A stretch of DNA of 64,000 nt from Octopus sinensis (taxonomy: Eukaryota): contig NC_043011.1 of the NCBI RefSeq assembly GCF_006345805.1, positions 32,996,464 through 33,060,463 on the forward strand, in the 5' to 3' direction. This document shows, piece after piece, positions 1 to 64,000 of this stretch. Every line of letters begins with the position of its first letter. Within the stretch, counting starts at the first letter, position 1. The notes below the pieces were generated by a model, which saw only the letters and a list, made by a program, of their open reading frames with translations, made no database searches and was not told where the DNA came from. The translations under genes were made by a program, and so were the position numbers.

Positions 1-402
1 AAAAAATATATTAATATATCTTGTCTGTTGAAAATCCATATTTGTGTGGCTGAAGATAGCGCTGCATTTAAATGGTTGTAATGATTACATAGTTCAGTTA
101 AAAGGAGCCGATTGAAATGGTCATACTGCTTTACTGTTTGACATCATCATCGTTTAACATCTGTTTTCCATGCTGGTATGGGTTGGATGGTTCGACTGGA
201 GTCTGGGAAGCCAGAAGGCTGCACTAGGCTCCAGTCTGATCTAACAGTGTTCCTACAGCTGGATGCCTTTCCTAACGCCAACCATTCCGAGAGTGTAGTG
301 AGTGCCTTTTTAAGTGCCACCGGCACAGGGGCCAGGAGGCACTGGTATCGATCATGATCGGATGGTGCATTTTATGTGCCACCGGCACAGAACGTGCCTT
401 GT

Positions 403-450
<48 letters not shown>

Positions 451-522
451 TGAATTTATGGAATGAAGTCCCATAAAACCCATCAAGTTAGTTAAAAATG
501 TTGAAATATATAAGAAGTTTAA

Positions 523-597
523 TTCTTGCAGACGATCGTTTTGTACAGAGATATCATGATAATGTAAATAATATCAACGTACTCTTCAGTGCAGGAA
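523..597 (-). ncRNA. Degenerate type I hammerhead ribozyme motif (G12 mutated)
   Basis: Minus strand: UUCCUGCA CUGAAGA GUAC..GUAC [A]AA ACGAUCGU C UGCAAGAA. All three stems and a GUC site are present; GAA reads AAA. Confidence 0.7.
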
Positions 598-1356
598 GTA
601 GAAATCATAACACAAAGAACTTGAGAAGGAATATAGCAGAAAATTTGGATCTAGGAGATTCATATTGTTATCCATATGAGAAAGTGATGTGAGTCATGTT
701 GGATATTTAACCATAACTAATGGCTTCAACGGATATTTGAAGATATAAGTAAAGCGGCATTGCAGATGTTCCTTCTATAGATGAGTATGGAAATTAGAGA
801 TTTAAACTCCAAATAAGTAGCATAGGGCAAATATGTATTAGAAATGCCCAATGGAAAGACATTCCTAGGTTTGAATTAAAAGATGAACTAACTGTTGAAA
901 TCATTACGTAGTATAATGTATTTAAAAAAAACCTTGTAAATGGATTTGGTAGACAGAAACTGAAAATATTGTCTGTGTTTGAGTGTACCCTTGTCTTGAT
1001 ACCAGAAGATGGTTGTAAATGAGAGTTACTGTCATTTTCAGTCTTCTGTGAAAAACATTTCTAGGTATGTGAAAATACTACCTTGCTTGGAAATGGTTGA
1101 GGGTTGGCAACTGGAAGGGCATCTGGCCAGAGAAAATTCTGACTCAACAAATTCTATTTGACCCATGCAAGCATGGAGAAGTGGATGCTATAAGAAATAT
1201 ATATATACATATATATAGCTATAGATGTGCAGGCATGGCAGTGTGATAAGAAGTTTGTTTCTCAACCACATGGTTTGGGTTCAGTCCTTCTGCATGGCAC
1301 CTTGGGCAAGTGTCTTGTGAGTGAATTTGGTTGATGGAAACTGAAAAAAGCCCATC

Positions 1357-1399
<43 letters not shown>

Positions 1400-2753
1400 T
1401 ATGCGTGTGTGTGTTTTTGTGTTTATGTTCGTTCTCCATTACCACTTGGTAATCAGTGTTGGTGTGTTTACATCCCCGTAACTTAGCTATTTGGCAAAAA
1501 AGACTGATAGATTAGCCATGTGGTTAGGAAGCAAGCTTCATACCTGTGCCTGTAAGAGCTATATCAGTGTGACTTGTGGTTCCGGCAACACTATGGAAGT
1601 GTCTGTATATTTTCCTACACTTGACTTCCTATCTATACTTATTATGAATCAGACATTGCTGCCCTAATTGGCTTTTTTTTTTTTTTTCTTGTAAATGGGG
1701 ACAGTAGTGTTAAAACAGCATCATTGGGGCTATTGATTTGATGCCATAATAGCCAGCCAACTCCCAAGATTATAAAACCACTTGCAGCTAATTACTTAAT
1801 GCACTCACTTCATGAATAATCAATGCAATGATAAACTCCCTTTAGTTAACTTCGAAATGCCAATTTCTTTTCTTGTTTCTACTTTTCATTCTATAATTAA
1901 TAAGTGACACTTGCAGGGAGCGATTGCTTCTGTTGGACCATACTCTTTTACGATGGTAATATTATCAAGAGACACATAACAGTTAAATATAATCAATTAT
2001 TATATTTTTTTCATTTTCTTCAGACACACATACACACACAGATTTGTATGTGCATATATGTGTGTGCATACATGTATGTATGTATACATAACACATTTAT
2101 ATATGTATGTATGTATCTATCCATCTATCTACATACTTGTGTACATGCCTGTCTGTCATTATCATCATTTAATATCTGCCTTCCATGCTAGCATGGGTGA
2201 GACATGTATATGTATATATTTTATGTGAATAAAAATTACTTTTGTTTAAATTCAGAACAGACAATTCACAAAGCATTTAATAGCATTTATTGAATTGCTT
2301 TTGCACGAAATTACATAAGTGAAAATTCTGTTGTCAGTTAAGTTATTTCATTTGTGAGCTATAAGATAATAATTTTTGCGTCTTGGCCAAATGTCTCTGT
2401 CAATGCATGTAGAATATGTTTGCATTGATGTCACCCATTACGTAATTTATTGCTGGAAGAATGTCTGAATATTGCTATAAAATTTTGGTAAGTGCATATG
2501 GAAATATTGGAGCAGGACGTTGAATGGGAGTGTGTTTTAAAGTATAAAAATAAAGTAAAAAATACATACATTTCGTTAGTTGCAGTGAGCGTTGAGGTGG
2601 CCAAAGATACGCGCACATATATTCATAGTATTGAGAATGAAGTAGATGGGTGTTTTAGGATATTACTACGTTTCCTTCGCATATTTATTCAGAACACAAG
2701 TATTGTTATGTAACTTAACATGTAACATTACACAAGTTTGGGTTTTCATAAAG

Positions 2754-2789
<36 letters not shown>

Positions 2790-3260
2790 TCTTTAGTCTT
2801 TTTCTCTTTTACTTGTTTCAGTCATTTGGCTGTGGCCATGCTGGAGCACCACCTTTAGTCGAGCAAATCGACCCCAGGACTTTTTCTTTTGTAAGTCTAG
2901 TACTTATTCTATCGGTCTCTTGCCAAACCGCTAAGTTACAGAGATGTAGACACACCAGCATTGGTTGTCAAGCGATGTTGGTGGGACAAACACACATCCA
3001 CATATATATATACATATATACGACGGGCTTCTTTCAGTTTCCGCCTACCAAATCCACTTACAAGGCTTTGGTCGGCCCGAGGCTATAGTAGAAAATACTT
3101 GTCCAAGGTGCCACACAGTGGGACTGAACCTGGAACCATGTGGTTGGTAAGCAAGCTACTTACCACACACAACCACAGGCTTCCACACAGTTTCCATTTA
3201 CCAAATTCACTCACAAGACATTTGTTAGTTCAGGACTACAGTAAAAGACAAATGCCTTAA

Positions 3261-3480
3261 CCCTTTAGTATTTAAACCGGCTGTTTCCTGTTCAAATATT
3301 CTACTTGTTTTATGTTCAGACTAGCCATATTCAGCCTCTCACATCTACCCTACAATGTCATTCTAAAAATAAGCAACCACATCATCAAAATCTTAAAGCT
3401 ACAAGATAATGCATGATTACTTCAAAACAGTGTGAATCAAAAAGAATTAAATTTGATGGAGTGATCTGACTATTAAAGGA
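3261..3480. mobile_element. ~220-bp TTAA-flanked MITE family 1 (piggyBac-type). Other copies: 21527-21746, 28645-28848, 35789-36007, ~39020-39211, 42207-42401, 46971-47515 (SINE-interrupted), 52376-52587, 55268-55504, 61799-62016
   Basis: Consensus ends CCCTTTAGCATT/AATGCTAAAGGG, TTAA flanks on most copies, shared internal sequence. Confidence 0.85.
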
Positions 3481-4857
3481 TTAAGGTGCTGTGCAGTGGA
3501 ACTGAACTGAAACCACATGGTTGCAAAGGAAGCTTCTTAACCACACAGCCATGCCTAAATTTTTGGGTTTTGTTTTAAATATTTTGTTAAGAATTAGCCA
3601 GAGAAAGAAAGGTAGTACCCATTACTTTAGTGTGTGTGTGTGTGTGTGTAGAGTTGAAAACTGAGGGGGCATAGTCTGAATTCATGCAGTAGCAAATGCC
3701 ATTAAAGGCATTTGAGTGTCAGGTGGTTGTGTGAAATCAGTCAGTGGATTAAGGTTATACCTCAAGTGGCATTACTCAAATTTCATCTATCCTTGTTCAT
3801 CACAACTGTTTGATTTCACAAATCACCATGTTAAATGAATCATTGATAAATGAATAATGGAACATACGGGAAATATAGGTTTCCTTTTGAGATCCCAAGT
3901 TGTCCTTAAGTATTGTGAATGGTCGCTGAGGTGCATATGTGGTTCAAGCAGAATCTTTGATCACTGACCCATGTTATCACAGATCAATTCACGATAAGCA
4001 TAACATGGTTCACAATTAGCATGCTGTGTTATCCCAGGTCAGTGATGAATGAATTGGTGATAAACAAGGATGGATGTTGTAGTTAGTAATAATTCTGTTT
4101 CATGTGGGTTTTTTTTCTAAGTGATGTTACTGACAGATTAATATTATTATGTCCACCATTTCCAATATCATGTTCACCATTTCAACAAAACACCCATTTC
4201 TATCTCTTTATCATTCTTTAACTTCTTATCATCTAGCACACAGCCACCTCCCTTAATAATACTCCACCCTCAGTTGAGGGTTCCTGTCTTTCAAGTTATT
4301 TAGTAACCTCACTAGTGTTGGTGCCATATAAAAAGCATTCAGTATACTCAGTAAAGTAGCTGGTGTTAGGTAGGGCATTTGGCTGTAGAAACCATACCAA
4401 AGCAGACAGTAGAACCTGGTGTAGTCTTCTGGCTCACTAGCTCCTGTCAAACTGTCCAGCCTATGTTGGCATGAAAATGAACATTAAAAGGTGAGGGTAA
4501 TGATGATTTCGGCTGTTCAAAACTGACCTTTTGTTTCACATACTTAACCTTTAATTTGTAGTAAAGTATTTGAGCAACAAAATGACTGAAGACAGGAACC
4601 TGAACTACTGTTCAAACTTCAGTATAGACATTATTTTGTACATCTGAATATTTTCTCCAGCTTAACTGATAATAGCAGTTAAGTGATTAGCAAGGAAGAA
4701 ATTTAGTAAGCAAAAAAAAAAAAAAAAAAGAAATTTACCACCCTACTTCCCAAGTTTTCCTATCCATTTCACCATGTAAAATGGTAAGGGGAAAAACAAA
4801 AAGCCCTAAAAAAAATCAAAGTTGAACAAAGCTGGATTCAGTTTTTAAGTTTTAGAG

Positions 4858-5189
4858 CAGTTGTTCTCAACCAGGGTCCATATGGCCCCTGAAGGTCCAT
4901 ATAAGATTTTTGGTAGTTCACACAATAGTAAATTGGGGATCCACAATAGTATTTTAAAGGCCCCTGAAAAAATGTTGCTTTAGATGTATTTGTTGCAAGA
5001 AACATTTAGGTTTCTTTCTTGAACATTTTATGTAGTTCAGTGTACCCAAGTTAATGTGTGAAAAACAAACTAGGAATTTTGAAAGAAGTTTCTATAAAAC
5101 TAGTTTTTCAACATCAAATGGCTGTGGGGATCCACAAAAATAAAATAGTAATGAAAAGGGTCCATAGATAAAAACTGGTTGAGAACCTG
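4858..5189. mobile_element. hAT (Charlie-like) MITE
   Basis: Ends CAGTTGTTCTCAACC / GGTTGAGAACCTG; 8-bp flanks TTTTAGAG / TTTTAGAT. Confidence 0.75.
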
Positions 5190-8100
5190 TTTTAGATTTC
5201 TCATGTAAAGAAGCCAAATAACTAGGTGATAACTGTGATAATTCCCTAACTATTTTGAACTGTTGGAATTGAGGTTGATAGAATAACAGTTGATGGGATC
5301 AGGTAATAGATGATACAGCCATGTATTTCCATAGATTTGTTGTGGAGAAAGAAAGGTCAAGAGTTTAGTGGGAATAAGGGCCACCTCAAGATGGAATGAG
5401 ATGATCAAGCATGGTTGTCTGGATGCTGGTGATTTGGCACGGCTGGCTGGACATTGAATCTATTTTGGTGATGGCCTTTTGGTGACAGTACTTTTGGCAA
5501 ACACAAGTGCACATAGAAATATACACATACAAGCATGGACAGAGCTATTTGTAATAGATGGGGTCATTTAATGCATCTTTCTCTCTCTATCACATTCATT
5601 TTTCTGCTCACAGTGCTAAAATTTAAATGCATTGCCAGTCAGCTTGCTTTGTCAAAGACGTATAGAAATCCATTATGTGTAAAACGTTTTTGTATCTATT
5701 TTTTTGTCAATATTTCATCAGTCACCATATACATAAAGTGAAGCAGAGAAAACTAAACAAAGTTTAATACTTTGAGTATTTTAATTATGGTGATTGAAGT
5801 TAGTTGTCATCTAGAACAATAACAAAATCTTTATGGTACCAAAAGGCCCTGGGCACAAAAAGTCTGATGTCAGATAGGTCAGTGTTGAATCAATGATGCC
5901 AAATATACTGGGCCAAAACAACTGTACCAAAGTGTCTTCTACAACCATCTCAGTAGTGTTTGCAGATGAGTGAAACAATACTATAAGGACTAAATGTCAT
6001 CTTAACCTGGCATGTGAGAGAGTGTTTGCATTTGACTGAGTGCATAAAGTGGAGAGGCCAACAAGTATGAGACTGGTGTGGAAACAGAGCAAACAACAGA
6101 CATATGATGAAAAGTGGTTCTATCATGACCATCTCATCATGATTTCAAGCATAATGTACCTAGGACTACATCCTGTGTATTGATCCATTTTTTTTTCAAG
6201 ATAGTTGAGTAAGTTTTTGTAACATGTCAAGTGATCCTGTTCCTTCATTGGCTTGAATTCAGTGCTTTTACCAGCAGGGATATTTGTTTACAGAACAGTC
6301 TTGCTTAAAGGACAAGCATGAGAATTCTGCAGAATCTGTTGAGATTTTCTTGGCAAGGAATCAGAAAACTTAACACTCTGTACAATGCACTATAAGATAT
6401 GCTTTTTACTTAATTTTTTTTTTCTATTATCTTGCACATGTTGCAGTAGTAGATGAATTCCTCTTACATCAAGAGAAAATTACTTGTAAAGAACTGCACA
6501 CAAAATTTAAAGAATGTTGTCAATGTGGCTTAGACTGTAGAACTTGTGAACAGTTTTGACTTGAAGATTGGAGTGCTAATTCAGTGGAATCATGTTACCT
6601 ATAAAATGCTTGCAAAATAACAATATAAAATAAAGGCAAAAGATTTATCTGATGGCTGTGAGAGAAAAAACTCCCCCAAAAAATGGAGTTAAAGTAAAAT
6701 AAAGTGATATCATCAGTGATTACATTCCATTTGTCAAAGACATTTAAAAAATTCTTATGGGATGTACACTGAAGTATCCATGTTAAGTCAATTAATATTG
6801 TTTACAATTAAGTGAAACAAGAATCTCTGGAAAATACTAAATATGAAAAGTTTGAAGTGAAATAAATTATTTTGCTGTTATGGGAAAATAATATATTTTG
6901 TTTTGCAAACAATTTGTAATTTTGTATAGTTATAAGATAGGCATCTCCAGTATCGTTTTAACATCCACTTTTCTATGCTCACATGGGTTGGACAGAATTT
7001 GTCGAGGCAGATTTTCTATGGCCAGATGGTCCTCCTCTCACTAATCATGACTTATTTTCAAATAAGGTAGTATTTTCCCATGACCGGACATGTCTTGGAA
7101 GATTGGAAACGAAGGACACTGCTTACATGATGGTGACACTTGTTTACAGCTGTCACACACACACATGCAATGGGTTTCTCAGTTTCTGCCTACCAACCCC
7201 ATTCAGAAGGCTTTGGTCAGCCTGGACCTGTTGTAGATGTTAGATCAAAGCGCCACACAGTGGAAGTGAATCTGAATCCATTCAATTAAGAAGCAAATTT
7301 CTTACCACATAGTTATGTTTGCACCTATGACCAATTTTTCATTAAAATAGAATCTTCAGTGTCTCATGGAATTATGTGAAATATTGGCAATATATCAATA
7401 TAATTAAATATCTAAGTTTTATGGCAAACTAAACAGCATAATCATCCCCTCAAATTACTTATGCATGATGTTTTTACACCTCAAAATTCTGTACCCACAA
7501 TGTCCTATTGTGGCAATTATATATAAGCACACCTATTTTGTAGACGATATGAATTTATTCTATCTGCTCCCACTCTTCATGAATCTCAGACCATCCAAAG
7601 CGCTGCTTTCTGTAGTGTTTTACATACCTATAAGTCAATCTGGAAGCTTTTATGCGGTCATTTGTGTCATGTATTGATTAGGAGTTCAATACATAACAAA
7701 TGTACAGCATTTGTTATGTATTGATTTGGAGTTCAATACACAATAATTTGACTTGCTAGAAATAGTAACCAAATCTCTCTCTTATTTCTCCCTATTGTCT
7801 TTTTTAAGATGATAGGGAGTAATAAGAGGGAGATGGGACACATGCAAAGACAGATGTGTGTGTGTATATGTGTACCTCTATCTAGAAAAAAGGTAAGTTG
7901 CAAAAACACCAATGACAATTCAAAAACCAACAAAACCTGTGAGAGGAAAGTCTTTCCCCAGTGAAACATATAACATGGTGTGACAAAATCCAAAAGGAAA
8001 CTGCAAGGAAGTGGGGATCCAAATGAAGAGAAGCAGAAAAGAGTTGAGAACAGTGTGGAAAAGCCATTGACAGCTTGTCCTTCATTGGTAGTATAGGGGT

Positions 8101-8409
8101 TCAGTAAGTAGTATCTTAAAAAAGCACACACTGAACAGTGTAATTTTAGATATACTCTGCTTGGTGGTGGTGGTGGTGGCAGTGGTGGCAGTACAGGGTG
8201 GTCATCTCTGTAGCCATTCTCAATATTGTAATGTATTCAGTTTGATGCTTGACCATTTCTGTCAAGTCATCATCCTTCATGAAATGTGTATTAAAAGAAT
8301 GTTAGTTCATTTACTTCTATCAGTGTGACTTACTACATAGAGGCACTTTTTATTTACTTTTTTATTCTTTTACTATAGAGTTGTACTATTCTTGCTTGTG
8401 TCTTTGCTA

Positions 8410-8459
<50 letters not shown>

Positions 8460-8470
8460 TTATTATTATT

Positions 8471-8990
8471 AAGGTGGTGAGTTGGCAGAATCGTTTGCAC
8501 TCTGGGCAAAATGCTTAGTGGCATTTCATCTGTCTTTACGTTCTGAGTTCAAATTCTGCCAGGGTCACCTTTGCCTTTCATCTTTGCAGGGTTGATAAAA
8601 TAAGTACCAGTTGAGTACTGGGGCTGATATAATCGACTGTCACCCTCCCCAAAACTTCAAACCTTGTGCCTATAGTAGAAAGGATTATTATGATTATTTT
8701 ACTTCTCAGCGCTCTTGGCCTTATTTGCTCTGCCTTGATTCTATGAAAACAAACAGCAACATATCAGAGGTCTCACATTGATTATTATTATTATTATGAT
8801 TAAGGTGGAGCGCTGGCAGAATCATTACCATACTGGACGAAATGCTTCATGGTATTTTGTCTGCTGCCACGTGCTGAGTTCAAATTCTGCCAGGGCTGAC
8901 TTTGCCTTTCATCCTCTCGGGGACAATTAAATAAGTAATCGACTTAATCCCTTTCCCCAAATTTGAGGCCTTGTGCTTCCAGTAGAAAGA

Positions 8991-8995
<5 letters not shown>
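8471..8995 (+). mobile_element. Tandem pair of tRNA-derived SINEs with (ATT)n tails (family B). Other copies: ~19880-20120, 29110-29325, 53715-53890, 60600-60830
   Basis: AAGGTGG..TGGCAGAATC..GAGTTCAAATTCTGCC..CTTTGCCTTTCATC repeated. Confidence 0.8.
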
Positions 8996-9053
<58 letters not shown>

Positions 9054-9066
9054 TTCTTCTTCTTTT
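8990..9066 (+). repeat. (ATT)n then (TTC)n microsatellite directly before the first detected exon acceptor
   Basis: Read directly. Many other (TA)n, (CA)n, (TAC)n and (ATAC)n tracts occur across the window. Confidence 0.95.
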
Positions 9067-9076
9067 CTCATTTCAG

Positions 9077-9212
9077 GCAAAAGATTTTTAGATGATTATA
9101 TAGAACACTACCATCCATTAGTCTATAATCATCATGAATTGAATAGAAATCATTATCGCTACAAGCGCTCACTGAATAGCCATATTCTACTTTCTTTCAA
9201 TGCCTTTAATCG
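9077..9212 (+). CDS. ADAM10: ADAM10 prodomain exon ([44 protein letters not shown])
   Basis: tttcag acceptor, gtaagt donor, phase 1 to 2. Resembles ADAM10 LNKYIRHYEGLSY..RAKR..LDFHAHGR. Confidence 0.9.
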
Positions 9213-12200
9213 GTAAGTTGAATAAAAGCTTTTTTTCCTGGCTGGGGTTTTTAATTCTTTTATCATATTTATGTTGAAATAAACTGCTTTTATTTCTCTT
9301 AATTTTGAAAATAATGAAGACTTTATAAAAAAAAAAACTGTCAACATTGAGCTGATATTTTGGAATATAAATTGATATTACATTTCGATTGGAGGTTTTA
9401 ATTGGGATTGCTTTAAAACATGGAATTTGTATTGGAGCCAAGGGCAGTTTCAGGCAAGTTGGTCTCTAAAGGGTTACTCTTTAAATCATCAAATTTTTAA
9501 GATTGTGTAAATTATTACCCAAATAACTGTCAGGTTATGTTCCATTCTTTTACTTGTTTGTCATTTGACTGCGACCATGCTGGAGCACCGCCCTGAAGGG
9601 TTTTTTCTTTTTAGTTGAACATATATGTTTTCAGGGAAGATTGAAAATGGACTCTGCTTGCATGAGGGTGACACTTGTTTACAACTATCATGCAATGTCA
9701 AGGCAAGGAGACTAAGGCATACAAGCACACATACATGCATACATACATACATACATACATACATACATACTGATGAGCTTCTTCCAGTTTGTGCCTACCA
9801 AATTCACTCATAAAAGCTTTGGTCAGCATAGGGCTATAGTTTTTTTTTTACCTTCTCAAGTCCTGCTGACTCATAAGGACTACACCTGGATGGGACGCTA
9901 GTCCATTGCAGGATTACTCACTTTTGCCAGTTGAGTAGACTTGAGTAACGTAAAATGAAGTGTTTTGTTCAAGAACACAACGTGTCACCCGGTCCAGGAG
10001 TTGGAACCGCAGTCTTATGATAATGAGTCCAACACCCTAACCACTAAGTCACGTGCCTCCACCAGTGCTACAGTAGAAGATTCTCATCCAAGGTGCCATG
10101 CAGTGAGACTAAACCATGAAGCTGGGAAGGAAGCTTCTTAACCTCACAGTCATGCCTGTGCCTGTAGTTAGTAGTTTTAATATTATTGTGGTGTATGTGC
10201 ATACAAGTGAGACCGTGTAAGCTGGTATCACTGTTTTTATTGTCCCTGTGTATTGTGATTGCAAGTGTATAGATGTAGTCCAAGCCTCTACTATCCCTAT
10301 GTGTGTATTGACATATATTGTGAATACAGCTATAAGAATGATTGTGCGAAGGAGAGGTGACAAATGAATGACTCCTTTAATACACTTTACAATAAAAGCG
10401 TAAAGATAAATGTGTATCAGTGCCAGAAAGGAAAAGAAAGACAACCGATAGAAGGTTTAAGAGAAGGGTTTTATTTAGGTGTTAACGTGTGTCTGTGTGT
10501 TCGTCATAAGTACATATATAAAAATAACAATAGACAGGCTGTCATGAATGCATAATGTGTATGTGTGTACAAACAAGGGTGTATGCGTGTGAGATAAAAT
10601 ACAGAGCATTGAAAGAATCTATAATAGGACGCTAGAAGAATGTTCACGCACAATAAAGATAAATACCAGTTTGTAGTAAGGTACACAATAGTTGAAGAGT
10701 TGTAAGAAGTTGTGACTACACTGCAGAGACAGTTGAGGCACGTGGAAGTGGAGGCTATAATGCAGAGTTGGTTACTTGTTACAGGAAGATCTCACAGGTT
10801 GTATTTGCTGTTAACCTTGGTGAAGTAATTCACAAACAGTGAGGAGATAGAACCTGGCAATGGTTGCTGTGTATGTAGAGATGTTGTTGGCGTTGTTAAG
10901 AAGATGGAGGCGACGGAGATGGAGGTCCTGTATGCTGCTAGACGAAGTGTTGATGATTCTTCATGTGGGCTGCTGGTGTTGTCTTTCACTGGAACTGGCT
11001 GTGTGCTCTGTGGTCAGTGGTTAGACCTTAGAAGGTCTAGAACCAAAGACTTCGACTCGGTGTAGAACTAGCTTTTTATAGGGACCAGTAAGCTCAAACG
11101 GAGATTTAGAAAGACTGTGTCACAGGACCTTATCAGAAGGCTGAGATTGGTTGAGTTGCACATTGGCGCATAATAGAGCAAGAGACAAACTGTGCCAATA
11201 CCAACCAATCAGAGTAGTGGACACAACAGGGTCCAAGCGGCCGAAGGCTAGCTGTTATCTGCTACGTCTGTATTTATGTTATATATAACAGAGAGAGAGA
11301 ATTTCACTAAGTGTCCACTACACTGCTATTGACCAACCTCTTATTTTAGTCACTGAACTGATCAGCAAAAACAATTCTCTTCCTTAAACTGACCATTCCT
11401 GTTTTAATCCTTTCCCCTCATTTAATACTTTATTCTGTCTCCACTTCACCTTCTCCCAAATTCTCTTTCTCTACTACACTCAACACTTTTTCTCCACTTC
11501 AACCATTTCCCACATGTGTGCAACTACTAACACTATCATATTCAACCAGTCTTTACTGTCCTAACTTATGGAGTAAGGATGAAGGAAAACTACTCACTCC
11601 TGCATGAAGTCTTTTCACCAAAATGTTGAAAACCTTCCTCAGCCAGCAGCACCCAAACTTAAGAAACATTGAACTTTATTTAGGAAACCCAAGTTAAATT
11701 TGTGATAACATATTTAACCCTTTTTGCTATCATATTTCTGTTGAGATTGCTCTGTGTTTCTTTCAGTTAATTTCAAATATAACAAAGAATTTAGAAAAAC
11801 AACTTAGTTATCCTTGAACTAGTGTTAGGAACTTAAACTGTGACTAAGGTTTGCTGAAAGATTTTAATTCAGAACTTTTGAAATCAAGATATTTTTACTA
11901 CAGACCCAGAGGCATTTTCAGCTGGGTTGGTATCAAAAGAGTTAAAACAGCAGGGATCAAATAGCCAATGTAAGTTAGACTCGTGTGACTTTCATCATTT
12001 CCATCCACTTTTACTTGGTCTTACATCTATGCCTAAAGACAATGTGGCTTTAGGTTCAGTCCCATGGTGTGGCACCTTGGTCAAATGTCTTCTATAGCCC
12101 TGGGTTAACCACTGCTTTGTGAATGAATTTGGTAGACATAAACTATAAAACCCATTGTATGTGTGTGTGTGTTTGTTCCCCCCTCTATTGCTTCACAGCT

Positions 12201-15200
12201 GGTGTTGGTTTGTTTATGCCCTTGTAAATTAGCAGTTCGGCAAAAGATACTGAATAAGTCCAAAACTTTAAAAATTAGTACTGGGGTTGATTTGTTTGAC
12301 TTAACTCTTCAAAGTGGTGCCCCAGCATAGCTGCTGTCCAACAACTACAAGTTAATGTAAGCAGACATTTCACTTTAAATTATGTTGCTTATAATTTTTT
12401 TTTTTTTTTATATTTGGTTTGCAAGATACTTTATGGGAATTCGTGTGTCGAAGCATATTTTATTATCTGGAGAGAGTCATTCTCTTTTAGTGCCTTATTA
12501 ATTTAACACACTCACCGGTCTGATTTCCACTTGTTTACTTATTTATTTATATATAAATGAGTGGAAATCAGACTGGTGAGTGTGTTAAATTAATAAGGCA
12601 CTAAAAGAGAATGACTCTCCCCAAACAATAAATTATGTTACTAATACTTATACCGAATCATAACAGCATAACTTACTGTTTCCAGCAAACTTAAAATTTA
12701 GTAATTTTCTTTTTCTTTTCTTTTCTGTCTGTCTGTCTCTCTGTTTTTTTTTTTTGCTTTGCTTAATTCTCAATCACGTTAACTGTGTATTGTAAACATA
12801 AATGTGTTCAATATTTGCAGAGACTTCACATTGAAGCTTGAAAAAGATGACACAATTTTCGCTCCAGATCATGTACATCAAAATAGAAATGGTACAAGGG
12901 AACCAGTTGACACATCCTTTGTATATAAAGGAACAGTGTTAGGTAACTAATTTCAATTTGCATTCTTTTAAAAATAACGACTGTTTACATTTTAAACAAG
13001 AAAACACGCTTTTGATTTATTGTTACACCATTCTGAAATACATAAGTATTTCATATTAAAATATAAATCAAAAACAGGAAAAAATATCATTTTTGCTCAT
13101 GGTTTTATTTTCTGCTGTAACAATAAATCAAAATTATGTTTACCATGACTGTATATTACGTCAGTGTTTGAGCACAATAAACCTGTTAGAAAATACTCTC
13201 AGCATAACAAAGAGCTTGTCAGTTTGTTTAATCTAGGCTTTTTGAACCTCTTAACTTATATACATGCAGTTTTTGTATGTAATGTATTCATTATTATTAA
13301 AAACACTCAATGTTGATTATTTCTGGTCAGATTTGCTGTACTTGATAAGGTGTGTCAAGCTAAGTAAAATAGCTGTCTTCCACACATCCAGGCTTGTCCT
13401 TTCAGGTGCCAGTGCTTTGTAAATATACCTGTTCCACTGCTGTGTAAATGCACCCGTGCCAGTGGTATGTAAAAATGCACTCAACACACTCTGTTAAGCA
13501 GTTGGTGTTAGGAAGGGCATCCAGCCATAATAGAAACCATGCCACAACAGACAGCCAGGGTCTGGACAGCTCCCATGTCAAACCGTCCAACCCATGCCAA
13601 CATGGAAAACAGATACTAAACAAAAAGCTGAAGCTAACGTTTGGATGGTAATGGTGTTTGCCAACAACACTTGGTACATTGGTGTGTGTGTGTGTGTGTG
13701 TGGAAGTAGGTGATTACTTCAACTGATGTAAGGAGTGAAACATTTAATGTTTCATACTATAATGTGTATGTGTGCGTGTGCTAAATGCGTGAGAAGACTC
13801 ATCAAACCGAGTGAAATTGCAGTCATGGCCAGTGCTGGTAGGCACATAGAAACACCTATGCTGGTGACGCATAAAAGGCACCCACTACACTCTTGGAGTG
13901 GTTGGCATTGGGAAGGGCATCCAACCGTAGAAACCAAGCCAAATCAGACTGGAGCGTGGTACAGCTCTCCAGCTTATCTGTTCCAGTCAAACAATCGAAG
14001 CCTATGCTAGCTTGGACAGTGGATCCCAAATGATGATGATGATGGTACACTGTTTGTTTTATGTTTAGTTGTAATAATAGCAGTTTTACATTAATTTGAT
14101 GGGTTACTCTATACTTGTGTAGAGCTTAAATTTAATTTTCTTATTCAAGAATGTTGGATTACGGAGCATTGGAGCTAGTTTTGCTTTTGTGTGATCTCTG
14201 TTGAGTTAAAATCATTTTTGGCTATACAGGTTTTGGAATGGGGTGGTAGTTAGGTTTTTATGGAAAGGTGTTTTGAAAATATCTCTATTGATTAAATTGG
14301 GGTTGCAGTGGTTCCCAAAGTGGGCAGTATTGCCCTCCCCTGCTGGGGTGGTGGTAAGTTTCAAGAGGATATTGAAGAAAAGTGGGACCATAAAGATTCA
14401 TGCAAAAACAACAAATTAGGTTAAGTTTTATTTGTGAAATTCAGTTGCTTTGAATTTGCTTCAGAAAGGGGTCTATGTTTGTGATGGTTAGTTGAGGTGG
14501 GGGTGCTAGTTGTGTGGTCAGGGTGTCAAGAGGGTAGCAGCCTCTAGGTGTTTCTCTTTTGTTAGGTGGGCATAAAATGTGACAGAATTTTTGCTGCTTT
14601 TCTATTACTGGATTTAATCCTTTTGCTTTCACAATATAAATCACAAAGGTACAAAAACCAATATCAGTTATAGGGTGCAGCAACTTTTTTTCTCACAAAA
14701 GAATTTAGGCTGGTCCTGACTTTATTTGTTGCTGTTGTTATTATTATCCTGTTTTCATTTATAAGGTCAGGGTTATTAGTCAGGCATGTCCTATTTTTAT
14801 ACATGAATATATGCACACCTTTCTCAGCTCTACTTTAGCATATAAAACCTAAAGAAATTTTTGAAACAAATGCCAAAGAAACTCTGCCTTTACACAACTG
14901 GAAGTTTAAAATCCCTGTTTATGTGTGTGTGTGTGTGTATATATATATACTAATCAAATTCCTTATAGAACAATGAACACCTATGGAGAAATATAAAAAC
15001 CTACAACTTCTACTCAAATTCTTTTGTGAATGTCAGAGCGCAAGAGATACAATTTTCTGTTCTAACAAAAACCAGAACATGTCTCGAGAATAATAAGTAT
15101 AATGTGTATGTGTGTGTGTGTTGAATTTAAAGTTAAAGAATTAAGTTTTAGAAACTAGGCGTTAAATGCTGTATCCAAGCCTTGTTTCAGAGTAAGCCCC

Positions 15201-18200
15201 AGGTGGTGTGTCTGTGGCTATCAGGCATCATCAGCAATACATTTTTAGATCTACGTCCAGAAATTCCAGGGTGCACATAGGGTATATTTTAACGATGAAT
15301 GGAGAAGACGGAGTGTAAAAGCATTTATTAGTACAACAATTGTTTTAGCTTCAAGTTGCACTGCTCCCTAATGGGCATGGAACAATGCAATAATAGGAGA
15401 TGCAACACACAGTGCAAAAACACCCCTTCGTGTGGCATAATATGCTTATTTACATTTCAATTTCACAAAGGTAAATGGTTGTATTTAGAGGCTCTTTTGC
15501 ACTCTGCGTTGCATCTGGTGTTATTGCATCATTCCACACCCGTTAGGGAGCTGTGCACCTTGAAGCCAAAACAATTGTCATGCTTTTTGTTATATTCTGT
15601 TTTCTCCATTAATCTTTAATATATATATATATATATATATATTGTTTCAGTCAGTATGGCTGTGGTCATGCTGGAGCACCACCTTGAAGGGTTTATAGTT
15701 GATCAAATGACCCTAGTACTTATTCTATCGATCTCTTTTGCTGAGCTGCTAAGTTATGGGGATGTAAACAGACCAATACTGGTTGATATGACGAGCTTCT
15801 TTTAGTTTCTGTCTACCAAATCCACTCACAACAATTGTTGTACTAATAAATGCTTTTACACTCCGTCTTCTCCATTCATCGTTAAAATATACCCTATGTG
15901 CACCCTGGAATTTCTGGACGTAGATTTAAAAATGTATTGCTGATGAGGCCTGATAGCCACAAAACTATTGTCCAAGGTACCATGCTATGGGACTGAACCC
16001 AGGACCATGTGGTTGAAAAGCAAGTTTCTTACCACACAGCCACACCTGAATCTTTGTATATATACTTTATTTTGATTTCTAGTGGTGTGCCACATTCTTA
16101 TAATGCTTCATTATGTCAGAATAGGGCGGGGGTTCCAAGCAAATAGTGAAAACTGATCATTATTGATATTCTGATCACATTCTTAGAATAAATCTATTTG
16201 AATCATGATGTTCAGAGTGCTGTTAAGATTATTAATCCCAACTACAAGCTGTTACCTAATTCTCTTCAGAGAAATTTCAAGTCTGTACAACCATATTTAG
16301 AGGAGTGCCCTCTCAACACTGTTGTCCTCTGTTCTCTACATGTAAACAATGTATATTTGCAGTCTGATATATGTTTACCTGTGTAATTATATCTTTATTG
16401 TTATCTACTTGTTATAGATAATTTTATAGATAATTTGAGTAATTCCTTTTATTAATTGCTATTAATTGTTGCAACTGTAATTAAATGTGAATCTATTTGA
16501 TTATTCCCTGATATTTCTGATGTTTCGATTTACAAAATATCTGACTCGATCTTCATGAATTAGCTAATTTTATGGAGTGGAGTTGGTAGGGGAGGCTGTA
16601 AAAGCTTAAATTCTGTCAGATTGTAACTGATATTTTTTATTGTTTAATGTTCTTTGGTTTGTTTCTTATCACCACCCATTTAAACTATTTCCCAAATCAT
16701 ATTCAATATGGGAGATAATTTCAGGTAATTATCCTCAGTGATGTTTAGTTCATATATTGAAATATCTCTCATTTATATCTACTTTCGGGCGCATGGCTCA
16801 GTGGTTAGAGCGTCGAGCTTACGATCGTGAGGTTGTGAGCTCGAATCCCGTACTGGGCTGCGCGTTGTGTTCTTGAGCAAAGCACTTTATTTCAAGTTGC
16901 TCCAGTTCACTCAGTTGTAGAAATGAGTTGCGACGTCACTGGTGCCACGCTGTATCAACCTTTGTCTTTCCCTTAGATAACACTGGTGGCATGGAGAGGG
17001 GAGGCTGGTATGCATGGGCGACTGCTGGTCTTCCATAAACAACCTTGCCCGGACTTGTGTCTAGGAGGGTAACTTTCTAGGTGCAATCCTATGGTCATTC
17101 ATGACCGAAGGGGGTCTTTACCCGTATATTACATTGTTTCTTATATGTGTGAGAACTGATGTCACATCACAACACATCTTACTGCTTAAGTAGGATGTGT
17201 TGTGATGTAGTTAATACTTAAGTAGTTAATACTTTGCCTACAATTGAAGATGATACATACTCTTTTAAAAAAATACCATGAAGAAAATACATACTCTTAT
17301 TTTTATTTTTTTTCTCTTCCTCAATCTCTATAGTTCTTCCACTGCTTTTTCTCACATTTAAAATCTTGAAATAGATTCAGTGTTTTGTCAATTCTCTACC
17401 TGGTTACTTCCTTATTGTCACACGAAATCCTAATCCACCAAGGATCTACTGAATCAGAAAGTGGTCTGATTAAATTTTATTCAGTACATTTGGTTATAAT
17501 ATTCAACATTACTCATCAGTGTTTAATTTTGATTTTATTTCCTGAGATATATATATATATATATAGTAAAAGTAATTAAGATTCAAGTGAGTTCTGTTGA
17601 ATTCACATGAATGAGGTACTTAACTTAGATGCACCAGAAATCTATATGGTATTAACCATAAGATAATGTGGGGTGATTATAAGCAAGAAAAAAGCAACAA
17701 AAATGGATCAATATTTCGGTACAATTGTTTCGTACGAAGACACCTTTATTAAGGCTGCAAATATTGCAGCAAATACACGTGGCCCGTACTCATCAGCCGA
17801 AAAAACATCTGAGTTCTCAAAACATCTAAGGGGGTGAGGCTACACTCATGAAACATTCGGGATAGTTCTATAAAAATCAGATTTAGATAATAAACAGACA
17901 TCCAAAGTTCTCTAATGTTGCAGAGTCAAATAACAGGCTTTAAAAAAGTATTTTAAAAAACCTCTTAGTTTCACAGAAATTGAAAATGTAAATCCATCCA
18001 TAATAATGACGAATGTTTGAATTCTGGAGATATGAGGAGAGATTTCATACTCACAGACGATGTATTTATCCATAATTAGTTCATAATAAAGTGGGTTTCC
18101 TGATGTATGAAGGTATGCTGTTTGCATTTCTGATCATTTTTCAAAACTGCTATGTTAGAATTTGTTGAAGGAAATTTAGTGGAGCGTATAGACAATCACT

Positions 18201-18344
18201 CACAAAGGGTATAAAGGGTAACTGAGAAGGAATGGGATTGTGATTGTGATTACAATCACAATCCCATTCCTTCTCAGTTACCCTTTATACCCTTTGTGAG
18301 TGATTGTCTATACGCTCCACTAAATCTTTGTTGCTTTTTTCTTG

Positions 18345-18388
<44 letters not shown>

Positions 18389-18405
18389 TAATCATGTAAT
18401 AAGAA

Positions 18406-18474
<69 letters not shown>

Positions 18475-18649
18475 TTATAGAAAGAGCTTCTACAGGACTA
18501 GAACTGTTTCATTCAAAAGAAATCGATGATTTCTTTTGAATGAAACAGTTCTACTCCTGTAGAAGCTCCTTCTATAAAATAAATTAATTTACTGTGCTAT
18601 GTATTGAGTACCTTATTTACTGTGGTTAACCCCGACTCAACCCGGGACC

Positions 18650-18693
<44 letters not shown>

Positions 18694-21600
18694 AGCAGAA
18701 GAAATATAACAAAAGCTGTTACTCAGTTTCATGTTCCCGATCGTTGATGAACGGGAACATGAAACTCTTTTGTTATATTTCTGCTGCTTTTAAATAAAGC
18801 ATATTACTCTACACTCTGGTATTTGAGTGCTCTCTTTTCCACCTTGTTTCACATTTATGTGCTTACTCCGGTGTGTATATATATATATATATATATATAA
18901 AAGTTATGGTTATTTATAGAGGTTGTTATGGCCAATCAGAGAGTAACCATTGGTTTTGTACCTATAAAGCACTTAGCTGTATGGGTGACTTGTCAGACTC
19001 AAGTGGAAGAAAATTGTTGGTATTTCAGTTATTCCATTATGATAGTTTCTGCAGTCAAGAATTAAAATCAGTAAATAATTAGAAATTATAACAAATTAGA
19101 TCATCATCAGATGAACCACGACCTCATATGAATGTATGTTGTCTTGTAGAATTGCTCAGTTTTCTGATTATTGAATGGTATGAGGTTAAAGGCATATTTT
19201 ATTAAAATATGTACTCCAGTTGCTTTCAGTGTGTACAATTAAGCCATTCTAATATCATTCCCTGAAAGATACTCATAGTTATTATTAAGCAAATTAGACC
19301 TTAACTCTTAAATTTGGTTGATTCTACACGAGGGCCATACATTTCCTATTATGTTATTTGTTGTCATATTATGATGCAATTGTCAACTTTTTATTTCTAA
19401 ACTTCAATATATTCAATATTAAGTTTGCTTATGACCTGCTGAATGCCATTTCAAATTTATGCAGTTCCTACATTGCTCTTTTGATTCGTATATCATCATC
19501 ATCATATAGATATCAGATATTATTTCTTACTTTACCATGTACAGAGGTTATTGTGACATCATTTAATGGTATTGTTCTTTCTTGTTAGATATACAATCTT
19601 TTATTTCCTAACTATTACATTGACATATGTTGTTGCACTTAAGATTTGTATTATGAAAAGCCATTTGTATGATAAGGATAGTATGTTATCATTATCACTG
19701 CAGTCTTCTAAATTGCATTTAGCTATTGTGCTCTGACTGGTCTTTGTATTATCATAATCACCTGAATGACATCATATACATTACTTATGAAAACCGTCAT
19801 TTACCCACCAGGTTAGCCCTGACTGAGCAGACACCTATGACAGAAAGCATTATACATCTAGGATCACACAATCCAATGTATCCTTCATCTTATTTCTTTA
19901 TTGCCCACAAGGGGCTAAACATAGAGGGGACAAACAAGGACAGACAAAGGGATTAAGTCGATTACATTGACCCCAGTGCGTAACTGGTACTTATTTGATC
20001 GACCCCAAAAGGAGGGAAGGCAAAGTCAACCTCAGCGGAATTTGAACTCAGAACGTAGCAACAGACGAAATACTGCTAAGCATGTTGCTCGGCGTGCTAA
20101 TGTTTGTACCAGCTTGTTGCCTTTATCCCTCATCTTATAAGATGGCTAGTTGTAATTGGAGGGACATTTGGTTTCTATTCTTAGTAGGTCAAGTGACTGT
20201 AAAGAGATATCCTCAATGGCTCTTGAAAAGCATAGTTTTCTGTGTAAGCTGTGTATTGTGCAGTAATATTACATTGCCAATTTTAAAAGTAGTTTTGAAC
20301 CTGAAATCTATACACTGGAGCCATGCTATATTGCCATTTAGGATATCAAAAGGATGTGTTATAATACTATTCCACATATACAGAAACAGTCGTACCAACA
20401 ATCCAATAATACTATTCTACATATACAAAAACAGCCATACCAACAATCCAACATACCTCCGCCATCAGCTGTCTTGCAGATATCATTATGGTTTCGACAC
20501 CTGGGGAAGTACCATTCAAGCTGGTGGTGTCAACAGCACTAAAATAAGTGTTGTTTGGGAACAAGCAAACCAATGAAACCACAATTTTCAAACACATTTA
20601 CCCTATGTATAACCGTATCAGTAAATAAATTCAATGAGTAAATTACAACCAACTCCTAAATACGTAACTAAACAGCAACCAATCCATTAAATCATACAAA
20701 AGTTATAATCCCTACTGTCTCCCATAGTATAATATAAAAGTGAAAGCTTGATAACCACATTCATTCATTCAATCAATCAATATATAGGCAGGATTAAACA
20801 CTAACTTTAATAAAACTACAACAAAGAAACCTATAAACCAATGTACATCGTATCGGTATTAATAGTAAATTGCAATAACTAAATTATATGCTAAATTACG
20901 ACCATTCTTTAAGTTCATACAAACAATAATCCCACTGGTCTTCCATAGTTACTACTATAATAAAAGTTAAAGCTTTATATAAATCTCACCAAAACAAAAC
21001 AAACACGATTGAAATTAATTTAACTAATAGTATAATAATTATGAGTGAAATACTTTATTTCATCATTCAAAAGTTAATAATAAAACACTACATACTCATT
21101 AATATATCACCGCTACAAGCTATAATATTAAATTACCAATAGAAACATTAAATTTAATTAAATAGGAACTAATAAAAGTACTTGTAATTAACTATTATTA
21201 TAAAACCTTGCTATATTTAAAACTAATTAAAACTGTTTAAAAGATAATAAAATTACAAGTATCATCACTTGCATGTTTTATCAGACACACAGTTCCTATC
21301 ACCAGGAATTTAAAGGACCAGCTTAAATATTGATGATGTAGTGTGTAATTAGTACTTCATCAATTGTCCCAAACAATATTGGTGACGTAGTAAGCAAATA
21401 ACCCGAATTGTGCAAAACCCTATTTCACTTGGCTTAATATGTGATAAGAAATGGTATAAGCTATCTTAAATTTTTGTCTTCTTGGCCTGTTACATAAACA
21501 TTTCTTGAGTTCACCATATATCTTAACCCTTCATCATATAAACCAGCCGTATCTGGTCCAAGTGTTCTACCTGTTTTATGTTCATACTGTCCGGATCTTG

Positions 21601-24600
21601 CCTTTTACACATACCCTACCATGTCATTCTAAAAATAAACAATCACTTCATCAAAAACTCAAAGCTACCAGTTAATGCATAATTAATTCAAAACAATGTG
21701 AATAAAGAAGTGATACATTTGACAGAATAATTTAAATGCTAATGGGTTAATGTTGCCCCATTATAATCCAGTAGTTAGGCATCCGTAAAACAAAAGTTGG
21801 CTTGTCCTAAAGCAGAGCTGAAGAAAATCTGGAAAGAGCAAAAAGAAAAGGCTTAATGACTTACAACATTATATGTGGATTTGGTTAAAGTAGAGCATGT
21901 TATTTAGAATTTTATCACTGTTTAGAAAAATCTGATAGTTGAAATTAATTCTTGTCTAATACCAGTGTTATACACAAGTAAATAGGAGCTAATTGCCAAA
22001 CTAAAGTATAGACATTATGAAATTGTTTTTTTTTACTTATTTTTGTTATCTTTTTCTGGGTTTACTGTACAGTCCTTCTTCAAGCATTTTACTGATTGCT
22101 AGATATTTTTCAGAGAGAGAAAGAGAGACTCCTCTAGTAACTATTTATTTTGGTGGATCACTGAATACACTTCTGTAGCTTAATTATGAATTTCTTTTAA
22201 TAATTGGTTTTGTGTTAATGTTAATTATAAAGGCAGTAGATTGTCAGAATTGTTAGAGGCTTCTACAAATTGCCTTGTGGATAGAGTATCCTGTTGAAGT
22301 CAGCTTGCCTTCTCATCCTTCTGAGGTAGATAAAATAACATAGCAATCAAGAACTAGGTCCATTTTATTTTTTATATCCCACCCCAATAAAAAGGAAAGT
22401 AAAAAAAAAAATCACTATGTGCCAATGTTACAACTTAATAATAATTATTTTTCAAACATTTTCAGGTTATTCAAATAGTAAAGTATTTGGAGTAATTATA
22501 GCAAAATTATTTCGTGGGGAAATTTCAATCCCAAATGAACCAACTTATCATATAGAGCCTTCCACAAGATTTTTCAGTACAAAACAGCCATTCCATTCAG
22601 TAATTTACTCTGAAAAAGATCTCAATGTTGATCCATATAAGTAAGTATTTTACATTTTCTTTTAAATGGTTTTTAACATATTTTCAGTTTGCAGCCATTA
22701 GTGAAAACCTACAGCTTTTTATAATGTATAAAGGAAATAATCTTTTTATATGCAAACATGAATTCATACAGGAAAACTATCCAGAGAACAGAATATGTAT
22801 TTCTGACACACTCAATGTGCCAGTTTTCTTTCCTACATTTCCTCTGCACTTTTTGGTTTCTTGCCAAAAGAATCACATCTTTCTTTGCCAAATCTACCTA
22901 CCCATACACTTTTCTACCCAGAGGGTTCTGTAAGCAGTGCTTCTGCAGCCAAAATCAACATATTCATTGCTCCACACTGCCTTTAAAGTTCACTCTATTC
23001 ACATACACAAGAAAAAATTCCTCTCTATTCACTTTTGCCTATTTTTCAAGGGAAATTTACTATAATCTCTTTAGAAAGGTAAATTACTAGTGTCCTTTAT
23101 AAGCAGATTATTACATCACATTCAAGCTGGAGCCAAACACAAATGTCAGGGATTATTTAGATCAGAAGAAAGCAGTTTGCTTAATTTCATTTATATTTAG
23201 CAACTATACTTTAAGGCTTAGGATTAGAATTTTTTATAGTAAGGACATTTTATTAAAACAGACATTATTATGTTTGTGAAAGATTACTTTTGTATATTGT
23301 CTAAGGAGTAGCAGTAGTGGCTGTAGCTGCATAAGGCTTTGTTTGACTATGATTTGCATATGGCTTGATGAATTTTGTGTTAGGACACCTGTAAGTTAGT
23401 GTTTGATAGGAATAGATGAGCAAAAGAGGAGTTTCGGAGAGATGTAGTACTGGGAGATGAGTTTAGTAGGAATGGTGAAAGATATAAATCCAAACCATTG
23501 AGTTTTGGACAATTTTGAGGAATAAAGATCAATGTATTTGTGACAGACGATATATAGGGAGACAGCACATTGGTCACTGGTAGTGAAAGTTTTTTTTATA
23601 TATATATATATAGGCAAGACAGGTTGGAATGTATTTGTGCATGGCAGTTCCACCATCTCAAAAGCAGGAGCAATACTCTAGTTTATATTGTAATTGTAGA
23701 GGGTTAGCATATTTTCTGGACCTCTAATACATGTTAACTCAGTATTGTATATATTTTATACAGAGAAGGTGTGAAAGTTTTAACTATGTTGTGATCATAT
23801 ATAGTATGTAGTTTTTCTTTAACCCCAAGTCAGCTCCACTTTACCAATGTTAGACTTGCGACCAAAGGATTTCCAATCACGACTATTCCATCTTATTAAT
23901 CTGGGACAATATCATCTCCTGATTTAAGACGACATTGTGTAATTTGAGGGAAATTTGGCTACTATTTCTAATGGGTCAAACAACTAAGTAAAGGTTCCTT
24001 TGTTGACTCCTATTATGGCAGTTTTCTTGATATATGTAATTATGCTAGTTATCTGAATATAAAACGGAAAAAATAAAGTAAGTTCATTTTAGAAAAGATG
24101 TCCAAATCTACTGTTCATGTGGATATTCCAATTTGTAAAAAGAAAAATAACCAGGCTTTATTAGCATTGAACATAAAAAAAAACCCATTTTGGAAGATTG
24201 ATAAAAACAAAAATAAAATGGTGATTCTGTGTTTCTGTTACCCTCTACATAATGTTATGTGGTACTTATTTCTATAGAGAAAGAAGAGAGAAAGAACAGA
24301 AAGAATTGAAGTTTAATAAAAATATAGGAAGCTGCGCAAATGACGATGTCCACGAATGGATGAAATCAGTTCAGTTATCTGTGATAAAATCAAATGATCG
24401 ACATAAACGGGTAAGGCTTTATTCTTTCTTACTTTTATTCTTTTACTTGTTTCAGTCATATTGACTGCGGCCATGCTGGAGCACCGCCTTTTAGTCGAGC
24501 AACTCGACCCCGGGACTCATTCTTTTTGTAAGCCCAGTACTTATTCTATCGGTCTCTTTTTGCCGAACCGCTAAGTGACGGGGACGTAAACACACCAGCA

Positions 24601-25491
24601 TCGGTTGTCAAGCAATGCTAGGGGAACAAACACAGACACACAAACACACACACATACATATATATATATACATATATACGACAGGCTTCTTTCAGTTTCC
24701 GTCTACCAAATCCACTCACAAGGCATTGGTCGGCCCGGGGCTATAGCAGAAGACACTCGCCCAAGATGCTACGCAGTGGGACTGAACCCGGAACCATGTG
24801 GTTGGTTAGCAAGCTACTTACCACACAGCCACTCCTGCGCCTGAGTAATAATATTTTTTAAAGTATTTATTTTGTTTTGTTTGGGGGGATAAACTTTTAG
24901 CACAAGGTATACTTTTACCTTGTGATAATGGTTATCAGGCAACCAGGCCTCACCAACGGTAATTGTCTCTGTGAAGGACCAGAAGAATTAGCTGAAGTTG
25001 TATGAATTTGAGAGGAAGACACAATGGAAATGTCGGTTTAACTGCCAAAACCACAATTTTTATACTATTGTGGTGATGATGCCTCAAACCATCTGGGTAT
25101 AATTTTGCTGAAATATTTCGGCAAATGAGGAAGACCTCAGTATGATAGCTAAAATATGGATATCAAATCCTTTGTGTGGTACTTACTCCACCTTTATCCT
25201 TTGTCACTTTCACCATTGGAAAGCTTCAATTAGTGACTGGCTCATTGGAATCCTGTAACCTTATGTGATATAAAAACAATAAATGTAGAGCTGGATTGCA
25301 TTGTCTATTTAACTGTTTACTTGCACTATGGTACCTCTTCAGAGAAATTTGAATATAGTCGGCACAAGTGTGGCTGTGTGGTAAGAAGTTTGCTTCCTAA
25401 TCACATGGTCCTGAGCTCAGTGGTACACCAGGCAAGTGTCTTCTGTAGCCTTTTGAATGGATTTAGTAGATAGAAACTAAAAGAATCACAT

Positions 25492-25527
<36 letters not shown>

Positions 25528-25722
25528 CTCTTTTACTTGTTTCAGTCATTTGACTGCGGCCATGCTGGAGCACCGCCTTTAGTCGATCAAATCGACCCCA
25601 GGACTTATTCTTTGTAAACCTAGTATTTATTCTATTGGTCTCTTTTGCTGAACCCCTAAGTTACGAGGACGTAAACACACCAGCATCTGTTGTCAAGCGA
25701 TGTTGGAGGGGGACAAACACAG

Positions 25723-25758
<36 letters not shown>

Positions 25759-27405
25759 CACACACACACATATATATATATATCATCCTGAACAACCTAC
25801 ACCCATCTCTCCAATTTACAAAGGAGATGAGTAGTATCAAATTACCATTCCTAGATATAAGGGTAATTAAAAAAGACACCACCATCACCACAGATATATA
25901 CTATAAACACACAGACACACATCAATACCTAAATTTTAAGTCGTGCCATCCACCACATACAAAACGCAACATCCCATACTGCCTAGCCAGAAGAATTTGT
26001 ACCATTATAGAAGATGCAAATATCAGGAACAAACGCCTAACAGAACTAAGAGAATTTTTGCTCAAACAAAAATACCCATCTCCACTTATAGAAAATGGCA
26101 TACAGCGGGCTATAAAAATACCCATACAACAACTTAGGACAACCCAAGGAAGAGGAAAACAAGAACAAGTCATACCATTCATAGTGACACACAACCCATG
26201 TCACCAGAATATCTTCAACATTACCAAAGCAAACCTACCAATCATTGCCCAAAGTAATGAATTAAAAGACATAATCACGGATCGAGCTATGTCTAAGGTA
26301 AAAGACAGCCTAAAAACTTGAAAAAATTACTAACAAAGGCAAAATTTGACCTTAGCAACAAAGACCAAACATTCACTGTATCTAAATGTAATGATAGCCA
26401 ATGTGGCACATGCCAATTCATACATACCGGCCAATATATAAACACAAAAACCGGGAAAATATTCACAAACGCGAATATGAACTGCAAAAGCAGAAATTTA
26501 ATTTACTGCATCAAATGCCCAAATTGTGAAGAAATATATGTAGGTCAGACGGGAAATGCACTATCAGAACGCTCACGTGTACACCGACAACAGATTAGAG
26601 ACCCAGAGGTCTGTCAGATACCTTTGAGTAACCACCTAGCAACATGTGGTCGGAAAATATATATAATATTTCCATTCTACAAATTACACAGCCCAAGTGA
26701 AATTGAGAGGAAAATCAGAGAAAAGAATTTTATTGATAAATTCGAACCCAAGCTAAATAAGCAATAATAATAATACTTAGATAGCAGGAAAATTATCTTA
26801 TTTAGGGTTAAAAGTTCTATTGCCACCACCATCACCACTAGCAACAATAATTAAGGTGCTGACAATGATGATGATGACAATTGAAATATAAAATTATAAA
26901 AAGGCTATTTACAACATTTCTAAAAGTAGCCCAACAATTGCTACCTCGGCCAGGGTTAAGATACAGGACTCTTGACATGTCCAACAAAGCGTGACACCTA
27001 AAACCAATCAGCTCAACCAACCAATCAGCTTAAGTAATTGAGTGATACTACACACTGATTGGTCAGAATACAGTTTGCAAAACCTAGCACTCTGGAGCCC
27101 ACACAGGTGTATTTAAGACACAGATTCAATCATCTCGCTACTGTCAAAAATTGTAAAGTTTGACTGTCACCACTACTACATGAACCTGAAGATTGCAGAA
27201 TTTAATGCATGAAAGTACTAGTTCAATCAGAATGAACATTTAACATTCTATTATTTTATTTTATTTTATTATATTATATTATCTTATATCATTATAAGAT
27301 TGTAAATAAAATGTGAAAATCAGACAAGGTTGGAATTCCTTTTATTAATATTGGTGTTGAATAGATATACTATTAATTAGTATCTAATTCTCTCACCCTT
27401 ATTAA

Positions 27406-27442
<37 letters not shown>

Positions 27443-27605
27443 CACGACGGGCTTCTTTCAGTTTCTGTCTACCAAATCCACTCACAACGCTTTGGTCGGC
27501 CCGAGGCTATAGTAGAAGACACTTGCCCAAGGTGCTACGCAGTGGGACTGAACCCGGAACCATGTGGTTGGTAAGCAAGCTACTTACCACACAGCCACTC
27601 CTGCA

Positions 27606-27639
<34 letters not shown>

Positions 27640-28053
27640 TTCAAAGATTAATAGAGAAGACGGCATATAGCAAAAGCATTTATTAGCGCAACAATTGTTT
27701 CTGCTTCAAATTGCACTGTTCCCTAGTGGACATGGAATGATACTATAATACCACCAGAGAGCAGTGCAGCTTGAAGCTGAAGCAATTGTTGTGCTAATAT
27801 AATAAATGCTTTTTGTTTTACACTGTATTCTCCATCAATCGTTAAAATATACCCTACGTGCACCCTGGAAGTTTTGGACATAGATCCAATGATGAATGCA
27901 AAGTATTGCTGATGATGCCTGATAGCCATAAGTGGCAAATGTGCTACGCAGGCACACTACCTGAGACTTACCCTGAAACAAAGTTTGGATACTGCATTTA
28001 ACGCCTACTTTCTAAACCTTAATTCTTTAACTTTAAAGCTCTCTCTCTCTCCC

Positions 28054-28107
<54 letters not shown>

Positions 28108-28250
28108 ATATATATTACAACAAAATTTTACATAGGGTCACCCAAGGTTTTGAAACCTTGGGTGACCCTATATAAAATTTTGTTGTTATAATTACTGCTC
28201 TGGTTTTCAGAGTGTGCTTGTTTCTGACATATGTGTTTTTGTTAACTCTT

Positions 28251-28300
<50 letters not shown>

Positions 28301-31300
28301 TGTGTGGTGTTTGTGTCTCTGTCTGTTTTTGTCTCCAACCACTATTCGACAGTCAGTGTTAGAGTGTTCATGTCCTGTAATGCAGCGGTTCGGCAAAAGA
28401 GACCGATAAAATAAATACCAAGCTGGAAAAAAAAATTTATATAAATACTGGAGTAGATTTGTTTGACTAAAAATTCTTGTAGGTAGTGCCCCAGCATGGC
28501 TGCAGTCTAATGTCTGACACAAGTAGAAGTTAAAAGATAACTATTTAGCTAAATAAAAACTGGAATTGTTTTATATAGGTAAAGCCCATAACATCTCTGC
28601 AAGCTGGTAAACTGTTATTAAGGGTGATAAATTTAATCCATTAGCCCTTTAGCATTTGCACCAACCATATGCGGCCCAGGTATTCCGTCTGTTTTATGTT
28701 CAAACTTGCCAGATCTGGCCTCTCATACTTATCCTATAATGTCATTTTAAAAATAAGCATTTGTATCATTGGAATCTCAGAGTCACAAGATAATGTCTGA
28801 TTAATTCCAAACAATTTGAATAAGCATTACATTTAGTAGTAATCTGAAATTTGAACTATACCAAACTGAACAAATTTATATCTATTTTCACTTTTTGTTA
28901 TATTTTTTTGCAGGAGACTACCAGTCATTCTGAAGGCAGGTTACGATATACTCGGAGTGCTAATCAGAATGGCAAAAGTTCAGTACGTAATCGAACATGT
29001 ACGTTGTTCCTACAGTCAGATCCACAATTATGGGAGTATATGACTGTAACATTAAAATATGTAAGTACGCCAAAGACTATTCAGTTGAAGTTTTATCGTC
29101 ATTTCATAATTATTCCTTCTACTATAGGTACAAGGCCTGAAATTTGAAGGAAGGAGACTAATTGATTACATCAAACCCAGCACTTCACTGGTACATATAT
29201 CATTGACCCTGAATAGATGAAAGGCAATGTCAACCTCAGTGGAATTTGAACTCAGAATGTAGTGACAGGTGAAATACCACTAAGCATTTCATCTGCTGTG
29301 CTAACGATTCTGCCAGTTCGCTACCTCATCATTTCATAATAATAATTTGATGTAATGTATATGAGGTTAAGGTGCTTGATTACTAGCCATATTTGCTAAA
29401 CCATAAACCTGACTACAGTCATGGTCTTGTGTTTTTTACATACATCTCTTCTTTTACTTATGTCTGCCTGGCTGACACTAAGTTCTGCTGTTGCTTCATT
29501 TAATACTGTTTTTCTATCTTTGCATCAGTTGGACAGAATTTTTTGAGGCAGATTTTCTACATCTATGTGCCCTATCTGTTGCTGAACCTCACCTGTTTCC
29601 AAGTAAGGTAATATCTTCCTATGTCCAGACATGTTTCCATGGAAGATTTGACTCTACTTGCACCACAGGGATACTTGTTATTGACCATCATGCAATGTCA
29701 AGGCTTGGAGACAGTAACAAACGCACATACAATGACATAGGTACACAGTGATCTTCTTTCAGTTTCTGTCGACCAAATCCATTCTGAAAGCTTTGGCCAA
29801 CCTGGGACTATAGTAGAAGATACTTGCCCTAGGTGCTATGCAGTGGAACTGAATGCAGAACCATGTGGCTGGGAGGTAAACATCTTACTACACAACCATG
29901 CCTGCTCCTAACCACGTATATATGTGATACACACACATGCACAACAGGCTTCTTTAGGTTTCCATGTACCAAATCCACTCACAAGCTGGGGCTGTTGTGG
30001 AAGACACTTGCCCAAGGTGCCATGCAGTAGAACTGAAAACCTGAAATCACATGGTTTGGGAGTAAATTTCTTAACCACACAGCTATGCCTGTTCCTCTCA
30101 TAGATGAAAAATTAGCATGGGAAAACTGTTGCAGGAAACTTAGAATATTGCCAAATTTCAACTGATATTTTTCAGAGAATGCAGATGCCTACTCAATCCT
30201 CAGTTTCATTCAGTCTGAGAAAATACTTGTGATAGTTCCGTTTGTTTTAAATACAATGGCTCACAGTCTAGGGTTTGCAGGTCCCTGGTAGTCCACTAAG
30301 GATTTGTGAGTTGTGTTTGAAATTTTAAAAGGCTGTTGTTCAGTGTGTAGAATTTTCCAGTTGCACATAACTTCAGCCTAGCATAAAACCATCTCCCTCA
30401 TTCTGTGTTCACGTTCCTCAGTTGAGAGGCGTTGTTTTGTGAGTCATTGGTGGTTTCATTGGTGCTTGTGCCAAATAAAGAGCACCAGTGTATTTTATAG
30501 AGTGGTTGGCATTAGGAAGGGGATCCAGTAATAGAAATCATGCCAAAGCAGACATTGGAGTTTGGCACAGTCCTCTGGCTTGCCAGCTCCTGTCAAACCC
30601 ATGAGCCCATGCCAACATGGAAACCAGACATTAAATGGTGATGATCATAACTATCAATTTTGTGATGAAACTGGGGAAATAAGTTTGCTCTGATAAAATT
30701 GGCTTATTTATTAGTAAACAGATCTTTCAAAAACCTGGCCTTCATGGGCAAAATGAACCTCTAGTAGGGAATGGTTGAGAATCAATGATTTATATGTTTA
30801 ATGAAGCTACTAGTGTGTTGCTTCTTTTGTGTTCAAGTATCTATCTAGTCAAATAGTTCAATTTAATCATAGTAAATTCATGACAATTATCATTACAGAA
30901 TCCTACACAGGCCAGAGACGAAATACTTGGTTTATTTGTAAATCATGTGAATGCAGTTAAATCGATCTATGAAGATACTAATTTTACAACATATGATGGG
31001 TCATCTTATTTTCTTGGTGTCAGTTTTGTTGTACAACGGACTACTGTAAGTATAACTAACTGTCCAATAGAATATTTGGTTTAATTCATTTATTTAGCTT
31101 TTTGTTGCTGCAAATGTAAATTTTAGCTGATTCTTCATTCAACTTGTTATTGTCGCATTTTTCATTGTCCAATCTCTGTTGAACTATAGTTTTGTATAAT
31201 ATTTGTTTTGCAGTGATTGAGGAATTTATGAACACTTTGTGTTGTTTTAACTGTAACTTATGGTATTCATGTTTCAATGCAGTCTTTAACACTGATATTC

Positions 31301-32599
31301 AACTATAACTTCTGACATCTATCTTTCACTAGCTTTAATGACAGTATCTGATAGCTTATGGCAGCTGTGTTTCACTGTTGCTTTGATATTTATGTTCATG
31401 TTTCACCGTGGTTTTGACACTCATATCTCATTGTAGCTTATGACATCAAAATCATTCTATAATTAATGACAGCCATGTTCTACTGAAGCTTGTATCATTG
31501 TTTGTCTCACTGTAAAGACACCAATGCTAATCTGACTCGCTTATGATCAATGTTTGTCCAAGTGTAATTTATGACCAATAGAGGGTCTTTGTCATCAGTG
31601 ACACCCAGTGGCTGATATATGAGCGTCTGGGCAGAATCACAGTCAAGAGATTTCAGAGATGTAATTTTTAACAACTTGTAGCAGCTATCGCTCTTTTGAT
31701 GATGATGTGCCTGTTTGTCTGGCTTATAAGCATCATTGTTTATCTGATTGTAATTTGTGATGCAACTATTTATCTCCTTGTATCTTATGATATGATTTAT
31801 GTAACTGACTTCAGTTTATGATGCCAATGTTTACCCGACTAAATTATTACTTTGCTGTTTAACTATAGATTATGACACCAGAAACTGAGAATTGCAACAG
31901 TGGGACAAATCCAAGTCAGTTCTGCTCTCCAAATATTGATGTGAGCAACTTTCTAAATCAGAACTCTCTTACTTCTCATGATGATTTTTGTCTGGCCTAC
32001 ATATTCACATATAGAGATTTCAATGGTGGAACTCTGGGCCTTGCTTGGGTTGGATCTCCTAACAGTAAGTGAATTGTTTCTTAATCTTTTTGTTGTTTAA
32101 TCGCCTCTTGTTTGTATGTCCTCCATTAACTATTTTGCTTCTTTCCAGTTTGTAATGGAAACAACCAATTTTTATGTGGATGAAATTACATGTTCAAAAG
32201 TTCTCTTCTTTTATAACAGTTGGGTGTAATTTGAGGAACATTAGACTAAGCTGCTATTTCCAGCATATTGGCCTATTGAGTAGGCATATAAAATGGCTGG
32301 ACAGTTGCTACTGGAACAAATTTGGTCATAGGTTTACTCTGTTAGCATTAAACTGGAGCTAAGCAACAATTCATTAAGTCTCTGGCTGACCTAAGTCTTG
32401 TGGAATGGATCTGGTTGATGGAAACTGAAAGAAGCTTAGTGTGTGTGTATGTATATATATGGTTACCAGTTCAGTCCCAGTGTATGGTACCTTCAGAAAA
32501 TGTCTTCTTGTATAGCCCTGGGCTGACTAAAGCCTTGTGAATGGGGTTTGTTGACAGAAAATGGAAGAAGCCAATCATATATATGTACATGCATACATG

Positions 32600-32654
<55 letters not shown>

Positions 32655-34651
32655 TACATACATAGTTAGTGACTTCAAAGTTTCAACCTACTAGCCTTTG
32701 TTGGGCACAGACTTCCACTTTGAAGTCACTGTCACCACTCATCTTGTAAAAGTATAATATTTATGTATGTGTGTTATAAATGAAAGTCATTGTCATGCAA
32801 GCAGTGTTGTTCATTTTCAATAATCTGTGAAAATATGTCTGGCCATGGGAAATATTACCTTGCTTGGAATCAAAGAAGTGTTGGCAACAGGAAGGGCTTC
32901 CAACCATAGACAATGTGTTGCAAAACATTCCATCAGATCTGTGCAAGTCTGGGGAAAAAGTATGTTCAGATGATGGTGGTGATGAAGAGATGAAAGAGAT
33001 GAGGAATTTGATGTCTTAGGGCTGTTATTTTATCTGAGAGAAAAACAGTCTCCACCTCTCTTTCAGACAGAGGAACAGTTACAAAACCTTGCCTTTTTTT
33101 CTTCCCCATGTCATTCAAACATATCCATACTCTGAAGATTAATTGACAATGACAAAATCACTGGTTGGTAACAAGATGGCTAATTAGTCTCTTAAAATTG
33201 TTTGAGAGGCAGCCTATTTTTAGCTCATTTTAATTCATTTCACACCACATTTGTTGACCTTCTTTCCATCAGCATGAAATACAGAAATGTCAGCTAATCA
33301 CAATGTTGACATTATTTTCACCTATCGGTTTTCTCATAGAACAGGTAATTTATGTGTAAACTAAAGCAATCTGTAAAAATGCTAACTTTTCACAACTAGT
33401 GATTAACCCTTTCGTTACTATATTTCTGACCAAAATACACCCCTTATGTGTTTCAATTAATTTCTAACATAATCATAAATTTAGTCTGGTTTCATTAAAC
33501 AACTATAACTTTTTTATTTATCAATATATTAATCTGATTTTTGGAAGATAATTTAATGAAATATTCTCAACCAATTCTATACTATAATTTTTGTCACAAA
33601 GTGACTCTAATTGCATGTAGATACAGGTAAATTCAACAAAATATAAAATTATTAAAATTTTGTTCAAACATCGCTATAGGGTTATTAGCTAATATTCAAT
33701 TGGGTATACAACAAAATTTTACGATAGAATTTGTTATTCTGGGTAACTTTCTGATACCCATAATAATATTTATGGCAAAATAGTCTTAATTTCATTTAAG
33801 GTTGTGGGAAACCACTAACTATCCTTTCTTTCGCTTTGTTTACATTTAGCATAACGGTTCGTTTCCGCCGTAATGATTTCAAATAGGCTCATTCGAAAAA
33901 GTAAAAAGAAATAGTCTAAGGCTTTACTCTCCTGAGAAAGTCTGTGGCTTGGTCCAGTTTCTTCAGAAAAATCACCGAAAGAAACAGTTTTTAAATTTTC
34001 ACTCCATTCAGGTGCCAATTCATTTTCTTTATCGCTGTCAGAGTTCTCGGATTCACTGTTTTCACTTTCGGAAAATGAAACATCAGATTCATTATCAAAT
34101 ACCACGTGCTTTTTTTTTCAGTCATAGAGTTAGATTTATGAAGGTCTTCAAGTAGAAAATCCTTCGAATTCTGACTCGCTGCTTGATATAATGAAATTCG
34201 TATCCATTTTTTGTCAGAATTACAAATTTTGAAAACACAATAGGAACAAATTTCGGAAAAAAATCTCCCAAAATTCACGGAATTAAAATTACACTTTGAT
34301 TGTTGTACAAAACTGTAGTTGAACTGTTTACGAAGTATAATACGTGTTTTCACGAATGTACTAAAGAGATTTGCTCTGATATTCTCATTTAAATATGAAT
34401 AGGTAAATACGGGCGGGTTTGGGCGGTTTGGTCACATTAACCAAAATTTTTTTGGGGCGGCTTTGGGCGGTTTGGTAACGAAAGGGTTAAACACAAGCAT
34501 GGCTGTGAGGTTTAAGAAGCTGGCCTTCTAACCTTGTGATCTCAGGTTCAGTTCCAGCTGTGCAGCACCTTGGGCAAGTGTCCTCGACTATACCGTCAAG
34601 CCAACTAAAACCTTGTGAGTGTATATGATAGACAGAAACTGAAAGAAGCTC

Positions 34652-34701
<50 letters not shown>

Positions 34702-37124
34702 CTTGTGATATCATGGTTGTAAATTAGCATCACCTTCATGTAAGAGATGTCCATTTCTTATCTTCCATGAAAAACTTGTTTGGCCATAGGAGCAGGTGCG
34801 GGCTGGTGACAAGGACATCTGGCTGTAGAAAATCTGCCTCAACAAATTCCGTCTGACCCATGCAAGCATGGAAAAGTGAACGTTAAATGATGACGACGAT
34901 GATGATTAGTCCTTACATTCTGTTGGTGTTATCATTTATTTATTTTTTTTTTTCATTCCCTTCTATGGTTATGGTTGGGAAGATAAGCTGATACCCACCA
35001 CTTTTACAGGGTTTTCTGTGACTGATGAGATTGATTACGTTGCTGTTACAAATTGGATTTGGAGGGTGGGGGAATGTGTGTGTGTGTATGGGAACTAGAG
35101 GATTCACACCAAGAGGAGGAAGGAATGCGAGTAGTGGTTAGTCTGGAGCTTGTGGGTAGGGAGATGCAGAATGAATACTGAAACAGTGGCATGCACCTAG
35201 ATTGCTAGCTCTGTGGAGCAGAGACTGTTGTATCAAAATGCGTCAGGGATGGAGATTGGAGTTAAATTGATGACTTCTTCTTTGTCAAATCATTTGAATG
35301 GCTTTCTTTTGGATGTTTTTGTCAAGAAGTAGTGTTGTTCCAAATGTAGTAGGAGTACTCCATTGTGGATCTCATTTGAGATTTCTTGAGAGTCAGCTGC
35401 TGTTCCAAGTCTGAAACATTTATTGACTCTAAAAGCTAAGCCTTTGTAAAAATGTGTAACACACATTAATCAAATTCATTTGTGGCAGATACTAGTGGCA
35501 CGTAAAAAAGCACCCCAGTGTCATGCAAATGACTCTCGTGCTGGTGGTACATAAAAGCACCCATTACTCTCTTGGAGTGGTTGGCATTAGGAAGGGCATG
35601 CATCCATAGAAAGCCATTCCAAATCAGACTGGTGTCTGGTGCAGCCTTCTAGCATGCCAGTCCAGCCAAACCATCCAACCCATGCCAGCATGAACAACTG
35701 ACATTAAATGATGATTTGTTACATGTAAATTATTCAGAGAAAAATGAAAATTTTGTTCAATGTATCTTACAACATTTTAATACATTAACTCTTTAGCATT
35801 TAAACCAGCCATATCCAACCCAGATGTTCTATTTATTTTGCTGTTCAAACCAACCAGATCCTGTCTGTTACACCTACCCCACAATATCATTCTAAAATTA
35901 AATAATTGCTTCATTGACAGCTTGAAGCTATGAGATAAGGCATGATTAATTCAAAACAATGTGAATGAGTAAACATTACATCTGACAGTTATGTGAACCG
36001 AAAAGGGTTAAAACTGAAGTCATTCTTCTGTCCATCATAGGAATCCAATTTTCCATGTACTCTTGCTATATATATTATATCACAGTATGTGTGTGTATAA
36101 TGACTAATTTATACATATCCACAATTCTCAAGGATGGTCATGCATTATGATATTTTGCCTGGAGCTCACGTATAAATGGACTTAGTTTTTTGTATTTAGG
36201 GTTTTCCATACATTTTTAATCTTTTCATAAAAGTGAAAGGATTTTGTCGATTTATTTATTTCCACTGTCCACCTATATAAATCACAGTAAGTTTGTGTAT
36301 AATGACTAATGCTTACATTTCCACAATTCTCAACCAGTTTTCACCAAACTTTACACATACACTACTTATGACCCAACAATGGCCATGCACTATAACATTT
36401 TACCTAGAGCTCCTATGTAATTGGACATAAATGGACATAGTTTTTTTTTGTATTTAGGGTCTTCCATACTTCTTTAATCTTTCTATAAAAGTGAAAGGAT
36501 TTTGTCTATTTATTTAAACAATCCAAGGGCTGCAGATTTTAGCAAAGTGATCTATATTTGATTCTCACAATCAGCCGACCTAATTATGCATTTCACTACT
36601 CACAGTTTTGAACTGCTAAACATTATTATTGCCCTTCCTTAACTTGAATCTTAAACATTAAAAACTTCATTCATTCATTTCTATACGTACATACTTTTTT
36701 GAATGCCCGTTACTCCAATAATTCTGCATTTTTACAGTTATACTTTTCCATGACAATAAATATGCTTTTTATTCCACAACATATTTGTTGTGGCTTCATG
36801 CAGGCTTAATATGGATTCATTCCTCAATTGCCAGATTTCACTTAACACTTCAACAGCGCTTTTCTCACGGTAAAACAATAGATTTTCTGTGAATGACAGC
36901 AGTTATACATTTCTCAGATGCCTTTGCCAAGCGGAATAATGTATTTGCCTCTCGCCAACCTCCAACAATCTCTCGCCACTCCAGCTGACAGTTTTTTGTA
37001 CTTTTTCATGATGGAAAATACACCTTTTGTGGCAGTTATAATGAAATTGCTTTCTTTTATCAGAGTAATAAGGCGTTTCAATAGAACATCTTTACCCCCG
37101 GGAATTACCGGGTTCACCAGCTAG

Positions 37125-37155
<31 letters not shown>

Positions 37156-38112
37156 CTTTATTCTTTTACTTGTTTCAGTCATTTGACTGTGGCCATGCTG
37201 GAGCACCGCCTTTAGTCGAGCAAATCGGCCCCAAGACTTATTCTTTGTAAGCCTAGTACTTATTCTATCGGTCTCTTTTGCCAAACCGCTAAGTTACGGG
37301 GACGTAAACACACCAACATTACTTGTCAAGTGATGTTGGGGGGACAAACACAGACACACAAACAAAACATATACACATACATATATATACGACGGGCTTC
37401 TTTCAGTTTCCATCTACCAAATCCACTCACAAGGCTTTGGTTGGCCCGAGGCTATAGTAGAAGACACTTGTCCACACACACACACACACACACACACACG
37501 CTATCTATAGATTCTACTTCATATTACTTGATATAGATTTAACCAGTCAGAAATTTAGCACCTTAATTATTCAACCAATGAATTTCTCTTATTTCTTGTC
37601 ACTAACTGTCTTATTTTTTTTAATGTACTATTTTGTTTGCAAAAAGTTTGGTAGAATTAGATTGTCACTACTTCTGTATTTAAATATGTGAATCAGAAAA
37701 TGTATGCAAAAGTTCTTCATAATTTTATTTTGATACGGTTAGCACAGCAGGCTGTCCTTGGATTGTAGAGTGATCTGCTGTTCTTGAGGAGACCTATTGA
37801 GTCAAGTACGTCAACACCAACATCAAAATAAAAATCAAATGGAAACTGTAGTTAAGATACCTGTGCCAGTGGCACGTAAAAACACCATCCGAACGTGGCT
37901 GATGCCAGCGCTGTCTGACCGGCGTCCGTGTCTGTGACACTTAAAAAGCACCCACTACACTCACGGAGTGGTTGGTGTTAGGAAGGGCATCCAGCTGTAG
38001 AAACACTGCCAAATTAGACTGGAGCCTGGCGCAGCCTCCTGGCTTCCTAGACCCTGATCGAACCGTCCAACCCATGCCAGCATGGAAAACGGATGTTAAA
38101 TGATGATGATGA

Positions 38113-38159
<47 letters not shown>

Positions 38160-39464
38160 AAATCATATATCGTCATCATTTAATGCCCATATTCCATATT
38201 GGTGTGATTTGGACAGTTTGAAAAGGATCCAGTGGGTTCATGGACTTCACTGTGGTTGAGTGTCTGCTCTGGTACAGTTTCTACAGCTGCATGCTCCTCT
38301 TAATGCCTACTAATCTGCAGGTTTCCTTTTTCATGCCATCAGCTCTGCTAATGTTGCCATGCAGCTTGCAAGTCTACTAAGCCCGAAGAAATAGTGGGTG
38401 CATTCTTATGTTAGATGGAAGTTGAAGTCCTTTTGTAGAGGAGCTACATGGCTACTCATGTTAAAGAGAGAGAGAGTGAAACACACATGCATTCAACTGA
38501 ACACTCAGTGTATTTGATATATACCTGCAAATTGTATTCAATTCAGTGTTTTTAACTAATATTATTGTTCACATTTAATTGCCATACATAATTCTTCTTC
38601 ATGGTTGACCTCTTTCATTTGCCAGTACTTACTGTATCTTTATATATTTATGTGTGTGTATCATGTTTGGATTAACTATATATACATACATACATACATA
38701 TATATGTTCTTTTCTCGTTAATATTATTAGACAGTTAAAAATGTATTTTCTTTATAGCAGCAGCGGGAGGTATATGTGAAAGATTTCAACCGTTCCCCGA
38801 AGGTACAAAGAAAGTTGATAAGAGCTTAAACACTGGAGTTGTAACCCTTGTCAATTTTAGGCAACGAGTTCCTCCAAAAGTTTCTCAGTTAACATTTGCC
38901 CATGAAGTTGGTCATAATTTTGGGTCACCGGTAAGAGTTCTTTTGTCTTTTCTTCTTCTTCTTCTTGCTTCTGTTCTGTTACGCTGTTGAAAGTAGTATG
39001 CTTCATGTCTGAAATCCATGTCTGACCTTTAATATCCTACCTGTTCCATGTTCAAATGGCTAAATCCAGCCCTCTTACATCTACAATATTATTCTGAAAA
39101 TAAAATATCACATCATCAACATTTCGAAGCTACAGGATAATGCATGATTCACTCAAAACAATATGAATAAATAAGTATTACATTTGACAGAGTAATCTAA
39201 ATGCTAAAGAGTTAAGCCTACTAATTTATTGAAATTAGATCAAGAAACCATTTTTACAAAATGCTCAACAATAAGGGTATTATTTAAAATCTATAATGTT
39301 TATTGCTCAGTTTTGCTCACATGTAGCTGCTACATGAGTCAGGGATACATAGTCATATGTAGGTAGGTCTTTGTCAAATGAATGAAAAATTATGCAACTG
39401 TTTTATGAGAGCTTCCGAGTAGAATAGTATTAAAACATTGACACATTTCAATTGAGAAACAACA

Positions 39465-39500
<36 letters not shown>

Positions 39501-41053
39501 GTGCAGGTGTGGCTGTGTGGTAAGAAGCTTGCTTCCCAGCCACATGGTTCTGGGTTCAGTCCCACAGTGTAGCACCTTGTGAATGGACAGAAACTGAAAG
39601 AAGCTTGTCTGGCTTACTTTGCAGGCTCTGTAGGGTATACTGTTTTCAGTTCTTTCACTCTGAATTATTTCCTACTGAAAGTTTCATTCAGCTGCATTTA
39701 ACGCTAATCTGCTCGAGTGTTAACTTCATTTAGTTTGTGTGAATGGGATGTAAAAGCTCTGTTGCACTGTTGTTCCTCTTCCTGTCCTTCAAAGAAATAG
39801 GAATTTAGGCAGAGGATATATAGACGTAGATAATCAGCTGTTTATCTTGGAGTTTAGTTAACGCCAGCTTTAAAATAATAACTATTAAATTTAGAATTTA
39901 TACCTTTCACCTGCCTGTCGTCTTATATACTTCTGGAATCCATAGGTCACAATTTGTCTCTAGTTTCTGTGGCATTCAGGGGACATTGGATAAGTCTCCC
40001 GCTGAATCAATCATTAAACTTAACTTGACAGTGTGAACTGAACTAACCACTGCAAAGCAATCATCTCTCAGTTTTACTGGTCAGAGTGAGTCTTTATGTG
40101 GTCACTCTTGAAAATAGCAACCAGATCTCTTTCAAGTAACACCCATTTAACAAAACAAGGCTCATGGTTATAACAGCCTTTGTTGAATCAGGACTGGTTT
40201 TGAGCTAAACAACAACTATGCATTCAATATTTACTGTTAACTGAACCACTTTACAGTAGTAACTGTGAAATAAAACATTTTATAATCTTTTGGTTATCGA
40301 CACAATACAATGCTGGTGATTTTATGGGTTCAATCATTTTCGTTCTCTCTTTCTCCACCTCTGTCTCTCACTCCCCTATTTTGAGATTTTGGTATTGTCT
40401 TGAGTATTTTCATAGCAAAAATATCAGAAATATTATATAACTTTTGTTTGTTTGTTTGTTTTTACAGCATGACAAAAGTGTGGAATGTGCTCCATATGGC
40501 TCAGAAGAAAAAGATGCAAATGATGGCAATTATATTATGTATGCTAGTGCCACCTCTGGTGATAAGAAGCACAACAGTATGTTTTCACCTTGCAGCAAAG
40601 ACAATATTACACGAGTACTTGATGCTGTTATCAATTCAAAGAATGGGAAAAAAAATTGTTTTGTCCGTGAGTAAAACTGAGAATTTTTTTTTTGTTATTT
40701 TCAAATTGGATGAGATCCTTTACTATACTCAGAATGAGTTTATTTTGTCAACCCTTAACATATGAGATCTGAAAAAATGCAATGATATATGGAGGTTGTC
40801 TAAAATCACTAAGCAGTTTTGGAAGAAGGCTTCAATCTTATTGCATGATACCTTGGGCAAGTGTCTTCTACTATAGTTCGAGACCAACCAAAAACCTTGT
40901 GAGTAGATTTGTGTGATAGAAACTGAAAGAAGCTAGTTGTATTTCTGTGTGTTTATGTATATTATGGTATTGATTAGACTATCAGATGTTATACTTCACT
41001 GGTCACAATGCCTTTTGCATTGTTTCAGCCTTTGCATAGTGCCACTCCACTGG

Positions 41054-41095
<42 letters not shown>

Positions 41096-44000
41096 CTGTT
41101 TTATTATAGAGAGGATCAACAAAAAAGTTCTCCAGCAGTGAGAAATATAATTTAATGTACACAATATTTAAATATGTGCTACTAATAGTTTCATGCTGTG
41201 GAAACAATAATTCAGCAGATTTATATAATGTGCTTTGTGTTTTCAAACAGTCCTTCAGGCTCAATACATATGATTTATTTTATTTGAAAAACACACACTG
41301 GTCTCTGAGAAAACACAGTTTTTACAGCTGGATGCCCTTTCAAACACCAACTACTTTACAGTGAGCTTTTACTAATTGTTTTCAGTACTTGTGTGGTCAT
41401 GTGCTGACATAGCCACACTGTTAGCCCTTCCACTCTTGACCCAGTGGAATATTCAGGATGTGATAGCTGGGGAGAAAGAGAGAAGACTGCATCAGTACTA
41501 GGCTGGTCTACTTTTCAGCTGAGTGACCTGAACCAATGTAAAATGAAGTGCCTTGCTCAAGGACACAACCTACTGCCTGATCCAGGCAAATAAGCCTACA
41601 GTTTCAGGACTGTGAGCTCCAAATCCTAACCATTAGACCACACACCTTCACACAACTCATACTCTACAGAAATACCACCCAATACTATAGAGTGAAAGTG
41701 CATGACTTAATGGTTAGGGTGTCGGACTCGTGATTGTAAGGCTGTGGTTTCACCTCCTGGATTGGACAATGCTTTGTGTCCTTGTGTAAAACACTTCATC
41801 TCATGCTGCTCCAGTCCACTCAGCTGGTAAAAATGAGTAAAACTGTAATGGACCGGTGTCCCATCCAGGAGGAATACATACACCTGGGAAACTGGTCCTA
41901 TACTCCTTACTGAGTAATGTGGACCAACCAATATGAATAAAACTCACACGGTACATGTTCTATACAATCACCCCCCACACAACACATACTCCTACATAGT
42001 TGATGAATGAACAGTCTAATACACACCATCACCAACTCACATACTACACAATTGCCACTCCAGTGATGTAAAACAATTCACATAGGCTGTACTTTATACC
42101 AGTGGAACAATATTAACCATGTCACTCTGACTCCCTGTGTTTAATGTATGTGACATCCTTATTAGCATTTTCTTTTTCTTTTTTTTGCCAGTTGATGTTA
42201 ATTTAACCCTTTAGTATTAAAACTGGCCATATCTGACTGAAATATTCTACCTCTTTTATGCTTGCACCTACCCTATAATGTCATTGTGAAAAATAAAACA
42301 ATCACTTGATCAAAATCTTGAAGTCACAAGACAGTGCATGATTAATTTAAAACAGCATCAGTGAATAAGCTTTGCATTTGAATAAAATGACTGCTAAAGG
42401 GTGAAATTGAAGACATTACAGCTTTCCTAATCATACTGTCTATGATACTTTGGTTGGAAACCATTGTTCTACACATTCACTTTCGGACTCTGTAAGACAT
42501 ATAACACAAGTGACACTTCACATATGAAATACAGTCATCATGCAACAATACATCACAACTCCTGTACACCTACTTTACACCGGAAAAAGAAAAAAAACAG
42601 ATGAAACACTAGAAACATCAAAACAAATCTTGCCACAAATGAAACATGTCTTGAACAAAACACAATCCTGCCCTCTCAAAAGACACTAATCACCACCTTA
42701 AGGTCATAGAGGGGCACTAAAAGCTCATGTGTAACTGTTGAAAACATGATGATACCCCTCATGTTATACTTGTTTCAGTCAGTGGACTAAGGCCATGCTG
42801 GAGCACTGCCTTGAGGGGTGTCATTTCAACAAATTGACCCCAGTACTTACTTTTGAAACCTGGTACTTATTCTTTCGGTCTCTTGCCGAACCACTTAGTC
42901 ATGGGGGTGTAAACAAACCAGCACTAGTTGTCAGATGGCATTGGTGGTGGACACTCACATACACATACACAGACACACACACACAATGATGAACTTCTCT
43001 CATTTCTGTCCACCAGATTCACTCACAAAGCTCTGATTGGCCCAAGGCTACAGAAGACACTTGCCCAAGGTACCATTCAGTGGGACTGAACCTGGAATCA
43101 TGTAGTTTGGAGGCAAACTTCTCACCACACAGCACCTATGCCCTCTTCCATTTCACAGACTATCTGTAGTACTTTATTGTTGATGATTGCTCTAATACAT
43201 ATATGTTGTACAATGGCACCCACTTGCATCATATTTATACTGCTAAAATTAATTGCAGTTCATCTTTAATTTTTTTGCAATCATTCATTCTTCATTGTAA
43301 AGCTGCTCTTTTTTCAGCTGGTGTCATTGCAAAGCTGGTCTCTGTCTGATGTTTCCTAATGGGAATCTTCAAATTGTTGCTGACGTTTTTCTTGGTGTCA
43401 GTAAAACCTTTAACATCTGTTGTGTTTTGCCAAATCTATTAATTTTATTTCACTTTTGTATCTGGTTTGCAAGATTCTTTATATGAATTGACTATTAATA
43501 AAAGAATGGAATTGAACCAGTGCATCTGTTAATAATATTGGCATAATGACTCTCCCTAGACACAACAAAATATTAATTTCATCCCAGGATTTAATATAGT
43601 ACTTACTTACTTGTACTTGTGGCGACATTCACCCTGGGCAGGTTGAGTCGGCTTCTTCTACTACCCTTGAGGCATCTCGAACCATGGCAGTGGAAGAAGT
43701 TTCGTGGGAATATGAATTTCACAAGCGGTCCCCAACAATCTCGCATGTAGAGACATCCTGTTTGCCGCAGATTGTCCGCAGAGACAGAACGACCAAGGAG
43801 CCACCGGTTGCCGAAACAGACACTCTGAGGATTTTCACCAGAGCCCCGTCTGCCGGGTTGTGGCCCTATTACCACTTGGTATCAGACCAATCCGCCTTGG
43901 GTGGCCCTACCAGGAACCGAAGTTCCCGACGGCATAACTCTGACACTACTCGTTGCCAGCGTCCCCACTCTACTCCTTATTCTCATAAAGTTGTCCCCCT

Positions 44001-46275
44001 TTTCTTCTTTATGGTTTGTAAACTTGTAGATGGCTTGGTGACCTCACTAGTGCTGGTGGCACACACACACAAAAAAGAAAAGCACTCAGTCTATGCTGTA
44101 AAGTGGTTAGCATTAGGAAAGGTATCCAGCCATAGAAACCATGCCAAAGCAGACATTGGAGTTCGATGCAGTCCTTAACTCCATTGGATCCTGCGAAGTT
44201 GTCTGACTTTTGCTGGTGTAGGATATAGATGTTTAATGATGATGATAAGTTACTTTCCACTGATTTTTTTGCAATATTTTTCATATTCTATAGACAGCAC
44301 AGCAGCGTTCTGTGGTAACAAGCTTGTTGAGGGAGATGAGCAATGTGACTGCGGTTATGAAGAAGACTGTATTAATAATAAATGTTGTCATTACCGTGGT
44401 AGCAAGGAAGGAAAGCAGTGTACTTTGAAAGCAGGTGCTAATTGCAGGTAATTCTTTAACTTGACTACAAACTATTTATGGTGTTGAAATGGTAGAACTG
44501 ATAAAATGCTATGGCCAAAAAAGCCTTGTGTTATTTAGCTTTGTCTTTCTACATTCTTAATTGTAACCCTTTTCCTTACCATATTTCTCATGAAATATTG
44601 TCTTTATTTCAACTAATTTTGAAAATATTGAATTTAGTGAAATAACTCTGTCGTTTATTGAGCTGTTGTTTAAAACATGAAGTAACTTAAAATTTTGATG
44701 AACAGTTTAAATTTAGATCTCTTTGATACAAAGTTAGCATCATTGAACCACGAGTGATCTTAATCGAGTTGATATCAAAAGGGTTAAATTCATTGGGAAT
44801 TTCTTATACCTTTCGCTTCTGGATCAATAAACTAAATACTAGTTGCACTCTGGGGATACATTGAATTGATTGTGGCCATCTTTACAAATTTATAGTTTTG
44901 TGCCAATGGAAGAAATTATTATTATCTACAGCAAAACTTTACGATTCTAAATACATTCATGCAAAAAATATTTTAATATTCTAAACTACTTAGTAAATCA
45001 TACTGCAAAGTATGTCATATGATTTTAAATGATTATCTAGTCTCCAACAGGCAGGTGAAAGACAACAACTCCTGAATATTGTGAGAAAAGCAAAAGCTCA
45101 TCTATTATGGCCATATTTGCAGAAGCAGAAGACTGGAAAACATTATCATGCAAGGAAGGGTAAAGGGTAGTATATCAAGAGGCAGACAGAGAACACTGGA
45201 TGGACAATATCAAGCTGGTTGGTCAAGAGTAGCAAGGCTGTTGGAGGACTTGCACTTAATTGGGAAGACTCTCATTGGAGTGCCACCATTGTGCTGCAGG
45301 CATACAATACATGGCGAGTCTCATCTCAATAAAAATGTCTATATATTCAGGAAGTTCCTATGATGCCTTGCTATCAAATAGTTATATTTCGTTATTTTAA
45401 TGTATCCACATCAATAATGGAAATTTTAAATAATTGTGTTTCTATTGAGTATTTTCCAGCTGCAAATAATTATTTTCTCTCTATTTCAGTGAAACATCAG
45501 GTCCTTGTTGTGATGGGTTCAAGTGTGGGTTCATAACTGATAAATTGTGTCATAAAGAAGAAGAACAAGGATGCACTTACAATTCTTCTTGTGAATATCC
45601 TTTATTGTGTGTGATTATAGTTTAGTTTTTGGTCAGTATTATATTCTATGATGATGATGGTAACTTCCTGGAGAACTGAGCCTGAAATCTAACTTGATTA
45701 TTGATTAATAACCATTTTGTTCTATTTTCATCGCATTGCAAATGCTTTTGTCATAAAGAAAAACACTCACATCCTCTTAATTCAACTTTGAAAAAATAAT
45801 TGGTGCTTCATACTAGTATATATTAAGCAGTTTTCTAAAACTTTTATTAGTCATGTTATGAAGGGAGTTAATTTCAATCTCAACCAACCATGTTGTTACA
45901 TTGGACAAACATAACATCCGTATTAAGTTGGATATAAAGATTCCCTTTTGGTATTAATATTGTTTCTGTTGCTATTAATTATCTTTTTAATACACCCACT
46001 GACTGTTTGTACACATTCCAACCCCACCTTCCCTATACATCCCATCCCTTACACACCACCCTTGCTTCCCCCACACCCCATCACCACCACACCATGCAAT
46101 ACCACACCCCCATACCACATCACATCACATCACACCACCCCACCAGAATGCTGCACCATGCTCCAATCTGATCTGGCAAAATTTCTACAGCTGGATGCCC
46201 TTCCTAGCGCCAAGGATGTCCTTCCTAATGCCAAAGGATGCCCTTCCTAATGCCATGGATGCCATTCCTAACACC

Positions 46276-46327
<52 letters not shown>

Positions 46328-49300
46328 GTATTTGTGTTTGTTCCCTCACCACTGCTTGACAACCGATGTTGGTGTGTTTACATCCCTGTAGCTTAGCAGT
46401 TCAACAAAAGAGACCAACAGAATAAGTACTAGGCTTACAAAGAATAAGTCCTTGGGGCGATTTCTTTAACTAAAGGCATTGCTCCAGCATGGCTGTAGTC
46501 AAATGACTGAAACAAGTAAAAGAAAAGAAATAAAAGAAAGGTTGATAGACAGCATAAAAGCCATTTTGTGGCTCATTTTTCCTTACTGTGGTGATGACTG
46601 TGTCCAGTGCTACAGAAAAATTATTTTAATTCAAAGTATTTTGATTTCAAATCCTTGCCATAATTTTCTATACTTTGGTAAAACTAAAGCAGAATCCATG
46701 TACAACTGCATAAAATAGTTATAGCCTTTGATTATCTTTGTAAATTATATTTGTTGCTGTTTGAATTGTTTCTGTGATATTCTTGTAAAACCATTGTGAG
46801 TTTCATTTTTCTTTAACTGTGTCTCACTGGTAAACGTGCGACTTGTCCAACTCCATCTTTCAAGAAAAACGAAACACTGTGCAACCACAACAGCAAAATT
46901 TGTCTCGATGGTGTAAGTAATGACATTCTATCTTTCATTTTAACTTTATTGTAGAAATACACAGCTTTAACCTTAAGGATTTCAGATTATTCTGTCAAAT
47001 GTAATGCTTATTTATTCACATTATTTTGGATTTATCCTGCACTGTTGTAACCTTGATATTTCAATGATGTAATTGTGTATGTTCAAAATGACATTCTAGA
47101 GTAGGTGTGAGATATTGGATCTGGCCAGTGTGATCATAAATTCTTCTTCTTGTCTTGTGCCCTTTTCAAGCCTAGCCAGGCTCATGGGCCCGGTTTCCCG
47201 GTTTCTATTGCGTATGTGTGTCCCCCACCCCCCAGTTGGACGGGACACCTGTCCATCACAGCATTACTCAAAAAGCAGGAAGAAAGAGTGAGAGAAAGTT
47301 GGGGCGAAAGAGTACAACAAGGGTCACCACCACCCCCTGCTGGAGCCTCGTGGAGCTTTTGGTGCTTTTGCTCAATAAACCCACACAACGCCCGGTCTGG
47401 GAATTGAAACCGCGATCCTCCGACCGCGAGTCTGCTGCCCTAACCACTGGGCCATTGTGATCATAAAGTAAGTAGAATATTGTGGCCAGATATGGCTGGT
47501 TTAAGGGCTAAAGAGTTAATTAAATGTCTGATAAAACATTTCACACACTGAAACATTTCGTAAGTCAGAAATAACTGTATTGATGTCTCATCAGATGAAC
47601 CAATATTTGATATGGCAGGGCATCAAAATTCTCTGAGAAATGATCTTTCTCTATGGGAAGTAAATGAGAAGATAGTATCTTTTCCTCCTTTCTTCCTCCC
47701 TCTACCTCTCTCTGTTTGTGTGTGTGTGTTTAGAATAAAAAGCTTCCCCCTCCCATTCTTCACTGTCTCCCTTCCTCTACATCCCTCAGTTGTCTCTGTC
47801 TTTCTCTCCCCTTTTTTTGCATTATTTCTTCTCCTCCTTCCTCCCATTTTCTGTCTTTCACTTTTTACTGCACTTCTCTGTCCAATATTGCTATCATTTC
47901 TTCTTTCTCTTCCTTTCATTTGTGGCATTTCATATATTTTGTTTACTTGTCTAATTTTCTCATCTATAGCTTTATTTTATCTTTTATTGTAACCTTAACT
48001 TCTAAATGTGGAGGCGCAATGGCCCACTGGTTAGGGCAGCCGACTCGCGATTGCAGGATCGTGGTTTCGATTCCCAGACCGGGCATTGTGAGTGTTTATT
48101 GAGCGAAAACACTTAAAGCTCCATGAGGCTCTGGCAGGGGGTGGTGGTGAACCCTGCTGTACTCTTTCACCACAACTTTCTCTCTATCTTTCTTCCTGTT
48201 TCTGTTGTACCTGTATTTCAAAGGGCCAGCCTCGTCACACTCTGTGTCATGCTGAATATCCCCGAGAACTACGTTAAGGGTCATGTGTCTGTGGAGTGCT
48301 CAGCCACTTGCACGTTAACAAATGAGCTGCGACGTCACTGGTGCCAAACTGTATCGGCCTTTGCCTTTCCCTTGGATAACATCGGTGGCATGGAGAGGAG
48401 AGGCCAGTATGCATGGGCGACTGCTGGTCTTCCATAAACAACCTTGCCCAGACTTGTGCCTGGGAGGGTAACTTTCTAGGTGCAATCCCATGGTCATTCA
48501 TGACTGAAGGGGGTCACAACAACAACTTCTAAATATAAATACCCAATTTTGCAGTCCTATTATTCCTTTTAATTATTTGCAGTTTCTATTTTTTGGATAT
48601 TTTCTATTTTCTATTTTTTACTCAGTCTTTTCTAAATTTAATTATTGATTATTGTTTATTTCGTTATTAACATTGACTCCCTCTGGCAGTGGGAGAAGAG
48701 GACAAGAAGAGAAGAGTAAATAATAAGGGGAATGGAATGGAGAAAGAGACAAATTTAGTGTTGTGAACACTGTTGTGAGTAATGCTATGTGCCAAAAATA
48801 ACTGTAAGTTGAAGTCGAGTTGAAAGGGCAAGACAGGCAAAAAGTAGAAAAGTAAGACCAATTAAAGCTTAACTCTTCCGTTACCATATTTATTTTGAGA
48901 TGCTGTTTTTCTTTCAATTAATTTTAATTGAAAAAAAAAATTTAGTAAAATAACTTAGTTATCATTAAACTAGTGTTAGGAACATAAATTGTGACTAAAG
49001 TTTGGTAGAAGATTTTAATTCAAAACTTATGGAAATGAGACATTTGTACTACAGATCCATAGGTGGTTTCAGCTGGGTTGGTATCGAAAGGGTTTAGAGA
49101 ATCTTATATAAATTATGCCTTACACAATTTTATCTCAAAATATATATAAAACAAACAAATGAATTCATGGACACTAACACTCTACTTGCGAAGACCTGTT
49201 GAGGCAAGTGGAATCAAAATCAAAATCAAATTCGATGACTGGCGTCTGTGCTAGTAGGGTGCAAAGAGCACCATACGAGTGTAATCATTGACAGAGAGGC

Positions 49301-52300
49301 TAACCGGCTTCTGTGCCAGTGGCACTTAAAAGGCACGATTCGAGTGTGATCGTTACTAGCGTCGCCTTACTGGCACTCGAGCCCCGTGCTAGTAGGGTAT
49401 TAAGAGCACCATCCGGGCATGATTGTTGCCGGAGCGGATATCTGGCCTCTGTGCCAGTGGCACGTAAAAGACACCATTCGAGCATGATCGTTACCAGCAT
49501 CACCTCACTGGCATCTGTGCCGGTGGCATGTGTAAAAGATTCAAGCAAGGTCGTTGCCAGTACCGCCTGACTGGCCCCGTGCTGGTGGCATGTAAAAGCA
49601 CCCCCTACACTCTCGGAATGGTTGACGTTAGGAAGGGCATCCTGCTGTAGAAACTCTGCCAGATCAAGATTGAAGCCTGGTGCAGCCATTTGGTTCGCCA
49701 GCCCTCAGTCAAATCGTCCAACCCATGCTAGCATGGAAAGCGGACGTTAAACGATGATGATGATGATGATTTCTAGAATATTGAACCATGTTCCCTTACT
49801 CTATACCAACGTTTTTCAGAGGCCTTTATGCTGGTGCTAGTTCAGGGTTACTTATTGGCAAACACCTTAAATTTTGGTTAAACAGATTCACATTAATCTC
49901 TAAAGATGTTCAATTTTTGCTGTTTCTTTATTTTCATCCTTTTTTTCTTTCAGCATTGCATTGGATCTGTGTGTCGCAGAATTAAATGGGAGGAATGTTT
50001 TCTAACACCTCCTCAGAATGATGAAGACTTTGACCGTGAACTACTCTGTTACGTTTCTTGTAGTGCGTATTATCCTTCATATTATCCATATCAATATCAA
50101 ATGATCATAAAACGTTTTTATCAATTTATTGTTTTAGCTTGAAGTGTACGAATAAATTTATGTAGTTATCATCAGCAGCAGCAGCACTAGCTGCATTATA
50201 ATTTTACATTGTTTTTTTTTTTCTTTTGTTTTTCTTTTTCTGGGCTGGTATGGGTTGGATGAATCTGCTGCAATGCAGCTTCTCATTCATTACTTACTAC
50301 CATTCCTCTCCATGACTTCCAGCATCCAGACATCAGACCTTACACTGTCTTCCTTTTCTTTCATTGGTTTTCTCTTAAATTTTTATTTTTTTAATTTTTA
50401 GAGGATCTTTACTTATTTTGTGTCTGAACCTGCCTAGATATATGATGAATCTTGGCATTGTACATAGTGAAGGCGCATGGCTCAATGGTTAGAGCGTCGA
50501 GCTTACGATCGTGAGGTTGAGAGCTCGAATCCCGGACCGGGCTGCATGTTGTGTTCTTGAGCAAGACACTTTATTTCACGTTGCTCCAGTTCACTCAGCT
50601 GTAGAAATGAGTTGCGACGTCACAGGTGCCAAGCTGTATCGACCTTTGTCTTTCCCTTGGATAACACTGGTGGCGTGGAGAGGGGAGGCCGGTATGCATG
50701 GGTGACTGCTGGTCTTCCATAAAACAAACTTGCCCAGACTTGTGCCTCAGAGGGTAACTCTCTAGGTGCAAACCCATGGTCACTCATGACCGAAGGGGGT
50801 CTTTACCCTTTACATAGTGCCAATAACTATTCCATATCAGTTGGCAGATATAAGCACTAATCAGCGAACGGTTTGTTCACTAAAAGTATAAACTAAGGCC
50901 TGTTACTTAGCTAGACTATTGTTTGGGCTACTTCTGATTGATGAGACGTGTTGAAACACTGGTGTCCCAGGATCCTCTGCGACAATGAGTCACGTGTGTT
51001 GAACACACTATCGTCATAAAAAAAAGATTTTCTTTTTTGACATACATTACAGTAACTATCATATTTTGTGTTCAAATCTGCCTGGTCATATTATGAATAT
51101 GTATACGTAGAAAGCACATTTCAAGCATTGGGCTTCATGGGGGCAATGACAAATGACTGAGAACTTTGGCAATATGCCATGTTTGGGAAGAAGACCCATC
51201 AAGCCAAGTGAAATGGGTCAGATGGAATTTGCCAAGGCAGATCTTTTATTGTTTGCTACTCTTCCTGTCACCAAGCCTTACCTGTCTCCAAACTGTAATA
51301 TTTCCCCATAGCTAGACATGTTTTTTCATGGAAGACTGGAAAGAAACAGCTTCAATTGCATGGCAATGAAGCTCATTTACTACCATCATGTGATGTGTAA
51401 CCAAGGGTACACACACACACACACGGTTGCTTTCAGCTTCCATCTGCCAAATCCACTCACAAGGCTTTGGTCAACTTGGAGTGACAGTAGAAGACACTCA
51501 CCCAAGGTGCAGCGCAATGAGACTGAACTCAAAATTACATGGTTATAGAGCAAGATTCTTAACCACACAGCCATGCCATAAATGAGTCTGATGGCTTCAA
51601 TACTTTTGTTGTGATAAACATTTAGCTGCATGTCTATGTATATCATGTATACCAGTAATTTTGTGGGTATATTGGTGACAGTCGTTTTTGAGTGGTTCAT
51701 CTTCTAGTAATGTATTTAAAATATGTAAACAGTTATATCATTCATTTATGATATGGTACTTTTACTGCAATTTTATTGCAGTAATCCTCAGTAATGGATG
51801 AGATATATTTTTTTTTGCAACTGGTGCTTCAAACAGTACCAAAGGGATGTGATAAACCATAGTCCTGTACAAGACATTTGAATAACACCAGTGTATAGTC
51901 TTATTTCTCTCAATTTCAGTAAGGATTGTGTATTGTTGATAATGATTGGTGATACGTATGAAAAGAGCCAGCTTGATAAAAATGACTGCGATAATTGAAA
52001 TACTAAAATGAATGAAATCAGTGCTAATATAATCTTAGAGACAGATAGGTTGATATAAAAAAATGGGACTTCTGTCTTAAAACAAATCTCATCGTTTTCA
52101 CTATCACTCCATATTCACACTTTCATCATGATGTGATGTCATATATGTTTTGTCTAAGTGTATTAAAGCAACAGGTAACTTGTGTTTCAGCCAAGACAGG
52201 AAAAGAATGCATTAGCTCCAAAGATAGAGATAAGGTTAAACTACCTGAAAATATACAATTTCACAATCTACTTAAAGAAATTAACCAAAATATTGACTAT

Positions 52301-55300
52301 GCTCCATTGAAACTTCCGGCAGGTAAGTAAATATTCTGATTAAATCACTTCTGTTTGTTTCATATGTTACTTTAATCCTTTAGCATTTAATCTGGCCCAA
52401 ATATTCTGTCTGTTTTATATTTGGACCAGACAGATCTGGCCTTTCACATCTATCCTACAACAAGTCATTCTAAAACTACACAATGACTCAATCAAATTCT
52501 TGAAGCTGCAAGATAATGAATGATTAATTCAAAACAATGTGACTCAATAAGCATTATATCGGACAAAGTAATCTGAATGCTAAAGGGTTCTGGTGAAAAG
52601 ACAGTTAATTGTCTTTAAAAAGATAGATAAATAGAAAATTGACATAATTGATATTCAGTTTCAATTTATTGAGAAGCCTCTTAAGCATAAACTGATGTAG
52701 TAGTTCTTTTAATTTTATCATTATTTTCATGTCTTAAACATAAAACACTGACCTTATTTAGCAGAGGATTGTGGATAACTGAGTTGATAAAAACCAGACA
52801 ACTAATAGTTATATTTTGATATTGCATTGTATCCAGGACCTTGGCATTTAGTTTTCAACAAAACCCTAGATAGGTACTCTAAGTGGTATAATACACTCTG
52901 TATGTAGGCTGCATTGTTGAATTGAGAATTATTTTTTGTTAGTTTACAGCTCTCTTCTATTTCATTGGGAAAAGCTACCTATGAGAAATTAGTATCATGT
53001 CCAAAAAAGTATTTCCTTGTTCTACTTTATGCTATAGAAAAGTGGAGATAAACATCATTTCTGAATATCCTTGATAGCATGCAGATGTTCAAAAAAGAAC
53101 AGTTTGCTACAGCTACATTTGAAATGCTCTGACCACTGCTATGTTCTTAATGTAGCAGTTATTACTGTTCTGTCAGTTCCAGTCAACTATTGAATTTGTA
53201 ATACCATTAGCATGGACTATTGAACAACTTACTCATGAAGTCCATTTTTGATGCTGACAACAATGGACAAGACATAAAACACAGAAAAAGCTAACTAAAA
53301 TGGGTTTCAGTCACATTGTTATACATGAGTTGCTGGCAAAATTTGGATGTCAGTTCATGTGTATTGGACAACACAATTCAAAAATGGACCACCCACTTGT
53401 CTTTCTTCTCTGCAAATAACTAACTGTGCAGCTTGTCGAAAAGGAAAGCATATTCCCTTTACCTAACTAAAAAGTAATTTCTATATTGATAGCTTCAGTG
53501 GCACATTTTCTCTGTTGCTCTCATATTCATTGTTTAGTAATGAAAACGTGGTTATTATTAGGTTGTCCCAAAAGTTCGTAAACACTTGAGAAAATTGAAT
53601 TTTTACTCACCAAGTACTAACAAAAACAACAAAAATTATTCCTCAAAATAAAGACCATTATTTTCCAAGACTTTCTACGAACTTTTGGGACAATCTTATA
53701 TTTCAAGCAATTAAGGCAGCAAGATGGCAGAATCGTTAGCATGTCAGACAAAATGGTTAGTGGTATTTCTTCTGGCTTCTTACATTTTCAGTCCAAATGC
53801 CAATGAGGTCGACTTTACCTTTCATCCTTTCTAGGTTGATAAAATAAGAACTGTTTGAGCACTGTGATTCATGTAATCAACTAACTTTCACCTTCTAAAA
53901 TTGCTTGTCTCATATCAAAGCTTGAAATCAGTTCTCAAACATTAAATTTCAAATGTAAGTAAATGTATCCGAATAAATAAAAACATTTGCCCCTCTCTTG
54001 ACATCTTGGTTTGTTGCTACATTAGCTTATATGTCTATTCACTTATTCGTTGTGTTATAACCATATTTCTAAACAATACACCGTCACCATTACTTTTTAT
54101 TCTTTCACTCCCATCAGTTATTGGACTGTGACTACACTTGCGTACCACCGTGAAGGGTTTAGTTAAATAAATCGACCTCCAATATATTTATTTTCTTAAA
54201 TTTATGTTTGCTGAACTGCTAAGGGGACATAAACAAACCAACACTAGTTGTGGAGAGGTGGTGAGGGACACACACAAAAGTACACAAACACACACACACA
54301 CACATGATGGGTTTCTACACTTTTTCCATCTACCAAATTCACTTACAAGGCATTGGTAAGCCCAGGGCTATATTAGACTTCAAATCATTTGATTGCAAAG
54401 TGAACTTTTTAATCACACAGTCATTAAGCTATTTAACTTCTCATCTTTCCTTTCAATTTCTTTATTAATTCCCTCCCCACCACTCTCATTTCTGATCTCC
54501 TATTGTAATTCAATGATCATTTTGTTTGTGAAATCTAAATACACTAACTATCTTTGGAAAAGGTAAAAAGAATACACATTCTGTAATGTTGTCTACACGG
54601 CTCTCAAAAGACTAATGGTTATGGCTTGAATGTTTTGATCATTGGTCTGGAAGCACTCCGTCGGTTCCGACGATGAGGGTTCCGGTTGATCCGATCAACG
54701 GGACAGCCTGCTCATGAAATTAACGTGTAAGTGGCTGAGCACTCCACAGACACGTGTACCCTTAACGTAGTTCTCGGGGATATTCAGCATGACACAGAGA
54801 GTGACAAGGCGGGCCCTTTGAAATACAGGTACAACAGAAACAGGAAGTAAGAGTGAGAGAGAGTTGTGGTGAAAGAGTACAGCAGGGATCACCACCATCC
54901 CCTGCCGGAGCCTCGTGGAGCTTTTAGGTGTTTTCGCTCAATAAACACTCACAACGCCCGGTCTGGGAATCGAAACCGCGATCCTACAACTGCGAGTCCG
55001 CTGCCCTAACCAGTGGGCCATTGCGCCTCCACGATCATTGGTCTACTCTGAGTTGAACCAGGGCTGCACAATGACAGTAACAACAACAACTAGAAACATA
55101 CAGACCCCCAATAGCGAATAGAAAGAGTTAAACACTTATAGTATACAAATTATTAACTACAATTCTCTGGGGCTCATAGATTTAATACGTATATAAACAG
55201 TTTGTCTACTTGTTTCTCTGAGATTGGTTAAGTGATGAGACTGCAATAAGAGTTGAAACTTGATTGAGCCTTTAGCATTTAAACTGGTTGTAATTGGCCA

Positions 55301-56706
55301 AAATTTTCTTTTATTTCTACTTTTCAAACTTTCTACTTTTCAAACTGGCCAAGTCTGGCCCTTCACACCTTACCTACAGTGTCATTCTAAAAATAAACCA
55401 TTACATCTTCAAAATCTCAAAGCTACAAGATAATGTAGGATGAATTCACAACAATGTGAATAAATAATCACTATATTTAACAGAGTAATCTGAATGCTAA
55501 AGGGTTAAGGCCGTCATTTTCCAATCTCCAAAGAAATAGGGTAATTTGACCTGTTTGTGTGTCTGTTATATAGGTTTACAAATATTAAAAGTAATTATTT
55601 CTACGCATTTAGTTCCATCTGTTATGTAATTTCTCTTAACAGGATCTCCATGTGATAACTTCCGTGGCTACTGTGATGTCTTCCATCGATGTCGACGAGT
55701 AGATGCGGAAGGACCCCTGGCTCGTTTGAAGAATTTGATATTTAACCCTGAAACTCTTCAAACAATCAGAGAATGGATTATTGTATGTATTACTTTTTAT
55801 AAGCTGCTTTATGTAAAGTATATATGTGCATGCACACACACACGTAAGCAAATGAAAGAAAGTAGTACTTAACACATTTAGTGTTGAAGTTACAGGTATT
55901 TAGCTGTTTAACTCAGCTCCACATTACTTGAAGTTTCTTTTTTTATACCCTCAGAACTTTGATATGAAACCAAGTCGAACTGTTACCCCCCACACATTCA
56001 CACACACACACGTTCATGCTGGATCATATTAAAATGTTGCTGAGTAGAATCTTTCAACCAAATTTCTGTACAACAGTTGTTTAAAGTCAGTTTTGTTTTA
56101 GTAAGAATTTCATCAGCTGCAATAGTTCCGTATTTGAAAATTAATTGCTCCATAAATCTAAGATTGGTGTCAGAATTGTCATATGTAAGCGGCATTAACA
56201 GAATGAAAGGTTTTTAAAGATTATTAGGTATTAGTGAAAAGATAAAAAAGTTCAGTTCCTGATATTTTGAGATGCCCTTGCATAATATTTTATGCAGTGG
56301 AATTATAATTTTTCAGCATTGAGAACAGTTTGTAGAATTTTATAGTTAGATAATTTTGGCAAGAGGGTATGTTTTCTATTTTAAAGTGTACATAGAAACA
56401 GCATCTAGTTTCTAGTTGTGTTTCCTCTCATATATATATAAACCCTTAATTTGCATTATTTACATTTGACAGATATTTGTCCTCATCTTGTTTGTTGTTA
56501 ACACAACGTTTCAGCTGATATACCCTCCAGCCTTCATCAGGTGTCTTGATGAAAATTTCGAACCTGGGTTCTCATTCCTAAGGTATTTTTCATCGGCGGC
56601 ATTCAGGTCACTGCCTGGAATCGAACTCGAAATCTTGTGGTTAGTAGCCCACACTTTTAACCACTACGCCATATACCAAGATTTCGAGTTCTATTCTAAG
56701 CAGTGA

Positions 56707-56742
<36 letters not shown>

Positions 56743-59700
56743 TAATAATGATGACAATGACAGCTCCACCGCCTTAGGAATGAGAACCCAGGTTTGAAAT
56801 GCCCCAAGACACCTAATGAAGGCTGGAGGGTATATCAGCCGAAACGTTGTGTTAACTAACAACCAACAAGATGAGGACAAATATCCGTCAAATGTAAATA
56901 ATGTACATAATTCTTCATCTCTTAAATATGGAACTGTATAAACACTTAATGTGTTACCTAATATAAAACACTCAATGTCTAACTTAAAGACACTATTATT
57001 TGCAATTCAGTTGAGAAAAGACTAACTTCTTAATTGCTTAATTAAAAAAAGTCTTTAATTAGATAATTAAAGTGAGAAGGACTTTATATATATATATTCA
57101 TACACATACATACACAGATATGACAGAAGTAAATAGACATCCTTCTAATCATTAAAATCTATTTAAATCTAAAATTATACATTCAAATTATTTATTAATT
57201 GTTAGAATGTGAATATTTGATATTTAATAGACGTGCCCTTTGCATTTTTCAATGCAAGGACCCTATTAGGCATGGTACTGATTATGACTAATAGTCTCTT
57301 GTGGAATTTCTTGCCAAGTTTCAAGCAGTAATTGCAAAAGATCTGGCTTTGATGATGCTTTCTTGCTCTTTTTATGTAGTGTCCTGTCCATTATGTCCCA
57401 GAGATGTTCAATAGGGTTCATATCTGGTGACTGTCTTGGCCATGGAAGCTTTTTGATGCCATTCTCATGCAACAAATCTTGGGTCATTATAACCGTGTGA
57501 CAAGGAGCCCTGTCTTCCATAAATAAAAGTCTTTAATCGGTTCACCACTGGAGAAGATTGGAAGGAGTCCTTTCTGCAATATGGACATGATTATCTGAGT
57601 TAATGTTTCCCCCACACTCCACCAGCTCTGATCAACCATTGCTCCAAATTGCTCCACAGACCATCACAGAATAGTTGCTGTGTTTCATTGTTGGCTGCAA
57701 TCTTTTCACATCAAATTCTTGATCACAGGGTCTCCAGACCCACACTCGACCACTCTCAGGAAATACAGCAAACCTGACCTTATCAGAGAATATGACAGTG
57801 TCCCAAAATGCTAGTAGCCTCCACCATCTCAACTGGCCCAATCTTTTCTCTGCTTGACATTGGCTGGTTGAAGAAGTGGCTTCCTTCTTGCTGCTCTGCA
57901 ATAGTAACCAAGTTTGTGGAGATAACTGATACCTGTTCTGGGACTGACATCAACTTGTTCTGCTATGTCAGAGGCCTTGCAATGAGGATTATCCTCCACA
58001 CTTCTCTTAACAAAGAGAAGGGTCCTGTCAGAGGGCCCTGGTTGATCTGGGCAAGGTGATATGAACTCCTTTCTCTGGTGAATTGCACAATCACTCTATA
58101 AACTGTAGAAAATGGGATCCCAAGGTTTTCTGTGATTTTGTTATGTCCACCTTCAGAATGACCCACAATTTGTCCTCTTTGAAATTCAGACAGTTCCAAG
58201 GCTTCTTTTGTACATGGCATGATTAAACAGTCACATATAGAACCTGAAACATAAATATGTCAATTAATAAAAAAAATTTAAACCTTTACAAGTCAGAATA
58301 AACATAAAACAATGTTTTATGGGATGTCTATTTACTGCTGTCATGTATGTGTGTGTATATAAAAAGACAAATACAGGGGTTGGACAAAATAATGGAAATA
58401 CCTTAAAATTTCAAACAAATTTATTTTAACATGTGGTAGGATTGCCTTTGGCAGTAATTACAGCTGGAATTCTATGAAGTATGGACTCATATAAAGTTTG
58501 AATTGTTTCCAAAGGAATTTTTGTCCATTCCTCAGCTAAAACAGTCTCCAGTTCTTATGGTGGAGGATACCGACTCCTTACTTGTTTTTCTAAAATGCAC
58601 CATAAATGTTCAATAATATTGAGATCTGGGGACTGTGATGGCCAGATAAAATGTTCAACATTCACTAGAATGTTCCTCATGCCATTCAGTAACAACTTTA
58701 GCTGTGTGAATTGGTGCATTATCATCCTGAAAGATTGTTTCCCTCCGGAAACAGTTCCTCAACCATAGGATGAATTTGATCACATAAAATGCTTAAATAG
58801 TCTTGACTATTAATTCTACCATGAAGGGAAACCATTGGGCTGGAGGATTTCCAAGATATAGCCCCCCCCCCCCCCGATCATCACAGATCCTCTTCCATGT
58901 TTAACAGTTGGAAGAAGGCAGTCTGAGTCAAATGCTTCTTTTGGCTGTCTCCACATGTATACTTGGCCAGTGATTGAAAATGAGGTAAAGGATGACTTGT
59001 CCAAGAAAATAACATTCTTCTACTACTCTAGGGACCAATTCTGTAGGTTTTTATTCCACTCAAAATGCTTTGCAACGTTTGTTTATGAAAGTAGTGGTTT
59101 TCTGATTGCAGCCCTCCTGTGAAATCTGGCTTTGTGCAGCTTCCAGCAAACAGTTTTTGTGGAAACTGGCTTCTCAAGGTGGTCATTAAGCTTTGCAGTA
59201 ATTTGGAGAGCTGTACTTTTGTGATCCTTTCCAACAATTCATGTAAGAGTCTGATGGTCCCTATCTAAAAGTTTTGGTTTTCTTCTGGAGTTTTGTTTTG
59301 ACAAGGAGGTTATTCCCTCTTTCTCAAAGGCTGTCATTACTTTCAAGGCAGTACTTCTTGATACACCAAACATTTTGGTTGTTTGTGTTATGACCAGTTT
59401 GAAAGCCCAATAGATCTCATTTTAATGAATTTTAATTACCTTTTTCTGATGATATCTGAGAAGAAACAACAATTTTAGCAAAACATATTAAGCAACACTA
59501 TAATAAGTCAAAAAACATTAAAATAAACAAGCGTTTGAAGGTTTTATTGCTATTTCGAAGTTATGATGCTATGATGGTTCCATTATTTTGTCTAACCTGT
59601 GTATATAAAATAAAATTACATGTTGCATATATATTACAAATTTAATAATTATTTTGTTTTTGTTTTCAGTGTTATAATCTTGTGAAAGTTTTATTCTATG

Positions 59701-62700
59701 AATTCTCAAATTTTGGTGTTGTACAATTTTTAAATCAATGTTTCAAATGTTTAATTTCAGGTTCATTGGTGGGCTGTAATGTTAATGTGTATAGGATTGG
59801 TCCTGTTCATGGCTGCATTTATCAAAGTCTGCGCTGTACACACCCCCAGCAGCAATCCACGCAAGCCGGCTGCCAGAAAACTCAGTCTACCTTCAAGTCG
59901 CCTTCAGAACAGGCCAATGTCTTCTAGACATCATGTATGTCAACGTTATGATGGTCGCAGATTTTATACTAATTTATTGGATCTCCACATTACTGACAAA
60001 TTCTTTGATTAGACTTAGTCAAGTTTTGCTTATTTACAGTTATATTTTATAGCTGTTCTGAAATTGTGCAAGTAAGACAATATTACACAGACAACCCCCT
60101 AGTTGTAGACTTTACTTGTACCTTTTAGTTTTACCAACTCATCCTGTTTTACCAAAGATATTCTGCTTGGTTCTAGGCACTTATTTTTCATTTACAATAT
60201 CAATCCAGCCATACATAAATATCTTTATTCATTTTTTTTGCTAGTTTTTTCTTTTTTTGTTACTTTTAGAGTCAACTTATTTCCTTAAGCAAAATAGTTG
60301 TAGCAATGTAGCTATCTTTAGGTATTTCTACCAGCATTTACAGCCCCCCACACTTACTCGCTCTCTCTCGCTTAGTAAATATTTTGTAGAATTTCCTGCA
60401 GATTTTTGATGTTTTGCAACATTTGCACAGCACTAAAGTTTCTTCAATAATATGTATTTTAAAATATCATTATTTTACCTCCGCTTTCTTTCCTAATATT
60501 GTTTTGGTAAATATGTGTTGAATTGCTGTTAAGGGCATCCAGCTGTAAAAACCATGCCAAAACACAGAGGAGACTGGTATGGCTCCCTGCCTTGTCAGCT
60601 TATTTCTTTACTGCCCACAAGGGGCTACACACAGAGGGGACAAACAAGGACAGACAAATGGATTAAGTTGATTATATTGACCCCAGTGCGTAACTGGTAC
60701 TTATTTAATTGACCCCGAAAGGATGAAAGGCAAAGTTGATCTCGGCAGAATTTGAACTTAGAATGTAGTAGTAGACGAAATACTACTAAGCATTTCGCCC
60801 AGCATGCTAACATTTCTGCCAGCTTGTCACCTTGTCAGCTTTTGCCAAACCATTCAGCCTATGCTAGCACAGAAAACAGATGTTAAATGATGATGATGAT
60901 ATGTTACATAAAAGAAAGGTTACCTTCTTGGGTCATGCTTACTTATAAGGGCCGGTTTCCATGGCATATATAGTCCCCATCTGGACGGGACGCCGATCTG
61001 TCACAGGGTTACTCATTTTTACCCTCTAAGTGAACTGGAGCGACGTGAAATGAAGTGTTTTGCTCAAGAACACAACACATTGCCTGGTCCAGAAATTGAA
61101 ATCACAATCTTACAATCATCATTCCAACACCCTGACCACTAAGCCACATATTTCCATATGTTACATACATATACCTGACAGCTCCATATGTGTCAATTTC
61201 TTTGTATTGGCTCATGCTCTATGGCTACATAACTGTTGTCTGCCCAACTTATATATACACCCATTCACCCATACACTCATCATTTATTCGCCTTTACATC
61301 CACTTTTTCTTGCTGGCATGGTTTGAATGAAGATGTATTTGAGGCAGGATTTTACAGTCTGGTGCTCTTCTTGTAGCCAACCATTGCCTGTGTTTTGAGT
61401 AAAGGATTTTATTTGTTGCATGTTGTCACAAGATTGGAAACATAAAAGTGAACATTATCATTTGTTTTTTGTTTGAACTTGGTCATGCACAGTAGCACAG
61501 CTGGAGTTTGTGCTGCTTGGGGCAGCCCTTTGAATTTGACACACACTTCTATTGGGTCAGTACAGGCTTATGCAGCAGATCCAAAATTATTGCCCCCTAA
61601 AAGCATTGCCTGGGACTGAACCCTCCTATACCAGCTATGTTACTACTCATGGGAAGATGCTCAGAATGTAAGGCACCCTACCCCACTCATACACATACAC
61701 AATAGGGCTTCTATACAGTTTCTGCATGCCAGTTCTATTCACAGTGATTGGCTGCTGCTAAATTATTACAGTGTTCTTTCTTTAATGAATATGTTTAACC
61801 CTTTAGCATTTAAACCAGCCATATTCACCCCAAAATATTCTACACATTTTATGTTTAAATTGACCAGATTCAGCCTCTCACACTTACCAGACAATGTCAG
61901 TATAAAAATATAGAATCACGTCATTGAAATCTCAAAGCTACAATATAATGCATGATTAATTCAAACCAATTTGAATAAATAAGCATTTTGTTTGACAGTA
62001 ATCTGGATGCTAAAGGTTAAAATAGTTTATCATAATAAAATGGTAGTAGTTGACTTGGCTTATAGAGTAAAAGTCTAGAATTTGAAGCAGTTGGTGAGGG
62101 TATGCACTGATAAACAATTAAACAGAAGATGCTATCTTGGAATGCAGATAAGCTAGCTATAAGGAGTGAAAATTCTAACATAGTGTAGATGGGGTGGAAG
62201 GGTGCTCTTGTCCATCAACTGAGAGTAGGAAAAACCCAAGGCATTGTAGTCTAGGAAGCTGGAATTCTGTTGAAGGACAAGACACTGAAACTTGAGACTT
62301 TACATTATTCACAGAAATTGAATTTATCAGCATTCCATCATCTTTCCTTTTGACATATTGTATTGTTTGAGAAATATTCTAAGTTACGTAGATGTTTATT
62401 TAGTTTTGTTTGTGCGATCCATTGACTAACACAACTTTGTTTCTAACTTCATCTTAATTATCTTATAACTATATCTATGAATAAATAAGTGTACTTAATT
62501 ATTTTATATATCTGAATAAATCTACTTAATTATCTTATATCTATGAATAAATCTACTTCTATTTGTAAGCATCATATATGTTGATCTTTGCGTGTGAAAT
62601 CAGTTTCAAGAAAATATTTTTTCTTCTTGTTTTAGGTGCCTCCGCCTCCATATCCTGGTGATAATTACTCAGGGCCACATATCGGGCATGGCAGAGGCCC

Positions 62701-62788
62701 ACGCTATGATTCCCAAGATTACAAAGGACCAAAATCAAAAGGTGGTGCTCGGGGAAAAATGGAAATGAGAAATTTCTCAAGATCTTAA
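9077..62788 (+). CDS. ADAM10: ADAM10/Kuzbanian, 5'-partial, 17 coding exons: join(9077-9212,12821-12942,22466-22640,24278-24410,28914-29060,30899-31045,31869-32064,38758-38930,40468-40666,44294-44447,45490-45594,46828-46912,49954-50062,52191-52322,55643-55782,59761-59934,62636-62788)
   Basis: All exons join in frame with matching phases to TAA at 62786-62788. The translation shows ADAM10 hallmarks: FHSVIY, GSCA cysteine switch, [98 protein letters not shown]. Confidence 0.96.
10162..11290 (-). mobile_element. Possible solo LTR
   Basis: Minus strand starts TGTTA, with CCAAT boxes (11146-11209), TATAAAAA (11073-11080) and AATAAA (10470-10475, 10236-10241) in LTR order. No TSD found; left end uncertain. 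Confidence 0.35.
11718..11941. mobile_element. ~220-bp TTAA-flanked MITE family 2. Other copies: 44567-44783, 48873-49092
   Basis: Ends resemble the TIR of the 33407 element (CCCTTTCG[T/A]TAC); shared internal sequence. Confidence 0.8.
12472..12619. repeat. Inverted repeat, 60-bp arms, 28-nt spacer
   Basis: 12472-12531 versus 12560-12619, one mismatch. Confidence 0.9.
12821..12942 (+). CDS. ADAM10: ADAM10 prodomain exon ([25 protein letters not shown])
   Basis: ttgcag/gtaact, phase 2 to 1. Resembles HFNLRMKRDTSLF..DTSHIYTG. Confidence 0.9.
15214..15960. repeat. Inverted repeat, 131-bp arms (15214-15344 / 15830-15960)
   Basis: Two mismatches seen by eye; the right arm sits inside a family A SINE. 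Confidence 0.9.
17714..17802 (-). ncRNA. Type I hammerhead ribozyme motif, canonical core
   Basis: Minus strand: UUUCGG CUGAUGA GUACG..CGUAC GAA ACAAUUGU A CCGAAA. Confidence 0.85.
18174..18325. repeat. Perfect palindrome, 74-bp arms, 4-nt loop
   Basis: 18174-18247 is the exact reverse complement of 18252-18325. Confidence 0.95.
18467..18585. repeat. Palindrome, 58-bp arms, 3-nt loop, 2 mismatches
   Basis: Read directly from the sequence. Confidence 0.9.
18691..18791. repeat. Imperfect palindrome next to (TA)n
   Basis: TTTCATGTTCCCG / CGGGAACATGAAA core with outer arms. Confidence 0.85.
22466..22640 (+). CDS. ADAM10: ADAM10 prodomain exon ([31 protein letters not shown])
   Basis: tttcag/gtaagt, phase 1 to 2, PFHSVIY motif. 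Confidence 0.93.
24278..24410 (+). CDS. ADAM10: ADAM10 cysteine-switch exon (..[17 protein letters not shown])
   Basis: ctatag/gtaagg, phase 2 to 0. GSCA aligns with ADAM10 GGCA. Confidence 0.88.
24441..24842 (-). mobile_element. Abundant tRNA-derived SINE (family A), near-intact copy. Many others, e.g. ~1225-1540, 2800-3170, 9545-9840, 15640-16050, 25529-25740 plus 27430-27605, 37150-37470, 42770-43135, 46315-46530
   Basis: Head GGAGTGGCTGTGTGGTAAG..GGTTCAGTCCC, internal (TA/CA)n, tail GGCGGTGCTCCAGCATGGCCGCAGTC..GAAACAAGTAAAAGA. Named family not assigned. Confidence 0.85.
25784..27410 (+). mobile_element. 5'-truncated Penelope-like retroelement: RT C-terminus plus GIY-YIG endonuclease, one frameshift, 3' pLTR-like region
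   Basis: ORFs give [40 protein letters not shown] and [36 protein letters not shown]. Frameshift near 26290-26320 (RQPKNLKK in the second frame). CCAAT boxes, TATTTAA and a hammerhead follow. (TA)n on both flanks. Confidence 0.93.
27181..27225 (+). ncRNA. Minimal type I hammerhead motif in the Penelope 3' region
   Basis: UGAAC CUGAAGA U UGCA-gaauuuaa-UGCA U GAA AGUACU A GUUCA, about 410 bp after the GIY-YIG stop. Confidence 0.8.
28117..28186. repeat. Palindrome, 34-bp arms, next to (TA)n
   Basis: One mismatch, 2-nt loop. Confidence 0.9.
28914..29060 (+). CDS. ADAM10: ADAM10 pro/catalytic boundary exon (..[26 protein letters not shown]..)
   Basis: ttgcag/gtaagt, phase 0 to 0. Resembles KNTCQLYIQTDHLFF. 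Confidence 0.92.
30899..31045 (+). CDS. ADAM10: ADAM10 catalytic-domain exon (..[23 protein letters not shown])
   Basis: ttacag/gtaagt, phase 0 to 0. Resembles HVKAIDTIYQTTDF..ISFMVKRI. Confidence 0.92.
31869..32064 (+). CDS. ADAM10: ADAM10 catalytic-domain exon (..[37 protein letters not shown])
   Basis: ctatag/gtaagt, phase 0 to 1, highly conserved motif. Confidence 0.96.
33407..34486 (-). mobile_element. piggyBac internal-deletion derivative with N-terminal transposase fragment
   Basis: TTAA at 33403-33406 and 34487-34490; 12-bp TIR CCCTTTCGTTAC. ORF 33815-34105 has an acidic stretch then W..F..GP..LDYFFL.F....I.AETNRYA. Confidence 0.9.
35130..35460 (-). pseudogene. Degraded LINE (CR1/L2-like) RT C-terminal remnant
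   Basis: [22 protein letters not shown]. Confidence 0.55.
36065..37124 (+). mobile_element. Non-autonomous Helitron-like element with duplicated 5' module
   Basis: GC hairpin CCCGG-gaatta-CCGGG (37097-37112), then CTAG (37121-37124) followed by T. Two similar blocks at ~36065-36255 and ~36270-36515. The 5' boundary is approximate. Confidence 0.6.
38758..38930 (+). CDS. ADAM10: ADAM10 active-site exon ([35 protein letters not shown])
   Basis: tag/gtaaga, phase 1 to 0. HExxH zinc motif; the third His is the first codon of the next exon. Confidence 0.97.
40468..40666 (+). CDS. ADAM10: ADAM10 Met-turn exon ([27 protein letters not shown])
   Basis: ttacag/gtgagt, phase 0 to 1. Confidence 0.96.
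43601..43975 (-). mobile_element. GC-rich short retroelement with (TAAG)n tail, RTE-related
   Basis: Minus strand ends CAAGTAAGTAAGTAA and contains GGGCCACCCAAG, recalled from RTE 5' UTRs. Confidence 0.5.
44294..44447 (+). CDS. ADAM10: ADAM10 disintegrin exon 1 ([28 protein letters not shown])
   Basis: ctatag/gtaatt, phase 1 to 2, disintegrin Cys pattern. Confidence 0.95.
45040..45330 (+). pseudogene. Degraded RTE-clade LINE RT C-terminal remnant
   Basis: [41 protein letters not shown] across frameshifts. Confidence 0.65.
45490..45594 (+). CDS. ADAM10: ADAM10 disintegrin exon 2 ([30 protein letters not shown])
   Basis: tttcag acceptor; ends at U12-type donor ATATCCTTT; phase 2 to 2. Confidence 0.9.
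45595..46827 (+). other. U12-type (minor spliceosome) AT-AC intron, 1233 bp
   Basis: 5' end ATATCCTTT, branch-site-like TTCTTTAAC at 46809-46817, terminal AC at 46826-46827. Removal gives SC-D-GKRATCP in frame. Confidence 0.93.
46828..46912 (+). CDS. ADAM10: ADAM10 disintegrin exon 3 ([28 protein letters not shown])
   Basis: Follows AC acceptor; gtaagt donor. Resembles GFTALCP..TDCNRHTQVCING. Confidence 0.92.
47141..47455 (-). mobile_element. SINE with family X head and a different (AAG)n-ended tail, inserted in a MITE
   Basis: TSD TGTGATCATAAA (47129-47140, 47456-47467). Confidence 0.85.
48008..48526 (+). mobile_element. Chimeric SINE: family X 5' part plus family Y 3' part
   Basis: Matches the 54649-55032 copy up to ..GCACGTTAA (~48318), then matches 16787-17123 from AAATGAG.TGCGACGTCAC. 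Confidence 0.85.
49180..49770 (+). mobile_element. Non-autonomous retroposon with internal tandem sub-repeats and (GAT)n tail. Related pieces: ~145-390, 13420-14045, 30400-30645, 35490-35715, 37775-38115, 44050-44245
   Basis: Repeated GTGCCAGTGGCACGTAAAAGCACC units; common 3' end CCAACCCATGC.AGCATGGAAA..GGACGTTAAA.GATGATGAT (probably RTE-type tail, inference). Confidence 0.75.
49954..50062 (+). CDS. ADAM10: ADAM10 Cys-rich exon ([25 protein letters not shown])
   Basis: tttcag acceptor; weaker donor gtgcgt chosen because it gives phase 1 matching the next exon. Confidence 0.85.
50470..50810 (+). mobile_element. tRNA/CORE-like SINE (family Y) with 9-bp TSD; second copy at 16787-17123
   Basis: TGGCTCAATGG A box, CTCGAATCC B box, TSD TACATAGTG (50461-50469, 50811-50819). 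Confidence 0.88.
52191..52322 (+). CDS. ADAM10: ADAM10 Cys-rich exon ([18 protein letters not shown])
   Basis: tttcag/gtaagt, phase 1 to 1. Supplies the expected Cys and leads into GSPC. Divergent, so boundaries are less certain. Confidence 0.78.
53558..53698. mobile_element. mariner-type MITE
   Basis: TIR TTAGGTTGTCCCAAAAGTTCGTA / TACGAACTTTTGGGACAATCTTA with TA flanks. Confidence 0.75.
54649..55032 (-). mobile_element. tRNA-derived SINE (family X) with 12-bp TSD
   Basis: TSD GATCATTGGTCT (54637-54648, 55033-55044); tRNA-like head. Confidence 0.88.
55643..55782 (+). CDS. ADAM10: ADAM10 membrane-proximal exon ([40 protein letters not shown])
   Basis: taacag/gtatgt, phase 1 to 0, very close to ADAM10 consensus. 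Confidence 0.96.
56500..56545 (-). ncRNA. Minimal type I hammerhead motif, intact core boxes
   Basis: Minus strand: GACAC CUGAUGA A GGCUG-gaggguauau-CAGCU GAA ACGU U GUGUU. Confidence 0.75.
56808..56853 (+). ncRNA. Second copy of the same hammerhead, core mutated (CUAAUGA)
   Basis: GACAC CUAAUGA A GGCUG..CAGCC GAA ACGU U GUGUU. Confidence 0.7.
57119..58345 (-). mobile_element. Tc1-family transposon relic A (pseudogenised transposase)
   Basis: Fragments [47 protein letters not shown]; TIR ATGACAG(C/A)AGTAAATAGACATCC. Confidence 0.9.
58374..59601 (-). mobile_element. Tc1-family transposon relic B (pseudogenised transposase)
   Basis: TA-flanked TIR CAGGGGTTGGACAAAATAATGGAA; fragments [25 protein letters not shown] and a frameshifted HTH region. 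Confidence 0.9.
59761..59934 (+). CDS. ADAM10: ADAM10 transmembrane exon ([33 protein letters not shown]..)
   Basis: tttcag/gtatgt, phase 0 to 0, hydrophobic helix and HTPSSNP. Confidence 0.92.
62636..62788 (+). CDS. ADAM10: ADAM10 terminal exon ([21 protein letters not shown])
   Basis: Strong pyrimidine tract plus ttttag, GC-richer 50-codon frame ending in TAA, followed by A/U-rich UTR-like sequence. Confidence 0.8.
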   Translation: MPPPPYPGDNYSGPHIGHGRGPRYDSQDYKGPKSKGGARGKMEMRNFSRS

Positions 62789-62988
62789 GTTAAACATCCT
62801 TCTTTTTTTTTTTTTTTTGTTTTTTTTTCTCCCATCCCCTACCTATTTTGTAATTAAAAATTTAAAAAAAAAAGCAATGAAAGATATAAGTTAATTTGCT
62901 AAGCTTCTGCTATTGAAAGAATGTCTTGGTTGGAAAAAAGAACAAAAAAAAAAAACATTAAAATCTGAACATTTGAATGTAAAATGAA

Positions 62989-62994
62989 AATAAA
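62989..62994 (+). terminator. Candidate polyadenylation signal AATAAA (another at 63549-63554)
   Basis: Hexamer about 200 nt after the stop, followed by a U-rich tract. No transcript evidence. Confidence 0.3.
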
Positions 62995-63752
62995 TTTTTT
63001 AAATTAAAAAAATAATAACATCATGGCAAACTTTTAAATACATATGTAAATAAGATGAAATATGTTTTTGAAATTTTTTTTTTTTTTTTTTTGTTCCCTA
63101 TAATACAAAATTTTTACAATGAAAAATGCATTTGATCAGTCCTGTTAGCTTGCCTTTTTCTAGTGTATTGATGTAGCGACTGTGAGTGGCACTTAACCAA
63201 TAGCACTTGTCACCCTACATCTAACAACACTTCTTCCAGACTGTTCTACCACAGCTATGCTGCAAAATAACTTTTTTTACTCTCTTAACTGAATTTCTCC
63301 CTAAAAACCTTTGGATTTTTTTTCTTTTTGTTACGTTTGTAGCTACCATTAAAAATTTAGTTATCTTCTAGTTTTTCTCCTCCCCCTTTTGTTTATATTT
63401 TTTTATTTTTCTATTGTACCTTTCTCTTTTTTTTTGTTTTGTTTTGATTTTACCCAACCACTGGTATTTCTTCTTAACCACATTCCACCTTACACCACTT
63501 TTTTGTTTTGGGCTTTGATTTTTTTTTTATTGAACTTTGTGCTTGGATAATAAAATTAATATCCATACTTAGTTATCATGTTTGAGTTATAATTTCCCTA
63601 GCAGGGTTTCTGTTACTGTATAAGGAGATAATAGCTTTGGTCTCTTGGACACTTTTGTCAAACTAACTCAAGATAATTCTTTCAGTAATATTATATGAAA
63701 GCAACTATCAGTTCCTTGATATTCTTCTATCATGAAAATTTCCCACCAGCTC

Positions 63753-63832
<80 letters not shown>

Positions 63833-64000
63833 TATGTATGTATATATACATATGTGTATGTATGTGTATATGTATATACATGTAGATATATATATATATA
63901 CATACATGTGTGTGTATGTATATATATATACGAAATATTATTATGGAGGCAACACAGGTGAAGTCTAGAAGAGCATAATTGAAACATGCATCCAAAACTT

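What the first reader, a model, noticed from the sequence alone, without database searches (positions are those of the whole stretch)
45595..46827. Minor-spliceosome AT-AC intron splitting the ADAM10 disintegrin domain
Seen: ATATCCTTT donor, TTCTTTAAC branch site about 10 nt before AC, no pyrimidine tract. The nearby GT (45591) and AGs (46800, 46864) do not restore the frame. Retention reads [11 protein letters not shown] and would truncate the protein before the TM, giving a secreted protease or an NMD target. From memory, human ADAM10 encodes this stretch in one exon (c.1512-1695), so this is either an ancient U12 intron lost in vertebrates or a rare U12 gain. Established: U12 introns can be rate-limiting, which here would gate the Notch/APP sheddase. 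GT-AG-only gene predictors will mis-model it.
Basis: partly seen in the sequence, partly recalled or inferred. Interest (0 to 1): 0.75.

Follow-up and report, generated by a model that had tools for sequence, protein, structure and literature searches.

The report
Ancient minor-spliceosome intron in octopus ADAM10
The octopus ADAM10 protease gene has one intron of the rare U12 (AT-AC) type; it is real, public gene models already include it, it sits at the same spot in molluscs, an annelid, a horseshoe crab and a sea urchin, and it is absent in a bird and a lamprey, so it is an ordinary old minor intron.

Summary
Window 45595-46827 (+) is a 1233-nt AT-AC intron. Its donor ATATCCTTT matches the U12 consensus at 9 of 9 bases. 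Its branch box TTCTTTAAC puts the branch A 11 nt before the terminal AC.

It is the only non-GT-AG intron among the 16 introns of ADAM10 in the window. It is also the only junction that reproduces the orthologous protein. With it, exons 2-18 translate 825/825 identical to Octopus sinensis RefSeq XP_029645681.1, so the public model already uses this junction.

An AT-AC intron with the same ATATCCTTT donor and a CCTTRAC box lies in the same codon and phase in:
- Argonauta
- Haliotis
- Pecten
- Owenia
- Tachypleus
- Strongylocentrotus
- one unidentified metagenome contig (two more show the donor only)

The intron therefore dates at least to the bilaterian ancestor, and "rare gain" is refuted. A bird encodes the stretch in one 184-nt exon. 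A lamprey has only a GT-AG intron 10 nt downstream. Human and mouse minor-intron lists lack ADAM10.

Regulation by slow splicing or retention is untested. This is a correct finding of low novelty. In passing: a U11 snRNA-like sequence, probably a pseudogene, lies in another intron (31578-31695).

The parts
9077..62788 (+). ADAM10 gene of Octopus sinensis, coding exons 2-18. Exon 1, about 43 codons, lies upstream of the window.
   Evidence: tblastn and a spliced alignment give 17 exons. Their translation is 825/825 identical to XP_029645681.1 (P0420). Pfam finds Reprolysin, Disintegrin and ADAM10_Cys-rich domains.
45490..45594 (+). Exon 12 (105 nt), encoding (S)[34 protein letters not shown] plus the first two bases of the D605 codon.
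   Evidence: Upstream acceptor ..ctctatttcag|tgaaac.
45595..46827 (+). U12-type AT-AC intron, 1233 nt, phase 2.
   Evidence: It is the only junction giving 0 mismatches to the orthologue, and the only non-GT-AG intron of the 16 in the window. It is homologous to AT-AC introns in six other species.
45595..45603 (+). U12-type 5' splice site ATATCCTTT, the element bound by U11 and later U6atac.
   Evidence: The same nine bases are present in all seven species compared.
46809..46817 (+). Branch-site box TTCTTTAAC, the U12 snRNA pairing site. The branch A is 46815 or 46816, 11 nt from the 3' end.
   Evidence: It differs from the consensus TTCCTTAAC by one C-to-T change. The six orthologues have CCTTAAC or CCTTGAC 9-13 nt from the AC.
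46826..46827 (+). Terminal AC of the intron.
46828..46912 (+). Exon 13 (85 nt), encoding the third base of the D605 codon plus [28 protein letters not shown].
   Evidence: Downstream donor gatggt|GTAAGT.
46193..46331 (.). Repeats inside the intron: a 21-nt tandem repeat (3.7 copies, 46193-46271) and a (TA)n tract (46277-46331).
   Evidence: Beyond the first 10 nt, the intron interior does not align with Argonauta except at the TA tract.

Best explanation
Window 45595-46827 is a genuine U12-dependent (minor-spliceosome) AT-AC intron of the Octopus sinensis ADAM10 gene. It interrupts codon D605 in the disintegrin domain, in phase 2.

Mechanism, taken from established knowledge of U12-type splicing and not tested here: the U11/U12 di-snRNP binds the ATATCCTTT donor (U11) and the TTCTTTAAC branch box (U12) together. 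U4atac/U6atac.U5 then joins and U6atac replaces U11 at the donor. The branch A, 11 nt upstream of the AC, attacks the donor, and exons 12 and 13 are joined to read ..NSSC-D-GKRATC...

The intron is ancestral. It was present at this exact site in the last common ancestor of protostomes and deuterostomes. It has stayed U12-type in molluscs, an annelid, a chelicerate and an echinoderm. It is absent from this position in the vertebrates sampled, a bird and a lamprey. If it is not removed, the reading frame stops after 11 codons, upstream of the transmembrane segment.
For: Shown in the window:
- The donor matches the consensus 9/9. The branch box has one mismatch and lies at the typical distance. 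There is no pyrimidine tract, and the termini are AT-AC.
- It is the unique junction with 0 mismatches, and all 15 other introns in the window are GT-AG.
- The spliced CDS is 825/825 identical to RefSeq XP_029645681.1.

Shown in other species, same codon and phase 2, with ATATCCTTT and a CCTTRAC box 9-13 nt before the AC:
- Argonauta hians, Haliotis rufescens, Pecten maximus and Owenia fusiformis.
- Tachypleus tridentatus.
- Strongylocentrotus purpuratus.
- Unidentified metagenome contig L038, a complete AT-AC intron.
- Metagenome contigs L036 and L037, donor only because the acceptor was not examined.

mRNA-level support (inferred): in a related cephalopod protein cluster (P0003, no species name given), contigs of 2.9-4.5 kb carry uninterrupted ORFs of about 875 aa that read ..DSKC-D-GFQAKC.. 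across the site.

Loss: a bird has a single 184-nt exon. A lamprey has no intron at the site. ADAM10 is missing from the human/mouse minor-intron-gene tables.

Organism: O. sinensis is among the species with minor introns surveyed in PMC10639083.
Against: - No RNA-seq reads from O. sinensis were examined here, so use of the junction rests on the RefSeq model and on conservation.
- The octopus branch box is the weakest of the seven (CTTTAAC instead of CCTTRAC).
- A cryptic in-frame GT-AG pair exists (donor GT at 45611, acceptor AG at 46863/64, preceded by a pyrimidine-rich stretch) and could be used at some level.
- Dependence on the minor spliceosome is inferred from sequence only.
- Pre-bilaterian age could not be tested, because the Trichoplax ADAM10 gene is intronless.
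Confidence: 0.93

Rival explanations
1. The two exons are really joined by the major spliceosome through a nearby cryptic GT-AG pair, for example a donor at 45611 and an acceptor at 46864. The AT-AC reading would then be a coincidence of motifs.
For: Seven in-frame, stop-free GT...AG combinations exist. The 45610/46865 pair keeps a Cys-x-Cys-like pattern, and its acceptor follows a pyrimidine-rich stretch. ATATCCTT alone is not rarer than chance in the window.
Against: - Every such pair removes all or most of the [12 protein letters not shown] block, which is conserved from octopus to bird (C-x-G-x3-C-P).
- None reproduces the RefSeq protein.
- The identical AT-AC architecture recurs at the same codon in six other species from four other phyla.
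Confidence: 0.02
2. The intron is a recent, lineage-specific U12 gain in cephalopods.
For: None was found beyond its absence in vertebrates.
Against: The same position, phase and splice motifs occur in a gastropod, a bivalve, an annelid, a horseshoe crab and a sea urchin.
Confidence: 0.01
3. Besides being a U12 intron, it acts as a regulatory valve. Slow minor splicing or regulated retention (premature stop, NMD or a secreted ectodomain) would set ADAM10 dosage, and this function would explain why it stayed U12-type for so long.
For: - Retention creates a stop after 11 codons, before the transmembrane segment.
- The U12 type is conserved across Bilateria.
- Some U12 introns are known to be spliced slowly (PMC4615840 and PMC4066798, abstracts).
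Against: - No expression or retention data were examined.
- The intron was dispensable in vertebrates, in several unidentified eukaryotes in metagenomes (L033, L040, L045, L062) and in Trichoplax.
- In contigs L046 and L052 a GT-AG intron sits at the same site.
- No conserved element lies inside the intron.
- PMC10639083 argues from its title onward that much of minor-intron evolution may be neutral.
Confidence: 0.12

Closest known systems
U12-type (minor, AT-AC subtype) spliceosomal introns, as catalogued by intronIC/IAOD (PMC7367187), MIDB (PMC6717393) and the pan-eukaryotic survey PMC10639083
   Same: - ATATCCTTT donor.
- TCCTTAAC-like branch box 9-13 nt from the 3' end.
- No polypyrimidine tract.
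- AT-AC termini.
- Not in phase 0.
- A single minor intron in a gene otherwise made of GT-AG introns.
- Deep positional conservation.
   Different: Nothing structural. The host gene is not a minor-intron gene in human or mouse. I found no paper that mentions a U12 intron in ADAM10 or kuzbanian. The octopus branch box carries one C-to-T deviation.
Documented patterns of U12 intron loss and U12-to-U2 conversion during animal evolution
   Same: - Precise loss in a bird, leaving a fused 184-nt exon with no change in length at the junction.
- A GT-AG intron at exactly the same site and phase in two metagenome contigs from an unidentified, divergent relative (L046, L052).
   Different: The lamprey has a GT-AG intron 10 nt downstream with no change in protein length. 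That does not fit a simple in-place conversion. It could be a loss followed by a nearby gain, or intron sliding. This remains unresolved.
Vertebrate ADAM10 (human, bird) exon covering residues 504-565
   Same: The flanking introns are at the same positions and phases as in octopus: phase 2 in the Ser codon before PSQGPCC, and phase 0 after ..C-x-x-G.
   Different: One exon (184 nt in the bird) where octopus has two (105 + 85 nt) separated by the U12 intron.

Membership tests
U12-type spliceosomal intron (AT-AC subtype) | 5' splice site /ATATCCTT immediately at the exon end | tested here: met
   ATATCCTTT at 45595-45603, 9/9.
U12-type spliceosomal intron (AT-AC subtype) | Branch-site box TCCTTAAC-like, located about 10-15 nt from the 3' splice site | tested here: met
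   TTCTTTAAC at 46809-46817, with the branch A 11 nt from the end. It has one C-to-T mismatch, which I infer would still pair as G-U with U12 snRNA.
U12-type spliceosomal intron (AT-AC subtype) | No polypyrimidine tract between the branch site and the 3' splice site; terminal AC | tested here: met
   Only TGTGTCTC lies between the box and the AC at 46826-46827.
U12-type spliceosomal intron (AT-AC subtype) | Positional homology with U12-type introns in orthologues | tested here: met
   Same codon and phase, same motifs, in six named species and in metagenome contig L038; L036 and L037 show the matching donor only.
U12-type spliceosomal intron (AT-AC subtype) | The junction is used in mRNA | tested here: inconclusive
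   The RefSeq protein is identical to the AT-AC-spliced translation. Transcript-like contigs from a related cephalopod protein cluster read across the site. No O. sinensis reads were examined.
U12-type spliceosomal intron (AT-AC subtype) | The organism has a minor spliceosome (U11, U12, U4atac, U6atac) | tested here: inconclusive
   The literature lists O. sinensis among species with conserved minor introns (PMC10639083). Within the window there is only a U11-like sequence of doubtful functionality.
U12-type spliceosomal intron (AT-AC subtype) | Excision depends on U12/U6atac snRNPs | not testable with these tools
   This needs knock-down or in vitro splicing experiments.
ADAM10 (kuzbanian) orthologue | Domain architecture (reprolysin-type metalloprotease, disintegrin, ADAM10 Cys-rich, transmembrane segment) and the HExGHxxGxxHD zinc motif | tested here: met
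   Pfam finds Reprolysin_2/3/4/5, Disintegrin and ADAM10_Cys-rich. [12 protein letters not shown] is present. The best hits are all annotated ADAM10. The sequence is 825/825 identical to O. sinensis ADAM10 X1.

The most novel reading that the evidence does not exclude
The ADAM10 U12 intron has been held as U12-type since the bilaterian ancestor because inefficient minor splicing or retention tunes the dosage of the Notch/APP sheddase. On this reading, its loss on the vertebrate lineage removed that control. A weaker add-on: the U11-like sequence nested in intron 7 of the same gene (31578-31695) is a working U11 copy co-expressed with a minor-intron host.
Probability: 0.08. Interest if true: 0.5.

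Novelty: new member of a known kind. Interest (0 to 1): 0.2.

Why it matters
It matters little beyond correct annotation and bookkeeping of minor introns.

- It adds ADAM10 to the set of genes whose ancestral bilaterian U12 intron survives in many invertebrates but not in the vertebrates sampled. That makes it a clean marker for dating minor-intron loss on the chordate lineage.
- It is a reminder that GT-AG-only predictors would truncate or mis-splice this exon pair.
- RefSeq already models it correctly, and intron-classification surveys that include O. sinensis should already have scored it.
- A regulatory role in Notch/APP shedding would be interesting, but nothing found here supports it.

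Tried and rejected
- **Alternative GT/GC-AG junctions.** I enumerated all of them around the exon ends. Seven are in frame, and all delete conserved residues.
- **Chance test of the motif alone.** It is not significant on its own.
- **Genomic look-ups that failed.** No record was found for Lingula (P0045), Cryptotermes (P0047) or Pungitius (P0219). All three were isoform X2 or X3 entries.
- **Trichoplax, tried as a non-bilaterian outgroup.** The gene is intronless and therefore uninformative.
- **Literature.** Searches for ADAM10 or kuzbanian together with U12, minor intron or AT-AC found nothing specific. The held supplements of PMC10639083 and PMC7367187 contain no gene tables. A search for human ADAM10 splice-boundary variants, meant to confirm c.1512-1695, found nothing.
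- **Conserved elements inside the intron.** Between Octopus and Argonauta, only the exon plus the first 10 intron bases and a TA microsatellite align.
- **U11-like sequence.** It is not found in the ADAM10 loci of Argonauta, Haliotis, Pecten, Owenia, Tachypleus, Strongylocentrotus or lamprey, so there is no conserved association between U11 and ADAM10.
Full report
**What is there.** The window is AT-rich (about 36% GC). It carries most of an ADAM10 gene on the + strand. tblastn with a vertebrate ADAM10, and then with the best database hit, located 17 coding exons between 9077 and 62788. A junction-by-junction search fixed the boundaries. The spliced CDS translates to a protein 825/825 identical to Octopus sinensis RefSeq XP_029645681.1, ADAM10 isoform X1. 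It has 4 mismatches to O. vulgaris and 46 to O. bimaculoides. The window is therefore O. sinensis ADAM10, lacking only exon 1. Pfam finds the reprolysin-type protease, Disintegrin (residues 531-613) and ADAM10 Cys-rich domains.

**The observation.** Fifteen of the sixteen introns in the window are GT-AG with ordinary pyrimidine-rich acceptors. The intron at 45595-46827 (1233 nt, phase 2, inside codon D605) is the exception.
- It starts with ATATCCTTT.
- It carries TTCTTTAAC at 46809-46817.
- It ends in AC, with the branch A 11 nt from the 3' end and only TGTGTCTC in between.
- It is the only donor/acceptor placement that gives zero mismatches to the orthologous protein.
- If retained, the frame reads ..[13 protein letters not shown].
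- Seven more distant in-frame GT...AG pairs exist, but each removes all or most of the conserved [12 protein letters not shown] block.
- The octamer or nonamer alone is not rarer than chance in 64 kb. The case rests on placement and conservation.

**Comparative evidence.** I fetched the genomic loci of annotated ADAM10 orthologues and mapped each protein back onto its DNA. An AT-AC intron lies in the same codon and the same phase in six species. In every case it has ATATCCTTT at the donor and a CCTTAAC or CCTTGAC box 9-13 nt before the AC.

| Species | Group | Intron length |
|---|---|---|
| Argonauta hians | octopod | 887 nt |
| Haliotis rufescens | gastropod | 1676 nt |
| Pecten maximus | bivalve | 501 nt |
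| Owenia fusiformis | early-branching annelid | 579 nt |
| Tachypleus tridentatus | chelicerate | 297 nt |
| Strongylocentrotus purpuratus | echinoderm | 1721 nt |

One search gives the joint summary. A scan of metagenome contigs added one unidentified eukaryotic contig with a complete AT-AC intron at that codon (L038) and two with the matching ATATCCTT donor there (L036, L037; acceptors not examined). The intron was therefore present, as a U12-type intron, in the last common ancestor of protostomes and deuterostomes. The "rare gain" alternative is refuted.

**Losses and conversions.**
- In the bird Phaenicophaeus curvirostris the corresponding stretch is a single 184-nt exon (L006 43658-43841). 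Its flanking intron positions and phases match those of octopus.
- In a lamprey there is no intron at the site, but a GT-AG intron lies 10 nt downstream in phase 0, with no change in protein length.
- ADAM10 and ADAM17 do not occur in the human/mouse minor-intron-gene tables of PMC6717393.
- Human DNA itself was not examined.
- Several unidentified genomic contigs lack the intron (L033, L040, L045, L062).
- Two contigs from a divergent relative carry a GT-AG intron (about 51 nt in L052) at exactly the same site and phase (L046, L052).
- The Trichoplax gene is intronless, so the pre-bilaterian state is unknown.

**Mechanism.** From the established model of U12-type splicing, U11 pairs with the donor and U12 with the branch box as a di-snRNP. 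U6atac then replaces U11, and the exons are ligated to read C-D-G. This is inferred from sequence. The only evidence here that the junction is used is indirect. The RefSeq model matches it exactly. In addition, transcript-like contigs from a related cephalopod protein cluster (no species name given) carry about 875-aa uninterrupted ORFs on contigs of 2.9-4.5 kb and read ..DSKC-D-GFQAKC.. across the site. O. sinensis is among the species with conserved minor introns in PMC10639083, which also notes a relative enrichment of minor introns in molluscs. The octopus branch box is the only one of the seven that deviates (CTTTAAC). I infer the change is still compatible with a G-U pair to U12 snRNA.

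**What is not supported.** Nothing examined bears on the proposal that slow minor splicing or retention gates the sheddase. The intron interior shows no conservation with Argonauta beyond the first 10 nt and a TA microsatellite. The intron has been dispensable in several lineages. No paper in the held library mentions a U12 intron in ADAM10 or kuzbanian. The novelty is therefore that of one more catalogue entry, not a new kind of feature.

**Seen in passing.** Rfam finds a full-length U11 snRNA match above the gathering score at 31578-31695 (+). It scores 52.4 bits against a threshold of 39 and lies inside the GT-AG intron 31046-31868 of the same gene. It keeps the UCAAGAGAUUU box and a U-rich Sm-like site. 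Several features point to a pseudogene:
- Its 5' end reads AUAGAGGG instead of AAAAAGGG.
- Its Sm site lacks the G residues.
- Its last stem-loop is truncated.
- Several stem pairs are non-canonical.
- It folds no better than shuffled sequence (z = +0.71).
- It is absent from the ADAM10 loci of seven other species.

I regard it as a probable U11 pseudogene or lineage-specific copy and its location as coincidence, but this was not settled.

**Verdict.** The feature is an ordinary, anciently conserved U12-type intron that public annotation already models.

Noticed in passing
window 31578-31695 (+): Full-length Rfam U11 snRNA match (52.4 bits, gathering score 39) inside GT-AG intron 31046-31868 of the same ADAM10 gene, on the same strand. 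It has a variant 5' end (AUAGAGGG), a weak Sm site (AAUUUUUAA), a truncated 3' stem-loop and MFE z = +0.71. It is absent from the ADAM10 loci of seven other species. Probably a pseudogene, but its place in a minor-intron host gene is curious.
   Followed up: partly
window 25635-26767 (+), inside intron 24411-28913: Two adjoining ORFs of 228 and 149 aa. The second has a GIY-YIG endonuclease domain (Pfam E = 4.5e-6). This fits a remnant of a Penelope-like retroelement, which is my inference. No reverse-transcriptase domain was detected.
   Followed up: partly
L008 (lamprey) 26035-27733: The lamprey ADAM10-like gene has a GT-AG intron 10 nt downstream of the ancestral U12 site, in phase 0, with no change in protein length (C-S-G-D-M|V-I-C). 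Either loss plus a nearby gain, or intron sliding after a type switch. Unresolved.
   Followed up: partly
L052 about 6004-6054 and L046 after 11741 (metagenome contigs, unidentified eukaryote): A divergent ADAM10-like gene carries a GT-AG intron (about 51 nt in L052) at exactly the same codon position and phase as the U12 intron (TGC GA|GTATGT..CTAG|T GGT). This is a candidate U12-to-U2 conversion.
   Followed up: partly
L003 (Pecten maximus) 14578-15591 (-): A tandem array of at least 10 type I hammerhead ribozyme motifs (Rfam RF00163, about 36 bits each) in the long first intron of Pecten ADAM10. It looks like a retrozyme or satellite repeat.
   Followed up: no
L004 (Owenia fusiformis) 26080-26574 (+): Five near-identical copies (88-92%) of the first 25 codons of the exon encoding HDSGSACTPYTS..NYIMF, spaced about 84 nt apart, upstream of the real exon at 26978. 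This is a tandemly duplicated exon fragment inside the intron.
   Followed up: no
window 53065-53072 (+): A second ATATCCTT octamer, inside GT-AG intron 52323-55642 of the same gene. It is within chance expectation and was not examined further.
   Followed up: no
L009 (Trichoplax adhaerens): The Trichoplax ADAM10 orthologue is encoded by a single uninterrupted 2271-nt ORF. It has lost all introns or derives from a retrogene.
   Followed up: no
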